64,000 nt of DNA from Phycisphaerales bacterium (GTDB lineage: Bacteria; Planctomycetota; Phycisphaerae; Phycisphaerales; UBA1924), in the NCBI GenBank assembly GCA_036261855.1, contig DATAKA010000120.1:35893-99892 (forward strand), written 5' to 3'. Every line of letters starts with the position of its first letter. Positions within the stretch are counted from its first letter, which is position 1. A program made the position numbers and the translations under genes. Positions 1-64,000 of this stretch are shown in pieces. Under the pieces are notes generated by a model, which was not told where the DNA came from, did no database searches, and saw only the letters and a list, made by a program, of their open reading frames with translations.

Positions 1-24
1 TCGCCCAGCGCCAACGACGAGTCG

Positions 25-1371
25 ATGATCCTGGCGCTGCCCGACCCGCGTGCCGCGGCGGTGGAGCACCTGCGGGTCATCTACAAGCTCACATCAATGC
101 TCACGACGCGCGTCATGCACCGCGCGGACATCCTCGATGTGCTCATGGACCTGGTGTTCAGTGAGTTCGCCCCTCAGCGCGGCTGCATCATGCTGGCGCA
201 GAACGCGGCACCGTCCCCGTTTGCAAGCCCGGCCGGCGCGAGCGTCACTGTGTCCGAAACACTGGGCGTCTTTACGCCCGCCGTTGTGCGGTACCGCGAA
301 GCACCGCTGGACCCGGAAGAGGCAAAGATCCACGTGTCTCGCACCATCCTCCAGCACGCCCTCACCAAGGGCGAGGGCGTGCTGAGCGCCAACGCCATGA
401 CCGATCCGCGCTTCGCGAAGGGCGACAGCGTGCAGCGGGGCCATATCCGCTCGGCGATCTGCTCGCCCATCCGCTACCGGGAAACAACCTACGGCGCGAT
501 CTACATCGATTCGTCCATGGCGAACTACACGTTCACGCAGGAACAGCTCGCGCTCCTCAACGCGATCGGCCAGCACGCCGCGCTCGCGCTCGCCAACGCG
601 GACCTGTACCAGCAGAAGCTCCAGAGCGAGCGTCTCGCGGTGATGGGCGAAACCGTCGCGATGCTCTCGCACAGCATCAAGAACATGCTGCAGGGCCTGC
701 GGGGCGGGGCGGACGTCGTGGAGATGGGCCTCAAGAAGAACGACACCAGGCTCGCCGCGGGCGGCTGGCCGATCCTGAAGCGCAACCTCGACCGCATCAT
801 CGGCCTCACGCTCAACATGCTCGCGTTCTCTCGCCCGCGACGCGTGGAACTGGAACTCACTCCACTCACACCCCTCATCGAAGAGTGCGCGCAGCTCCTG
901 GAGCCCGCGTGCGCCGCGAAGCAGGCCGCGATCATCGTGGACGTGGATGCGGACCTGCCGCCGATCCCCGTGGACCCCCCACTGCTGCACCAGGCGCTCA
1001 TGAACCTGCTGACCAACGCCGTCGAGGCCGCGCCCGAGGGCGCGGGCGTGGTGACGGTGCGCGTGAAGTACCACCAGCAGCCGCCAGCGCCGTCCATGCG
1101 GTCCACGATCACAGGGGCGTATGTGGAGCTGGCGGTCATCGACAACGGCCCGGGCATCCCACAGAGCAAGCAGCCCTGGGTCTTTGAGCCGTTCAACACC
1201 ACCAAGGGCGTCAAGGGCACCGGCCTGGGCCTCGCCGTTGCGCGACGCGTCGCACTACAGCACGGTGGGTCGCTCGTGCTCGAGAGCACCGAGGGCAAGG
1301 GGGCGACATTCCGCATGCTGCTGCCGATCGAGGGCCACCCGACGATGGACCCCTCGGCCACGGCGCACTAA
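25..1371 (+). CDS. GAF-domain sensor histidine kinase. The frame is open back to nt 1, so the N-terminus may lie outside the window.
   Basis: 448-aa ORF with an N-terminal GAF-like region (SAICSPIRY...YGAIYIDS), H-box MLSHSIKNMLQGL, and HATPase motifs NLLTNAVEA, DNGPGIP, GTGLGLAVARR. No stop codon lies between nt 1 and the ATG at 25. Confidence 0.8.
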   Translation: MILALPDPRAAAVEHLRVIYKLTSMLTTRVMHRADILDVLMDLVFSEFAPQRGCIMLAQNAAPSPFASPAGASVTVSETLGVFTPAVVRYREAPLDPEEAKIHVSRTILQHALTKGEGVLSANAMTDPRFAKGDSVQRGHIRSAICSPIRYRETTYGAIYIDSSMANYTFTQEQLALLNAIGQHAALALANADLYQQKLQSERLAVMGETVAMLSHSIKNMLQGLRGGADVVEMGLKKNDTRLAAGGWPILKRNLDRIIGLTLNMLAFSRPRRVELELTPLTPLIEECAQLLEPACAAKQAAIIVDVDADLPPIPVDPPLLHQALMNLLTNAVEAAPEGAGVVTVRVKYHQQPPAPSMRSTITGAYVELAVIDNGPGIPQSKQPWVFEPFNTTKGVKGTGLGLAVARRVALQHGGSLVLESTEGKGATFRMLLPIEGHPTMDPSATAH

Positions 1372-1374
1372 AAA

Positions 1375-1399
1375 ACCGCCCGCCAATGTGGCGGGCGGT
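1375..1399 (-). terminator. Intrinsic terminator hairpin between convergent genes
   Basis: ACCGCCCGCC-aatgt-GGCGGGCGGT is a perfect 10-bp stem. The A5 run on the plus strand gives a U-run after the hairpin on the minus-strand transcript of the metalloprotease gene. Confidence 0.55.
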
Positions 1400-1423
1400 C
1401 GTGTGCGCAAGTGCGCGGAATGC

Positions 1424-4393
1424 TTACTTGTTCGTGGGCGCGGCTTCCGCAGGCTGCCCAAAGAACATGAACCCGCCGTAGCCGCCGCCAATGTCGTTGG
1501 CGTTGTAGATGTACTGGCTGTCGAGGGCCTTGTCGATGCGGAGCTTGGCCTCGGAGAGGTGGGCGTAGGAGTACGGGTCCAGGCCACTCTTCTTCGTGCC
1601 GTCCTTGCCGACGATATCCTCGAGTTTCTTCGAGATCGAGCGCAGCTTCGATGTCACGAGCGTGGACACGGCCTTGCCCGACTCGCCGCGCAGCGCGCCG
1701 CCGGGCATGGAGAGGTTCACGAGGCGGTCGACGTACTCGCTCTGCAGGCCGCGGCGCAGGCTTGAGATGTAGGGCTTCTTCACGCTGCCGCCGGGGCTCT
1801 TGTCCAGTTCCTTCCACACCGCATCGTCGATCGTGTCGAGCACCTCGCTCAGCGTGATCGCCTCGTCGTTTCCAACGAGGAACTCGTTGTCAAAGATGCG
1901 CCGGGTCGTCGTCGGGTTGAGCAGCATGGTCATCACCGAGGCCTGGATGCCGCCCAGGCGGTCGTGGATCGGGTAGGTGCTTTCCTGCACCGCCTCGCCA
2001 AAGCCGCCCTGGTCGAGCCACTTGTCGGTGATCATCTTGCTCGAGATCTCGGGCGAGAGTCCGAACGACTCCTCAAAGAAGGAGTTGTCGATGCACCACT
2101 TGAGCGCTTCGCGCTGCGTGCTGGCGGGCACCACCTCCAGCGGCTTCCGCGTCGTGCTGTCGCCCTTTTTGTCGCGGTTGATGTACACGCCGCCGACCCA
2201 CGAGGACATGATCGACAGGCTCCGCGCCTGCATGCCCAGCGTGATCTCGTAGCCGCGCCGGACGCGCGACCAGTTGTCGCCGTCCTTCACGAACTTGTCG
2301 AGCAGGCGGCCGCGGTGGTACGTGGCGAGCTCCATCTGGCTGCGCGCGTAGTCGATGGGGTTCTTGGAGAAGTCGTAGCGGCGGGCGCGGGGGTCCACGC
2401 CGCCGGTGTCCTCGTCCGTACCGTAGTCCAGGCCCGGTTGGCCCACGCGCTTGAGCACATCCTTGGGGTCATCGAGTGTGTAGCCGTACTCGATCACCCA
2501 CATGTCGTAGTCGCCGATGCCGGTCATGGCGACATCGCCGGTCAGCTTGCCCTTCTCCACCGCGAAGTTGACAGGGATGTAGTCCATCACGCTGCCGGCA
2601 AAGGGCTTCTTGCCCTTGACCTCTTCGCTGTTGATCTCACCGAGCGTGTACTGGCACGACGCCTTGAAGTTGTGGCGCAGGCCCAGGGTGTGGCCCACCT
2701 CGTGGCTCACCAGGTCCGCGAGCAGGGGCTGCACAAACCAGTCGGGGATGCCGTCAAGCTCCGGCACCTTCTTCTTCTTGTCCTTGTCGTCCTTCTTGTC
2801 GTCTTTCCCATCGCCCTTGCCGTCGTCAACCGACGCGAGCGCGTCGAACGACTCGTCGCTGGCGAGCATCTCGAGCGTCAGGCGCCCGGTGGCCATGTCG
2901 AACGCCTTGCCCTTCGCGGCCAGGCACAGGCCGTTGATCTGGCTCGTGCGGTTGACAAGCCCGTCATACTCCGTGCGCCCGTGCAGCATGGCGCCGGGGC
3001 CCTCGTGCGCCGCGTCCGGGTCGCCCATCGCGATGGGGTGGCCGCCGTAGGCCGTCACGCCCTTGCGTGCGCGCTGCGCCAGGATCATCGGCCGCTGCGC
3101 GGGGTCGGCCAGGCGCACGCGCGGGTCCCACTGCGGGTGCAGTTCGAGCCACGCGAGGGTCTCGGCGCTCATGCCGTCCATCATCAGTTCCGGCATGATC
3201 TCGTTGAACTGCACCCAGAAGTGGCGGATCCACCCGTCGGTCAGCACCACGTCCGCGTCCAGAATCTGGCCGGTGAGCGGGTGCACGCGGGACGGGCCGA
3301 TGGCGGTGCCCTGGTCGTTGCTCAGCCAGCGGATGAAATTGTAGCGGACGTCCTCGGGGTCCTTATCCATGTGGGCGCCGGTGGTCTCGTCCTGCTGATA
3401 CACCTCAACCGCGTTGACGATGCCCACCTTCTCGAATGCCTTGTTCCACTCCAGCACACCGCGCCGGACAGACTCGCGGTAGCGCACGGGCACGGCCGCG
3501 TCAATATGGAACACGATGGGCTCCTTCGGCGGGCTCATCGCGAGCTTGCTGTCGCGCTTCTCAAGCTTCCAGCGGTTGATGTACCGGTTCCACTTCTCCT
3601 TGTCCGTGAACTTGCCCAGGTCGCGGTACACCGTGGTGAAGTACCCGAGCCGCTCGTCGGCGTGACGGGGCTTGTAGTCCGGGTCCTCGCGCAGCAGGCT
3701 GATGGAGTAGTGGAACTCCTTGAGGCGACCGCCCGCGATCGGCATCTCGTACGCCACCTCGATGTTCTCGGGGAAGGCCTTGGCCTTCTTGATCGTGGCG
3801 ATGCGCGTGTTGACCCCGTTGACACTGCCGCCGAAGAAGGTACGGGACTGGTTGACCAGCAGGTCCTTCATGTCGATGACCGGCTGGCCGGAGGGGCCCA
3901 TCGTCACGATCGGCACGTCGATGATGACGCGGTCGGTGAACAGGTTCTTGACGCTGCTCTTGCTCTCGGCGTCACCCGTGCTCCGGGTGTCCACCGTGGG
4001 CTCGATGAGCACCATGCGGTTGTCGATCCGCTTCCAGTAGACGTACATCTCGCCGAACTGCAGGCCGGCGTATTCCTCGCCGCTGGCGATGGTCAGGGCG
4101 ATGAAGTGCCGCTGGCCCTCGTACCCCCGGGGCAGCTCCGCGAGCATCGAGCCGTCCTTGTTCTTGGTCCACAAGGTGTAGAACGAAGGCTTGCCGTCGG
4201 CGGTGGAGGTCACCTTCTCAAAGCCCTTGCTCACCTCGGCCCAGGGTTTGAACTCCGGCTTCTCTTTTTCCTCAGCCTTCTCTTCGGGCTTGTCCTGTGC
4301 CACCACCATGTTGGGCAGTCCGCAGACCGCAACCAAAGCCGCCGCGCTCAGCAGCCACGCCCCAAACTTCCGGCCGTTCACACCCTGCGTCAT
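1424..4393 (-). CDS. Secreted zinc-dependent metalloprotease (large DUF-type zincin)
   Basis: HEVGHTLGLRHNF zincin motif and an N-terminal signal peptide (GAWLLSAAALVAVCGLPNMVVAQ). The ATG at 4393 is preceded by GAAGGAG 7 nt upstream; the ORF track starts 2 codons earlier at a TTG. Confidence 0.8.
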   Translation of the reverse strand: MTQGVNGRKFGAWLLSAAALVAVCGLPNMVVAQDKPEEKAEEKEKPEFKPWAEVSKGFEKVTSTADGKPSFYTLWTKNKDGSMLAELPRGYEGQRHFIALTIASGEEYAGLQFGEMYVYWKRIDNRMVLIEPTVDTRSTGDAESKSSVKNLFTDRVIIDVPIVTMGPSGQPVIDMKDLLVNQSRTFFGGSVNGVNTRIATIKKAKAFPENIEVAYEMPIAGGRLKEFHYSISLLREDPDYKPRHADERLGYFTTVYRDLGKFTDKEKWNRYINRWKLEKRDSKLAMSPPKEPIVFHIDAAVPVRYRESVRRGVLEWNKAFEKVGIVNAVEVYQQDETTGAHMDKDPEDVRYNFIRWLSNDQGTAIGPSRVHPLTGQILDADVVLTDGWIRHFWVQFNEIMPELMMDGMSAETLAWLELHPQWDPRVRLADPAQRPMILAQRARKGVTAYGGHPIAMGDPDAAHEGPGAMLHGRTEYDGLVNRTSQINGLCLAAKGKAFDMATGRLTLEMLASDESFDALASVDDGKGDGKDDKKDDKDKKKKVPELDGIPDWFVQPLLADLVSHEVGHTLGLRHNFKASCQYTLGEINSEEVKGKKPFAGSVMDYIPVNFAVEKGKLTGDVAMTGIGDYDMWVIEYGYTLDDPKDVLKRVGQPGLDYGTDEDTGGVDPRARRYDFSKNPIDYARSQMELATYHRGRLLDKFVKDGDNWSRVRRGYEITLGMQARSLSIMSSWVGGVYINRDKKGDSTTRKPLEVVPASTQREALKWCIDNSFFEESFGLSPEISSKMITDKWLDQGGFGEAVQESTYPIHDRLGGIQASVMTMLLNPTTTRRIFDNEFLVGNDEAITLSEVLDTIDDAVWKELDKSPGGSVKKPYISSLRRGLQSEYVDRLVNLSMPGGALRGESGKAVSTLVTSKLRSISKKLEDIVGKDGTKKSGLDPYSYAHLSEAKLRIDKALDSQYIYNANDIGGGYGGFMFFGQPAEAAPTNK

Positions 4394-4778
4394 GACCAAA
4401 CTCCTTCAAGGTTTCGGGGCCGGACAAGCCATAACCCCATGGGACACAAGCACTAGCCCGAGCCGGTGAACGCACAAAGCCCGGTGCACGCAGCACCGAG
4501 CCCCGCGCGGGACTCCGCCCGCTGGCCACACTCTTCCGCAAACGGCCCGCCACCCGAAGTGCAAGCCGCGGCAAGTCTTATCCAGTCGCCGACACTGCGT
4601 TTCGCACGATCCGCACGAGGCCCCTGCGAGGGTGGCTTACCCGCGCTTCTTGAAGCCGCCGGAATCAGTGCGGCCAGCCAGGGCAATACCCTCACTCTTC
4701 CCTCGGTCACGGACGACGCAGATGCCGCCCCCCGCCCCCACTCCAAACCCCGCCCAGCCCGATGGCTCCGCCCAGGAC

Positions 4779-7700
4779 ATGGGCGCGTTTGTCCACCTGC
4801 ACCTGCACACCGAGTACTCCCTGCTCGACGGCGGCAACCAGGTGGACAAGCTCGTGGACCGCGTGGCCGAGCTGGGCATGAAGGCCGTGGCTGTCACCGA
4901 TCACGGCAACATCTTCGGGGCCGTGCAGGTCTATGAGACGTGCAAAGCCAAGGGCATCAAGCCCATCCTGGGGGTCGAGGCATACGTCACACCCCCCGGC
5001 AAGCCCCGCACCGACCGGACGTACAGCGGCGGCGGCGAGGGCGGGTACCACCTTGTGCTGCTGGCCATGAACAACACGGGGTGGCAGAACCTGCTGGTCC
5101 TGTGCAGCGAGGCCTACCTCACCGGCTTCTACTACAAGCCCCGCATCGACCGCGAACTGCTCGCGAAGCACAGCGAGGGCCTGATCGCCATCAACGGGCA
5201 CCTGGGCAGCGAGATCGGCGAGCACCTGCTCGCCTACCACCGGAGCCGCGAAGAGAAGCATTGGAAGGCGGCGGTGGAGAGCGCGGAGTGGCACAAGCAT
5301 GCATTCGGCATCGGGCATCAGGCATCAGGCAAGTCCGCCGCGGGTTCTCCTGATGCCCGATGCCTGGTGACCGATGCCTCTTCACTCCCTTCCCGCTTCT
5401 TCATTGAACTTCAGCACCACGTCCCCGAGCAGAACGCCATCAACCCGCTGCTCATCAGGCTTGCGCGCGAGCAGGGCCTGCCGCTGGTGTGCGACAACGA
5501 CGCGCACTTCCTGAGGGAAGAGGACTACGACACGCACGACACACTGATCTGCATCAGCACCGCCAAGGGCAAGCGCGACGAGAACCGCATGCGCTACCCG
5601 CGCGAGGTCTACGTCAAGAACCCGCGCGAGATGCAGGACCTGTTCGCCGGCGACGAGTACAACAACAAGGAGTACGGCAACGCGGGGCTCGAGGCGTTGG
5701 CCAACACCGTCAAGATCGCCGCGGCGTGCGACGTCACGCTCCCGCTTGGCCAGAACAACGCCCCGCTCGTGCGGGTCATCCTGCCGGCCGCGAAGGCCCT
5801 GCCCGGGCACAACGACACGGCGTACGGCGGCGACCTCACGGCGTGGTACAAGGACTACTGCTCGAAGTTCGAGCTCCGCCCCTTCCGCAACGACGACGGC
5901 TCCGCCCCCAGCGACGCCGACCGCGCAAAGGCGAAGACGGACTGCGACACAGCGCTGCGGATGCTCGCAGAAGCGGGCTTTGTGTGGAGGTACGGGAGAG
6001 AGGCCCGCGGCCCCGGCAAGGCCGCTACGCACGCAAGCACGAACACCGAACCACAAACACCGAATGCCGACGACGACTTCACCGCCAAAGTCGCGCGCCT
6101 CGAGCGCGAACTTACCATCCTCGCCAACAAGAACATCTCCGCGTACTTCCTCATCGTCTGGGACTTCGTGAACTGGGGCCGCAACAACGGCGTGCCGGCC
6201 TTGGCCCGCGGCTCCGGCGTCGGCACGATGGTGGGCTACGTGCTGGGCCTCTCCAACGCGTGCCCGGTGAAGTACGGCCTGCTCTTCGAGCGGTTCACCG
6301 ACCCCGACCGCAGCGAGTACCCCGATATCGATATCGACCTGTGCCAGGACGGGCGTGGGCGCGTCATCGAGTACGTGCGCCGCAAGTACGGGCACGTTGC
6401 GCAGATCATCACCTTCGGAACGCTCAAGGCCCGCGCTGCGCTGCGCGATGTCGGCCGCGCGCTCGAGATCCCGATCCCCGAGGTGGACCGCATCTGCAAG
6501 ATGGTGCCCGAGGCGCTGGACATGACCCTCGCCAAGGCGCTGGAGCAGGAGCCGGAACTGCGCAAGGCGCGCGACAGCGACCAGCGCTACGCCGAGCTGC
6601 TTGAGCAGGCCGAAGGCCTCGAGGGCCACACGCGCCACGCCGGCGTGCACGCCGCGGGTGTCATCGTCGCCACACGCCCGCTCAGCGAGATCGTGCCGCT
6701 CTACAAGCAGCCGTCGAGCAAGGACCCTGAGCAGGACGTCGTCATCACGCAGTGGGACGGCCCCACGTGCGAGAAGATGGGCCTGCTCAAGATGGACTTC
6801 CTGGGCCTGCGCACGATTTCCATCATCGAGCGCGCAAAGAAGCTGATCCTGGAGACGATGACGGAGGATGAGATTTGGGCGGCCGTAGGGAGAGCGAGCG
6901 AGCAAAGCGCAAAGACGCCCTCCCCACGTTCGCTCCTTCGCTCGTTTGCTCACCCCCTCGACTTGGACCGCCTCTCCTACGCCGATCAGAAGGTCTTCGA
7001 GATCTTCCGCCGCGGCGAGACCACCGGCGTCTTCCAGTTTGAATCCGGCGGCATGCGCCGCCTGCTGGTGGAGATGAAGCCCGACCGGCTCGAGGACCTC
7101 ATCGCGGCCAACGCCCTCTTCCGCCCGGGCCCGATGGACCTGATCCCCGATTACAACCGCCGCAAGCACGGGACCGAGCAGGTGCCCAGGGTCCACGACA
7201 TCGTGGACCAGTACACCGGCGAGACGTACGGCGTCATGGTGTACCAGGAGCAGGTCATGCAGATCGTGCACGGCCTGGGCGGCATCAAGCTGCGCGACGC
7301 GTACTCGCTCATCAAGAACATCAGCAAGAAGAAGCACGACAAGATCGAGAAGGAACGCCCCAAGTTTGTCGAGGGTGCGCAGAAGCAGGGGCTGACGAAG
7401 CAAGGAGCCGAAGACCTCTTCGAGCTCATCCTGAAGTTCGCCGGCTACGGCTTCAACAAGAGCCACAGCACGGGCTACGCCATCGTCGCGTACCAGACCG
7501 CGTACCTCAAGGCCTACTTCCCCGCCCAGTACATGGCGGCGTTCCTGACGTACGAGAGCCAGGCGAACAAGGTCAGCGAGTGGACCCCGTACCTCGAAGA
7601 CTGCCGCCGCACCCGCATCATCGACCCGATCGACGGCCGCACGCTTTCGGTCGGTGTTGAGGTCAAGCCCCCGGACATCAATCTCTCCCAGGCGGACTTC

Positions 7701-8870
7701 ACGGTGGTGAAGCAGGACGACGTGCGGCACATCCGCTTCGGTCTCAAGGCCATCAAGGGCGCGGGCGAGAAAGCGATCGAGACCATCATCGTCGAACGCA
7801 CCAAGAACGGCCCCTTCACGAGCCTCTTTGACTTCTGTGAGCGCGTGCCCACCGGTGTCGTCAACAAGGCGATGTTCGAGAGCCTCATCAAGTGCGGCGC
7901 GTTCGACAGCCTGCACACGCGGGAGAACCGCGCCGCCATGGTCGCGACCATCGACCAGGCGCTCTCCGCCGGGTCACGCCTCGCACAGGACCGCGCGATG
8001 GGCCAGAACGCTCTCTTCGGCGGTTCTTCGGCGGTTGCCACGGCCACCGTGCGCCCCGCCGCCGCCACACCCCTCGCCCGCGCCACACCCTGGCCTGAAG
8101 CCGAGACGCTCGCGCGGGAGAAGGAAGTCCTGGGCTTTTACGTCTCCAGCCACCCGCTGGACCGCTGGAAGTTCTGGAGCAGCGTCTTTGCCACGGCCAA
8201 CACCCAGTCGATCAAAGACCAACAACAGGACGCCCGCGTCGTGATCGCGGCGATGGTGCAGAGCGCCCGCACGCTCCTGGTCAAGAACGGCAAGAGCGCG
8301 GGCCAGAAGATGGCGATCCTCACGATGGAGGACATGAACGGCGCGTGCGACTGCGTCATGTTCACGGATTGCTACGGCAAGTACGGCCACCTCGCCGTCG
8401 CGGAGGCTGTCGTGTTCGTCATGGGGCGCGTGGACCTCTCGCGCGGCGACCCGCAGATCATCGTGGATCGACTCGTGCCCGTGGACGGCGTGCCCCTGGA
8501 GAGCGGGCGCCTCCGCCTCTTCCTGGACGCGACCAAGGTGAATGGTGACGGTCCACGTGTGGTGTCGCGCGTCGCTGAACTCCTCAAGGCCCCCGCCGCT
8601 GCCGCGGCCCCGGCCGCACCAACGGCCAAGAGACACACAGACACAGCACCCAGCCTGTTCCCCGTGGACCTCGTCATCGCAACCGAGGACACCGTGGCCC
8701 TGCTCTCCGCCGACCCCAAGATCCGCGTGCCGCTCGCGCCCGAACTCGTGAAGGAACTTCAGAACGAGCTGGGCCTGGGCATGATGCGCGTCGTCGGCGG
8801 CCTCACCTTCGACAAAGAGAAGGAAAAGAAGCCCTGGCAGAAGAAGCGGAGTGGGGACGACGAGGACTAA
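4779..8870 (+). CDS. dnaE: DNA polymerase III alpha subunit
   Basis: PHP-domain start FVHLHLHTEYSLLDG, then GVFQFESGGM, LFRPGP, FAGYGFNKSHS and a C-terminal OB region. The start is set at the ATG at 4779 (MGAFVHLH); alternative upstream starts are 4722 (ATG) and 4632 (GTG). Confidence 0.93.
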   Translation: MGAFVHLHLHTEYSLLDGGNQVDKLVDRVAELGMKAVAVTDHGNIFGAVQVYETCKAKGIKPILGVEAYVTPPGKPRTDRTYSGGGEGGYHLVLLAMNNTGWQNLLVLCSEAYLTGFYYKPRIDRELLAKHSEGLIAINGHLGSEIGEHLLAYHRSREEKHWKAAVESAEWHKHAFGIGHQASGKSAAGSPDARCLVTDASSLPSRFFIELQHHVPEQNAINPLLIRLAREQGLPLVCDNDAHFLREEDYDTHDTLICISTAKGKRDENRMRYPREVYVKNPREMQDLFAGDEYNNKEYGNAGLEALANTVKIAAACDVTLPLGQNNAPLVRVILPAAKALPGHNDTAYGGDLTAWYKDYCSKFELRPFRNDDGSAPSDADRAKAKTDCDTALRMLAEAGFVWRYGREARGPGKAATHASTNTEPQTPNADDDFTAKVARLERELTILANKNISAYFLIVWDFVNWGRNNGVPALARGSGVGTMVGYVLGLSNACPVKYGLLFERFTDPDRSEYPDIDIDLCQDGRGRVIEYVRRKYGHVAQIITFGTLKARAALRDVGRALEIPIPEVDRICKMVPEALDMTLAKALEQEPELRKARDSDQRYAELLEQAEGLEGHTRHAGVHAAGVIVATRPLSEIVPLYKQPSSKDPEQDVVITQWDGPTCEKMGLLKMDFLGLRTISIIERAKKLILETMTEDEIWAAVGRASEQSAKTPSPRSLLRSFAHPLDLDRLSYADQKVFEIFRRGETTGVFQFESGGMRRLLVEMKPDRLEDLIAANALFRPGPMDLIPDYNRRKHGTEQVPRVHDIVDQYTGETYGVMVYQEQVMQIVHGLGGIKLRDAYSLIKNISKKKHDKIEKERPKFVEGAQKQGLTKQGAEDLFELILKFAGYGFNKSHSTGYAIVAYQTAYLKAYFPAQYMAAFLTYESQANKVSEWTPYLEDCRRTRIIDPIDGRTLSVGVEVKPPDINLSQADFTVVKQDDVRHIRFGLKAIKGAGEKAIETIIVERTKNGPFTSLFDFCERVPTGVVNKAMFESLIKCGAFDSLHTRENRAAMVATIDQALSAGSRLAQDRAMGQNALFGGSSAVATATVRPAAATPLARATPWPEAETLAREKEVLGFYVSSHPLDRWKFWSSVFATANTQSIKDQQQDARVVIAAMVQSARTLLVKNGKSAGQKMAILTMEDMNGACDCVMFTDCYGKYGHLAVAEAVVFVMGRVDLSRGDPQIIVDRLVPVDGVPLESGRLRLFLDATKVNGDGPRVVSRVAELLKAPAAAAAPAAPTAKRHTDTAPSLFPVDLVIATEDTVALLSADPKIRVPLAPELVKELQNELGLGMMRVVGGLTFDKEKEKKPWQKKRSGDDED
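5307..5364. repeat. Perfect 16-bp inverted repeat with a 26-nt spacer, embedded in-frame in dnaE
   Basis: GGCATCGGGCATCAGG (5307-5322) and CCTGATGCCCGATGCC (5349-5364) are exact reverse complements. The segment encodes GIGHQASGKSAAGSPDARCL, an insertion between conserved DnaE blocks. Confidence 0.75.
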
Positions 8871-8992
8871 TGCTCTTGCGGGTATGGCAGCGGCCCCATG
8901 AGCCCGACAGACTTTTCCCCACGATTTGCACAACACAAAGAACTGTCAAAGAACGACTTAAAACACACTACCTGCCAACCCTGACACACACC

Positions 8993-9020
8993 TTGACGAC
9001 GGTTTGGGTTCTGGTATACT
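8993..9020 (+). promoter_or_regulatory. Sigma70-like promoter candidate upstream of recA
   Basis: TTGACG (8993-8998), a 16-nt spacer, then TATACT (9015-9020), sitting in a locally AT-richer intergenic stretch. Confidence 0.4.
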
Positions 9021-9185
9021 TGCCCCGCTGGCCCCGCGTCTGTCACCGCCGCCAGCCTGAGTTCCGCGTGGAAGCGTGAGTTGGGGATGGAACCCCGCCG
9101 CCCGCGTGAAACCTGCCCCGTGACGGCAGCCCGGTGACCTGCTCCCGTTCCGGCGGTTGCAGCCCGGCACAGAAAGGTGGGCGTC

Positions 9186-10358
<1,173 letters not shown>

Positions 10359-10399
10359 CTCGAAGTATCTTCAACAACCCCGAACCCCCCCCGCCCCCA

Positions 10400-10423
10400 C
10401 CCCGCGCCTCACGCGGGGTTTTT
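10400..10423 (+). terminator. Intrinsic terminator of recA
   Basis: CCCCGCG-cctca-CGCGGGG followed by TTTTT. It overlaps the stop codon of the convergent membrane-protein gene. Confidence 0.6.
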
Positions 10424-11050
10424 CTTCGCCGGCGCCGGCCCCGCAAACCACCGCTCGTGGAAGAACCGGATCGTCAGCATCGCGATGATGCACCCCACCA
10501 TGTTGGAAACCAGGTCCCACCCCGTGTTCTCAAAGCCCCCGACGTTCGTGTGCGGCATGATCCGCGTCGCGATGAACTCGATCACCTCGTTCACGCCGCC
10601 GCAGCCCATGCCGATGAGCCCCGCCCCCACCCGCGGCCCGAACGTCGGCCTCATGTGCATGCCCGACCCTATGAACAGCCCGCGCCACGCCGCGAGCGAA
10701 CTCACAAAGAAGCCGAAGGCGTGCACGAACTGGTCATACCGCGGCAGCCACGGGTGGAGCCGCACGTTGTACAGCGTGTAGTTGGTCATCCCCGTGTCCA
10801 CCGCCGACTCGGGCACCTTGATCATCCCGCCCGCCAGGTGCAGGATGAGCCACACAAACAGCCCCCAAAGTACCATGATCGGCAGCCGCACCTTCAGGTC
10901 CAGCCACACGATGCCCAGCCCGATCGCGATGAGCGACACCCCGTAGTAGAGGAACTCGTAGTTGCCGCTGGTCAGCGACGTGACCAGCCCCGCGGCCATG
11001 ATGAGGCCCGACAGGGCGACGATGATCTTGCGTTGGAAGTCCATGCCCAC
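10409..11050 (-). CDS. Polytopic inner-membrane protein, possibly DUF2238-like
   Basis: 213-aa ORF with about 6 hydrophobic segments. No catalytic motif was recognised. Confidence 0.55.
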   Translation of the reverse strand: MGMDFQRKIIVALSGLIMAAGLVTSLTSGNYEFLYYGVSLIAIGLGIVWLDLKVRLPIMVLWGLFVWLILHLAGGMIKVPESAVDTGMTNYTLYNVRLHPWLPRYDQFVHAFGFFVSSLAAWRGLFIGSGMHMRPTFGPRVGAGLIGMGCGGVNEVIEFIATRIMPHTNVGGFENTGWDLVSNMVGCIIAMLTIRFFHERWFAGPAPAKKNPA

Positions 11051-11131
11051 CCTATCGGCTTGGGGACCACGAAAACCGCAGGAACCACCCAGTTGCGTGC
11101 GGCCAACGAGCGAAGAACGTACAATCAGGTC

Positions 11132-11428
11132 ATGCCGCTCCCCGTTCCGACATCTGGCATCGCGGAGTTCTGCCGGCGCTGGAAGGTGGCCCGACTGGGC
11201 GTCATCGGGTCAGTGCTGCGCCCGGACTTTGGCCCAGAAAGTGACGTGGACGTCGTCGTCGTCTTCACGGCGGACGCCGCATGGGACATGTTCGACATCG
11301 TGCGGATGCGCGGCGAGCTCGCCACCATCTTCCAGCGGCAAGTGGACATCATCGAGGAACCCGCCGTCCGCAACCCGTACATGCTTGAATCCATCCGCCG
11401 AACCCAGCGTGTGCTCTATGCGGCCTGA
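11132..11428 (+). CDS. mntA: MntA-type nucleotidyltransferase antitoxin (minimal nucleotidyltransferase fold)
   Basis: 98 aa with GSVLRPDFGPESDVDVVVVF, the GS...D.D nucleotidyltransferase signature. Its 3' end overlaps the following DUF86 gene by 11 nt. Confidence 0.8.
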   Translation: MPLPVPTSGIAEFCRRWKVARLGVIGSVLRPDFGPESDVDVVVVFTADAAWDMFDIVRMRGELATIFQRQVDIIEEPAVRNPYMLESIRRTQRVLYAA

Positions 11429-11783
11429 GAAGACCGACCTCAAGTACCTCTGGGACATGCTCGACGCGGCACAGACCGTCGTCGAGTTGACGCAGGGCAA
11501 GACGTTGCCAGACTATGAGAACACCAAGTGGCTCCGCCTGGCCGTGGAGCGGTCGATCGAGATCATCGGCGAAGCCGCGCGGCGTGTTTCTCCGGAGTTT
11601 CAGGCGGCTCATCCCCAAGTTGCCTGGCAGGCCATCGTGGCGACGCGACACATCATCGCCCACGAGTATGGCGACCTGCAGCACGACAAACTGTGGCGCA
11701 TCGCCACCACGCACGTCCCCGCGCTGGTGATCGTGCTGAAACCCATCGTGGACGCAAACCCGCCCGCGACCCCCACACCATGA
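11418..11783 (+). CDS. hepT: HepT-type (DUF86) RNase toxin
   Basis: 121 aa with the Rx4HxY motif (RHIIAHEY) typical of HEPN/DUF86 toxins. It is paired with the upstream nucleotidyltransferase gene. Confidence 0.8.
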   Translation: MRPEKTDLKYLWDMLDAAQTVVELTQGKTLPDYENTKWLRLAVERSIEIIGEAARRVSPEFQAAHPQVAWQAIVATRHIIAHEYGDLQHDKLWRIATTHVPALVIVLKPIVDANPPATPTP

Positions 11784-13597
11784 CCTCCCCCTACGACACA
11801 TACACCTCCCCCCTCGCCACCCGCAACGCCAGCCCGGAGATGCTGCGGCTGTGGTCGGCCCGTCACAAGTTCAACACGTGGCGGCGCATCTGGCTGGCGG
11901 TGGCGGAGGCCCAGCACGAACTGACCAACAGAGGCTCGGGCGCAAGCCCGAGCACAGCCGCGCCCCTCGTCGCCAAAGAACAAGTCGAAGAACTCCGCGC
12001 CGTGGTGAATCGCCCCGGCGGCATCACCGACGACGAGATCCGGCTCGCGGAGAAGTACGAGCGCGAGTTGCGGCATGATGTGATGGCGCATGTGCACGCC
12101 CTGGGAGATTCGTGCCCCAAGGCGAAGGGCATCATCCACCTGGGCATGACGAGTCAGGACGTGGTGTGCAATGCGGACATGGAGATTTTGTTCCAGTCGC
12201 TTAGTCTTGTCGAAACCAAGGTGTACGCCGTCGTTGCCACGCTGTGTGGTCAAGCAGACACATGGAAGCAACTGCCAGCGCTCGGATTTACGCATTATCA
12301 ACCCGCGCAACCAGTCACCGCGGGGCGTCGCATTGCGCTATGGGCAAGTGATGCGAACATTGCGCGTGGGTATCTGAAAGAACGCGTGTGCTCCCTTCTC
12401 TTCAAGCTCCGGGGGCTGCGCGGCGCAACAGGCACACAGGCATCGTACTTGGCGCTTCTAGATGGACGATCGGTCCGCGTCGATGAGTTGGAAGTGCTCT
12501 TTCTGCACTACATGCACGAGGACGGATGGGGGGCCAAACCGCTGTACAGCGATGAGCAAGTGGCCGAAGAACGCAAGCAGGCCGCCGAGCATGTTCGGTG
12601 GCGTCTTGAACGACAGGAGCGGTACAACACCGATGTGTGTGAGCGGTTCAAGTCCACTCAGCCCGAGAGTGCGGCAAGAGACCACGTGTTGAACGAAATG
12701 CGATCAAGGTCAGAAGCGTCGAATCAGGATGAGATCCACAAGGCAGAGAAAATTGAAGCGACTTCACTGACAGAGTACCGGCAACAACTTGCCTTTGGAT
12801 ACCTCAGCGGCCGCACCTTTCCGTTGCAGGGTCAAACCTACCCCCGCGTCATCGACACCTTCATCCTCGCCGACCTCGCGAGTACCGCGGCCGTCCTCCA
12901 CAAGATCGCCACCGACATCCGCCTCCTCTGCAACCGCAAGGAACTCGACGAGCCCTTCGAGGACAAGCAGATCGGCAGCAGCGCGATGCCCTACAAACGC
13001 AACCCCATGCGCTGCGAGCGCATCTGCGGTCTCACGCGCTTTGTCATGAACCTCGTCGGCAACGCCTACGACACCGCCGCGACGCAGTGGCTGGAGCGCA
13101 CCCTCGACGACTCCTCCAACCGCCGCCTCTCACTCCCCGAGGCTTTCCTCGCCCTTGACGGCGCGCTCGACCTCATGCACAACGTCGCGAGCGGCCTCAT
13201 CGTCCACGAGGCGATGGTCAAGAAGAACCTCATGGCCGAACTCCCCTTCATGGCCACCGAGAACATCATGATGGCCTGCGTCAAACTCGGCGGCGACCGC
13301 CAGCACTACCACGAGCTCATCCGCGTCCACGCCCAGGCCGCCGGTCACCGCGTGAAACACGAGGGCCTCGACAACGACCTCCTCGATCGTCTCAAGGCCG
13401 ACAAGAACTTCCACTCCAAAGCCCGCGGCGGGCCGCTGAGCGCGGAACTCGACTGGGACGGCGTGATGGACCCGATGAAGTACATCGGGCGCAGCGTCGA
13501 ACAGACCGAGCGGTTCATCAAGGAAGTCGTGGAGCCCCTGCGCGAGCAGTACAAGGACGCGCTCGCCAACCTCGGCGAGAGCGGGCCCAAGGTCTGA
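11780..13597 (+). CDS. purB: Adenylosuccinate lyase, long ADSL-like form, with a roughly 100-aa insertion
   Basis: HLGMTSQDV, GFTHYQPAQP, GATGTQAS, GSSAMPYKRNPMRCE, ELPFMATENIMMA. The ATG at 11780 overlaps the hepT stop codon (ATGA). Confidence 0.9.
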   Translation: MTSPYDTYTSPLATRNASPEMLRLWSARHKFNTWRRIWLAVAEAQHELTNRGSGASPSTAAPLVAKEQVEELRAVVNRPGGITDDEIRLAEKYERELRHDVMAHVHALGDSCPKAKGIIHLGMTSQDVVCNADMEILFQSLSLVETKVYAVVATLCGQADTWKQLPALGFTHYQPAQPVTAGRRIALWASDANIARGYLKERVCSLLFKLRGLRGATGTQASYLALLDGRSVRVDELEVLFLHYMHEDGWGAKPLYSDEQVAEERKQAAEHVRWRLERQERYNTDVCERFKSTQPESAARDHVLNEMRSRSEASNQDEIHKAEKIEATSLTEYRQQLAFGYLSGRTFPLQGQTYPRVIDTFILADLASTAAVLHKIATDIRLLCNRKELDEPFEDKQIGSSAMPYKRNPMRCERICGLTRFVMNLVGNAYDTAATQWLERTLDDSSNRRLSLPEAFLALDGALDLMHNVASGLIVHEAMVKKNLMAELPFMATENIMMACVKLGGDRQHYHELIRVHAQAAGHRVKHEGLDNDLLDRLKADKNFHSKARGGPLSAELDWDGVMDPMKYIGRSVEQTERFIKEVVEPLREQYKDALANLGESGPKV

Positions 13598-13607
13598 TCG
13601 CCGCGGC

Positions 13608-16340
<2,733 letters not shown>

Positions 16341-16826
16341 GGCACTCATCCTTTCACACGCGGGGCCCATTGGAAGGGTGAATCACGGGCCCGCATGGCA
16401 TACTGCTTTCGATGCCCGGTCCTTAAGACCGCGACCGCAGCCGGCACCCCGGAGGAACCCAGTGCGCAAGCCGCGACAGTGACCCCATTTGCAAGCCGCG
16501 CGCCACACCCCCAGGGCGTCCAGAACCGCACCGGCGGGCCCGCGAGAACGTCGCGCGTGGCAGATGGCTGCCGAACCGGCAGGGCAAGGGGCCCATGTTG
16601 GTGGCGGCCCACGTTGTCGATTTGATGGCACCGGGGAGGAACCGGCCGCGAATAGATTGGTGGCGGCGAGATCCCACGCCCGACGGAAGTCCGCACCTCG
16701 TGCGGCGTCTGTACGGGGACAAGTTGACGTTTGCGCCCGGCCCTGTTACAACTGCCTCCCCGGCGGTCGGGCGAACGGCCCGATCGGCAGGCCCTGAACG
16801 GGCACTCGCCGGCACGCACACGGAGA

Positions 16827-17126
16827 ATGACCATGCGCAGCAAGATGTTCGCTCGCCTCTCAGTCCTGTCGGCCATCGCCCTCGCCGGCGCCCTCGTCGG
16901 CTGCGGCAGTTCGTCCCGTTACACCGCCGGTGATGAAGGCCGCCACGGCGACGTGCGCTCCGACGTCACCCCCGAGCTCATGACCCAGCACCAGCGCAAC
17001 GTCGACACGTACGACGAGCTCGAAGTGACCTGGGACGGCAACAGCCGCATGATGTGGGCCGACATCCACCGCTTCCTGTTGAATGATCGCCCGAGCCTGC
17101 TCACGGGCATGCCGACGCCGTACTGA
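16827..17126 (+). CDS. Small lipoprotein
   Basis: Signal peptide with a lipobox (LAGALVGC). GGAGA lies just upstream, so the ATG at 16833 is an equally plausible start. Confidence 0.55.
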   Translation: MTMRSKMFARLSVLSAIALAGALVGCGSSSRYTAGDEGRHGDVRSDVTPELMTQHQRNVDTYDELEVTWDGNSRMMWADIHRFLLNDRPSLLTGMPTPY

Positions 17127-17173
17127 ATCGCTGACGCGCTGCTACGGCGCGCAGCTCGACAGCCGCACACAAC

Positions 17174-17207
17174 ACAACAGCCCCGACCGTGCGGTCGGGG
17201 CTGTTGT
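17174..17207. terminator. Bidirectional terminator hairpin between convergent genes
   Basis: ACAACAGCCCCGACC-gtgc-GGTCGGGGCTGTTGT is a perfect 15-bp stem flanked by T/G-rich tracts in both orientations. Confidence 0.65.
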
Positions 17208-17240
17208 TGTTCTGCGAACAGCGGTTGCCGAACCGCGGGT

Positions 17241-17642
17241 TCACGCCGTGGTGTACTGGCCGCGGGAAACCTTCTTAAAGAGCTTGCGGTGCTTGAGAAG
17301 TGCCTGATTCACCATCGTGCGGAAGTTGGCGGCACCCGACTGGTAGCCGTTCTTGCGGACAGCGTCGGCCAGCTCGGTCACGCCCATGGTCTTGCCTGCG
17401 AGCGTCTTGCTCATGGACTCGACCAGCGTGCTCGAATTGCGGGCGCGGGTCCGTGCGGCCCCCCCACCACCCGCGGCGCCGCCGGCGGCCGCGATCTGTG
17501 CATCAAGAGTCGCGAGCTTCTTCGCGAGTTTGTCGCGCTTGCGCTGCAACGTCTTGAGTGAGCGCGTGCGGCGGCGGAGTTCCTTCTGGAGCGCGGACAC
17601 GGGCATGCTTGCAAGCGATCCTGGACCAGGGCGACGTCCCAT
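17241..17642 (-). CDS. Hypothetical coiled-coil protein with a C-terminal winged-helix (HARE-HTH/Mrr-N-like) domain
   Basis: Basic coiled-coil N-terminus (LQKELRRRTRSLKTLQRKRDKLAKKLATLDAQI), a Gly/Ala linker, then a C-terminal ...GVTELADAVRKNGYQS...KKVSRGQYTTA. The start is uncertain (17642 or 17606). Confidence 0.45.
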   Translation of the reverse strand: MGRRPGPGSLASMPVSALQKELRRRTRSLKTLQRKRDKLAKKLATLDAQIAAAGGAAGGGGAARTRARNSSTLVESMSKTLAGKTMGVTELADAVRKNGYQSGAANFRTMVNQALLKHRKLFKKVSRGQYTTA

Positions 17643-17830
17643 TGTGATACCTCTCGTAAGGCGGCCCCGCGTGCCGCTGTGTTGGGCGATCTGTGCGAGA
17701 ACATTACACATTCGCACAGAGTTGCGCGATGTTAGCAGCGCCTTATGGCGCGGCAACGCACCTCTGCAAACATCTCTGGCGAGATTCACGCTGAATGCCT
17801 ACCAGCCAGCGAACAACCAGCCTCTATGGG

Positions 17831-18814
17831 CTACTTGGATGTGTGGACTCCCAGGCGGGTCAGCAGGTCTTCGAAGTGATCCAAGCCGTAGAAGTCGATC
17901 ATCATCCGGCCGCGTTTGCCCTGGCGGTCTGTCAGAATGGACACTTTCGTGCCTAGGTGTTCGCCGATCTGGCGTTCCAGGTCCCGCAGCACCGCCGCAC
18001 GCGGCGAAGCATCCGCAGCCGCGCTCTTCGCGGGTTTCTGGGCGAGCGCGGAGACCTCCTGCTCCATTCGACGCACGCTCCAGTGCATCATGGCAGCAAG
18101 CTTTGCGAGCCTTTCGCGTTTTTCACCCGCTGGCACCGCGAGTAGCGCCTTGCCGTGTCCTTGGGAAAGCGTGCCCTTCGCGATGAGATCTGCGATGGCG
18201 GGTTCAAGCTCCGTGAGGCGCAGCAGGTTCGCGACCGACGGCCGCTCCAGACCGACGCGCCGCGCCAGTTCGTCCTGCGTCAGTGAAAAACGGTCGGACA
18301 TGGCCTTGAGCGCAAAGGCCCGGTCCATGGGGTTGAGGTCTTCGCGTTGAATATTCTCGACGAGCGCCCATTCAGCGGCTTGCTCGTCAGAAAGATCTCG
18401 CACGAGCGCGGGGATGGTCTCGAGGCCCGCGACCTGGGCCGCGCGCCAGCGTCGTTCGCCCGCGACGAGTTCATAGCGCTCGCCGCGGCGGCGCACGATC
18501 ACGGGCTGCATCAGCCCGCTGTGCTTGATCGAGGCCGCAAGGCCCGCGATGGTCGCTTCGTCCAGGGACTTGCGGGGCTGGAAGGGCGAGGGGTCGACAC
18601 AATCAAGCGGAAGCCGCAAAACGTCCGATAATAACGAACGATCACCGCTCGGCTGATTGGATGCTGCGTGATCGGTGACGGGAGATGCACTATGGGGCGA
18701 GATCGCCTCGGGTGGAGCGACCACAACCGGGGGCGGATTGAGACCGACGAGGCTGCTGAGTCCTTTGCCGAGTTTCCTGGGTTTCGAGTCCGTGGTGCCG
18801 ACTTCCTGCGACAT
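17831..18814 (-). CDS. parB: Chromosome partitioning protein ParB/Spo0J
   Basis: KLGKGLSSLVG, the GERRWRAA arginine patch, an HTH (LTQDELARRVGLERPSVANLLRL) and a C-terminal dimerisation region. Confidence 0.9.
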   Translation of the reverse strand: MSQEVGTTDSKPRKLGKGLSSLVGLNPPPVVVAPPEAISPHSASPVTDHAASNQPSGDRSLLSDVLRLPLDCVDPSPFQPRKSLDEATIAGLAASIKHSGLMQPVIVRRRGERYELVAGERRWRAAQVAGLETIPALVRDLSDEQAAEWALVENIQREDLNPMDRAFALKAMSDRFSLTQDELARRVGLERPSVANLLRLTELEPAIADLIAKGTLSQGHGKALLAVPAGEKRERLAKLAAMMHWSVRRMEQEVSALAQKPAKSAAADASPRAAVLRDLERQIGEHLGTKVSILTDRQGKRGRMMIDFYGLDHFEDLLTRLGVHTSK

Positions 18815-18924
18815 GGCAACCTCCTTGTTGCATCATGATACCCGCTGTCAGCGGGGGCGTGTCGCTGATCGAGTTGTCGGCGGGTCCCCCACAACTTTCA
18901 GGCGAAAACTGTCGATAGTTCGGC

Positions 18925-19641
18925 GTGCACCGCGAGCGACAACAGCTGTTCCACGTGGAACACGAGGCTGATCCGCGCCAGTTGGAGCGGCTTGGGTTGT
19001 GCCTTGCGATGGTGGCGCACGAGGTCCGGAACCTGCTCGCCCCCGTACGTCTGCGGTGCGAAGCTGCCTCCCGACACGGCGATGCTAACCAGGTAAGGGC
19101 CGCCCTCACGATGGCGGCTGGGCGATCGGCCGCGGTGAGTGAGGCCATGGACGCCATCCTGGGCGCGATGACTGGTGCCGCGCAAACGGAAAGTTTCGAC
19201 GTCCATGAGGAAGTGTGCCGTGCCGTGGAGCAGTTGGAATCGGGCGGTGCTGCCGTGAACGTGAGTGTTCCACGTGGAACAAGGGCCGCTGGCAGCGGCG
19301 TCGCGTTCAGGCTGGCTCTGCACAACCTGGTCAGAAACGCTCTGGAGTCCAGCCCCGGTGTGCAGGTGAACGTACGGGTGGACTCCGGCGCCGGACGCGA
19401 CGCCCTCGCCGTAACGGTATCTGACAATGGCTGCGGGCTGCCGCCGAGCGTGACCGTCGATCCCTATCGCGCGTTTCAATCGTCGAGCAAGGGCGGCAGC
19501 GGGCTCGGGTTGTCGATCGCAGCGATGCTGCTCCGATCGGGCGGTGGCGATATCATCCTTGCACACACCGGCCCGACGGGTACATCCTGGTTGCTCGTGT
19601 TGCAACACGCAGCAGCATCAAACACAACGAAGGCGGCTTGA
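18925..19641 (+). CDS. Short histidine kinase: HisKA-like H-box plus HATPase, with no sensor domain
   Basis: H-box MVAHEVRNLLAPV, N-box NLVRNALES, and the DNGCGLP and GGSGLGLSIAAML motifs. Confidence 0.7.
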   Translation: MHRERQQLFHVEHEADPRQLERLGLCLAMVAHEVRNLLAPVRLRCEAASRHGDANQVRAALTMAAGRSAAVSEAMDAILGAMTGAAQTESFDVHEEVCRAVEQLESGGAAVNVSVPRGTRAAGSGVAFRLALHNLVRNALESSPGVQVNVRVDSGAGRDALAVTVSDNGCGLPPSVTVDPYRAFQSSSKGGSGLGLSIAAMLLRSGGGDIILAHTGPTGTSWLLVLQHAAASNTTKAA

Positions 19642-19651
19642 TTATAGGACG

Positions 19652-20758
19652 TTATTCGTCCTTGGGCACAATCACGAGGTCCTCGGCGTCTACGCGCAAT
19701 GAATGCGCGTTTGCTTGGCCTGATCGTGGGTTGATGGCGGCGGCTGTGATGTGATCTCCGCTTGAAAGGGCGCAGCGGAGTTGCATGACTTCGCCGAGGT
19801 ACGTGCTCTCCACGGCCGTGACAGAGAATGTGTTGGGCTGGTTGGGTGCGGGGTTGAGTTGGACCGCCTCGGGGCGGACGGAGAGGAGCACGGGTGTGCC
19901 CGCAGTGGTGGGGGAGGTGGGTCTTGTGGTGGCTTGAAGGAGGCCGACGGCGGTCCGTACGTGGATGAGGTCGCGGTCGGCGGACTCGATGGTGCCCGGG
20001 ATGATGTTGGTTTCGCCCAGGAACTCAGCGACGAAGCGGCTGGCGGGGTTGCGGTAGAGGTCCTCGGGCGTGCCCATCTGCATGACGCGGCCGGCGCGCA
20101 TGATGGCGACGCGGTCGGCCATGCTGAGGGCTTCTTTCTGGTCGTGCGTCACGTAGACGGTTGTCGTGCCCGCGGCCTTGCAGATGCGGCGGATTTCGCT
20201 GCGGAGCTCAATCCGGAGTTTTGCGTCCAGATTCGAGAGTGGTTCGTCCAGCAGCAGCACGCGGGGCTTGATGACGATGGCGCGGGCGAGGGCGACGCGC
20301 TGCTGCTGGCCGCCGGAGAGCTGGTTGGGCTTGCGCTCTGCGTACTGCTCCATGCGGACCTGGGCGAGGGCCTCGCGGACGAGCGTTTCCCGCTGGTCCT
20401 TGGGCACTTTGCGCACTTCGAGGCCGAACGCGACATTCTGGGCGACGGTCATGTGGGGCCAGAGCGCGTAGCTCTGGAAGACCATGCCGGTATCGCGTTT
20501 TTCGGCGGGCAGGAAGGTGACATCCGTGGGTGCGGCGTTGCCGGTGTCGAACAGGATCTGGCCCGACGTGGGCTCGATGAACCCGGCGATCATGCGGAGG
20601 AGCGTGGTTTTGCCGCAGCCGGAGGGCCCGAGGAGGAAAAAGAGCTCGCCGGGGTCGATCGTGAGGGACACGCTGTCCACGGCGGTGGTGGGGGGGGCAG
20701 CGCCGACACTCGGGAACGCCTTGACGAGGCTCTTGATGTGGATGGCGGTGGAGCCCAT
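19652..20758 (-). CDS. ABC transporter ATP-binding protein (PotA/FbpC-like, with a C-terminal TOBE-like domain)
   Basis: Walker A GPSGCGKTT, signature LSGGQQQRVALARA, Walker B LLLDEP. The start is set at MGSTAIHIKSL (20758). No permease gene is adjacent. Confidence 0.85.
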   Translation of the reverse strand: MGSTAIHIKSLVKAFPSVGAAPPTTAVDSVSLTIDPGELFFLLGPSGCGKTTLLRMIAGFIEPTSGQILFDTGNAAPTDVTFLPAEKRDTGMVFQSYALWPHMTVAQNVAFGLEVRKVPKDQRETLVREALAQVRMEQYAERKPNQLSGGQQQRVALARAIVIKPRVLLLDEPLSNLDAKLRIELRSEIRRICKAAGTTTVYVTHDQKEALSMADRVAIMRAGRVMQMGTPEDLYRNPASRFVAEFLGETNIIPGTIESADRDLIHVRTAVGLLQATTRPTSPTTAGTPVLLSVRPEAVQLNPAPNQPNTFSVTAVESTYLGEVMQLRCALSSGDHITAAAINPRSGQANAHSLRVDAEDLVIVPKDE

Positions 20759-20811
20759 AGGCGCGGAGGGTAGCTGGGGCGGGCGCTTACGGGACGAACT
20801 TAGACTCTGCC

Positions 20812-21156
20812 ATGGCGTCCGGGCCCACACCACTCCAGAGAATCGAGCAGTTGCGTCGCCTGCGCGTGTGGGGGACACCGGACCTGTCGGTGCGCGGGGA
20901 TGCGGAGTCAACCCTGCGCGAACTGAAGAAGTTGGCCCGCACGACCGGAACACTCGGCGACCAATGGGATTCGCTCGTGCCGGCGGCGTTGGCGCGGACG
21001 ACGTCTCCGGGTCGTGTGTGGCGCGGCACGCTCACCATTCGTGCTCTTGATGCAGCCGCGAAGTATGAGTGCGAGCAGTGGCTGGCCTCCGGCGGTGATG
21101 CGGCGCTGCGCGCGGCCGTGAAGGGTGTCCGCGCCATCAAGGTGCAGCTGGGATGA
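20812..21156 (+). CDS. DUF721/DciA-like small protein
   Basis: 114 aa. The central GTLTIRALDAAAKYECEQW block resembles the DUF721 core. Called by eye only. Confidence 0.4.
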   Translation: MASGPTPLQRIEQLRRLRVWGTPDLSVRGDAESTLRELKKLARTTGTLGDQWDSLVPAALARTTSPGRVWRGTLTIRALDAAAKYECEQWLASGGDAALRAAVKGVRAIKVQLG

Positions 21157-21671
21157 GTTCACAGGCGCCGGAGAAGCGTGTCATCGGCGATGTTGACGAG
21201 ATGCTCATCGACGCGATGAACCGCGTGCCGCTGAAGTGCCCGTTCTGCGAGTACGACCTTCGATCGGCGGTGAGCGTGACGTGCCCGGAGTGCGGGCGGG
21301 TTCTGACGTGGAAGGACTTTCAGGATGATCGGCAGATGCCCGGCGGGAAGTTTGTCGTGCTGTCGCTGATGGGTGCTTGCCTCTGGTGCGTCGTGACGCT
21401 GTTCGCGCTCCCGTTCGTTGTATTGTCGATGGGCATGCCGTTGGCGCTGCGCGGGCTGCTGTCGATCGCGGACTTGGCGCTCTTGGGGTTGTCCATCACC
21501 TTGTTGGTGTCTTGGACATATCGGCCGCGGCGGCTGCTGACCTACACCGGTGGTGACCTGCTGCTCGTGCGGCTGCTCGTGGTGCCGATGGGTGTGCTGA
21601 CGTGCGTCGTGGGCGCAGCGCTGCCCGTGCTGTTTGTGTGGGCGGTGGTGGAGTATTGGCGCTGGCGTTAG
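21153..21671 (+). CDS. Zinc-ribbon membrane protein
   Basis: CPFCEYDL...CPECG zinc-ribbon motif followed by about 4 TM segments. Its start overlaps the upstream stop codon (ATGA). Confidence 0.5.
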   Translation: MSSQAPEKRVIGDVDEMLIDAMNRVPLKCPFCEYDLRSAVSVTCPECGRVLTWKDFQDDRQMPGGKFVVLSLMGACLWCVVTLFALPFVVLSMGMPLALRGLLSIADLALLGLSITLLVSWTYRPRRLLTYTGGDLLLVRLLVVPMGVLTCVVGAALPVLFVWAVVEYWRWR

Positions 21672-23386
21672 TGCTTCGCGAGGTTGCGGTACACGACGAA
21701 TGTGTAGGCCGCGAGGGCGGCGACGCCGCCCCACAGGAGGAGCAGGCCGGGTGCGCCGACGGTGCGGGTCATCTGCTGGCCGCCGGAGATCGTGACCAGG
21801 CAGGCGAGGGCGGGGAAGAACGTCCACAGGTAGATCGTGAGCGGCATGCTGCGCGAGAGGCGCAGCGCGGCGACCGCGCCGGTGATGCTCATGACAAAGC
21901 AGCTCGCGGCCATGGCCATGCGCTCGTGGGTTTTCGCGAGCACGTCGCGGCGCATCTGGGTGATCTGGCGAGCGAGCTTCTTGGACCGCGTGTCCACCTC
22001 CGCGTCTTCGCGGACGTGCGGGGGTGCGGCCGCGACAGCGCTCACAAGCGCGGGCGCGGAGAGTGCGGCGAAAGGCTCAGCCGCGTCGGACGTGGGGCGC
22101 AGGCCGTGGAGCGCGAAGATGGTGCGCTCGGGCGAGGCGGAGAAGTCGCGTCCGCTGCGGACTTCGCGGGTGCGGGCGCTGTGCAGTTCGAGCGACATAG
22201 AGGTCCGGCCGGGGTCGCGGGCCGCGTCCGGCATGGTGAGCAGCGCGGCCTGGGCCATGGACTCGAGCGCAACTTCACTCTCGGTGCCCGAGCGCGTGTG
22301 CGACACCATCACGGCGTTGCGATCAGCGGCGGGCCTGAAGCGGACGCCGGCGGTGTCCTGCACGAGCCCTGCGGAGCGGACCACGACGGGGCGATTCTCG
22401 GGATCCAGGAGGGTGATGGTGCCGGTTGTTGCGAGGGACTGCTGCATCGCGCCAACGAGCCCGACACGCCCAACGGCGGTGGCCAGCGCCCGGCGGTCGG
22501 CGTCGATCCAGTTGATGTCCTCAGGGTGATCGCGGAGGCGGCGGAGTCGGCCGTAACTCAGGAACTTGGGGTTGTCGCGGAACAAGTTGGGCACACGGAA
22601 GACGAAGGTGGTTTCTTCGCGGAAGCCTCCGATGCCGCCGGGGTCTGCGCCGACGGCGTTGTTGAGCACCAGCACCGCAACCGACGTGTCGTCCTCCCGG
22701 GCGGAGCGGCCTGCGTCGTCCACACGGTCGGTCATGGCGGTGCCGGGGTACAGGAAGAGGGTGGCGCGCTGGGCGGTCAGCTCCTGCACCGGGCGGCTGT
22801 CGGCGTCGAGCTGGATGACACAGAAACCCGTGAAGACCACCTGGTCGAGCACGCCAGAGCCGGGCTCGGGCGGGACGCGCTGGGCACGGTCGGCGTAGAT
22901 GACGGTCTTCTCGGGGCCGTCGCCGATCATGGCGGGGCGGCCACGGTCGACATCGCTGAGGAGCACCTTTGCCAGGTCGTTGGTCACGATGCGCTGCATC
23001 TGCTTGAGGAAGAGGGGGATGACCTGCTCGTTGAGGAGCATGAGCGAGCCCGCGAGCAAGGCCGCCATGAGCACGGCCGGGGCGAGCAGGGAGCGGTGGG
23101 AGACGCCGCCGGCGTGGGCGGCGATGGCCTCGTTGTCCGCGGCGATGCGGTGGTAGACGAGCGTGCTGGCGAAGCCGCCCGCGAACGGCAGGGCATACGC
23201 CAGCATCGGCACGCAGGCGAGGGAAACAAAGAGCACGACATCGCCCGCGTCGAGCTTGCCGTCCGTCAGCGGCTGGAGCGTCGCGCCCAGGGCGGTGACG
23301 AGGACAAGCACCGCGCTCGTGAGCAGCGTGAGGCGCGCGAGGTCCGCGAGGGTTGCGCGCCAGAGCGTGAAAGGGGGACGACGCAT
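21668..23386 (-). CDS. LptF/LptG-family permease-like membrane protein
   Basis: 572 aa with three TM segments at each end flanking a large periplasmic-like domain, as in YjgP/YjgQ proteins. Called by eye only. Confidence 0.55.
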   Translation of the reverse strand: MRRPPFTLWRATLADLARLTLLTSAVLVLVTALGATLQPLTDGKLDAGDVVLFVSLACVPMLAYALPFAGGFASTLVYHRIAADNEAIAAHAGGVSHRSLLAPAVLMAALLAGSLMLLNEQVIPLFLKQMQRIVTNDLAKVLLSDVDRGRPAMIGDGPEKTVIYADRAQRVPPEPGSGVLDQVVFTGFCVIQLDADSRPVQELTAQRATLFLYPGTAMTDRVDDAGRSAREDDTSVAVLVLNNAVGADPGGIGGFREETTFVFRVPNLFRDNPKFLSYGRLRRLRDHPEDINWIDADRRALATAVGRVGLVGAMQQSLATTGTITLLDPENRPVVVRSAGLVQDTAGVRFRPAADRNAVMVSHTRSGTESEVALESMAQAALLTMPDAARDPGRTSMSLELHSARTREVRSGRDFSASPERTIFALHGLRPTSDAAEPFAALSAPALVSAVAAAPPHVREDAEVDTRSKKLARQITQMRRDVLAKTHERMAMAASCFVMSITGAVAALRLSRSMPLTIYLWTFFPALACLVTISGGQQMTRTVGAPGLLLLWGGVAALAAYTFVVYRNLAKH

Positions 23387-23430
23387 CTGGGCGGAGGGTA
23401 GAGGATCGGCGCGGGCGGCGGCGGCCCGGG

Positions 23431-25077
23431 TCAGGCTCTGCGCACTTCCACCTTGCCACCGGCGACGTCCTTCACGGCGTAGCCCATCTTCGCGAGCTGG
23501 TCGCGGATGGCATCGGAGGCGGCGAAGTCCTTCTTGGCGCGGGCGGCCTGGCGCTGGGTGAGCAGGGCTTCGACGGCGGGGTCGGGGGCGACGTTGACGT
23601 ACAAGCCAATCTCAGTCGTTGCGGACTGCGGGCGCTGGAGCGAGAGCACCCCGAGGACGTCATCGATCTGCTTCATGAGCCGGGCATCGGCCGCGACGGG
23701 CGTGGTGATCGCTCCGACCCACGCATTGACAGCGGCGATCGCTTGGGCGATGTTCAGGTCATCATCGAGCGAAGTGGCGAAGTCGTGGCGGCAGGCTGCA
23801 CGTGCGGCGGTGTTGCCCTCGTCTGTGCTCTTGGCCCCCTCGTCGGCGACGCGACGCCAGCGGTCGATCATGCGCTGGCAATCCTTCAAGCCTTGTTCAC
23901 GGAAGTCGGCATTGCTGCGGTAGTGGGTGCGGATGAGCTCGAGGCGCACGGCCGCGGGCTCGTAGCCCTTGTCGAAGAGGTCTCGCGCGGTGAAGAAGTT
24001 ACCCTTGCTCTTGCTCATCTTGGCGCCCTCCACAAAGAGGAAACGCGGGTGGAACCACATGCGTGCGAAGGAGCCGGCCTTCGGGTCCTGGTTGAAGGCG
24101 CAACAGGACTGGGCGATCTCGCACTCGTGGTGGGGGAAGATGTTGTCCTCTCCGCCGGAGTGGAGGTCGATGAGGGGCTCGCCGTTCATGACGGAAAGGG
24201 ACGCAAGGCAATCCGCGCTCGGGCTCGCTCCCGAGCCTCTTTCAGACAAACGCGAAATGCTCATCGCGGTGCACTCGATGTGCCAGCCCGGGTAGCCCGG
24301 GCCCCAGTCGCTCGCCGGGCTGTCCCACTTCATGATGTGCGAGGGGTCTTCCTTCCAGAGCAGGAAGTCGGCGGGGTGGTGTTTCTGGCTCTGGTTCTCG
24401 CCGCTGACGCGGCCACCCTCGCCCTCGCGCAGGCGGTCGAGCGTGTTGCCCGAGAGGCGGCCGTAGGGCGTGAACTTCTGCACGTCGAAGTAGACGACGC
24501 GCTGGCCCGGAGTTCCGGCGGTGTAGGCGTAGCCCAGGTGGAGCAGCCGCTTGATGACCGCTTTCATCCCTTCGATGTTGTCGGTGGCGCGGGGCGTGAG
24601 CGATGGGTCTGTGTCGGCGTCGAGCACGAGCTTCAGGCCCAGTGTGCGTGCGTCGTCCTTGAACCGGCCTTCGTAGAAGCGTGCGATCTGGTATGGGTCG
24701 CTCGGGTCCACCTTCGCGTCGGCGGGGAGCTTGCCGGACTTTTTGGCCTCGGCAATCCGGCGGCCCGCAACGGCCATGCGGTCCTCGCCCTGCTCGCCAC
24801 CCTCGGCGTCGTCGGTCATGTGGCCCACATCAGTGATGTTCATCACGTGGGTCACGCGGCGGGCGTGACTGGATGTGTCGGTGTCGTTCTCAAGCTCGCA
24901 GAGGGGGCTCTCGATCCAGCGGCGCAGGAGGTCGGCGGCGAGGAACGAGCGGAAGTTGCCGATGTGCGCGTCGTCGTAGACGGTGGGTCCGCAGGAGTAG
25001 AAAGTGATGTGTGAGGGGTCACCGGGCCGGAAGGGCTCGACCTTGCGGGTGAGCGTGTTGTAGAGGCGGAGGGGCAT
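23431..25077 (-). CDS. cysS: Cysteine--tRNA ligase
   Basis: HIGNFR (HIGH motif), KMSKSKGN (KMSKS motif), GWHIEC and FPHHECEIAQS. Confidence 0.95.
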   Translation of the reverse strand: MPLRLYNTLTRKVEPFRPGDPSHITFYSCGPTVYDDAHIGNFRSFLAADLLRRWIESPLCELENDTDTSSHARRVTHVMNITDVGHMTDDAEGGEQGEDRMAVAGRRIAEAKKSGKLPADAKVDPSDPYQIARFYEGRFKDDARTLGLKLVLDADTDPSLTPRATDNIEGMKAVIKRLLHLGYAYTAGTPGQRVVYFDVQKFTPYGRLSGNTLDRLREGEGGRVSGENQSQKHHPADFLLWKEDPSHIMKWDSPASDWGPGYPGWHIECTAMSISRLSERGSGASPSADCLASLSVMNGEPLIDLHSGGEDNIFPHHECEIAQSCCAFNQDPKAGSFARMWFHPRFLFVEGAKMSKSKGNFFTARDLFDKGYEPAAVRLELIRTHYRSNADFREQGLKDCQRMIDRWRRVADEGAKSTDEGNTAARAACRHDFATSLDDDLNIAQAIAAVNAWVGAITTPVAADARLMKQIDDVLGVLSLQRPQSATTEIGLYVNVAPDPAVEALLTQRQAARAKKDFAASDAIRDQLAKMGYAVKDVAGGKVEVRRA

Positions 25078-25104
25078 GGGGGATTATTGGTGGCGGCAGG
25101 GATG

Positions 25105-25273
25105 GAACCACGAAGGCACGAAGAGCACGAAGAAATCAGAGACACGAGAACAGAGAGCGGAGAGTTGGAAGCTGGAGTGCTAAACCAGTGGACAACAGCC
25201 GCTCATGTCTCTGCTTTCCACCGTCTGATCTCTCCTTTCTTTCCCCTTCGTGTTCTTCGTGCCTTCGTGGTTC
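25105..25273. repeat. 169-nt element bounded by 28-bp terminal inverted repeats (27/28 match), each arm built from three CACGAAG heptamers
   Basis: GAACCACGAAGGCACGAAGAGCACGAAG (25105-25132) against CTTCGTGTTCTTCGTGCCTTCGTGGTTC (25246-25273). The interior is visibly lower in GC. It lies between the DAHP synthase stop and the cysS start. Confidence 0.7.
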
Positions 25274-25281
25274 AGAGACTC

Positions 25282-26664
25282 TCACCGCCCGCCGAATGTC
25301 CGCGCGATGAGGAACGCCATCTCGAGCGCCTGCTGGTAGTTGAGGCGCGGGTCGCATGCGCTGGAGTAGTTGATCGCCAGGTCCTGCTCGCTGGTGCCCA
25401 AAGCTCCGCCGGTGCATTCGGTGACATCTTCGCCGGTCAGTTCAAAGTGGACGCCGCCAAGGACGACTCCCTCCTGCTTGTGCGCGGCGTGGCTCTGCGT
25501 GACCTCGTGGAGGATGTCGTCGAAGGAGCGGGTCTTGACGCCCGAGGCGGTGGTGCGCGTGTTGCCGTGCATGGGGTCACACATCCACAGGCAGCGGACG
25601 CCGCCATCGCGCGTGGCGCGGAGGAGTGGGGGGAGTGCGTCGGCGACTTTCGCGGACCCCATGCGAGCGATGAGCACAAGCTTGCCAGCCTCGTTGGCCG
25701 GGTTCAGCACGCGTGCCAGGGAGAGCACTTCGTCGGGCGTTGCGGACGGCCCGAGCTTGACGCCCACGGGGTTGCCGATGCCGCGGAAGTACTCGACGTG
25801 GGCGCCGTCCAGGTGGCGCGTGCGTTCGCCCAGCCAGGGCATGTGCGTGCTGAGGTTGAAGACGCCGTCGCGCCGGGGCACGGGGCGGGTCTGGGCGCTT
25901 TCGTACCAGAGGCTGAGCCCCTCGTGGCTGGTGAAGAACTCGACGCGCGTGAGGTCGTCCACGGTCTTCTCGCCCAGGGCCTCCATGAAGCGCAGGCCGT
26001 CGGCGAGGCTGTCCTTCATGCGCTCGTACTCGCTGCGGAGCGCGGGCGCGAGCCCGGCGTGGCGCATGAAAGAAAGGTCCCAGTACTCCGGGTGGTGGAG
26101 GTCGGCGAAGCCGCCGTCCACCAGTGCGCGCACGAAGTTCAGGGTGAGGGCCGAGTGCTTGTACGCGCGGACGAGGAGTGTGGGGTCGGGCGTGCGCGAG
26201 GCGGCGTCGAACGCGGGGCGGTTGATGAGATCGCCGAAGTAGGAGGGCAGGGTGACGCCGTTCCTGGTCTCGGTTGTGCTGCTTCGGGGCTTGGCGTACT
26301 GCCCCGCGAAGCGGCCGACGCGCAGGATGGGCATCTTGAGCCCATGGACGAGGACCATCGACATTTGCAGGAGGATTTTGAGCTTGTTGGCGATGATGGT
26401 GGAGTTGCACTCCGCGAGGGACTCGGCGCAGTCGCCACCCTGGAGCACGAAGCGCTTGCCCTGCTCGGCCTGCGCGAGGAACTGCCGAAGTCGGGCAACT
26501 TCCCAGCTGGTGACCAGCGGAGGCAGCGAGCGCAGTTCCGTGAATGATCGGTCGAGCGCGGCGGCGTCGGGGTATGCCACTTCCTGGGCGTAGGGCTTGC
26601 TGCGCCAGGAGTCGGGGGTCCAAAGGGTGGTTGGCGTGGTTGGTTGTGTCACCGCGGCAAGCAT
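25282..26664 (-). CDS. Class II 3-deoxy-7-phosphoheptulonate (DAHP) synthase
   Basis: 460 aa. N-terminal WRSKPYAQEVAYPD, and the overall length and blocks typical of plant-like class II DAHP synthases. Confidence 0.88.
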   Translation of the reverse strand: MLAAVTQPTTPTTLWTPDSWRSKPYAQEVAYPDAAALDRSFTELRSLPPLVTSWEVARLRQFLAQAEQGKRFVLQGGDCAESLAECNSTIIANKLKILLQMSMVLVHGLKMPILRVGRFAGQYAKPRSSTTETRNGVTLPSYFGDLINRPAFDAASRTPDPTLLVRAYKHSALTLNFVRALVDGGFADLHHPEYWDLSFMRHAGLAPALRSEYERMKDSLADGLRFMEALGEKTVDDLTRVEFFTSHEGLSLWYESAQTRPVPRRDGVFNLSTHMPWLGERTRHLDGAHVEYFRGIGNPVGVKLGPSATPDEVLSLARVLNPANEAGKLVLIARMGSAKVADALPPLLRATRDGGVRCLWMCDPMHGNTRTTASGVKTRSFDDILHEVTQSHAAHKQEGVVLGGVHFELTGEDVTECTGGALGTSEQDLAINYSSACDPRLNYQQALEMAFLIARTFGGR

Positions 26665-26703
26665 AGAAAGGGCCGCGCGGGTCGGTGCAATCTGGCGATT
26701 GGA

Positions 26704-27858
26704 TCAGCCGCGGGCAGGGTGGGCGGCGTGCAGGCCCTCGTGGACGCGCCAGAAGTGGTCGAAGGACCGCTGCATGGAAAAGTCCTGCATGAACTCGTGG
26801 GCGGCTTCGCCCATGCGGCGGCGGAGAGGTTCATTGGTGGCGAGGGCCACGATATGGTCGACCCAGAGAGCGTCGTTGTGCGCGGGGAGGACGAAGCCGG
26901 TGACGCCTTCGCGCACCACTTCCTTTGGTCCGCCCTGGTCGGTCACGAGCACCGGCAGGCCGCTCGCCTGACTCTCCATCACCACCTGGCCCAGCGTGTC
27001 GGTGGTGCTGGGGAAGACAAAGAAGTGTGCACCGGCGTAGAGGGCGGAGAGTTCCTCTCCGTATCGGAAGCCCAGGAAACGTGTGCGCGTCGCACGGAGA
27101 TCGTCGGCCATCTGGGCCCGGTAGGGGCCATCACCGATGATGTTCAGTTCGGCTCGGATGCCGCGGCTCTGCAGGGCGCGGTCGGCGAGGCGCCACACGC
27201 GGGCGAGCATGGGGAGGTTCTTCTCCACGCTGACGCGTCCGACGTACACGAGACGGATGGTGCCGGAGGGGCTGCCCAGGCTGGTCCATGCGGCCTCGTT
27301 GCGGAAGCGCGGGTGGAACTCCTCGGTGCGGATGCCAGGGCGCAGGGTGTGCAGGACCGCGCGCGGCATGCCGAGCTTTTCAAGGCTTGCGCCGTAGTCA
27401 TCGCTGCGCGTAAATACGGCGCGGAATGCCCGGTAGAACGTCCGCATGTACTGCTCGCAGCCCGCGGTGAGCGACTCGTTGTGGAAGAGCTTGTCGATGT
27501 AGGCGGGGAAGTCTGTGTGGTAGACGCCTGCAACGGGCACACCGAGCTTTTTCGCGGCCATGCGCCCCACAAGGCCCACGCTGCCCGGGGTGGAAATGTG
27601 GATCACGTCCGGTCGGTGTTCGCGGGCGAGTCGCATCATCTTCAGGGCGGGCGGGAAGGCCAGTTCGAGGTTCTCGTACTTGGGCATCTTCGTCGCGTAG
27701 AGCGGGCGCACGTTCATGATGTTGGGGCGATCGGGCACATCGAAGTTGGTGCTGGTGATGACCGTTAGTTCTCGGTTGCCGGCGAGGGCTTGGTCCGCGG
27801 CGTTGCGGATGAAGCGGGAGACGCCGTTGACGTCGCCCAGGGTGTCGGTAAAGAGCAT
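26704..27858 (-). CDS. Glycosyltransferase, GT-B fold (GT4-like)
   Basis: N-terminal MLFTDTLGDVNGVSRF, and a C-terminal FVFPSTTDTLGQVVMESQASGLPV (EX7E-like region). Confidence 0.8.
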   Translation of the reverse strand: MLFTDTLGDVNGVSRFIRNAADQALAGNRELTVITSTNFDVPDRPNIMNVRPLYATKMPKYENLELAFPPALKMMRLAREHRPDVIHISTPGSVGLVGRMAAKKLGVPVAGVYHTDFPAYIDKLFHNESLTAGCEQYMRTFYRAFRAVFTRSDDYGASLEKLGMPRAVLHTLRPGIRTEEFHPRFRNEAAWTSLGSPSGTIRLVYVGRVSVEKNLPMLARVWRLADRALQSRGIRAELNIIGDGPYRAQMADDLRATRTRFLGFRYGEELSALYAGAHFFVFPSTTDTLGQVVMESQASGLPVLVTDQGGPKEVVREGVTGFVLPAHNDALWVDHIVALATNEPLRRRMGEAAHEFMQDFSMQRSFDHFWRVHEGLHAAHPARG

Positions 27859-28015
27859 GACGCGCACGGTGGACTCCTTGGCGCGGCTCCGAGCCTGCTT
27901 CCGAGCCCGCAGCGTATGGATCGGACGTTGACAGCCCGGGCGATGCGGCGCGGTTGTGAAGATCGCGCACAGCGGCGGCTCTTCAGGATTGGGGTACTTC
28001 CGGTACACTTGGGCC

Positions 28016-28570
28016 ATGACCAAGCACGTCGCCGTCTATCCCGGCTCGTTCGACCCCATCACACTCGGCCACCTGGATGTGATTTCTCGTGGCCGCAAGC
28101 TGTTTGACGAGCTCATCGTGGCGATCGGCCGCAATCCGGGCAAGGACCCCCTCTTCAGCGACGAGGAACGCGTGGACATGGCCCAGCGGCTCATCGCCGA
28201 GATGGTGAAGAAGAACCCGCACGACGCCCCGGTGACCGTGCGGGCCTTTTCGGGGCTGACAGTGGACTTTGCGAAGGACGTCGGTGCGAACGTGCTGCTG
28301 CGGGGCGTGCGGAACTTGTCAGACCTGCAGAACGAGGTGCAGCAGGCGGTGACGAACCGTGAGGTGGCTGGTCTGGAGACGGCGTTTGTCGTCGCGGGGC
28401 AGAGTTTTTCGTACACCAGCAGCAGCCTGATCCGGCAGATCACAGCGATGGGCGATGACCTTGCGGCGCTGACGCACCTGTGCCCGCCCATCGTGATCGA
28501 TGCGCTGCGCAGGAAGAAGCTCGAGCGCCACCCGGCGCTGGAACGCCTCCGCGTCGACAAGGAAGAATGA
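28016..28570 (+). CDS. coaD: Phosphopantetheine adenylyltransferase
   Basis: AVYPGSFDPITLGHLDVI (T/HxGH motif), with typical length and a SSSLIRQ block. Confidence 0.92.
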   Translation: MTKHVAVYPGSFDPITLGHLDVISRGRKLFDELIVAIGRNPGKDPLFSDEERVDMAQRLIAEMVKKNPHDAPVTVRAFSGLTVDFAKDVGANVLLRGVRNLSDLQNEVQQAVTNREVAGLETAFVVAGQSFSYTSSSLIRQITAMGDDLAALTHLCPPIVIDALRRKKLERHPALERLRVDKEE

Positions 28571-28632
28571 AACCGGCGACACGGGCACGCACCCCTGCCG
28601 CCAGAAGGTTGGATCAACGAAACCCGGGGTAG

Positions 28633-29811
28633 CTACTTCTCGAACTCATACCCCTCGTCCGCGGCCTGCTTGTCGATGGCGGCGATGAGGGCTTCGCCCA
28701 GCGTCAGTTCACCCGGCTGGCCCTTGGCCTTCTTTGCCTTGTCCTGCTCGATGAAAGCGAGCCGCTGCTTGTTGAGCTCGCCGATGCGCTTGCTGATGGT
28801 GTCGCGCCGGGCGAGCATGTCGCGTACGTGCTTCTCGCGGTTCTCGGCGTCCATTGTCTGCATTTCTGCGGGCAGGTCTTTGGCGTCCACTTTCTTCAGG
28901 TCTATCTTGCCCTCCTTGACGGCGTCCACAAGGTCCCAGTGCGAGTTGCGGTACTGGCCCTCGCTCTTGGACACCGCCCGGGCGGGCATGGCCGCGGGGG
29001 CTGACTTGTTCTTCTCGTCCATCGCCTGCTGGCGCTCCTGCCCTGCAAAGCCGGCATCGCCGTAGGGCACGTAGGTCGTGTTGATCTCCGAGCCCAGCCG
29101 CACAATCTCGTCGTCGAACGGCGTTGCGCACGTGTCGATCGGGGCGTTCTGGTCGATGTTGCCGAAGGAACCACGCCCCAAGGTCGCACCGTCCGCCCAC
29201 TTGGTGGCGACACCCTCCTCCCGCCCGCCGCAGAAGATGGTGTTGATCTTGACACCTTTGTTCACCGCATCGGCGATCGCTTCGCTGTAATGGACATCTC
29301 CCTGGGTAAATGGCTCGTTGCCGGCGATGACGACCATGGAAAGATCGCCCGGCTCGCGGGACCAGTCCAAGTCAGCGACGGCCCGCTTGATGACCGCGCC
29401 GCAGTACTCATCGCCACCGTTGGTCGTGAGACTGAACAGCTTCTCGCTCAAGAGGTCCAGGTCCGTGGTGAAGGGCAGCACCTGGCGCACGTACCCCTCG
29501 CTGGGCTTGAGGCTGTTGTTGCCGTACTCGTAGAGCGCGATGCGCAGGTCGGGCCGCACGCCGCCGCGGCAGGACTTCCCGAAGCGGTTGACGAGGGTCC
29601 AGACCTGGCTCTTCGCCTGCGCGATCAGACCGTCCATGCTGTTGCTGGTGTCGAGCAGCACGGCGATGCGGACCACCGGCCGACGCACGGGCTTGCCGTC
29701 CACCACCGGTGTAGGGGCGTCGGCCGGTGGGCACGCGGCGGCGCCGGGCAATGCCGCGCCGGTGAGCAGAAGCAGGCCGACGACCGAACGATGGATGACA
29801 GTGCTGCGCAT
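28633..29811 (-). CDS. Secreted von Willebrand factor A domain protein
   Basis: Signal peptide, a MIDAS-like DTSNSM motif, and a charged helical C-terminal tail. Confidence 0.75.
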   Translation of the reverse strand: MRSTVIHRSVVGLLLLTGAALPGAAACPPADAPTPVVDGKPVRRPVVRIAVLLDTSNSMDGLIAQAKSQVWTLVNRFGKSCRGGVRPDLRIALYEYGNNSLKPSEGYVRQVLPFTTDLDLLSEKLFSLTTNGGDEYCGAVIKRAVADLDWSREPGDLSMVVIAGNEPFTQGDVHYSEAIADAVNKGVKINTIFCGGREEGVATKWADGATLGRGSFGNIDQNAPIDTCATPFDDEIVRLGSEINTTYVPYGDAGFAGQERQQAMDEKNKSAPAAMPARAVSKSEGQYRNSHWDLVDAVKEGKIDLKKVDAKDLPAEMQTMDAENREKHVRDMLARRDTISKRIGELNKQRLAFIEQDKAKKAKGQPGELTLGEALIAAIDKQAADEGYEFEK

Positions 29812-30088
29812 GATGGGCTCCTGGGGATGTGCGGGCGATGGCCCGCGTCACACTCGCCGCGCGGGTTTCCGCCCGCACACAAGGTGATACTCCCCAGATC
29901 GGCCACGGATCGTCACGCGGGTGTCACCCGTCCCTGTGGTGCGCAACGCCCGTGTCACACCGGGGATCGGGTGCGATCGGCGTGCGCCTCAAGCGAACAG
30001 CGAATGGCTAGTTATGCAGAACGTCGTGGTTCCATTCCGCCCACTACCATTGCGCGGAGAGGCCGAGTGCCTGGAAAGGGACGTTGCC

Positions 30089-31069
30089 ATGACGATGACG
30101 CAGACTGACACGACCAAGACCTCCGAACGCCGCCTCGCGAGCCTGTGGCCCGCGCCGCAGGAGATCGGCGAGCGCCCGCTCGTGTGGGTGAACGGTCGCC
30201 TGGTGCCCAAGAACCAGGCTGTCGTCAGCGTGTACGACCACGGCCTGCTCTACGGCGACGGCGTCTTCGAGGGCATCCGCGTCTATCGCGGCAAGATCTT
30301 CAAGTGCAAGCAGCACGTGGACCGGCTCTACGCCTGCGCCGCGAAGATCCACCTGAGCATCCCGATCACGCCCGACGAGATGGTGATGATCCAGCGTCAG
30401 TGCATCGAGGCCAACAACCTCACCGAGGGCTACATCCGCCTGGTGGTGTCCCGCGGCTACGGCACGCTGGGGCTGGACCCGCGCCGCTGCCCCATGCCCG
30501 GCATCATCTGCATCGCCGACCAGATCAGCCTGTACCCCAAGGAGTTCTACGAGACGGGCATGCGCGTCGTCGTCGCGAAGCGTCCCAAGACGCCCCGCGA
30601 GTGCCTGGACCCGCGCGTCAAGAGCCTGAACTACCTGAACAACATCCTCGCAAAGGTTGAGGCGATCAACGCCGGCTGCGACGAGGCGATTATGCTGTCC
30701 ACCGACGGTTTCGTCACCGAGTGCACGGGCGACAACCTGTTCGTCATCAAGGGCGGTGTTGTCTACACGCCGCCCCACACCACCGGCAACTCAGGTAGCC
30801 TCGAGGGCATCACCGAGCGGTTCGTCCGCGAGGAGCTTGTCCCGATGTGCGGCTACAAGTGCGTCGTGAAGGAAATGCGGCTGGACGACGTCTACGCCGC
30901 CGACGAGGTGTTTCTCACGGGTACCGCCGCGGAGATGATCGCCGTCAACGAGGTGGACGATCAGAACGGCGGCCGCCACCGCATCAGCCAGGGCGAGGGG
31001 CCGGTCACCAAGAAGCTGCGGATGAAGTTCCGCGAGATCGTGACCAGCGACAACGTGCCCGAGAACTAA
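30089..31069 (+). CDS. ilvE: Branched-chain amino acid aminotransferase (fold type IV)
   Basis: SVYDHGLLYGDGVFEGIR..., the KSLNYLNNILA lysine block, and LTGTAAE. Confidence 0.88.
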   Translation: MTMTQTDTTKTSERRLASLWPAPQEIGERPLVWVNGRLVPKNQAVVSVYDHGLLYGDGVFEGIRVYRGKIFKCKQHVDRLYACAAKIHLSIPITPDEMVMIQRQCIEANNLTEGYIRLVVSRGYGTLGLDPRRCPMPGIICIADQISLYPKEFYETGMRVVVAKRPKTPRECLDPRVKSLNYLNNILAKVEAINAGCDEAIMLSTDGFVTECTGDNLFVIKGGVVYTPPHTTGNSGSLEGITERFVREELVPMCGYKCVVKEMRLDDVYAADEVFLTGTAAEMIAVNEVDDQNGGRHRISQGEGPVTKKLRMKFREIVTSDNVPEN

Positions 31070-31127
31070 AGCGGCGGAGCCGAGTCCGTAGAGTTCGGTC
31101 CACGCTCCGAAGCGGGTATCGTTCCTC

Positions 31128-32753
<1,626 letters not shown>

Positions 32754-32775
32754 GCCGCGTCAGCAGGCGAACAAT

Positions 32776-33756
32776 GTGCCCGTGAGCCCTGCACCCCCTT
32801 CCAACCCGCGTGGAACGTCGCCCCTGGTCCTCGTGACCGAGGACGTGGACGCCGCCGCGGTTGCGTGGCTTGGGGAGCGATGTGAGGTCGCCTTGTGTGC
32901 CGCCGATGAGCCGGAGTTCCCGGACTCGCTCACGAGGGCAGTTGGTCTGGTCGTGCGCACGTACACACGCGTGGACGCGGAACTGCTGAGCCGCGCCCCG
33001 CGACTCCGCGTCGTGGGGCGAGCAGGCGTGGGGCTGGACAACATCGACGTCGCCGCGTGCCGCTCGCGCGGTGTGGAGGTCGTCCACACGCCCGACGCCA
33101 ACACGCAGGCCGTAGCAGAGTATGTCATCGCGCTCCTGCTGGACGTGCAGCGTCCCCGCGAGCGGGTCACGCGCGGGCTCACGCTTGCCGAGTGGACGAG
33201 CGTGCGGCGTGGCCAGGTGGCCCGGCGGCAGTTGAGCGAGCTGCGCCTTGGCATCATCGGCCTGGGGCGCGTCGGCACGCGTGTGGCGCGTGCCGCGGGC
33301 GGGCTGGGCATGACCGTGCAATACCACGACCTGCTGGAGATCGCCCCCGAACACAGGCAGGGAGCGAAGCCCACCTCGCTGGAAGAGTTGCTGCGCACCA
33401 GCGACGTGGTGAGTGTGCACGTGGATGCCCGGAGTTCCAACCACGGCCTCCTGAGCGATGCAGAGCTCGCCATGCTCCGCGCGGACGCAATCGTGATCAA
33501 CACATCGCGCGGGTTCGTTGTTGATGCGACCGCCCTTGCCGACTTCCTGGACACCAACCCGTCCGCCACGGCTCTCATCGACGTCCACGACCCCGAGCCC
33601 TTCGGCGAGCCCTACCCGTTGCTTCGGTGCTCCAACGCGCATCTGTACCCGCACCTTGGCGCAGCAACAACGGCCGCGCACGCCGCGATGTCGTGGGTGG
33701 TGCGCGATGTATGGCAGGTCATCCGCGGCGGAGCGCCATCGTGGCCCGCTCCGTAG
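32776..33756 (+). CDS. D-isomer-specific 2-hydroxyacid dehydrogenase (phosphoglycerate dehydrogenase-like)
   Basis: NAD-binding GIIGLGRVG and the catalytic-region blocks (INTSRG, ...DV...EP). GTG start. Confidence 0.8.
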   Translation: MPVSPAPPSNPRGTSPLVLVTEDVDAAAVAWLGERCEVALCAADEPEFPDSLTRAVGLVVRTYTRVDAELLSRAPRLRVVGRAGVGLDNIDVAACRSRGVEVVHTPDANTQAVAEYVIALLLDVQRPRERVTRGLTLAEWTSVRRGQVARRQLSELRLGIIGLGRVGTRVARAAGGLGMTVQYHDLLEIAPEHRQGAKPTSLEELLRTSDVVSVHVDARSSNHGLLSDAELAMLRADAIVINTSRGFVVDATALADFLDTNPSATALIDVHDPEPFGEPYPLLRCSNAHLYPHLGAATTAAHAAMSWVVRDVWQVIRGGAPSWPAP

Positions 33757-33858
33757 CGCAAGGTTGGTGATGGCCCCGTGGCGCGGTACCGCCAGGCGCC
33801 GCAGGGTGCGGCCACTGCAGGCCAGCAGCGCATTCAACCGTCGGTCGCATCGCCAACG

Positions 33859-34056
33859 CTAGATGCACGGCCCGCCGCCGAACACCGAAAGGAACGACGC
33901 GATGTCCTGCGTGTCCGGGAAGAGCGTGTCGTTGTTGAAGTCGATGCTGTCGCAGTGGGCGGTGGGGCACGCAGCGCCGGCGAACACACCGAGGAAGTCG
34001 CTGATGTCGCCCGTATCAGGGAAGAGCGAGTCGTTGTTGAAGTCGATGTCCGTGCA
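33859..34056 (-). repeat. Dockerin-like 3' cassette, copy 1
   Basis: Encodes CTDIDFNNDSLFPDTGDISDFLGVFAGAACPTAHCDSIDFNNDTLFPDTQDIASFLSVFGGGPCI. Confidence 0.85.
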
Positions 34057-35364
34057 CAGGCCTTCGCACCGATCCGGGATGGAGTTGCTGTTGGTGTCCG
34101 TCGTCCAGCCCTGGGAAATCTGGCACGCATCCGATACACCGTCACCATCACAGTCGGTGGGGGTGGCCTCCACCAGCTTGTAGAGACCGTTGTCCGCGAT
34201 GTGCACGCAGTACAGCTCGCCGTCCAGTCCTTCGCCGAACGCGGTGGGGCGGAAGTCGCCCGTTTCCACGCGCCGGTCGACGAAGTCCTCGACCTGGCCC
34301 GTCGCCGACCGCCGAACGGAGTAGATCCCCGAAGCACCGTCCGCGAAGATGTACGTGCCCCGCAGGCACGGCATCGCGCTGCCGCGGTACACGTAGCCGC
34401 CGCACACATACCGGAAGCCTGCAACCTCCTGCGACCCGATGGGCAAGGAGCCACCAAAGCCAAAGTCCAGCAGCGGCGGCAGGTACGGCTGCAGGGGCAG
34501 GCACGACACGAGCTGGTAATTGCCCTCCTTGCAGGGCCACCCCAGGTTCCACGCGCCGGTGCCCGCCGGGATCATCGAGATCTCTTCCCGGAATTCTGAG
34601 CCCACATCACCGATCCACAGGTCGCCGGTCTCGCGGTCGAAGGACCCGCGCCAGGGGTTGCGGAACCCCGACGCCCAGATTTCGTCCTCGCCACTCACGC
34701 CCACGTACGGGTTGTTCGGTGGGATGGCGTAGTTCTTCTGCGCATCCGCCGGAAAGCCATCGTCGTCCGCCGTCGCGGGTGCGTCGTCGGGTCCGTCCAC
34801 GTCCAGCCGCAGGATCTTGCTGCGGAGGATGTTCAGGTTCTGCCCGTTCAGCATCGTGGTGTTGTCGCCGATGCCCATGTAGAGGTAACCATCGGGCCCG
34901 AACGCGCAGAACCCGCCGTTGTGGAAGGTGCCCGCGCCGTCCATCACCAGGATGTCGACGAGTGGCCCCTCCGACACGAGTGGGTTGGCGGCGCTGCGGC
35001 GGCCGCGGGCCAGCACGTTCTGACCCGTGTTGCGGATGAAGTACACGTAAAAGTACCCGTTGGATTCATAGTCCGGGTGGAACGCGATGGAGTAGAGCCC
35101 CTGCTCGTTCATCGTCGCGACGTTGGGCACAAACTGGAAGTAGGTGGGCAGCACCGTCCTCGCGATCAGGTCCACCACGCGGATGTCGCCACCCTTGCCG
35201 ACGGACATCAGGTGGTTCGGGTCACCAGGGATCGCAAAGACACCGATCGGCTGCCACAGGCCGGTGGTGACGATCGGCTCGCGACGCAACGTGGTCTGTG
35301 CGCATGCACCGGCACCAATACCGGCAACCGCGGCGAGCGCGACAAGAAGAGAGTGATTCCGCAC
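33859..35364 (-). CDS. Secreted PQQ-dependent sugar dehydrogenase-like beta-propeller with a C-terminal tandem dockerin-like module
   Basis: GLYSIAFHPDYESNGYFYVYF and HNGGFCAFGPDGYLYMGIGDN are typical of soluble glucose/sorbosone dehydrogenases. The GTG start at 35364 has GGAGG 8 nt upstream, followed by a signal peptide. The protein ends in 2 x (C.IDFNND.LFPDT.DI..FL.VF.G..C). Confidence 0.8.
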   Translation of the reverse strand: MRNHSLLVALAAVAGIGAGACAQTTLRREPIVTTGLWQPIGVFAIPGDPNHLMSVGKGGDIRVVDLIARTVLPTYFQFVPNVATMNEQGLYSIAFHPDYESNGYFYVYFIRNTGQNVLARGRRSAANPLVSEGPLVDILVMDGAGTFHNGGFCAFGPDGYLYMGIGDNTTMLNGQNLNILRSKILRLDVDGPDDAPATADDDGFPADAQKNYAIPPNNPYVGVSGEDEIWASGFRNPWRGSFDRETGDLWIGDVGSEFREEISMIPAGTGAWNLGWPCKEGNYQLVSCLPLQPYLPPLLDFGFGGSLPIGSQEVAGFRYVCGGYVYRGSAMPCLRGTYIFADGASGIYSVRRSATGQVEDFVDRRVETGDFRPTAFGEGLDGELYCVHIADNGLYKLVEATPTDCDGDGVSDACQISQGWTTDTNSNSIPDRCEGLCTDIDFNNDSLFPDTGDISDFLGVFAGAACPTAHCDSIDFNNDTLFPDTQDIASFLSVFGGGPCI

Positions 35365-35441
35365 GGCTTGGACCTCCGCAACACAAGAGGGGACGCAGAA
35401 AGAGTTTACCACACGTGTCAAGCGGTGAGAGGGCCCGGCGA

Positions 35442-35645
35442 TCAGATCAGGCACGGTCCGCCCGAGAACACACTGATCAACGCGTTGATGTCCAGTGTGT
35501 CCGGGAACAACCCGTCGTTGTTGAAGTCGATGTCCCCGCAGTTGGGGTCGTTGGTGCACGGCCCGCCGGAGAAGACACTGAGGAAGTCATTAATATCCGC
35601 AGTGTCAGGGAAGAGGCCGTCCGCGTTGAAGTCGATGGCGTCGCA
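35442..35645 (-). repeat. Dockerin-like 3' cassette, copy 2
   Basis: Encodes CDAIDFNADGLFPDTADINDFLSVFSGGPCTNDPNCGDIDFNNDGLFPDTLDINALISVFSGGPCLI. Confidence 0.85.
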
Positions 35646-36986
35646 GGTGGGGCCTGTGGGAATGGCGACGCGCAGGAGCGAGGCCCGGTTGCCGGTCGTG
35701 TTGCCCGTGTTCGTGGGGTTGGTTTTGAGGGAAGGGGCGAAGTAGAAGTACCCGTCGTCCAGCAGCGTGCACCGGTCGCGCAGCGTGCCGATGAACAGGT
35801 CCGCGGGCGTGTTGGGGTTGTCGTCGATATCAACCGGGTCGCTCTCGCGCACCACCACAACCTGACCGTTCGCGACGATGACGGAGTTCCGCAGGCCGTC
35901 CGCGAGGTTCGAGGTGCCGAGCACGACATAGCTGCCGGCGTTGTTCCCCTTGAAGTCGATGAACGAGCCCCACAGCTCCGTGCTGCCCGGGAAAATCGGC
36001 TGCCCGGTCTGTGCGATGACGGCCCCGTTGCGGATGATCCAGCCTGTGCCGTCCTGGTTCGTGCCGCGGAGGAACCAGTCGCCGTTCGATTCCATCCACG
36101 GATCGGCGATGGTGCTGACAGCGCTGGTGAATGCGGTGCCGGGCAGCGCAGACCCCTCCTGCGCGACAACGACCCCGCTGACCACGGCGATGCGGTCGAT
36201 CGAGGTGTCGGAGGCGAGTTCGCCCGTGCAGATGGAGCTCGTGCCCGCCGCGTTCCAGCGCAGTGTTCCCGTGTCGATGTCCAGCCACGGCGCCTGGGGG
36301 CCCGACTGGCCCGTCGGTGCCGTCGCGGCGTCCATCACCCGCGCCACAAGCGTTGCTGTGCCCGGTGTCGAGATGCGGAAGATGGCCTCAAGGCCGCCGA
36401 GGTCGTTCGGCGCCATGTTGCTCGCGAGGAACCCCATCGAGCCGTCGGCCGCGACTTCTACCCCGCTGAACGAGACCGTGTTCGCTGTTCCGAACCCCCA
36501 GAAGTCGATGAACGCGGGAACGGTCGGGTGATCCTCACTGCGGGCGAACGTGGTGAAACCGCCGGATGAGCTGCGCACGACTCGGTCACTCAGGGTCGTG
36601 GTTGGCAGTGCGCGGTACGCGAGGGACCATTGCCCAACATCGTTGAAGCGGGGCTCGGGCAGGCTTGTGGAGAGGTTGACGACTTCTCCATTCTCGGTGG
36701 GCGTGACGCTCTCCTGGGCGATGAGCGTGCCGGCCAGGCCCTGGCCCTGCACCAGCACCTGGTCCGTGTTGACATCGCCGCTGTTGGTCGTGATCACCAC
36801 GTTCCACTGGTTGGTGGTGGGGGAGCGGTGCACGCGCCCGAAGTTGCTGTTCAGAACACCGGGGAGCCCCGGCGTGCCCGCCTTGGCGGAGGCTGCACCG
36901 TGATCCTGGCTGCACAGCACCACCTGAATCTGCGCGGACGCGCTGGACGCAAGGAAGACGGCAACGGGAAGCATCGCGTACTTCAT
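35442..36986 (-). CDS. Secreted repeat (propeller-like) protein with a C-terminal tandem dockerin-like module
   Basis: Signal peptide MKYAMLPVAVFLASSASAQ, recurrent N/D-x-x-G-x-hydrophobic blade-like motifs (NDVGQWSL, ADGSMGFLAS, ESNGDWFL, NNAGSYVVLG), and the C-terminal module. Confidence 0.7.
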   Translation of the reverse strand: MKYAMLPVAVFLASSASAQIQVVLCSQDHGAASAKAGTPGLPGVLNSNFGRVHRSPTTNQWNVVITTNSGDVNTDQVLVQGQGLAGTLIAQESVTPTENGEVVNLSTSLPEPRFNDVGQWSLAYRALPTTTLSDRVVRSSSGGFTTFARSEDHPTVPAFIDFWGFGTANTVSFSGVEVAADGSMGFLASNMAPNDLGGLEAIFRISTPGTATLVARVMDAATAPTGQSGPQAPWLDIDTGTLRWNAAGTSSICTGELASDTSIDRIAVVSGVVVAQEGSALPGTAFTSAVSTIADPWMESNGDWFLRGTNQDGTGWIIRNGAVIAQTGQPIFPGSTELWGSFIDFKGNNAGSYVVLGTSNLADGLRNSVIVANGQVVVVRESDPVDIDDNPNTPADLFIGTLRDRCTLLDDGYFYFAPSLKTNPTNTGNTTGNRASLLRVAIPTGPTCDAIDFNADGLFPDTADINDFLSVFSGGPCTNDPNCGDIDFNNDGLFPDTLDINALISVFSGGPCLI

Positions 36987-37021
36987 CAAGAACTCCAAAC
37001 AGCCCACAGAGTGAGGAAAAT

Positions 37022-37051
37022 CACGCCCGGCCGCGTCGGCGGGCGGGCGTG
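37022..37051 (-). terminator. Candidate intrinsic terminator after the 37082 gene
   Basis: CACGCCC...GGGCGTG outer stem with an inner GCCG-cgt-CGGC stem. On the minus-strand transcript it is followed by AUUUUCCU. Confidence 0.45.
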
Positions 37052-37081
37052 TGGAAAGGCGGGGAGGCGGGTGCGCCAGGT

Positions 37082-37279
37082 TCAGATGCAGGGGCCGCCG
37101 CTGAACACGCTCAGCAGGCTGTCAATATCCAGCGTGTCCGGGAAGAGGCCGTCGTTGTTGAAGTCGATGTCGCCGCAGGTGCCGGTGCTGCAGGGACCGC
37201 CGGAGAAGACGCTGAGGAAGTCGTCGATATCCGCGGTGTCGGGGAACAGCCCGTCGCCGTTGAAGTCGATCGCGTCGCA
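37082..37279 (-). repeat. Dockerin-like 3' cassette, copy 3
   Basis: Encodes CDAIDFNGDGLFPDTADIDDFLSVFSGGPCSTGTCGDIDFNNDGLFPDTLDIDSLLSVFSGGPCI. Confidence 0.85.
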
Positions 37280-38497
37280 GGAGGCGCCCGGTGTCCCGCC
37301 GACGCGGATGATCGCTTCACCCAGCGCAGCGCCCCCGATGTCGGAGATGTCAACGTTGACGTAGACGCTGCCGTCCTCCGGGATGTCCAGGCCCGGAGCA
37401 ATCGTCGGGCTGGCGTTGAAGTCGGTCACGACGTAGTCCGCGGTGTTGTCACCGTTTACGTCGATGGATGCGCCGGTCTCGAGGAGCACCACGGCCGCGC
37501 CAAAGTTGTTGAGCGGGGCGTAGATCAGCGCCTCGCTCGAGCCGCCGGTGTCGGCGATGAACGCCACGTTGCCCGCGTTGTTGATGCTGACCGCGTCGAT
37601 CACGCCGGTGTATGTCTTGCCGGCGATGGTGCCGCCCTCCGCCAGCAGGATGCCCGAGGGGCCGGCGACGAAGCCGTCCACGCTCGTCGCGGCGTTGGTG
37701 TCGCCGCTGAAGATGTACTGGCCCGACTCGTTCACGCCGACGTTGTTGAAGTTCTGCCAGAGCGAACCATCGCCCGCCGCACTGCCCTCGCGCGCGGCGA
37801 TGGTGGTGCCGTCCACTACAACGGTGACGTCGGTCGCCGTCGCCGCGCCCAGGTTCACAATGTTGATGAAGTGCGCGGCGCTATCCGACACGTCGTACGC
37901 GAAGTTGATCCCCTGCGCGGTGATGGCTTCGCCGCTCACGATGTGCCCGCCCGCGAAGATCGGCACGGTCGCCGCCGGGTTGCTCGGGGTCGCGTTCTTG
38001 TAGAACACGCGCGTCGTGGTTGCACCGCCCACGGTGTTGCCGTACCCGCCGACCCACACCGCCGTGCCGTTGGCGGTCATGCGGGGACGGCTGTTGAACG
38101 TGCTGAAGAAGCCGGGGAATCCCGGCGCGGCGTCGCCGTCCACGAGCAGCACGCCGTTGGAGGTATACACCGCGTCACCGCCGTTCACCGACGGGGAGTA
38201 GTTGAAGTCGAGCATGTTGGAAATGCCCATGGTGGTCTCCGCGCCCGTGACACCAACCACCGACCCGCTGTTGAAGACCACGCCGCCGCCCGCGAAGATC
38301 GAGCGCGTCGTGTCGCTCATGTTGGCGACGAAGCCCACCTGGTTGAGGCCGTTGACGTACGGATCACCAAGGTCGCTGATCGAGCTGTCGCCGAGCTGGT
38401 CGCCGTTCTTCGCGACCACCTGGGCCTGGTACAACTGAGCCGAAGCTCCCGCTGCGAAGGCGGACAGTGCGATGACGGTGCTGACTGCTGAACGCAT
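37082..38497 (-). CDS. Secreted NxxGxxAF-type repeat protein with a C-terminal tandem dockerin-like module
   Basis: Signal peptide MRSAVSTVIALSAFAAGASAQ, repeats such as LNQVGFVAN, TANGTAVWVG, VNESGQYIFSG and NNAGNVAFIAD, and the C-terminal module. Confidence 0.7.
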   Translation of the reverse strand: MRSAVSTVIALSAFAAGASAQLYQAQVVAKNGDQLGDSSISDLGDPYVNGLNQVGFVANMSDTTRSIFAGGGVVFNSGSVVGVTGAETTMGISNMLDFNYSPSVNGGDAVYTSNGVLLVDGDAAPGFPGFFSTFNSRPRMTANGTAVWVGGYGNTVGGATTTRVFYKNATPSNPAATVPIFAGGHIVSGEAITAQGINFAYDVSDSAAHFINIVNLGAATATDVTVVVDGTTIAAREGSAAGDGSLWQNFNNVGVNESGQYIFSGDTNAATSVDGFVAGPSGILLAEGGTIAGKTYTGVIDAVSINNAGNVAFIADTGGSSEALIYAPLNNFGAAVVLLETGASIDVNGDNTADYVVTDFNASPTIAPGLDIPEDGSVYVNVDISDIGGAALGEAIIRVGGTPGASCDAIDFNGDGLFPDTADIDDFLSVFSGGPCSTGTCGDIDFNNDGLFPDTLDIDSLLSVFSGGPCI

Positions 38498-38696
38498 GGC
38501 AAAATCCCTCTCTACAGGCATCGTGGAAGCCGGAAAACCTGGTCCGCAACGCGGACCGAACCGGTGTGGGCAAAATCGTACACGTTGCCGGGGCGGCGTC
38601 GCCACCCCCAGCGTGTTTCCGTGCAATCTCATTCGCAGTTCGTTGATGGTGGTTGCCCGCCAACGCCCGAGAATCCTCACTCCCGGTCAAATGAAA

Positions 38697-38728
38697 GCCG
38701 GCCGAAGGCCACGGGGGCCTTCGCCGGC
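38697..38728 (-). terminator. Intrinsic terminator after the 38752 gene
   Basis: GCCGGCCGAAGGCC-acggg-GGCCTTCGCCGGC, with one bulge. On the minus-strand transcript it is followed by UUUCAUUU. Confidence 0.6.
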
Positions 38729-38751
38729 AAGGAAAGGGATCAGTCCGTTAC

Positions 38752-38952
38752 TCAGAGGCAGGGGCCGCCGCTGAACACGCTGAGCAGGCTGTCTATATCC
38801 TGGGTGTCGGGGAAGAGGCCGTCGTTGTTGAAGTCCACATCCCCGCAGTTGGGGTCGTTGCTGCAGGGGCCGCCGGAGAAGACGCTGAGGAAGTCGTCGA
38901 TGTCGGCGGTGTCAGGGAAGAGGCCGTCGTTGTTGAAGTCGATGGCGTCGCA
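38752..38952 (-). repeat. Dockerin-like 3' cassette, copy 4
   Basis: Encodes CDAIDFNNDGLFPDTADIDDFLSVFSGGPCSNDPNCGDVDFNNDGLFPDTQDIDSLLSVFSGGPCL. Confidence 0.85.
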
Positions 38953-40377
38953 CGCGGGCCCCGAGGGACCGGTGGTGCCGTTCGCGTTGATGTTCTGCGC
39001 CAGGATGTCCGCGGCGCCGCTGGCGCCGTCCGCCCACGCCGCGATGAGCATGTCAGACCCGGCGGTGTTGATGACCGCGAGCCGACCCTTGGTGGTTGCG
39101 CCCGTGGAAACACCGAGTGTGGCCGGTGCCCAGACCGCCGCACCGTCCTCGCTCGACAGACGCGTCGAATGGACCTCCATCGGGGAGTTGGTGCCGGTGT
39201 ACTGCAGCCACGTCACGATACTGTCGCCCGAGGGGGCTCCGTTGACGTTGATGAAGGATGCGTGGAATCCCGCGATCGGCAGCACCTCGCGTCCAGCCTC
39301 GGTCCACAGCCGGACACCCGCGCCGCTCAGTTTCTGGGCGCCGACGCCGAAGAGCGACTGGACCGCGTTACTCCGCTCGTACGCGACGGTGTAGGTGTCG
39401 CTCGTTGCGTCGTAGGCAACAGCGGACGACAGGCGGAACTCCGTTGCGGACGTGGTGGCGCTCGCCGCAAGGCCGTTGGCGGCAAAGCGCGCAACGCCCG
39501 AGCCCGAGTAGTGCTGCACCCACGCGTTCCGGTCCGCGCCCGTGTCATACCAAGACACCACCGCACCCCCCGCGCCGTCGCTCACCACTTGCGGAAAGTA
39601 CCCGTTCTGGATGCCACGGCCGGGAGTCGCGCTCGACGCGTACGCATCGACGGCGACGCCACCGTTCCACTGGGGCACGTCGGCACCGTCCCACTTCTGA
39701 ATTTTCAGGCCCTTGCGGCTGGTCACCATGTTGGTGCCCTCGGCGCGGATCCACAGCAGGATGAACTCACCGCCGCTGCCGGTAGAGAGCAGGTCTGAGG
39801 GCGATTGGGCACGGCCGGTTTCCGCCAGCGTCCACGTGCTGCCGACCACGCCCTCGGCGCTCACGCGCCGGAAGTTCAGGATGTTGGACTGCGCCCACAC
39901 CACCACGGCCGAGCCGTCGGTGAGCGCGCACACCCGCGGCCCCACGGCCCCCGCGGACCCCGCCATGAACACGCCCTCCACGCCCCACGGCATGGACCCA
40001 TCCGGATTGACCTTCTGGATCCAGATACCGCTGTTGTCGTACGCGACGAGCGCGGCACCGTCCGCATCAACGTCCATGTCGTAGACAAACGTCGCGGTGT
40101 TCGTGCGGCTGTTGATCGTCACGCCACCGGGCCCCAGCTGACGGTTGCCCGCCGCGTCCAGACGCTGCACGGCGTGCTTGTACCCGGAACCCGCACCATT
40201 GTCGGTGTACGAAATCCAGGCACCGCCATCAGGGGTTGGCTTGAGCACGGGTGTGCCCTGATCACCGCCGCCAACATAGACAGGCGTATTGACGGCGGGG
40301 TCAATCGTCCACTGACCCATGGCCGCGGACGCGGCCAGCGTGGAAGCAACGAGGAACACGGCGATCGGGGTGCGCAT
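38752..40377 (-). CDS. Secreted repeat protein of unknown function with a C-terminal tandem dockerin-like module
   Basis: Signal peptide MRTPIAVFLVASTLAASAAMGQ, a repetitive Gly/Ala/Val/Trp-rich body (propeller-like), and the C-terminal module. Confidence 0.7.
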   Translation of the reverse strand: MRTPIAVFLVASTLAASAAMGQWTIDPAVNTPVYVGGGDQGTPVLKPTPDGGAWISYTDNGAGSGYKHAVQRLDAAGNRQLGPGGVTINSRTNTATFVYDMDVDADGAALVAYDNSGIWIQKVNPDGSMPWGVEGVFMAGSAGAVGPRVCALTDGSAVVVWAQSNILNFRRVSAEGVVGSTWTLAETGRAQSPSDLLSTGSGGEFILLWIRAEGTNMVTSRKGLKIQKWDGADVPQWNGGVAVDAYASSATPGRGIQNGYFPQVVSDGAGGAVVSWYDTGADRNAWVQHYSGSGVARFAANGLAASATTSATEFRLSSAVAYDATSDTYTVAYERSNAVQSLFGVGAQKLSGAGVRLWTEAGREVLPIAGFHASFINVNGAPSGDSIVTWLQYTGTNSPMEVHSTRLSSEDGAAVWAPATLGVSTGATTKGRLAVINTAGSDMLIAAWADGASGAADILAQNINANGTTGPSGPACDAIDFNNDGLFPDTADIDDFLSVFSGGPCSNDPNCGDVDFNNDGLFPDTQDIDSLLSVFSGGPCL

Positions 40378-40399
40378 GTGAAGTCCTTTGTGGTATCGA

Positions 40400-40417
40400 T
40401 GTGTAATAATTTACACA
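40400..40417. promoter_or_regulatory. AT-rich inverted repeat (operator-like or -10 region) upstream of the 38752-40377 gene
   Basis: TGTGTAA-taat-TTACACA has perfect 7-bp arms. It lies 23-40 nt upstream of the ATG at 40377, in the most AT-rich spot of the region. Confidence 0.3.
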
Positions 40418-40499
40418 ACCACTCGCCGCGCGGTTCCATCAATTGCACCGAATCGGCGCAAAGATCGTCCGCGTTCAATCGGCCACCCAAAAACGTGGA

Positions 40500-40703
40500 C
40501 TACCCAATACAGCTGCCTCCGCTGAACACGCTTAGGAGGGCATCAATATCAAGCGTGTCCGGGAAAAGCCCATCGTTATTGAAGTCAATATCCCCACAAT
40601 TAGGGGAGTTAGTGCACGGGCCACCGCTGAAGACGCTCAGGAAGTCGTCGATGTCAAGCGTGTCCGGGAAGAGGCCGTCGTTGTTGAAGTCAATGGAGTC
40701 ACA
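40500..40703 (-). repeat. Dockerin-like 3' cassette, copy 5
   Basis: Encodes CDSIDFNNDGLFPDTLDIDDFLSVFSGGPCTNSPNCGDIDFNNDGLFPDTLDIDALLSVFSGGSCIG. Confidence 0.85.
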
Positions 40704-41579
40704 GATCGGGCCCGAAGTGAGTGTGAGGGCTCCGATGAACTGGGGGGTAATACCGCCGGACAAGATAACGACCGGACCGTCGGTTGAGCCCGGAACGAAC
40801 GACATCACGGCGGTGCCTTCCGTGTACATCATCGCACCGTTGCCGAGCGGGGCGATGCCCCGCGGGCCGGTGCTGACCGGGTAGTACGCCACCTGGTTGC
40901 CGGCCGCGTCGTAGCGGTAGATGCCTGCGGGCGCGGTGAAACCGGTTGCCCAGACTTCCTGGGCACCCCCCGGCCCGGTGTTCAGCACGATCAACTGCTC
41001 CGGGAAGTCGATGCCGGAGGCGCCGTCGCTGGCGTGGAACACGCTCACGAAGTTGCCCAGCGGGTCATAAATATTGATGTCGTCGCCGGCGATATCGGCG
41101 ACGAGCAACTGCCCGTTGAACTCGGTGCAGTCGAAGGGGTCCGGCGCGGCGAAGAAGCCCTGGTGGGTTCCGTCGGTGGAGTACATGACCACAGCGTCGC
41201 CCGGGCCTGCGCCGGCATCGCTGTTGGACACGTACACGGTGTTCCCTATCTGGCCCATGCCGCGGATGTTGTTCATGTTGCCGGTGACGGTCGCGATGTG
41301 CTGGGGGGTCAGTGACGCGGTAAATCGGACGACAATGTCACTGACCTGGTCCGTGACCCAGATTTCATTGCCTACCTGCTGAACGTCTTTGGGTGTGGTG
41401 AAGTCAAAGGTGGTGCCGCCCGCGTCGAGGATGAAGTCGAGGTTCACGGGCGATCCATCGGACGCATTGAAGAGCATGATCCGGTCCGCTGTTGAGTCGG
41501 GGATCATGAGGTACTGGGCGTGGACGGTGGTGCCGAGGGCACCGAACAGGCTTGCGGCAACGAGACAACGGTTGATCAT
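40500..41579 (-). CDS. Secreted beta-propeller (NHL/SMP-30-like) protein with a C-terminal tandem dockerin-like module
   Basis: Signal peptide MINRCLVAASLFGALGTTVHAQ, repeated blade-like segments (IWVTDQVSDIVVRF, VYVSNSD..., LLVADIAGDDINIYD), and the C-terminal module. Confidence 0.7.
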   Translation of the reverse strand: MINRCLVAASLFGALGTTVHAQYLMIPDSTADRIMLFNASDGSPVNLDFILDAGGTTFDFTTPKDVQQVGNEIWVTDQVSDIVVRFTASLTPQHIATVTGNMNNIRGMGQIGNTVYVSNSDAGAGPGDAVVMYSTDGTHQGFFAAPDPFDCTEFNGQLLVADIAGDDINIYDPLGNFVSVFHASDGASGIDFPEQLIVLNTGPGGAQEVWATGFTAPAGIYRYDAAGNQVAYYPVSTGPRGIAPLGNGAMMYTEGTAVMSFVPGSTDGPVVILSGGITPQFIGALTLTSGPICDSIDFNNDGLFPDTLDIDDFLSVFSGGPCTNSPNCGDIDFNNDGLFPDTLDIDALLSVFSGGSCIG

Positions 41580-41676
41580 CTGAGAGCTCCCTGGGGACCG
41601 ACGGACGTCGGTCGGCTGGTGCACCCTACCCAAACACCACCGCAACTGCAAGCACAACTGGGGGAGGAAAGCTAAA

Positions 41677-41701
41677 AACCCCGGTGCGGGGCACCGGGGT
41701 T
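41677..41701 (-). terminator. Intrinsic terminator after the 41730 gene
   Basis: AACCCCGGTGC-ggg-GCACCGGGGTT is a perfect 11-bp stem. On the minus-strand transcript it is followed by UUUUAGC. Confidence 0.65.
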
Positions 41702-41729
41702 CTCCAAAGGAACGGTTGTGATTACTCTC

Positions 41730-41927
41730 TTAGAGGCACGCGCCGCCGCTGAAGACGCTCAGAAGGCTGTCGATGTCGAGGGTGTCTGGGAAGAGCCCGT
41801 CGTTGTTGAAGTCAATGTCGCCGCAGGTGCCGGTGCTGCAGACGCCTCCTGAGAACACGCTCAGGAAGTCGTCGATGTCGGCGGTGTCGGGGAAGAGGCC
41901 GTCACCGTTGTAGTCGATGGCGTCGCA
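41730..41927 (-). repeat. Dockerin-like 3' cassette, copy 6
   Basis: Encodes CDAIDYNGDGLFPDTADIDDFLSVFSGGVCSTGTCGDIDFNNDGLFPDTLDIDSLLSVFSGGACL. Confidence 0.85.
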
Positions 41928-42695
41928 GGAGGGGCCGACGACAATGCAGCCCATGTTTTCGGATCCCGGGGTGGTCAGGTAGGCGGGGTCCAGCTGCTGA
42001 CCCAGGGCCGGGAACCAGGCCTGCTCGACGGGGTCGGAGGTGAAGGGGCCGGGGATCGTGCCCAGCAGGTCCATGGACAGGACGGCACCGCAGGTGCGGA
42101 GGAAGGTGTCCGCCGTGAATCCGTCGGGCTCGGGGAGGACGTTGTCGGTGATGTCCAAGCCGCCAACCTGGGACGCGTACTGGAAGTGCGTGGGGCGGTT
42201 GTTGCCGTCTTTCATGCCAAGGGCATCGATGACGGTCGCCCACGGCGTGGCGTCAAGGACGCCATCGTTGTTGGTGTCGAGGTCCTGCCCCACGGCTCCG
42301 GTGAAGCCGCTGACGATCAGGAAGGTGTTGGAGCCATTCTCGATGTCGGGGCTGATGTCCTGCACGAACACGCTGGTCGCGGGGTCGGGTCCGCCGGGCA
42401 GGACGTTGGCCGCGTCGCGCCAGAGGAACAGCGAGTTGGTGCCGGTCACCTTTCCGTCGAGGCTCAGGGCCTGATCAATGATGCCGGTGACGCAGCCCGC
42501 GTCACAGTCACCCTCGATGATGAGCATGGTGAGGCCCGTCATGTCGAAGTTGGGCGCGGTGGACTTGAGCTCGATGTACTCGTTCGAGTTGTCCGGGCTG
42601 CCCGGCGGGTTGATCATCACCTCGTTGAACTGGACCTGGGCGCCTGCCGCGGACGCGAGCAGGGCGACCACCGAAATCACACACATCTTCTTCAT
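41730..42695 (-). CDS. Secreted lamin-tail-domain (LTD) protein with a C-terminal tandem dockerin-like module
   Basis: Signal peptide MKKMCVISVVALLASAAGAQ, the LTD-like start QFNEVMINPPGSPDNSNEYIELKS, and the C-terminal module. Confidence 0.75.
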   Translation of the reverse strand: MKKMCVISVVALLASAAGAQVQFNEVMINPPGSPDNSNEYIELKSTAPNFDMTGLTMLIIEGDCDAGCVTGIIDQALSLDGKVTGTNSLFLWRDAANVLPGGPDPATSVFVQDISPDIENGSNTFLIVSGFTGAVGQDLDTNNDGVLDATPWATVIDALGMKDGNNRPTHFQYASQVGGLDITDNVLPEPDGFTADTFLRTCGAVLSMDLLGTIPGPFTSDPVEQAWFPALGQQLDPAYLTTPGSENMGCIVVGPSCDAIDYNGDGLFPDTADIDDFLSVFSGGVCSTGTCGDIDFNNDGLFPDTLDIDSLLSVFSGGACL

Positions 42696-42745
42696 TGTAT
42701 TCTTCCTTTCTCTCCAAAGACTCGGACGTGACTCACCCGGCGGTA

Positions 42746-43744
42746 CTAGAAGTTGAGGCCGTTGCGTGTCAGCCACCCGCCGAACACCTTGCCCTCAAGC
42801 TCGTCGTACAGCAGAACGTTCTGGATACTCCCGTAGGTTCCGGCGCTGCCGCTCCACTCACCGTCGCGCTTGCCGCTGTCGGCAAACTGCTCCACGTGCG
42901 CGTCCGCGAACAGCATGTTGCCGTAGAACCGGTCGTGGTCGTGCTCGGCGTCGGCGATCTTCGGGCCTTTGCCGTGGACGGGTCCGAAGTCCTCGAAGCG
43001 CTGGCGGCCGGTGCCCGCGCCCTGGATGCCGGGCGGGTTCACCATGGTGGTGGGGCCGTCGGAGAGCACCTTGGCGCCGACGAGCTGACCGCCCCGGTAC
43101 AGCACCATGTCTCCCTGCTCCGGGTTGGCGATCACGGTGGCGTCGCCGATCATGACGACGCGCGAGGGGGTGGTGGTCGCACCGACGGACTTGTCCGCGA
43201 GCGGCCCGCGGAGCTTGGTGCGGTTCTTAAAGTCGTTGTATTGGCGGTGGTCTTTGACGTCGGTGTGGGCCATCTGCCAGCTCTGGCAGTAGTTGGTGTT
43301 CAGCCCCTTGGTGATGAACTCGTCCACGTCCGCGAGCGTGAACGTCTGGTACGCCTGCGAGTTGAGGCGGTTCATGTTGAGCGACTGGCTCGCTTGTGCG
43401 GGGCTGCTGGGGCAGAGCATCTTGCCCGGGATGCCGTAGCCGCCGTTGAGCACGTCGGCGACCCACCCTGTTGTGTCGATGCGGCCGTACCCCTCCATGA
43501 GCGAGTTGTCCCAGGAGCCCGAGGAGTAGAACCCGCGGTGGGAGGCGCTGTAGGACTCGAAGGAGATACCAAACTGCCGGAGGTTCGACTTGCACTTGAC
43601 CGTCCGGCCCGTCTCCCGCACGGACGCGACACTCGGGAGGAGCAGGCCGAGGAGCAGGGCGATCACGGCGATGACGACGAGCAGCTCGATGAGGGTGAAC
43701 GCGCGCGGGCGTGGCCCCGTTGTCTCAGCGAAGCTGTGCGGCAT
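42746..43744 (-). CDS. DUF1559-type pseudopilin (prepilin-type N-terminal cleavage/methylation domain protein)
   Basis: [26 protein letters not shown]-terminal motif, and a C-terminal [12 protein letters not shown] block resembling the DUF1559 end motif. The 50-nt gap to the downstream LTD gene suggests co-transcription. Confidence 0.8.
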
Positions 43745-43900
43745 GCGGTCGCTCCTCGGCCGCGCGGCGTGCGCAGTGGGTCAAGCAAAGGCACCGCGTG
43801 TTGAGCGGGCGTTTACGTTGAGCGAAGGTGGTATGAAGACTGCGCAAGCACGGGTTGCGGTGCGGGGCCGGGTGTTGGGCGCAACCTCTGCGCCCAGGCG

Positions 43901-44080
43901 GGTTTGTGCGGTGCGCTGGTTGACGCGGGCGGTCGATCCGCGAGTTGCTTTTCGGACGCGGGTGGTTTGTGCAGTGCGCAACGCGCGCGCCGTCCGTGGA
44001 GTGCGGGTCCGATTGCGCCGATACGGAGATGTCCGTCGATCTCCAGAAACAACCGGAAGAGGTGTTGCGTGCGCACAAAC
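43901..44080. promoter_or_regulatory. Three copies of a GTTTGTGCG-type motif in the divergent control region
   Basis: GGTTTGTGCGGTGCGC (43901-43916) and GGTTTGTGCAGTGCGC (43964-43979) are direct copies 63 nt apart. GCGTGCGCACAAAC (44067-44080) is the inverted copy. GACGCGGG is also duplicated (43922 and 43955). Confidence 0.35.
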
Positions 44081-44101
44081 AGGCGGTCCAGTGGCGGCTG
44101 G

Positions 44102-45949
44102 GTGTCCAGCTGGGTCGTGGGTCGCGGGAAAGGCCCACAGTTCGCGGTCGGCGCTTCGCTGACCGGGCTGCTTGCGCTCACGCTCTGCGCCGGGGGTGCG
44201 TGGACCTTTTACACCCACGCGCGCGCCTCGCGCGAGGGCGAAGTGCGCAGCCTGTCTGTCACCGCGACCACCATGACTCACGCCGCGGAGCAGATGCTCG
44301 CCAGCGGCGACGCCACGGGACTGCAACACCTTGTTTCTGAGTGCGCGATCGATGCGGGTCTGGACGGAGCCACGCTCTCGCTCGACGGCGTGGGCGTGGT
44401 CGCGGACAAGGCGATCGGCAACGTCGCGGTGCGGGACATCCCGGCCTCGTGGGGCGTGGCGGGCGCAGCATCGCCGGGCAATGACACACGGCTCGCCAAC
44501 AACACCATCACACTGACACGGCGTGTGCAGGTGGCGGGGAAGGGCGATGCAACGCTGACCCTCATTCGCAAGTACACCCCACCGGTGCTGGGTGACTTCA
44601 ACGCCCAGGCGGGCCTGGGCGGGATCGCCGCGGGCGTCGCGGCGGTGGGGTACCTGGTGTTCCGCTCGCTGCGGTCGCGCATGCGGGGCCTGGGGGCGAT
44701 CAGCGAGGCGCTGCACCAGGCGTCGGCGTTCGCGCCCGGCGAGCTCCCGGCGGCGGCGATGCGCATCAGCGACGAACTGGGCGACGATGCGATCATGTGG
44801 AACCGGCTGATTGCGGACCGTGATACCTCGGTGGCCCGGCGCGACATCGAGGCGGCGGCGATGCGTCAGCAGATGCCTGGTGGTGCGGGCGGCGACTCCG
44901 CGGCCGCGTTTGACGCGTTGTGGATGGGGCTGATCGTGCTGGACGCCGACGGCAAGGTGCGGGCGATCAACGGCGCGGCGGCGGTCTTCCTGAAGCACCC
45001 CCGGCAGGAGATCGTCTCGCGCGATCTCTCCGCGTACGTGTCGGACAAGGGTGTCATGGAGGTCGTGGACGGCGTCGTCAAGGGGCGCACGAAGCAGCGC
45101 ACGGTGGTTGAAACGACGATCTCAGATGAGTCCAAGGGCTCGGAGCAGACGATTCTTCGGATGACCATCCGGCCGATGCGCAAGGAGGACGGGGCGGCGG
45201 CGCTGCTCGTGGTCGAGGACATCACCCAGCAGCGCGTGGCGGACGACTCCCGCAACGCGTTCGTCGCGCAGGCAACGCACGAGCTGCGGACACCGCTTAC
45301 CAACATCCGCCTGTACCTCGAGCAGCTGGTCGAAGAGGGCGACAGCGACCCGCTGGTCAAGGCGCGGTGCATCAACGCCATCAGCCAGCAGGCCCGGCGC
45401 CTGGAGCGCACCGTGGGGGACATGCTGAGTGTGAGCGAGATCGAGGCGGGCACCTTCCGCCTGCACACGGACGACGTCCGCCTCGAGACACTCTTTGAAG
45501 AGCTCCGGGAAGACTTCGGCGCGTCCGCGGCGGACAAGGAGATCGAGTTCACCGTGGAGCTGCCGCCCAAGCTTCCGCAGCTGAACGCCGACCGGGACAA
45601 GATCGCGATGGCGCTGCACAACCTGGTGGGCAACGCGATGAAGTACACGCCCACCGGCGGGAAGGTGATGGTCCGCGTGAGCGACGACGGGCAGGCGCTC
45701 CGCGTTGATGTTACGGACAACGGGATCGGCATCAGCGAGGAGGAGCAGGAGCTCATCTTCGACAAGTTCTACCGCAGCAAGGACAAGCGCATCGGCAGCA
45801 TCACCGGCAGTGGTATCGGCCTCGCGCTGGCGCGGCAGGTGGTCCGCCTGCATGGCGGGGACATCCGCGTGCAGAGCGCAATCGACAAGGGCAGCACGTT
45901 CACGCTCACGGTGCCGTTGCACCGCGGGGCGGTGAAGATCGCGGCGTAA
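44102..45949 (+). CDS. Membrane sensor histidine kinase (TM - HAMP-like - PAS - HisKA - HATPase)
   Basis: ATHELRTPLTNIRLYLE H-box, NLVGNAMKYT, DNGIGIS, GSGIGLALARQVV. The start is uncertain. The ORF is open from 43904 (ATG), but that extension covers the repeat-bearing intergenic region. The GTG at 44102 leaves a short basic N-terminus before the first TM segment. Confidence 0.8.
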   Translation: MSSWVVGRGKGPQFAVGASLTGLLALTLCAGGAWTFYTHARASREGEVRSLSVTATTMTHAAEQMLASGDATGLQHLVSECAIDAGLDGATLSLDGVGVVADKAIGNVAVRDIPASWGVAGAASPGNDTRLANNTITLTRRVQVAGKGDATLTLIRKYTPPVLGDFNAQAGLGGIAAGVAAVGYLVFRSLRSRMRGLGAISEALHQASAFAPGELPAAAMRISDELGDDAIMWNRLIADRDTSVARRDIEAAAMRQQMPGGAGGDSAAAFDALWMGLIVLDADGKVRAINGAAAVFLKHPRQEIVSRDLSAYVSDKGVMEVVDGVVKGRTKQRTVVETTISDESKGSEQTILRMTIRPMRKEDGAAALLVVEDITQQRVADDSRNAFVAQATHELRTPLTNIRLYLEQLVEEGDSDPLVKARCINAISQQARRLERTVGDMLSVSEIEAGTFRLHTDDVRLETLFEELREDFGASAADKEIEFTVELPPKLPQLNADRDKIAMALHNLVGNAMKYTPTGGKVMVRVSDDGQALRVDVTDNGIGISEEEQELIFDKFYRSKDKRIGSITGSGIGLALARQVVRLHGGDIRVQSAIDKGSTFTLTVPLHRGAVKIAA

Positions 45950-45985
45950 TCGGCAGGGCTCAGGCGTACCAGAAAGGAGGAACCC

Positions 45986-46324
45986 ATGGATGTCCAGGAA
46001 CAGCGGCACGGAGCGGTGACGGTCATCAAGCCCGTGGGGCCACTCCTCCAGGATGACGCAACCAAGTTCCGCCAGCGCCTGGGCGACGTGATGACGCGGA
46101 GCCTCGGGCGGTTTGTGCTGGACGCTTCGGGCGTCGCGTACGTGGATAGTCAGGGGCTCGAGGTGCTTGTGCAGGCCGCGGAGCAGCTCGCGGAGGGCGG
46201 GCGCGCGATGCGGCTGTCGGGCGCGACCGAGACGCTGCGCGAGGTGCTGGACCTGACGGGCGTTTCCGACCGCTTTGAGCACTACGCGGACGTCAACACC
46301 GCCGTGAGGAGCTTCCTCTCGTGA
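45986..46324 (+). CDS. STAS-domain protein (anti-sigma-factor-antagonist fold)
   Basis: 112 aa, with VTVIKPVGPL...FVLDASGVAYVDSQGLEVLV...LRLSGATETLREVLDLTGV. The SpoIIAA-type DSxG serine is present (Ser55, nt 46148-46150). Confidence 0.85.
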   Translation: MDVQEQRHGAVTVIKPVGPLLQDDATKFRQRLGDVMTRSLGRFVLDASGVAYVDSQGLEVLVQAAEQLAEGGRAMRLSGATETLREVLDLTGVSDRFEHYADVNTAVRSFLS

Positions 46325-48210
46325 ACCTGCCGTTCATCCATCGCGCGGGCGATCCCATCCCGCCGCCCGGCGGCCAGGGGGAAGCCGCGCCCAGGGCGGT
46401 GCAGCCCAATGTTGTGCCCGTGCCGGCAGCACCGGGCGGCAGCGCGGTGTCCAACCCCGCATTGCAGCAGCGCCGCATCCGCGTGGGTGACGTGCTGCTG
46501 CAGGACGGCGTCATCAGCAGGGAGCAGCTCGAGTCGGCGTTGGCGGAGCAGCGGGCAACGAGCAAGCTGCTGGGTGAGACGCTGGTCAGCCAGGGCACGA
46601 TCAGCCCGGCCACCCTGGTGCGGTCGCTGGCGAAGGTGCTGGGTGTGCCCGGGTGCACGCTGCGCCATGGCCTGATCGACCCGGCGATGCTCAAGCTGAT
46701 CGGCGCCGAGGAGGCCGAACGCCTCAAGTGCCTCCCGATGTTCAAGGTCGGCGAGACGCTCACGGTCGCGATGGCGGAACCGCAGAGCCTGCCGACCATT
46801 GATCGTCTGCGCCAACTGACGGGCCTCAAGGTGCGCCCGGTGCTGGCGCTGGAGGCGAACGTCAAGGAGTACATCCAGAAGTACTCGCGCGGCAACGTCG
46901 ACATCGACGCGTTCCTGACGAGCCTGACGGAGCAGGACGTCGAGGTGGTCGAGCGGGAAGCGGTGGACGAAGGTCCTTCGACCGACCTCGACAAGCTCGT
47001 CGCCGGCAACCCGATCGTCAACCTGATCAACATCGCGCTGCTCACGGCGGTCAAGGACCGGGCGAGCGACATCCACATCGAGCCCGACAAGCGGGGCACG
47101 CGCGTGCGGTACCGTGTGGACGGCGTGCTGCGCGACCTGATGAAGCCGCCGGTGGGCATGCACGCGGCCATCGTGTCGCGCGTCAAGGTCATCGGGAAGA
47201 TGGATATCGCCGAGAAGCGGCTGCCGCAGGAGGGCCGCGTGCGGATCGTCGCGGAGGGCCGCGAGATCGACCTGCGCGTGTCGAGCATGCCGACGCTGCT
47301 GGGCGAGAAGGTCGTGGTGCGCGTGCTGGACAAGGCGAACCTCAAGGTGCGGTTGGAGGATTTGGGTTTCCGGAAGGAGCCCCTTGAGACCTTCACGCGG
47401 TTCCTGAACCAGAGCCACGGCATGGCGCTCGTGACCGGGCCCACGGGCAGCGGCAAGACGACCACGCTGTACTCCGCGCTCGACCTGCTGCGCAGCCCCG
47501 AGGTGAACATCGTGACGGTCGAGGACCCGGTCGAGTACCAGCTCGAGATGATCAACCAGATCCAGGTGCACGAGCAGATCGGCCTTTCGTTCGCGCGGGC
47601 CCTGCGGAGCATCCTGCGCCAGGACCCCGACATCATCATGGTGGGTGAGATTCGTGACGAGGCGACGGCGCGCGTGGCGGTGCAGGCAGCGCTCACCGGA
47701 CACCTGGTGCTGGCAACCCTGCACACGAACGATGCGCCCGGGGCGGTCGCGCGCCTCGTGGACATGGGCATCGAGACGTACCTGCTGAGCGGTGCGCTGA
47801 ACGGCGCTGTGGCGCAGCGGCTGGCCCGCACCATCTGCCCGTCGTGCGCGACCAAGTACTTCCCCGCGGAGCACGTGCTGAGGGACGCGGGCATTCCGCA
47901 CGAAGTTGGCCGCGCGTTCCGCAAGGGCGCGGGCTGCCAGCGGTGCCACGACAGCGGCTTCCAGGGCCGCCAGGGCGTGTACGAGGTCTTTGAGGTGACA
48001 CCGGACCTGCGTCGGATGATCCACCACGGCCGGCCGACGCACGAGCTCCGCGCGAAGATGAAGGACGCGGGGTGCCTCACGCTCCGCGAGGAGGGTGTGC
48101 AGCTCGCGCTTGACGGCCGGACGAGCCTGGAGGAGATTCTGCGCGTCACCCAGAACGACGACGAACTGCCCGCCGACAGCTCTCCGCTCGCCGCGAAGGA
48201 GGCCGCATGA
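46321..48210 (+). CDS. gspE: GspE/PilB-family secretion ATPase with an MshEN-like N-terminal domain
   Basis: Walker A GPTGSGKTT, Asp/His boxes, and a tetracysteine motif (CPSC...CQRC). The N-terminal RVGDVLLQDGVISREQLESALAEQ and LLGETLVSQGTISPATLVRSLA match the MshEN/T2SSE_N repeat. The GTG start overlaps the STAS stop codon (GTGA). Confidence 0.92.
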   Translation: MNLPFIHRAGDPIPPPGGQGEAAPRAVQPNVVPVPAAPGGSAVSNPALQQRRIRVGDVLLQDGVISREQLESALAEQRATSKLLGETLVSQGTISPATLVRSLAKVLGVPGCTLRHGLIDPAMLKLIGAEEAERLKCLPMFKVGETLTVAMAEPQSLPTIDRLRQLTGLKVRPVLALEANVKEYIQKYSRGNVDIDAFLTSLTEQDVEVVEREAVDEGPSTDLDKLVAGNPIVNLINIALLTAVKDRASDIHIEPDKRGTRVRYRVDGVLRDLMKPPVGMHAAIVSRVKVIGKMDIAEKRLPQEGRVRIVAEGREIDLRVSSMPTLLGEKVVVRVLDKANLKVRLEDLGFRKEPLETFTRFLNQSHGMALVTGPTGSGKTTTLYSALDLLRSPEVNIVTVEDPVEYQLEMINQIQVHEQIGLSFARALRSILRQDPDIIMVGEIRDEATARVAVQAALTGHLVLATLHTNDAPGAVARLVDMGIETYLLSGALNGAVAQRLARTICPSCATKYFPAEHVLRDAGIPHEVGRAFRKGAGCQRCHDSGFQGRQGVYEVFEVTPDLRRMIHHGRPTHELRAKMKDAGCLTLREEGVQLALDGRTSLEEILRVTQNDDELPADSSPLAAKEAA

Positions 48211-49460
48211 AGATCGGCTACAGCGGCTTCGACAAGTCCGGCAAGCCCACGCGCGGCTTCGTGGACGCTCCCGATGCGCAGGAGGCGGTGGAGCTTCTGC
48301 GGCGGCAGGGCGTGTTCGTGGCGGAGGTCCACGCCGCGAGCCAGGCGCTCGCGGAGAGTGAAGAGTCCGGCGGTGGCGTGCAGGCGCAGCGCAGTGGCCT
48401 GTTCGGCAGCGGCTCGCGCGTCGAGAAAGTGTCGTCGATGGCGCGCCAGCTTGCGATTCTCATCACCACCGGCACGCCGGTGGTGGACGCCATCGCGTCC
48501 ATCGAGCGGCAAACGCCGCAGGGTGAATGGCGCGACACCGTGGCGGGTGTGCGGAGCAAGGTGGAAGAGGGCAAGTCGCTCGCCGAGGCGATGGCCGCGT
48601 ACCCGCGGTACTTTGACGCGGTGTGCCGCAGCCTGGTGGCCGCCGGCGAGACCGGCGGCAAGCTGGACGTGATGCTGGATCGGCTGGCGCGGCTGCTGCG
48701 TCAGCAGGTGAAGGTCCGGAAGCAGATCACCGGGGCGATGGTGTACCCGACGCTGCTCATGGGTGTCGCCGGCGCGGTGGTTGTGGTGATGATGACCTTT
48801 GTGCTGCCGCGGTTCGAGGGCCTGTTCAAGTCGATCGGCTCGGACTTGCCGCCGCTGACCAAGGTGCTCATGGCGTGCAGCCACTTCATGCGAGACTCGT
48901 GGATGTGGCTTGTGGGCGGGCTGTGTGTCGTGGTGACGGCGGGCGTGGTCTACTTCCGCAGCGAGGCGGGCAGGCTCGCGATCGACAAGGCCATGGTGCG
49001 GCTGCCGCAGGTGGGCAAGGTGACGCGGGCGTTCTCGATGGCGCGCATCGCGCGGGTCCTGGGCGTGCTGCTGGACGGCAAGGTGCCGCTGCTGGACGCC
49101 CTGGCGCTCACGCGATCATCGATGAAGAACTCGCTCTACCAGAGGCTCGTTGGGCGCGCCGAGGACGCGGTGATCCGTGGTGAGACGCTCAGCAGTGCGC
49201 TGGCGGACCCGACACTGATGTCCCCCGCGATGGTGGAGGCGGTGCGCAGCGGCGAGCGGTCCGGGCAGTTGGCGCCCGTGCTCACCGCCATCGCCGAGCA
49301 CATGGACGAGGACAACGAGGTGGCGATGAAGACGCTCACGGGGCTCATCGAGCCGGCGATCCTGCTGGTGCTCGGGCTGGTTGTGGGCAGCGTGGCCGTG
49401 GGCATGATGCTGCCGCTGTTTGATCTTGTGGCCTCCGGCACGAATGGGGGTGGGCATTGA
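48207..49460 (+). CDS. gspF: GspF/PilC-family platform protein
   Basis: Two T2SSF repeats with 3 TM segments. The ATGA overlaps the ATPase gene stop. Confidence 0.9.
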   Translation: MKIGYSGFDKSGKPTRGFVDAPDAQEAVELLRRQGVFVAEVHAASQALAESEESGGGVQAQRSGLFGSGSRVEKVSSMARQLAILITTGTPVVDAIASIERQTPQGEWRDTVAGVRSKVEEGKSLAEAMAAYPRYFDAVCRSLVAAGETGGKLDVMLDRLARLLRQQVKVRKQITGAMVYPTLLMGVAGAVVVVMMTFVLPRFEGLFKSIGSDLPPLTKVLMACSHFMRDSWMWLVGGLCVVVTAGVVYFRSEAGRLAIDKAMVRLPQVGKVTRAFSMARIARVLGVLLDGKVPLLDALALTRSSMKNSLYQRLVGRAEDAVIRGETLSSALADPTLMSPAMVEAVRSGERSGQLAPVLTAIAEHMDEDNEVAMKTLTGLIEPAILLVLGLVVGSVAVGMMLPLFDLVASGTNGGGH

Positions 49461-50551
49461 ACCACATGTTCTCGCCCACGGCGGGCGCGATCGGGATTGA
49501 CGTCGGTGAGGCGACCGTGCGGGCGGTGCAGGTGCGTTGGCGCGGCGGGCGGGCGCACCTCGCGGCCGGGCTCGCGTGGCCGCTGCGGACGCCGGGCACG
49601 TTTGCCCAGGAGGACGCGGGAGCGTTCGCCGAGGCGCTGCACCGCTCGGGGTTTCAGGGGCGCGACGTGATCGCGTTCGCGCCGCACCGGTCGCTTCTCA
49701 CGACGACCATGGAGTTGCCGCCTCGCACGAGCGCGGCACCGATCCGGCAGCTTGCGCGCGTGGAGATGGCGCGGATCCATCGGCTGGAAGTAAACTCCTT
49801 CGAGCTGGGCATGTGGGACACGCCAACGCCCGATCGGCGCCCCGGCGCGACGCACGCGATCGTGACGGCGCTGCCGACGCAGGCCGGCGAGGCCATGGCT
49901 TCGCTCTTTGCCGACGCCGGGCTGCGGCTCCTGTGCCTGGATACGCAGATGTGCGCGCTGGCCCGCGTGTGCGACAGGGCGGTCTCCGCCGTCCCAAGCC
50001 TGGTCGGCGTCGTGAAAGTCGGGTGGAGCGGCTGCCGGGTGATGCTGATGCACGTCGGCGGCCCGGACGGCGTGCTGCCCGTGTACGAGCGCGTGGTCGA
50101 AGAGGTATCGCTCGCGGCCCTGACGAAGTGCGTCGAAGAGAAGCTGGGCCTGAGCCGCGAGGGCGTGCAGTTGGCGCTGTGTTCGAGCGCTGAAGATGTT
50201 GCGGCCGATGCGCCATCGCGCGACCTGCTCCGCCACGCCCGGGCATTCCAGGGAGAGTTCTTGGACAGGCTGGTGACCGAGACGCAGCGGTCGTTCTCGT
50301 ACGCGGTGCAGATGTACCCGACGCTGCCGATGACCACCGTGCTCGTCACGGGGGAGGGCCACCGGGTCCGTGGCCTGAAGGAACGGATTGCGAACACGCT
50401 GGGCCTGGATGCGCGGGACCTGGTGCCCTCGGACGCCGCTGTCGCGCAGGAGGGAAGCACCCTCGGCGCAGATGGATCGCTCGTGCCGGCCCTTGGCCTC
50501 GCGATGCTCCCTGCCGCCGTCGCGGTGCCGACCGCACGGAGGGCCGCATGA
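49457..50551 (+). CDS. pilM: PilM-like actin-fold assembly protein
   Basis: GIDVGEATVRAVQV N-terminal motif and about 360 aa in length. It starts at a TTG overlapping the upstream stop, or at the in-frame ATG at 49466. Confidence 0.7.
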   Translation: MNHMFSPTAGAIGIDVGEATVRAVQVRWRGGRAHLAAGLAWPLRTPGTFAQEDAGAFAEALHRSGFQGRDVIAFAPHRSLLTTTMELPPRTSAAPIRQLARVEMARIHRLEVNSFELGMWDTPTPDRRPGATHAIVTALPTQAGEAMASLFADAGLRLLCLDTQMCALARVCDRAVSAVPSLVGVVKVGWSGCRVMLMHVGGPDGVLPVYERVVEEVSLAALTKCVEEKLGLSREGVQLALCSSAEDVAADAPSRDLLRHARAFQGEFLDRLVTETQRSFSYAVQMYPTLPMTTVLVTGEGHRVRGLKERIANTLGLDARDLVPSDAAVAQEGSTLGADGSLVPALGLAMLPAAVAVPTARRAA

Positions 50552-51183
50552 GTACGCTCCACGTCAACCTGCTCCCGCAGAAGCGCATCGGTGCGATCGC
50601 CGCCGTCCGTCTGGCGCGTTGGTGGGTGCTCGGGAGCGTTATCTACTGCACGGTGGCGTTTGTGCTCGCCGGCGCTTACTCGCTCGGCGTGTCACGCCGT
50701 GGCGCTGGGAATGACAACTCTGCCGTCATCGCCGCGCGCCTGGAGGCCAAGCGGGCCGAGAAGCAGACGCTGACGGGGCGCGTGACGGACCTGCGCAAGC
50801 GGGTCGATGCCGCCCGTGCGGTCGGACACCACCCGGACTGGAGTGTCTTCCTGCGGCACCTGGCGCTGGCCCGCCCGGCGTCACTCATCATGGACCGCTG
50901 TGAACTCAAGCGCGTCGAGACCACCACGCGCACCCCGGCCAAGGACGGCAAGCCGGAAACCAGCACGACGTCCACCCGCCTGGTGCTGGTCATCACCGGC
51001 CTCGCGGAACAGATTGGTGATGTGCACGCGTTCGTCGGTCAGGTCGAGGGTGCCGGTGTGTTCGACGCCGTCCGCGTGGGCGAGACCAGTGTTGTGCCAC
51101 CCACCAGCCCGGGTCAGCCGACGCTCACGCGGTACACCATCCAGTGCGAGCTCTCTGAGCCGCAGGAAGGGGTGGAACAGTGA
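50548..51183 (+). CDS. pilN: PilN-like bitopic assembly protein
   Basis: VNLLPQKR motif, one TM segment, a coiled coil and a ferredoxin-like C-terminus. ATGA overlap with pilM. Confidence 0.65.
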   Translation: MSTLHVNLLPQKRIGAIAAVRLARWWVLGSVIYCTVAFVLAGAYSLGVSRRGAGNDNSAVIAARLEAKRAEKQTLTGRVTDLRKRVDAARAVGHHPDWSVFLRHLALARPASLIMDRCELKRVETTTRTPAKDGKPETSTTSTRLVLVITGLAEQIGDVHAFVGQVEGAGVFDAVRVGETSVVPPTSPGQPTLTRYTIQCELSEPQEGVEQ

Positions 51184-51821
51184 AGACCGCCGAAGCACCA
51201 CACGGTGTGAGCGCATCCATGCTTGTGCACGCCGCGGGCGTGGCGGTGCTCATCGTCGTGACGCTGGGTCTGCACTTTGCGCTGGTTGCGCCGGCGCACC
51301 ACGAGCGGGCGGCCCGCGCGGCCCGCGTGCAGCAGGCGGCCCAGGACGTCCAGGACCTCAAGGTTCTGGAGGACCACACCCTCGCGCTCGAGCGATTGTC
51401 CGGCTCGCTGGAGAGCAAGCTTGTCGACACCGTCGAGTTGCGTCCGGTGGACCAGTTGAACAAGCAGGTCGCGGCCGTCAGCCAGTTGGTCGAGGAGCAG
51501 AACCTGCACGTCACGCGGGTGGACCCCGGCGACGCCCAGGTCACCCCGCGGTACACGCTCGTGCCGATCCGGGTGGCTGGTCAGGGCACCTTCGCGGACG
51601 TCGTGAGCTTCCTGCACGAGTTGCACTCGGTTTCCAAGGACACCGAGGTGCGCGCGTTCGCCGTGCACGCGGACCCCAAGGCATCTTCGGACCTTGTCAC
51701 ATTCGAGCTGTCCCTGGGGTGGTACGCCGTGGAGGGGCCGTCATCACGGGCGTTGGCAAGGCCTGCCGGTGGTGCGGGGCGTGCGGATTCCACCGTCGCC
51801 GATGTGCCCGAAAGCCGCTGA
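51180..51821 (+). CDS. pilO: PilO/GspM-like bitopic assembly protein
   Basis: One TM segment, a coiled coil, and a C-terminal IRVAGQGTFADVVSFLHELHS block. GTGA overlap with pilN. Confidence 0.55.
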   Translation: MKTAEAPHGVSASMLVHAAGVAVLIVVTLGLHFALVAPAHHERAARAARVQQAAQDVQDLKVLEDHTLALERLSGSLESKLVDTVELRPVDQLNKQVAAVSQLVEEQNLHVTRVDPGDAQVTPRYTLVPIRVAGQGTFADVVSFLHELHSVSKDTEVRAFAVHADPKASSDLVTFELSLGWYAVEGPSSRALARPAGGAGRADSTVADVPESR

Positions 51822-51862
51822 ATCGGGTTGACACCGGGACCGGCGTTCTGCCTAGTTGGTGC

Positions 51863-52435
51863 GTGGAACTCACCAACCGTCACAAGCTGTTGCTCGGAGT
51901 CGTCGGCGTCGGCGTGGCTGCCGTCGCGGTGGACCGCTTCGTGCTCTCTGACTCCGCACCCAGCGCTGCCACCGCCGCCGTGGTCCACGCCGTTGCGGCT
52001 TCGCCCGCACCGTCCGCGCCTACTCCCGCTGTTGCGGACGGCGCTGCCGACAGGCTCCAGCGGCTTGCCGAGGTGCTCCCGACTTCAACGCCCGAGAATG
52101 ACGGCATGGTCGCTGGCGCCATGACCGCGCCCCTGAACTGGCTGCCGGACACGCAGCGCAAGGCCGTCGAGCAGCAGACCGGTCGCGTGTCCCGCGAGGG
52201 CGAGCTTGCCGAGCGGTTCCACCTCACCAGCGTGTTCACCGCCGGCGGCGGGTATGCGACCATCAGTGGGGAGAAAGTCGCGGTCGGCGCCACCAGCGAC
52301 AGGCTGGGCATCAAGCTGCTGGCGATTGTCCCGCCCGCGCACCGCACGCCCGGCGCGGCGATCGTCGAGTACCGCGGCCAGGAAGTGCGCCTCACCACGG
52401 GGTACGCAAAGCTCAAACATAGTGGAAACCCTTAG
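51863..52435 (+). CDS. Small single-TM protein in the PilP/GspC position
   Basis: GTG start, a TM segment (LLLGVVGVGVAAVAV), an Ala/Pro linker, and a C-terminal beta-rich segment (ATISGEKVAVG...IVEYRGQEVRL). The function is inferred from gene position only. Confidence 0.4.
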   Translation: MELTNRHKLLLGVVGVGVAAVAVDRFVLSDSAPSAATAAVVHAVAASPAPSAPTPAVADGAADRLQRLAEVLPTSTPENDGMVAGAMTAPLNWLPDTQRKAVEQQTGRVSREGELAERFHLTSVFTAGGGYATISGEKVAVGATSDRLGIKLLAIVPPAHRTPGAAIVEYRGQEVRLTTGYAKLKHSGNP

Positions 52436-52620
52436 AAGTGAGGGTCCGAACCCGTACCCGGTGCAGGGAGGTTCCGTTTATTCCGGCCTAAAGGCAGGGG
52501 AATCCCGGCTGGACGCTGCGCCGCTCCCCGAAGTCGGCGATCGAGGCGGTCGATGTTTTCCTCATGCTCGCCCTGAAGGTCGGGCGATCAGCAACGTCCG
52601 GAAGCGTCACGGAGGAACTC

Positions 52621-53109
52621 ATGACATCTGCCCGCACACTGGCCCGCCGCGGCTTCAGCCTGATCGAGCTGGTGATCGTGATCGTGATCATCGGCATCAT
52701 CGCCGCCATCGCGATTCCGCGCATGAGCCGCGGCGCTGAAGGCGCGAACGACTCGGCCCTCAAGGCCAACCTCGCGGTGCTCCGCAGCGCGATCGACCTG
52801 TACCACACCGAGCACGAAGGGCTGTACCCGACGGAGGCGAATATCGTTGCCCAGCTCACCACCTACACCGACTCTGCCGGTGCCGCTCAAGCAACCGCCG
52901 ACACAACCCACATCTATGGCCCATACCTGAGCGTGGTCCCGCCGCTTCCCGTGAACACGCCCCGGAAGGGCGGCAATCTGATCGCCGCCGCCGATGCCGC
53001 AAACGTCGGTTGGATCTACGACGTCTCCGCAGACGGCCGCTCGTACACGATCAAGGCCAACACAACGACCGAGACCGACGTCAAGGGCGTGCTCTACACA
53101 GCCTACTGA
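52621..53109 (+). CDS. gspG: Major pseudopilin, GspG/PulG-like
   Basis: RRGFSLIELVIVIVIIGIIAAIAIPR (Glu at +5), then ...ANLAVLRSAIDLYHTEH. GGAGGA RBS 7 nt upstream. Confidence 0.85.
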   Translation: MTSARTLARRGFSLIELVIVIVIIGIIAAIAIPRMSRGAEGANDSALKANLAVLRSAIDLYHTEHEGLYPTEANIVAQLTTYTDSAGAAQATADTTHIYGPYLSVVPPLPVNTPRKGGNLIAAADAANVGWIYDVSADGRSYTIKANTTTETDVKGVLYTAY

Positions 53110-53198
53110 GTTGACTTCTTCTGCATGAGCACCACGCCCGCGGACTCCGACGTCTGCGGGCGTTGTTCATCCCGGGTCTTCCCCACGGAGTTCCACGC

Positions 53199-53819
53199 AT
53201 GGCACGCAGGGCATTCTCGCTGCTGGAGCTGACCATCGTGGTCGTCATCCTGGCCGCCGCGGCGGTCATCGCGGCGCCGCGCGTGTTCGGCACCACCAGC
53301 CGCGCCCGGCTCCAGGCCGCGGCCCAGCGGCTCGCGCAGGATATCGAGGCGACGCGCGAGCGCGCCCGGACCGTGGGCGTGTACCAGACCATGTGCTTCA
53401 GCACCGAGGGGTACACCATCGTGCAACGCACACCCTCGGCAGAGGAGAAGGTGAGCACGCTGCTGAACGATGACCCATACCACGCCAGCATCGGATGGGT
53501 CGTGCTCAGAAGCGGGTCGGAGCTGTCCTTTGACGGCTTCGGTGTGCCCAGCACCGCCGCGATGATCAAGGTGACCAACGGAACGGACGCGTACCTCGTC
53601 AGCGTCAACGCCGGCACCGGGAATGTCGGTGTGTCGGCCCGCGCAACCGACCCCCAGGCCGACACCGCAAAGGCAGCGGAGACACCGGTGGCGATCGTGG
53701 ACGACGTGACGGGGATCACCCCGACGCCGCGGGCCAACGTGAAGGTCCGCTTCGGCGTGATCAACATCGAGCTCGATACAACGGTGACCAATGTCATCGA
53801 AGCCGTGGAGCCCGACTGA
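53199..53819 (+). CDS. Minor pseudopilin, GspH/FimT-like
   Basis: RRAFSLLELTIVVVILAAAAVIAAP, then AAQRLAQDIEATRERA. Confidence 0.65.
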   Translation: MARRAFSLLELTIVVVILAAAAVIAAPRVFGTTSRARLQAAAQRLAQDIEATRERARTVGVYQTMCFSTEGYTIVQRTPSAEEKVSTLLNDDPYHASIGWVVLRSGSELSFDGFGVPSTAAMIKVTNGTDAYLVSVNAGTGNVGVSARATDPQADTAKAAETPVAIVDDVTGITPTPRANVKVRFGVINIELDTTVTNVIEAVEPD

Positions 53820-53822
53820 GCA

Positions 53823-54890
53823 GTGCGCACCAACCGATCCAACGCCTTCACGCTCATCGAGACGGTGCTCAGCCTGGGCATCGTCGGGGTCATCGCCGTG
53901 TCGATGACGTCGATCATGATGCTGACGAGCCGCGCGATGCCGAGTGTCGGCGACGTGGACGTCGTCAACGTGTCCTCGCGCGAGGTCGCGTCCCGTATCG
54001 CGTCGGAGCTCGCCGGTGCCACGTCCATCACCGGCCTGTCGGCTCATTCCGTCACCTTCACCATCCCGGACCGCGACAACGACGGCCTTGAGGAAACGTT
54101 CCGGTACGGCTGGAGCGGCACAGCCGGTGACCCCCTCGTGTGGACGTACAACGGCGGGTCGGCAATCACGGTCGCGAGCAACGTCCAGGACTTCACCCTC
54201 TTTGCCGAGTCGGCGACCGTGACACAGGCGGCGACCGGCCCCAGCGCGTGGGGGCCCGAGGTGATCCTGCACGAACAGCTCGCGCCGCCGACCACGAACC
54301 TGACTATCAGCGGTCTCAACCGCGCCGCGCACTACTTCAAGCCCGACTTCCCGGCCGGCACCACCGGCTGGACGGTGACGCGCGCGTCGCTCAAAATGCG
54401 CCGCGCGGGCAGCGCGACCGCCGCGCCCGTGCTCCGGGTGTCCTTTGTTTCGCCGGGTGTCACGGGCACGCCGGACCTTGGGGCGTTCCAGCTCACGATG
54501 GGTGATACGTCCACAGTGGCCAACGCGACCCAGTGGTTCACGGTGGCGTACACCTGCGCCACAACGCCCACCTATCCGATCTCGCAGGGGCTGTTCCTCT
54601 ACGTTGCCCCGACGACGGGCACAACCACCTCCACCGCGGCGGATGTTGGCGTCACCGCGGGTGTCGCGAACTACCCGAGCTACTACTGCACCACGAACAC
54701 CGCGCTCATCGTGTGGAACACGGACTACGACGACGGCCTGGGGTGCACCATCTGGGGCAAGTTCTACGGGCCCACCACCACGACAACCACCGCGCAGCGA
54801 TACACGCGGGCGGAGGTCCGCACGAAGATTGGCAGCGCGGACAGCACCACAGCCTCGGCGCAACTCCTGAACCGTCCGCTCGCACCATGA
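53823..54890 (+). CDS. Large minor pseudopilin (prepilin-type N-terminus) with a poly-Thr tract
   Basis: NAFTLIETVLSLGIVGVIAV N-terminus, and a GPTTTTTTAQ tract near the C-terminus. Confidence 0.65.
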   Translation: MRTNRSNAFTLIETVLSLGIVGVIAVSMTSIMMLTSRAMPSVGDVDVVNVSSREVASRIASELAGATSITGLSAHSVTFTIPDRDNDGLEETFRYGWSGTAGDPLVWTYNGGSAITVASNVQDFTLFAESATVTQAATGPSAWGPEVILHEQLAPPTTNLTISGLNRAAHYFKPDFPAGTTGWTVTRASLKMRRAGSATAAPVLRVSFVSPGVTGTPDLGAFQLTMGDTSTVANATQWFTVAYTCATTPTYPISQGLFLYVAPTTGTTTSTAADVGVTAGVANYPSYYCTTNTALIVWNTDYDDGLGCTIWGKFYGPTTTTTTAQRYTRAEVRTKIGSADSTTASAQLLNRPLAP

Positions 54891-55429
54891 GTATCAACGC
54901 TGACAACTCGAGCCGCCGCCGCGGCCGCGCAGGCCTCACGCTCGTGGAGGCCGTGCTGAGCCTGCTGGTGCTCGCGGTGCTGGCCACCGCCTCGCTCTCC
55001 GCCATCTCCCAGTCCCGCGCCGCACGGCTGGCGGTGGACGAGCAGTCCATGGGGAGTGCGCTGGCGCGGTCGCTCCTGAGCGAGATCGCGGCCCTGCCCT
55101 CCATGGAGAGCGCCTCGACGACCATCGGCGTGGACGGCGGTGAGAACGCGTCGGACCGGACGACGTTCGACGACGTCGACGACTTTAACGGCTTCTCGGA
55201 GTCACCCTGCATCGCGCTGGATGGGAAAGTGATCGACGGTACGGACGCCTGGCAGCGGTCGGTCGTGGTCGCGTGGGTGTCTGTGAGCGCGACCACAACC
55301 ACGACAACATCCGACACCGGCCTCAAGCGGGTATGGGTCACGGTGAGCCACAACGGGCGCGCTGTCACGCGCCTCTCCGCGCTGCGGGGCAAGGCGTGGG
55401 ACGACATGCTGACCGCGGGAGGGCTGTAG
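54887..55429 (+). CDS. Minor pseudopilin (prepilin-type N-terminus) with a poly-Thr tract
   Basis: RAGLTLVEAVLSLLVLAVLA (Glu at +5), SATTTTTTSDTG, and an ATGA overlap with the upstream gene. Confidence 0.65.
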   Translation: MSINADNSSRRRGRAGLTLVEAVLSLLVLAVLATASLSAISQSRAARLAVDEQSMGSALARSLLSEIAALPSMESASTTIGVDGGENASDRTTFDDVDDFNGFSESPCIALDGKVIDGTDAWQRSVVVAWVSVSATTTTTTSDTGLKRVWVTVSHNGRAVTRLSALRGKAWDDMLTAGGL

Positions 55430-55430
55430 T

Positions 55431-56816
55431 GTGAAGCACCGCAACGGGTCGGTCTACATCTTCGTGCTGGGCTCCTGCACGCTCGCCGCCGCCGCGGGCA
55501 TCACGGCCGTCACGCTCCACCGTCAGCGGCTGGAACGCGTCCGGCTCAGCGTGCAGGCGCAGGCGGCCCGTGCCGATGCACAGTCCGCGCTCGAGTTCGC
55601 GACCGCCGTGATCGGCCAGGACCCCGCCGGCACGACGTGGCGGTCGAGCAGCACCCTGGCGTTCGCCGACAAGCGGTACTTCGGGCCCGGCGCAAGTGAT
55701 ATCAGCATCGCCCTCACGGACCCGGGCGACAACGACCTCACCGACTCCAACCTCGACCCCATCATCATCACTGTCGCCGCCGCCAACGGGCCCTGCGAGC
55801 AGGCCTACGAGATGACGCTGACCCCGGGCCTCACGCCACTGTCGTGCCTGAACTTTGCGGTCGTCGTGGCGGGCACGCTGACCAAGAGCGGCACCGCGGA
55901 TGTTTATACGTCCGGCACTGTTTCAACCGGGAAGGCGTGGGAAGTGGACTCAGACACCAAGCCCGACGCCCTGGCGACGTTCCAGACAGCGCAGGTTGCA
56001 CCGGCGGATACCGGAGCGCCGGTCATGGTCTGGCGCATGGCTGGTGGTGGCACCACGACCACGCTGACGACAACAACGTCGGGCACCTCCGGGCTCACGC
56101 TCACAGAAACCGGTAGCGACAGCAAGGCGAGCGGTCAACGCACCGGCGTGACGTTCGACGCGGCGACGATGGAGGCGATGATCCCGAACGCGACGGACTC
56201 GTTCAAGCACTACGCGTCCATCGGAACCACCATCGCGTACTCAAGCCTGGGAGGGGAACTCCGCAATACGGTCCTGTCACCAAACCGCAACCCCTACGGC
56301 GCCACCAACGCCCAAGGGGTGTACGTCATCGATTGTGGCGGCGGTGCCATCACCATCCGCGACTGCCGCGTGCACGGCACACTCGTGATTCTGAATGCCG
56401 GATCCGGGTCCGTCATCCGGGACGGAGTCTGCATCGAGCCCACGTCCGAGGCGCTTCCCGCATTGATGGTGCAGGGCAGTGTGCAGTTCGACATGGTGTC
56501 GACCGACATCGCCGAGTCCTCCTTGGCCGTCAACCTCAACCCGGCTACGGCCCCGTACGCGGGAGTGTCTGATTCGGACACGTCCGACGTGTACCCGTCG
56601 TGGATCAAGGGCCTCACATATGTTTCCGGGAGCATGACAGTGAACTCCGGGAGCACCACGATCCGCGGCATGCTGGCTGTCCGGGGCAACCTCACCTTGG
56701 CCGCGAACACCCAGCTCCGTGTGCGCTATGCCAAGCCCAGCCAGCCCGTGCCCGGCTTTGCACGGATCACCGGCATGAGCCTGACACCAGGAAGCCTGAA
56801 GCGTGTGGTGAACTAG
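55431..56816 (+). CDS. GspK/PilX-like large minor pseudopilin lacking Glu5
   Basis: N-terminal hydrophobic GSVYIFVLGSCTLAAAAGITAV without Glu at +5, as in GspK. Contains GGGTTTTLTTTTSG and a beta-helix-like C-terminal half. Confidence 0.5.
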   Translation: MKHRNGSVYIFVLGSCTLAAAAGITAVTLHRQRLERVRLSVQAQAARADAQSALEFATAVIGQDPAGTTWRSSSTLAFADKRYFGPGASDISIALTDPGDNDLTDSNLDPIIITVAAANGPCEQAYEMTLTPGLTPLSCLNFAVVVAGTLTKSGTADVYTSGTVSTGKAWEVDSDTKPDALATFQTAQVAPADTGAPVMVWRMAGGGTTTTLTTTTSGTSGLTLTETGSDSKASGQRTGVTFDAATMEAMIPNATDSFKHYASIGTTIAYSSLGGELRNTVLSPNRNPYGATNAQGVYVIDCGGGAITIRDCRVHGTLVILNAGSGSVIRDGVCIEPTSEALPALMVQGSVQFDMVSTDIAESSLAVNLNPATAPYAGVSDSDTSDVYPSWIKGLTYVSGSMTVNSGSTTIRGMLAVRGNLTLAANTQLRVRYAKPSQPVPGFARITGMSLTPGSLKRVVN

Positions 56817-56828
56817 CCCCGCAGTTGA

Positions 56829-58364
56829 TCATGCCGCCTGCCGATCGCCCGCGGCCTCCGCCGCGTGCCGCAGCGTCATCTCGTCGTACAGGCCCAGGTC
56901 CAGGCGGACCATGAGCATCGCCAGGCGCGGATCGAGCTGTGAGCCGCCGCACCGGGCGATCTCGCCCAGCACGTGGTCGCGCGTCAGCTTCTTGCGGTAG
57001 GAGCGGTCGCTGCTCATCGCGTCGAACGTGTCGGCGACGGCGATAATGCGGGCCATGAGCGGGATGTTCTCTCCCGACAGACCGTGGGGATAGCCGCGCC
57101 CGTCGTACCGCTCGTGGTGGTGCATCACCCCGGGCAGCACGTCCTTCAGTTGCGGCACCGGCAGCAGGATGCGGTGCCCGATCTCCGGGTGCAGCTTGAT
57201 GGCGCCGAACTCTTCATCGGTGAGGCGCCCGGGCTTGGTCAGCACCGCGTCCGGCACGCCGATCTTGCCGACGTCGTGCACGAGCCCCGCGATGCGGACG
57301 CGCTCGGCGTCCTCCACGGACATGCCCGCGGCCTCCGCCAACTGCCACGATACGATCGAAACGCGCTCGGAATGACCGCAGGTGTACCGGTCCTTCGCGT
57401 CGATCGCGCCGGTGATCGCCTGCAGCGTGCCCATGAAGAGCTGCTTCTGGTCGTCGTAGAGGGCCACGTTCTCGAGGAACGTCGCAAGGAAGCCGCCGCA
57501 CGCCTCGAAGAGCTGTGTGTCGTAGCTGCTCACCATCGGGTCAGGGCCGGTCTTGCCACCGGCGGCGAGAACGCCCACCACACGCCCCCGGAGCATCAGC
57601 GGCTGGCTGATCACCTGCCCGGGCGTCGTGCCCAGGCCAAGCACCCTGTCGTGGATGGTGACGGCTTCGCCCGCACCCTTGGCAAACCCCAGCAGCGCCC
57701 TGCGGCAGGACGACAGATCGGTCGACACGTCGCCATCCACCGCCGTCACATTCCGCAGGCCCAGCGGGATCTCGCCCGACCCCTCAAAGCAGGCCGCGAC
57801 CCACGAGAAGTTCATCACGCTGCGCGTGCGGGCGCACAGCGAGCCCAGAAACTCGCGGGGAGTGTTGGGATGCCCCATCGAACGGCCCAGCGTGTACAGC
57901 AGATCGATGGTGTCGTACGCGTGGGCGAGCTGCCCCGTGAAGTTCTCGATGTCGCCCGCGTGCCGCTGGCTGGCGTGCAGGTCCAGCATGCTCGCGCGCA
58001 GCATTGCGAAGACATGGGGCGCATCGGTCTGGGCGAACCGGGTGACCACGTCGGTGGCGTCCCCCGCCAGGAAGACGGGTGCGACCACCAGTGTTGCGCC
58101 CAGATCGTCCTGCAACGGCACGAAGCCGACGCTCACGCCCGGCGCAACCTGAGTCACCCCGTCGTCACGCCCTTGGAATGCTCGCGCTACAGCCGCGCGC
58201 AACGGCTCATCGCGGAGCACGCCGGCCGCCGGCGTGTCCTCGGCGTGCACGTCCACCACGCGACCGGCGCTGGTCATGACAAACGCAGGGATCCGGAGCT
58301 CGGCGCATCGCGCGAGCGCCGCCTGAACGCTGTGGTACACCGGGCTGCCTTGTTCGGGGAGCAT
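56829..58364 (-). CDS. GAF-domain HD-GYP phosphodiesterase (c-di-GMP-specific family)
   Basis: HDVGKIGVPD ... HHERYDGRGYP ... VADTFDAMSSDRSYRK. Confidence 0.9.
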   Translation of the reverse strand: MLPEQGSPVYHSVQAALARCAELRIPAFVMTSAGRVVDVHAEDTPAAGVLRDEPLRAAVARAFQGRDDGVTQVAPGVSVGFVPLQDDLGATLVVAPVFLAGDATDVVTRFAQTDAPHVFAMLRASMLDLHASQRHAGDIENFTGQLAHAYDTIDLLYTLGRSMGHPNTPREFLGSLCARTRSVMNFSWVAACFEGSGEIPLGLRNVTAVDGDVSTDLSSCRRALLGFAKGAGEAVTIHDRVLGLGTTPGQVISQPLMLRGRVVGVLAAGGKTGPDPMVSSYDTQLFEACGGFLATFLENVALYDDQKQLFMGTLQAITGAIDAKDRYTCGHSERVSIVSWQLAEAAGMSVEDAERVRIAGLVHDVGKIGVPDAVLTKPGRLTDEEFGAIKLHPEIGHRILLPVPQLKDVLPGVMHHHERYDGRGYPHGLSGENIPLMARIIAVADTFDAMSSDRSYRKKLTRDHVLGEIARCGGSQLDPRLAMLMVRLDLGLYDEMTLRHAAEAAGDRQAA

Positions 58365-58374
58365 CGTTCCTCCT

Positions 58375-58809
58375 TCAGGCGGCCTGCGAGGCGTTCTCGC
58401 TCAGCATCGCGCGGACCTTGTCCAGCAACTGCTGCCCGGCGAAGGGCTTGCCCATCACAGAGCGGATGTTCGACTGCGCGACCTCATCCTGGTTCAGGAT
58501 GTAGCCTCGGGCGGTCAGCATGAGCACCGGCACGCGGCTTGTGGGCGCAAACGCCCGCAGCTTGACGGCCATCTCGATGCCCGACATGATCGGCATCTGC
58601 AGGTCGGTCACCACCAGCGCGGGCACGATCGGCACCGCCACCCGCGGCGTCGCTCCGGGCGGGAGCGCCGAAGGGTCGCAGCAGCAGTACCCCTCCAGCC
58701 CGTTGCGCGCATCCACCACCTCAAAGCCCGCGTTCCGCAGTTTCATGGCAACCAACTGGCGGATGGACGCCTCGTCGTCGCAGATCAGGATGGTGGGACC
58801 GGTACCCAT
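58375..58809 (-). CDS. Receiver-only (CheY-like) response regulator with a Cys-rich insertion
   Basis: ILICDDE, VVTDLQMP (phospho-acceptor Asp) and LMLTARG. It has an atypical roughly 20-aa insertion, YCCCDPSALPPGATPRVAVPIVP. A 10-nt gap separates it from the HD-GYP gene. Confidence 0.85.
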   Translation of the reverse strand: MGTGPTILICDDEASIRQLVAMKLRNAGFEVVDARNGLEGYCCCDPSALPPGATPRVAVPIVPALVVTDLQMPIMSGIEMAVKLRAFAPTSRVPVLMLTARGYILNQDEVAQSNIRSVMGKPFAGQQLLDKVRAMLSENASQAA

Positions 58810-58952
58810 CGGTCCATGACTATCGAATAACCGCGTCCGCGCCTTGATGAACGCTCCCGCGACGCGCAGATGTGCATGTTCTAGGACCGCGCACGATGCG
58901 CCACCCTCCCATACTCTCAACGCACTGACATCGTGTCCCACCCGAAAGCGCC

Positions 58953-59657
58953 ATGAACCGCATGCCCGTGACGCAGCCCGTTGCGCTCGACCCAGATTTT
59001 CTCAGCAAAGTCGCCGCCGCGCTGTACCCAGACCTGGGACCGATATCCCGTGCCAAGGCGAAGTACCGCCCGTACATCTGCCCTTTCCATGTGGTGCTGC
59101 CGCTGGTGCCCACCGGTTCGAGCGTGCTGGACATTGGCTGCGGCAATGGCCTGCTGCTCGGCTTGCTCGCGGTGACCGGCAAGGTCCGGGAGGGCGCGGG
59201 CTACGACTTGTCTGAAGCAGCGGTAGTGCAGGCCCGAGACATGGCCAGTTCAATCAACACCGGCGCGACACTGACGTTCTACGTGGGAGATTCGCCCGCG
59301 TGCGTGCCCGTGCCCGGGGGCGGGGGCGGGGGTGACTTTGACGTGGTGATGATGGTGGATGTGCTGCACCACGTGCCGCCGGCGCACCAGGCGGGGTTCT
59401 TTGAGGCCGCAGCGTCGCGGGTACGCCCCGGGGGGCTCCTCATCTACAAGGACATGGTGAACTTCCCCGATTGGCGCGCGTACACGAACGTGATGCACGA
59501 CATCGTGCTCGCCGGGCAGCGCTCGCGCTACGCCCCGACGTCCTCCGTCGAGCAATGGGCGGAGCGTGCAGGGCTGACTACCCGCGAACGCGGCCGGTTT
59601 GATATGCTGTGGTACGGGCACGAACTCCGGGTGTTTGAGAGACCACCGAAGGACTGA
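58953..59657 (+). CDS. Class I SAM-dependent methyltransferase
   Basis: VLDIGCGNG motif I and DVVMMVDVLHHV. Confidence 0.8.
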   Translation: MNRMPVTQPVALDPDFLSKVAAALYPDLGPISRAKAKYRPYICPFHVVLPLVPTGSSVLDIGCGNGLLLGLLAVTGKVREGAGYDLSEAAVVQARDMASSINTGATLTFYVGDSPACVPVPGGGGGGDFDVVMMVDVLHHVPPAHQAGFFEAAASRVRPGGLLIYKDMVNFPDWRAYTNVMHDIVLAGQRSRYAPTSSVEQWAERAGLTTRERGRFDMLWYGHELRVFERPPKD

Positions 59658-59662
59658 ATCGG

Positions 59663-61189
59663 ATGCAGCGGGACACCGCCCACGCACCATCGCGTTCCGC
59701 ACCTCATCCCAACACCTCGCCTGCGCCTACTGCGAACGGCAGCCAAAGAGGTGTTGCCCTTCTTCTGCTCATGTACGGCGCGGTGGTGACTGTGGTGATC
59801 GCCAGCCAGCGCATCCCGTACCGCGCGGCCTTTGACCAGAAGCTCTACCACCTGCCGGTCATCCGAGACTTCGCGCGGAGCTGGCCGTCGTTCGAGACGT
59901 GGGACTACCTGACGGCGACCACGCCCGGTTTCCACGTGCTGATGGCGACGGTCGCCAGGGTGTTCGGCGATTCCACACTTCCCCTGCAAGTCACCGCCGC
60001 GGCCATCACTGGGGTGCTGCTGTGGCTCATCGCCCGGGATGGGTCTCGGTTCGCTCCCGCGAGCATCGTCGCGGCGGTGAGCGTGCCGATCATCGCGTCG
60101 CCGTACACGCTGTTCCCGGCCACGTTCTTGCTCCCCGACAACATGGGCTGGCTGGGCGTCATCGCGATGGTGCTGATCGCACTCCGTCCACCAACGTGGA
60201 AAACGCTGACCGTCGGCGCACTTGTGCTCTGCGGGCTCGTGCTGACCCGCCAGGTGCATGCGTGGACCGCCGGCCTCTTGTGGGTGAGCGCGTGGCTAAG
60301 CGTTGAAAGCCCGGAGAAACGATCCTGGTTCGGAGGGATGTTCACCCGCCCGGGCCTGCGCGCTGCGCGGGCGCTGGTGGCGGTTGGCGTGAGCATTCCA
60401 GCGCTGCTGCTGCTGTACGCATTCGTGCATTACTGGGGCGGGCTAGTGCCCGGGCGGTTCGCGGAGCAGATCCCGCCGGCGACGGCCTCACGCATCATTT
60501 CTAGTGCCGCCGCGCCACTCCTGCTCTCCATGCTGGGCGGGTACAGCGTTTTCTCCGCGGGCCTCTTGTGGCAGCCGCTGAGAAGTCTCTGGCGCCACCA
60601 CAAGGGCGTGCTGGTCGGGGCCGCGGCAGTGGGGGCGGTGCTCGCGATTATCCCAGCAACGACCGCGGACTTTGACGCAGGCCGCCGCGGCGTCCTCTGG
60701 TCGCTGGGCATGAAGGGCCCGGTGATCGCCGGCCGCACCAGCGTGGTCGTGGTACTCACAAGCGCATGGGGCGCGGTGTGCGCCGCGGCGTGGCTCTCGG
60801 CGTGTTCGCGCCGCGACCGCTCGATCTTCCTCGCGGCCATGGTCGGGTTCACGGTCAGCCAACTCCCAAGCATGCAGCTCTGGCACAGGTACTTTGACCC
60901 GTTCGTGCTCTTCATGCTCGCGCTCATCGCACCCCGCGCCTGGGCGGCGACAGCAGCTCACACCCAGCGCATGCGCACGGTGCAGGTCGCGGGCCCCGCG
61001 GTCCTCGCCACCATTCTGCTCGCGTACTCCACCTCCATGTTCTTCGAGACCGGGCTCCACGCGGCGCAGAGGATGTCAGACCCCGCGCCCCCGAGCAAAG
61101 ACCCCGATGGGCTGCACCACGGCATCGACCCACCCGTGGACAAGCCGCCCACGCCCAAACCGGCGGGCAAGGCCTTCTGGCCGTGGTAG
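59663..61189 (+). CDS. Polytopic membrane protein, possibly a GT-C-type glycosyltransferase
   Basis: 508 aa with more than 10 TM segments. It sits between the methyltransferase and gmd genes. No motif was confidently recognised. Confidence 0.5.
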   Translation: MQRDTAHAPSRSAPHPNTSPAPTANGSQRGVALLLLMYGAVVTVVIASQRIPYRAAFDQKLYHLPVIRDFARSWPSFETWDYLTATTPGFHVLMATVARVFGDSTLPLQVTAAAITGVLLWLIARDGSRFAPASIVAAVSVPIIASPYTLFPATFLLPDNMGWLGVIAMVLIALRPPTWKTLTVGALVLCGLVLTRQVHAWTAGLLWVSAWLSVESPEKRSWFGGMFTRPGLRAARALVAVGVSIPALLLLYAFVHYWGGLVPGRFAEQIPPATASRIISSAAAPLLLSMLGGYSVFSAGLLWQPLRSLWRHHKGVLVGAAAVGAVLAIIPATTADFDAGRRGVLWSLGMKGPVIAGRTSVVVVLTSAWGAVCAAAWLSACSRRDRSIFLAAMVGFTVSQLPSMQLWHRYFDPFVLFMLALIAPRAWAATAAHTQRMRTVQVAGPAVLATILLAYSTSMFFETGLHAAQRMSDPAPPSKDPDGLHHGIDPPVDKPPTPKPAGKAFWPW

Positions 61190-61343
61190 ATTGCATGAAA
61201 TCGGCGCAGAAACCGCGTCGGGCGTCCCAAAAACAAGGCCTCCGCGCGAACCTGCGCGTGGTTCTCGCCGATAGTGGGCGTGTACCCTCCGACCCCTTGG
61301 GCTGGTCCCGGGGTTTGACCCGTCATTTGAGAAAGCTGTACCC

Positions 61344-62405
61344 ATGACGACGACACGCCGCGCCCTCATCACAGGCATCACCGGCCAGGATGGCTCGTAC
61401 CTAGCCGAGTTCCTGCTGAGCAAGGGCTACGAGGTCCACGGCATCATCCGCCGCTCCTCGTCCTTCAACACCGCCCGAATCGAGGGCATCTACCAGGATC
61501 CGCACTCCGGCCGGGCCCGCCTCAAGCTCCATTACGGCGACCTGTGCGACTCCAACAGCATGTCGGACGTCGTCCGCAAGGTCCGGCCGCACGAGGTTTA
61601 CAACCTGGGCGCGCAGAGCCACGTCCGTGTGTCGTTCGACATGCCGATCTTCACCGCCGACACCGTCGGGATGGGCGCCCTGCGCCTGCTCGACGCCGTC
61701 CGCGAGTTCCAGCAGGAGAGCGGCCAGCAAGTGCGCTACTACCAGGCCTCCTCGTCCGAGCAGTACGGCAAGGTTGTGGAAACGCCCCAGACCGAGGCCA
61801 CACCCTTCTACCCGCGCAGCCCGTACGCCTGCGCAAAGCTCATGGCCCACTGGGCCACCGTCAACTACCGCGAGTCCTACGGCCTGCACGCGTCGTGCGG
61901 CATCCTCTTCAACCACGAGTCCCCCCGCCGGGGCGAGACGTTCGTGACCCGCAAGATCACCCGCGCCGTGGGCCGCATCAAGATGGGCCTGCAGGACAAG
62001 GTGTACCTGGGCAACCTGGACAGCAAGCGCGACTGGGGCTTCGCTGGCGACTACGTCAAGATGATGTGGATGATGCTCCAGCAGGACAAGCCCGACGACT
62101 ACGTGATCGCGACGGGCCAGACGTGGAGCGTCCGCGAGTTCGCCGAGCGCGCGTTCGCCCACGTGGGCCTGGACCACAAGGACTTCGTCGCGTTCGACCC
62201 CCGGTATCTCCGCCCGGCCGAGGTAGACCTCCTTCTGGGCGACCCCGCCAAGGCGAAGGCCAAGCTCGGCTGGGTGCCCACCACCAGCTTCGACGAGCTC
62301 GTCCGCATGATGGTCGATCACGACCTGGAGATGGCCAAGCGCGAGAAGACCCTGCGCGACGCCGGGCACAAGGTCGGCACCAGCGACTACGACCACGGCC
62401 ACTGA
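61344..62405 (+). CDS. gmd: GDP-mannose 4,6-dehydratase
   Basis: [37 protein letters not shown] and [18 protein letters not shown]. Confidence 0.95.
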
Positions 62406-62419
62406 ATGGGCCCCGCGGC

Positions 62420-63685
62420 TCAGCCCCGTGCAACCTGACGGCGGAGTTCCGCCCGGAAGTCCGGGTGCGCGATTCCGATGAGAAGGTCCGCGCGCTCCTT
62501 GAAGGTCTTCCCGTGCAGGTTCACCGCGCCGTATTCGGTCACCACCCAGTGCACGTGCCCGCGCGTCGTCACCACACCCGCGCCCGGTGAGAGCTCGTAC
62601 GCGATGCGGCTCACCTTCCCGCCCGCCGCCGTAGCGGGCAGCGCGATGATGGGCTTCCCACCCTTGGACCTCGCCGCGCCGCGGATGAAGTCCATCTGCC
62701 CGCCGATGCCCGAATAGACCCGGTGCCCGAGTGAGTCCGCGCACACCTGCCCCGTCAGGTCCACCTGTAAGGCGGAGTTCACGGCGACAACCTTGGGATT
62801 GCGCCCGATGAGCGCGGTGTCGTTGGTGCGGTCCGCCGGGTGAAACTCCACGAGCGGGTTGTCGTGCACGTAGTCGAAGAGCTTCTTGGAACCGATGACA
62901 AAGCTCGTCGTGCAGCGCCCCGGGTGCACAGACTTGTGCCGGTTGGTGATGACGCCGTTCTCGAGCAGCGGCAGCAGCCCGTCGCTGAACATCTCGGTGT
63001 GCACCGCCAGGTCGCGCTTGTTGCCCAGGCGGGCGAGCACCGCATCAGGGATGCACCCGATGCCCATCTGCAGCGTCGAACCATCCTCGATCAGGTCCGC
63101 GATCACCTCGCCGATCTGGTTCTCCACCGCGCCGCACTCGTTCACCCCGTGCTCGTGCAGCGCCCGGTCGGTCTGCGTGAATGCCGTCACCCGCTTGATG
63201 GGCACCACCGTGTTGCCCAGCGTCCGCGGCATGCGCGCGTTGACCTCGGCGAGCACCACGCCCGCGCAGTCCGCCGCGGCGCGTGCGGCGTCCACGCTTG
63301 TGCCCAGCGTGCACAGCCCGTGGCTGTCCGGCGGCGACAGTTGCAGGATCGCCGCGTCGAGCCGGATCGCCCCGCTGGTGAACAGGCCGGGAATGTCCGA
63401 AAGGAACACGGGCATCGCCTCCGCGCGCCCTTCCTCCACGGCCTTGCGCGTCGCGGCGCCCACGAAGAGCGAAACGCTGGTAATGCGCCCCGCGCATTGC
63501 GCTGCAACAAAGGGTGCCGGCCCTTCCGTGTGCAGGTGGTACAGCCGTACGCCCTCAAGGTCGGTGCGGGCCGCGAGGGCCTCCAGCAGCGGCGTGGGCG
63601 TGGCCGCCCCGCCGTGGACAAACACGTTCATGCCGCTGCGGATCCGCGATACAACTTCCTGCGCACTCTCGGGCTTCACGCTCAT
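62420..63685 (-). CDS. Acetyl-CoA hydrolase/transferase family protein (4-hydroxybutyrate CoA-transferase-like)
   Basis: VFVHGGAATP, TLQMGIGCIPDAV and SGIGGQMDF blocks. The start is 63685 (MSVKPE), or possibly 63703. Confidence 0.85.
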   Translation of the reverse strand: MSVKPESAQEVVSRIRSGMNVFVHGGAATPTPLLEALAARTDLEGVRLYHLHTEGPAPFVAAQCAGRITSVSLFVGAATRKAVEEGRAEAMPVFLSDIPGLFTSGAIRLDAAILQLSPPDSHGLCTLGTSVDAARAAADCAGVVLAEVNARMPRTLGNTVVPIKRVTAFTQTDRALHEHGVNECGAVENQIGEVIADLIEDGSTLQMGIGCIPDAVLARLGNKRDLAVHTEMFSDGLLPLLENGVITNRHKSVHPGRCTTSFVIGSKKLFDYVHDNPLVEFHPADRTNDTALIGRNPKVVAVNSALQVDLTGQVCADSLGHRVYSGIGGQMDFIRGAARSKGGKPIIALPATAAGGKVSRIAYELSPGAGVVTTRGHVHWVVTEYGAVNLHGKTFKERADLLIGIAHPDFRAELRRQVARG

Positions 63686-63873
63686 CCTCCATCCAGCGGC
63701 CATCACCGTGCCGATGCCGCACACGACAGTACCCGCGCACGGAGGCGCTGGAACGGAAACGTGAGCCCAAATGCAGCCCAACTGCGTTCATCTGTCGGTC
63801 AGGTCGATACCGCAACGCAATTGATGGAGCAACACAGTCTTTGTGCACCCAAACCATGCCGGCTCCGGCATGT

Positions 63874-64000
63874 CTACAGACACGGCCCGCCACCGAACAC
63901 GCTTAGCAGCGCATCGATGTCCAGCGTGTCCGGGAACAGCCCGTCGTTGTTGTAGTCGATATCGCCGCACGTGCCCGTGGGGCACCCGCCACCGCCGAAC
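63874..64000 (-). CDS. 3' end of a seventh dockerin-module protein. The gene continues beyond the window.
   Basis: The minus-strand translation ends ...FGGGGCPTGTCGDIDYNNDGLFPDTLDIDALLSVFGGGPCL-stop (stop at 63874-63876). A CATGCCGG-ct-CCGGCATG hairpin lies immediately downstream. Confidence 0.75.
   Translation of the reverse strand, partial: FGGGGCPTGTCGDIDYNNDGLFPDTLDIDALLSVFGGGPCL

Follow-up and report, generated by a model that had tools for sequence, protein, structure and literature searches.

A predicted dockerin-fold module with four cysteines terminates unrelated exported proteins in Phycisphaerales

Six adjacent, co-directional genes on the minus strand of a Phycisphaerales contig encode proteins with unrelated bodies that all end in the same tandem module, and the 3' end of a seventh such gene lies at the edge of the window, i.e. 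of the whole 64,000-nucleotide stretch analyzed here. Structure prediction assigns a dockerin fold to this module, and profile comparison identifies it as a remote homolog of the 'GC-type dockerin' named by NCBI, of which it would be a lineage-specific, four-cysteine derivative within the Phycisphaerales. With moderate confidence, we propose that it is a Ca2+-dependent, disulfide-stapled docking module, by which exoproteins would be held on a common putative receptor of the cell envelope.

The genes, referred to as g1–g6 in the following, were delineated from the listing of open reading frames and their translations. Five of the six products have exact matches in GenBank (HEX2838410, HEX2838412, HEX2838413, HEX2838414 and HEX2838415, from a Phycisphaerales MAG). 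All six N-termini carry a signal-peptide-like segment ending in A-Q; these signal peptides were called by eye, without a predictor. The features are as follows:

33859..35364, minus strand: g1, 501 aa, HEX2838410.1; signal peptide, PQQ-dependent glucose/sorbosone dehydrogenase propeller, tandem module
33862..34056, minus strand: module of g1, 65 aa
35442..36986, minus strand: g2, 514 aa; signal peptide, body without family match, tandem module
35445..35645, minus strand: module of g2, 67 aa
37082..38497, minus strand: g3, 471 aa, HEX2838412.1; signal peptide, body without family match, module
37085..37279, minus strand: module of g3, 65 aa
38752..40377, minus strand: g4, 541 aa, HEX2838413.1; signal peptide, body without family match, module
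38755..38952, minus strand: module of g4, 66 aa; the sequence used for the structure model
40500..41579, minus strand: g5, 359 aa, HEX2838414.1; signal peptide, possible NHL-like propeller (sub-threshold), module
40503..40703, minus strand: module of g5, 67 aa
41730..42695, minus strand: g6, 321 aa, HEX2838415.1; signal peptide, lamin-tail-like body (Pfam LTD, E 0.15), module
41733..41927, minus strand: module of g6, 65 aa
42746..43744, minus strand: prepilin-type N-methylation/DUF1559 protein, given as context (Pfam N_methyl 6.8e-07, SBP_bac_10 6.8e-05)
63874..64000, minus strand: 3' portion of the seventh gene, which runs past the window edge; last part of repeat 1, linker, repeat 2, Leu, stop

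Each product terminates in the pattern C-x3-DFNxDxLFPDTxDIxxFLxVFxGGxC, a linker of 4–5 residues, a second copy of the pattern and 1–2 further residues before the stop codon, so that the tandem module measures 65–67 residues in g1–g6. A pattern scan found 13 copies of the repeat in the window, none of them outside g1–g6 and the truncated gene that ends at 63874, whose complete second repeat occupies positions 63880–63969. Together with passenger clustering and BLASTP, this bears out the original prediction that six genes and a cut seventh share one C-terminal module behind unrelated bodies. The loop spacing given there, DxNxDGxxxxxD, is off by one: the putative calcium loop reads D1-x-N3-x-D5-G6-x-x-P9-D10-T-x-D13 and thus has 13 residues, with A, L or Q at position 12 and the acidic residue shifted to position 13. 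Since this residue does not occupy the canonical position 12, Ca2+ binding is not assured. The module is also very acidic, and the exposed hydrophobic residues of its loops are invariant.

Four cysteines are invariant as well, of which C1 and C4 bracket the tandem domain at the extreme end of the chain. Judging from the two-cysteine GC type, the four probably pair symmetrically as C1–C4 and C2–C3, so that the earlier description of individually 'Cys-bracketed repeats' probably implied the wrong pairing. The last cysteine is usually followed by 0–2 residues, and in all genomic cases (190 of 190), the module ends 0–4 residues before the stop codon. Free mini-proteins composed of a signal peptide and the module alone also exist (e.g. 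P0004). In one phage-borne protein, P0176 of contig SRR25018358_2717, the module is N-terminal, directly behind the signal peptide, and it is therefore not an obligate C-terminal signal; a scan of IMG/VR returned no viral copy.

In the AlphaFold2 model of the g4 module, computed from an alignment of 69 sequences (pLDDT 92.7, pTM 0.77), two loop-helix units are formed, with the helices at residues 15–25 and 50–60. A Foldseek search with this model against 350,542 PDB chains yielded nine matches, all nine of them dockerins, with TM-scores of 0.50–0.65 over the full length and rmsd values of 2.2–3.8 Å; the E-values of 1.3–9.5 are not significant alone, which is due to the shortness of the domain. 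An earlier model from 23 sequences (pLDDT 72), superseded by the present one, matched dockerins in five of five cases. Accordingly, the predicted structure agrees with the original prediction of a dockerin-like tandem loop-helix terminus. Sequence searches with the module against Pfam, NCBIfam and PDB gave noise matches only, such as phage Ocr and IF-6.

The assignment to a known dockerin or EF-hand repeat type, by contrast, did not hold at the level of sequence models. Profile-HMM comparison, which had been suggested as a check, gave no match: isolated modules match neither Pfam Dockerin_1 (PF00404) nor EF-hand (PF00036/PF13202) at E<=10, the predicted structure has no entering helix, and Dockerin_1 is absent from the best 25 of the 36 Pfam families matched by 73 module proteins. 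Type I dockerins have two 12-residue calcium loops with D1, N/D3, D/N5 and an acidic residue at 12, each loop being followed by a helix; here, two loop-helix units are present, with loops of 13 residues.

A closer relative is the GC-type dockerin. In hhalign, the module profile aligns with real GC-type dockerins with a probability of 95.6% (E 1.2e-8) over 56 columns covering both repeats, the window module having one additional residue in each loop; the GC-type proteins used carry precomputed Pfam Dockerin_1/EF-hand matches and the NCBI GC-type name. The original prediction had mentioned the name 'GC-type dockerin domain-anchored protein', which is thus correct as to kinship and not as to membership: NCBI lists the products of g2–g6 as 'hypothetical protein', and the corresponding model NF041540 matches none of the six full-length proteins at E<=0.01 and none of the isolated modules or the proteins P0004, P0018 and P0019 at E<=10. 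The model itself works, as probe sequences score 52.7–68.9 bits, relative to the curated cut-off of 29 bits (NF041540.1). Among the dehydrogenase homologs tested, it separates the two kinds, with six of six GC-type ends above the cut-off at 37.6–53.8 bits and four of four ends of the four-cysteine kind without a match.

The two modules share their phylum and class and their place at the very C-terminus of proteins exported by Sec, and both consist of tandem loop-helix repeats with one cysteine before the first loop and one at the end. Moreover, both follow an NG[IV]PDxCE linker at the same site of homologous PQQ dehydrogenases. They differ in the loop, which has 12 residues in the GC type (VxDFFD) and 13 in the window module (LFPDTxD), and in the number of cysteines, which is two in the former and four in the latter. 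One protein, P0200, is intermediate between the two types and has a linker Cys pair. In a literature search, no paper on either the module family or the GC-type dockerin was found, in line with the earlier statement that the GC-type family is not known to have a published partner or function.

The bodies in front of the module, which we refer to as passengers, are diverse. The dehydrogenase propeller of g1 (Pfam PF07995, 4.8e-29), separated from its module by a Cys-rich, DxDxDG-like linker, is the sole significant assignment in the window; of the domains originally proposed, this one was confirmed, while the lamin tail of g6 and the NHL-like propeller of g5 stayed below significance and the bodies of g2–g4 matched no family. 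When g2 and g3 are compared by BLASTP, they are strongly similar in the module alone (74% identity over 78 aa, E 1e-35); the single further alignment with E below 1, at 28% identity and E 1e-05, itself extends into the module. The six window passengers fall into six different clusters, and at least 77 passenger clusters were found, including GH16, M12B metallopeptidase, di-haem peroxidase, propellers, Laminin_G_3 and Ig domains.

On homologous passengers, the module also interchanges with other termini. The best 120 homologs of the g1 dehydrogenase comprise 29 with the four-cysteine end and 40 with a GC-type-like end, the others bearing further terminal-Cys variants. Likewise, the g6-type passenger occurs in two genomes either with the module or with a PEP-CTERM-like tail of the form [IV]PTPG-hydrophobic-RRxR; the bodies with different tails are 40–45% identical, and the paralogs with the PEP-CTERM-like tail and without the module lie at L013:1649-2497 and L021:1785-2750. 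Like the module, PEP-CTERM/exosortase tails are found at the C-terminus of many unrelated exported proteins. They consist, however, of a short motif, a transmembrane helix and a basic cluster and are processed by exosortase, whereas the module is an acidic folded domain of roughly 66 residues without a membrane helix. Such a tail is absent from the six window proteins.

The family is large. Clustering at 50% identity gives 1,977 clusters at E<=1e-3 and 1,398 at E<=1e-10. The near-complete 3.9 Mb genome of STL-PLA7, assembly JAXMAJ01 in three contigs, harbors at least 100 module genes in about 14% of its sequence, and a second MAG at least 77. The 13 window repeats have 79% of their residues in common, and identical residues share their codon in 63% of cases, compared with 61% expected from codon usage alone. 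Synonymous sites are thus saturated between copies, which argues for strong selection on the peptide itself, and we rejected gene conversion as the source of the identity on this ground. Across 308 tandem modules, each repeat has about 24 near-invariant positions out of 30, and fixed differences between the two repeats are kept. The loop motif varies by lineage (LFPDT, VFPED, LFPDN, FDPQD and the GC type) and is uniform within genomes; such change between lineages is what co-evolution with a binding partner would produce.

These features are hard to reconcile with a partnerless cap that would serve calcium- and disulfide-dependent folding, stability, solubility or self-association (oligomerization): while the small size, the terminal position, the free mini-proteins and a possible role of calcium loops and cysteines as a post-export folding switch would fit, we regard this reading as improbable, given that conservation, synonymous saturation and hundreds of paralogs exceed the needs of a stability tag, that a membrane or surface anchor tail can replace the module, and that the passengers range from β-propellers over lectin-like and Ig-like domains to enzymes.

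We instead favor the docking module outlined at the outset. Proteins bearing it would be exported by Sec; outside the cytoplasm, the module would fold with Ca2+, each of its two loop-helix units presenting a calcium loop of the DxNxDG type with one extra residue, and would oxidize to form the two disulfides. Via the module, the passengers, i.e. enzymes, propellers and lectin- or Ig-like binders, would then be docked non-covalently on the common receptor, which we place at the cell envelope, resulting in a large, modular repertoire of tethered proteins that may be displayed on the surface. The exchange of the module for a GC-type dockerin or a PEP-CTERM-like tail on homologous passengers lends indirect support to such display, which the original prediction had suggested. 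Several points count against the docking proposal: the receptor searches described below were negative, the Foldseek E-values are not significant, the Pfam Dockerin_1 and EF-hand models do not match, the shifted acidic residue leaves Ca2+ binding unassured, the terminal position would equally suit a sorting signal, and more than 100 clients per cell would require a very abundant receptor.

One precedent is the type I dockerin of cellulosomes, whose partner is cohesin. It shares with the module the duplicated calcium loop plus helix and the predicted fold, the usually C-terminal position on many different secreted enzymes, and the uniformity within a species combined with divergence between lineages. 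As to clients per genome, the module is on a par with the largest cellulosome producers. The window module differs in its extra loop residue, its four cysteines and the lack of a Pfam match, and its passengers are mostly not plant-cell-wall enzymes; furthermore, its host is a diderm planctomycete. For freshwater Phycisphaerae (Nemodlikiaceae), a non-cellulosomal tethering of exoenzymes by cohesin and dockerin, among them an M12B peptidase and lamin-tail-domain proteins, has been hypothesized as the 'Planctosome', a model that is based on canonical Pfam cohesin/dockerin matches in a few proteins (PMC6461901). M12B and lamin-tail-like passengers also carry the four-cysteine module, which, unlike the domains of that model, is invisible to Pfam, sits on over 100 proteins in a genome and has no known cohesin.

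Cohesins were sought in several ways. As the original prediction had stated, no cohesin-like gene is recognizable nearby: Pfam detects none among ten window neighbors and none within 10 kb of the orthologous cluster (L001), which was reached via P0028, a protein of a close relative, and in which the g2 ortholog likewise has 514 aa. A clostridial cohesin HMM, crude and of low sensitivity, had no match in 942 kb of related-genome DNA, and a regular-expression search of the same DNA, module genes excepted, found no canonical 12-residue dockerin loops in tandem. When 441 non-module neighbors of module genes from 78 sources were clustered, no receptor, sortase or transporter family recurred; recurrent neighbors were background kinases, ABC and secretion ATPases only. 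In the window, the DUF1559 gene lies directly upstream of g6 in the same direction, and its adjacency to the g6 ortholog is kept in three other genomes, at L001, L013 and L021; prepilin/DUF1559 genes amount to 8 of 608 genes near module genes, which is no enrichment. A T2SS/T4P-like gene block is located 3.5 kb from the array. An Rfam search of the window gave no match, and terminator-like hairpins 3' of g6 and g4 are not more frequent than expected by chance.

By analogy with the C-terminal domain of type IX secretion, the module might be a folded sorting or secretion domain rather than a stable docking domain; dedicated machinery would recognize it, insert the protein into the outer membrane or pass it across, and perhaps remove the module. 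The strictly terminal position, the more than 100 unrelated cargoes per genome, the interchange with a PEP-CTERM-like sorting tail, the nearby T2SS/T4P-like genes and the failure to detect a cohesin in the DNA searched would all suit such a role. We nevertheless judge it unlikely: the N-terminal instance right behind a signal peptide is genuine, the module has the fold and the ancestry of a domain that binds proteins, and no gene for a processing enzyme or transporter recurs beside module genes. Furthermore, no Pfam or NCBIfam sorting-signal model, including that of the type IX secretion C-terminal domain, matches the C-termini, and the predicted module is helical, whereas the type IX domain is a β-sandwich.

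Quite unlikely, in our estimate, is direct anchoring to an envelope polymer, such as lipopolysaccharide, a capsular or sulfated polysaccharide, or peptidoglycan, which would involve the calcium sites and the conserved Leu-Phe-Pro loops and no cohesin-like protein. An abundant polymer would accommodate very many clients, and the acidity of the module, its invariant exposed hydrophobics and the negative cohesin searches are compatible with it, as is the exchange for a PEP-CTERM-like tail, since the PEP-CTERM system is associated with exopolysaccharide loci. However, all structurally matched relatives bind proteins, and lineage-specific motif turnover with uniformity within genomes is more typical of protein–protein co-evolution.

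The docking proposal can be extended further, although we put this forward only tentatively and think it rather doubtful. Together with its GC-type relatives, the module may constitute an address tag of a new Phycisphaerae anchoring system, comprising more than 100 exoproteins per cell or about 3% of genes, with a non-cohesin receptor that co-evolves by lineage. Candidates for this receptor would be a polymer of the envelope, a pilin-like fiber or a new protein fold. As one phage-borne exported protein carries the tag, phages could exploit it.

In a widespread planctomycete lineage without cultured members, a very large part of the secretome bears the module. As Pfam and NCBIfam miss it, its carriers are listed as hypothetical proteins, and what they have in common stays hidden. 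With a profile of the module, one could at once label roughly 1,400–2,000 protein clusters. As a small, predicted disulfide-stapled and calcium-dependent unit, it would also be of interest as an orthogonal part for protein assembly. If it is indeed a docking tag, these bacteria would possess a system of tethered exoproteins as large as the biggest cellulosomes and of different chemistry, and its receptor would be a concrete target to search for.

Translation and a pattern scan confirm six adjacent genes, each encoding a signal-peptide-like start and a shared C-terminal module, and a seventh that is cut by the end of the window:

33859-35364, minus strand: g1, signal peptide, PQQ dehydrogenase and tandem module (translation)
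35442-36986, minus strand: g2, signal peptide, body and tandem module (translation)
37082-38497, minus strand: g3, signal peptide, body and tandem module (translation)
38752-40377, minus strand: g4, signal peptide, body and tandem module (translation)
40500-41579, minus strand: g5, signal peptide, body and tandem module (translation)
41730-42695, minus strand: g6, signal peptide, lamin-tail-like body and tandem module (translation)
63874-64000, minus strand: seventh module gene, cut by the window end (pattern scan)

The genes g1 to g6 are co-directional, and in translation the N-terminal segment of each product resembles a signal peptide with Ala-Gln as its final residues; this 'AQ' end, present in 6/6, is also the consensus in an alignment of 73 module proteins from other genomes. 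The tandem modules of g1 to g6 are 65-67 residues long and read C-x3-DFNxDxLFPDTxDIxxFLxVFxGGxC, followed by a linker of 4-5 residues, a second copy, 1-2 residues and the stop codon, and all 13 repeat copies that the pattern scan located in the 64 kb window lie within these genes or the truncated seventh. Five of the six products match GenBank entries of a Phycisphaerales metagenome-assembled genome (MAG) exactly (HEX2838410 and HEX2838412-15), g1 being named 'PQQ-dependent sugar dehydrogenase' and the four others 'hypothetical protein'.

The bodies preceding the module, its passengers, are unrelated to one another. They form six separate similarity clusters, and in a BLASTP comparison of g2 with g3, strong similarity is confined to the module (74% identity over 78 aa, E 1e-35), the sole further alignment below E 1 (28% identity, E 1e-05) extending into it. 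Among the passenger labels of the original prediction, the PQQ dehydrogenase holds, g1 alone among the window passengers reaching significance in Pfam (GSDH, 4.8e-29); the lamin-tail assignment of g6 (E 0.15) and the NHL-like one of g5 stay sub-threshold, and the bodies of g2-g4 have no family match in domain searches. The gene order is kept in a close relative (L001) and largely kept in two other species (L013, L076). Terminator-like hairpins lie directly past the stops of g6 (41678-41692, minus strand) and g4 (38699-38711, minus strand) and hint at more than one transcription unit; the hairpin total in the region is not above shuffled expectation. Directly upstream of its module (34057-34155, minus strand), g1 has a pair of short DxDxDG-like loops that contain cysteine, DCDGDGVSDAC and DTNSNSIPDRCE, the second of which corresponds to the NGNG[IV]PDECE found before the terminal module, of any type, in most dehydrogenase homologs.

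The module is unannotated in current libraries. The proposed profile check against dockerin and EF-hand models came out negative: the isolated module matches neither Dockerin_1 nor EF-hand in Pfam even at E<=10, has no match in NCBIfam and yields only noise against PDB sequences, and neither Pfam family is among the best 25 of the 36 families listed for 73 diverse module proteins. The NCBI family named in the original prediction, the GC-type dockerins, does exist (NF041540.1, 'dockerin_GC', cut-off 29 bits), but its model leaves the window module unscored. Since two GC-type probe sequences reach 68.9 and 52.7 bits while window-type sequences score nothing, the module lies outside NF041540 by NCBI's own test. 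The best 120 homologs of g1 end in the four-cysteine type in 29 cases and in a GC-type-like module in 40, usually preceded by the same NG[IV]PDxCE linker; of those ends held against the NF041540 cut-off, the GC-type ones pass (6/6), whereas those of the four-cysteine kind give no hit (4/4).

By its predicted structure and its sequence relationships, the module is nevertheless dockerin-like in fold and ancestry, as originally described. The AlphaFold2 model, built on a 69-sequence alignment (pLDDT 92.7, pTM 0.77), consists of two loop-helix units, whose helices span residues 15-25 and 50-60, and a linker that forms a further short helix. A Foldseek search against 350,542 PDB chains returned nine matches, all of them dockerins, with TM 0.50-0.65 across the whole domain; with a domain this short, their E-values (1.3-9.5) do not reach significance, and what counts is that dockerins alone were matched. 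Dockerins also made up all five fold matches of an earlier, weaker model. A set of GC-type dockerins, fetched with one probe and including one NCBI-named member and many with precomputed Pfam Dockerin_1 or EF-hand hits, gave a profile that hhalign aligns with that of the window module over both repeats (probability 95.6%, E 1.2e-8). In this alignment, the GC-type loop G-V-V-D-F-F-D stands against G-L-F-P-D-T-x-D in the window type. Each window loop is thus one residue longer, and therefore the acidic ligand expected at position 12 sits at 13 and that at 9 sits at 10; the DxNxDGxxxxxD spacing first reported is off by one.

Of the four cysteines of the window type (C1-C4), effectively invariant in 326 sequences, GC-type dockerins have only the first and the last. 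Because dockerin helices are antiparallel and the relatives have two cysteines, we infer by analogy that C1 pairs with C4 and C2 with C3, so that two staples related by symmetry, and not a bracket around each repeat, would result. An apparent intermediate between the two forms is P0200, from a hydrothermal-vent Planctomycetota fragment: its dockerin is of the GC type but has an additional pair of cysteines in the linker that joins the repeats. With its four cysteines and 13-residue loops, the module is a novel form within the little-known GC-type dockerin kind, not a categorically new one; a literature search retrieved no paper with 'GC-type dockerin'.

The family is real and large. A profile search of 1.84 billion representatives found 1,977 clusters (50% identity) at E<=1e-3, 1,398 of them at E<=1e-10 and 148 at E<=1e-30, and match and protein end together in 149 of the 150 best matches. 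Every named member that was checked belongs to Phycisphaerales, several of them to the window's own MAG. When one genome per GTDB species was scanned for the pattern, 354 sites were confirmed, and the top 80 are all in two Phycisphaerales MAGs. Scanned with a module HMM, 942 kb of related DNA contained 190 distinct module genes, at least 100 of them in the 3.9 Mb genome STL-PLA7, of which about 14% was sampled, and at least 77 in a second MAG. A signal-peptide-like start is present in 179 of the 190 (crude rule), exactly two repeats are the rule, with a handful of exceptions (a single repeat occurs once), and in every one 0-4 residues separate the end of the module match from the stop, the last Cys usually being followed by 0-2 residues, most commonly one Leu. 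Module genes often stand in co-directional runs of two to six.

The passengers of these genes fall into 77 similarity clusters, 73 representatives of which include beta-propellers (DUF5122/Rax2, lactonase-like, FG-GAP), domains of the Laminin_G_3, Ig, PKD, DUF11, CHRD and Spherulin4 families, di-haem cytochrome c peroxidase, M12B reprolysin-like peptidase, GH16 and PQQ dehydrogenase in Pfam. Two mini-proteins have no passenger: P0004 (VHN77_15985, from the window's MAG; 111 aa), with a signal peptide, a partial third repeat and the tandem module, and a 115 aa protein with a single repeat (L064:8501-8845). They may act as free competitors or regulators, or be remnants of genes. The tag is not used by every exoprotein of the window's genome: a secreted Met-zincin (1427-4405, minus strand; DUF4953, 6.7e-71, and DUF5117) has a signal peptide and no docking module.

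On one passenger, the module has a counterpart. Bodies of the g6 type precede the module in the window, at L013:596-1585 and at L021:5149-6204, and paralogs with 40-45% whole-body identity (L013:1649-2497, L021:1785-2750) end in a tail of [IV]PTPG, a hydrophobic stretch and RRxR. Models of PEP-CTERM/exosortase-dependent proteins match this tail below threshold, with their C-terminal ends, and similar PEP-CTERM-like tails are present on eight other genes of the sample; nine such tails were counted among 605 sampled genes. As the same type of body is found with either terminus, that passenger appears to take either the presumed docking module or a tail of a kind known to anchor proteins to the envelope. 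In one protein, P0176, the module directly follows a Sec-type signal peptide and precedes a 440-residue body:

L078:4001-5623 (Logan SRR25018358 contig 2717; also L079): P0176 gene, N-terminal four-cysteine module

The module is therefore not an obligate C-terminal signal. That it is a folded sorting or secretion domain, read by a putative machinery, we regard as unlikely. The gene for P0176 is part of a block of phage structural genes, between head (major head protein phrog_267) and tail genes (phrog_446/Tube, Phage_nozzle) and with overlapping start and stop codons, on a contig of 43.6 kb and 64% GC; thus, a (pro)phage appears to code for an exported protein with a host-type tag. A scan of IMG/VR revealed no further viral copy.

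Ten window neighbors of the array and the DNA up to 10 kb from the orthologous cluster encode no cohesin or other candidate receptor, in agreement with the original prediction, which had recognized no cohesin-like partner in the window. A crude clostridial cohesin HMM had no match in the 942 kb of related DNA, and no recurrent gene family adjoins the module genes. The neighbors of the array include:

42746-43744, minus strand: prepilin-type N-methylation/DUF1559 gene, directly upstream of g6 and co-directional
43904-56813: histidine kinase, STAS-domain protein and T2SS/type IV pilus-like block, starting 1.2-3.5 kb from the array

The adjacency of the DUF1559 gene to g6 is kept in three other genomes (L001, L013, L021); DUF1559 genes have no general enrichment near module genes. 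The T2SS/type IV pilus-like block, with GspE bearing MshEN, a GspF-like protein, PilO and at least two pseudopilins, is a possible outer-membrane export route for module proteins. Direct binding of the module to an envelope polymer is a reading to which we give rather less credence than to a sorting domain. The nearest published idea is the 'planctosome' of freshwater Phycisphaerae, a hypothesis that starts from matches to the canonical cohesin and dockerin families of Pfam (PMC6461901).

The 13 window repeats are 79% identical in amino acids; where residues agree, the codon is also the same 63% of the time, and codon usage by itself predicts 61%. Their likeness therefore does not stem from gene conversion or recent duplication, and each copy is kept by purifying selection on the peptide. 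Across 308 tandem modules, about 6 of 30 positions per repeat are variable, and fixed differences between the first and second repeat are kept (e.g. D/G at 2, D/S-A at 20, F/L at 21). The loop motif on the same dehydrogenase family differs between lineages, where LFPDT, VFPED, LFPDN/D, FDPQD, a CC-containing form and the GC type all occur. Such uniformity within genomes and turnover between lineages would be expected of a co-evolving recognition pair; that the module is a folding or oligomerisation cap without a partner seems improbable to us.

With moderate confidence, we consider the module a calcium-dependent, disulfide-stapled docking module that tethers varied Sec-exported proteins to a common putative envelope receptor; we infer calcium binding and disulfide pairing here, as well as the receptor and surface exposure. 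It would work like a dockerin, though outside every curated dockerin family, and a large and varied set of Sec-exported proteins, more than 100 per cell, would be held by it at the cell envelope.
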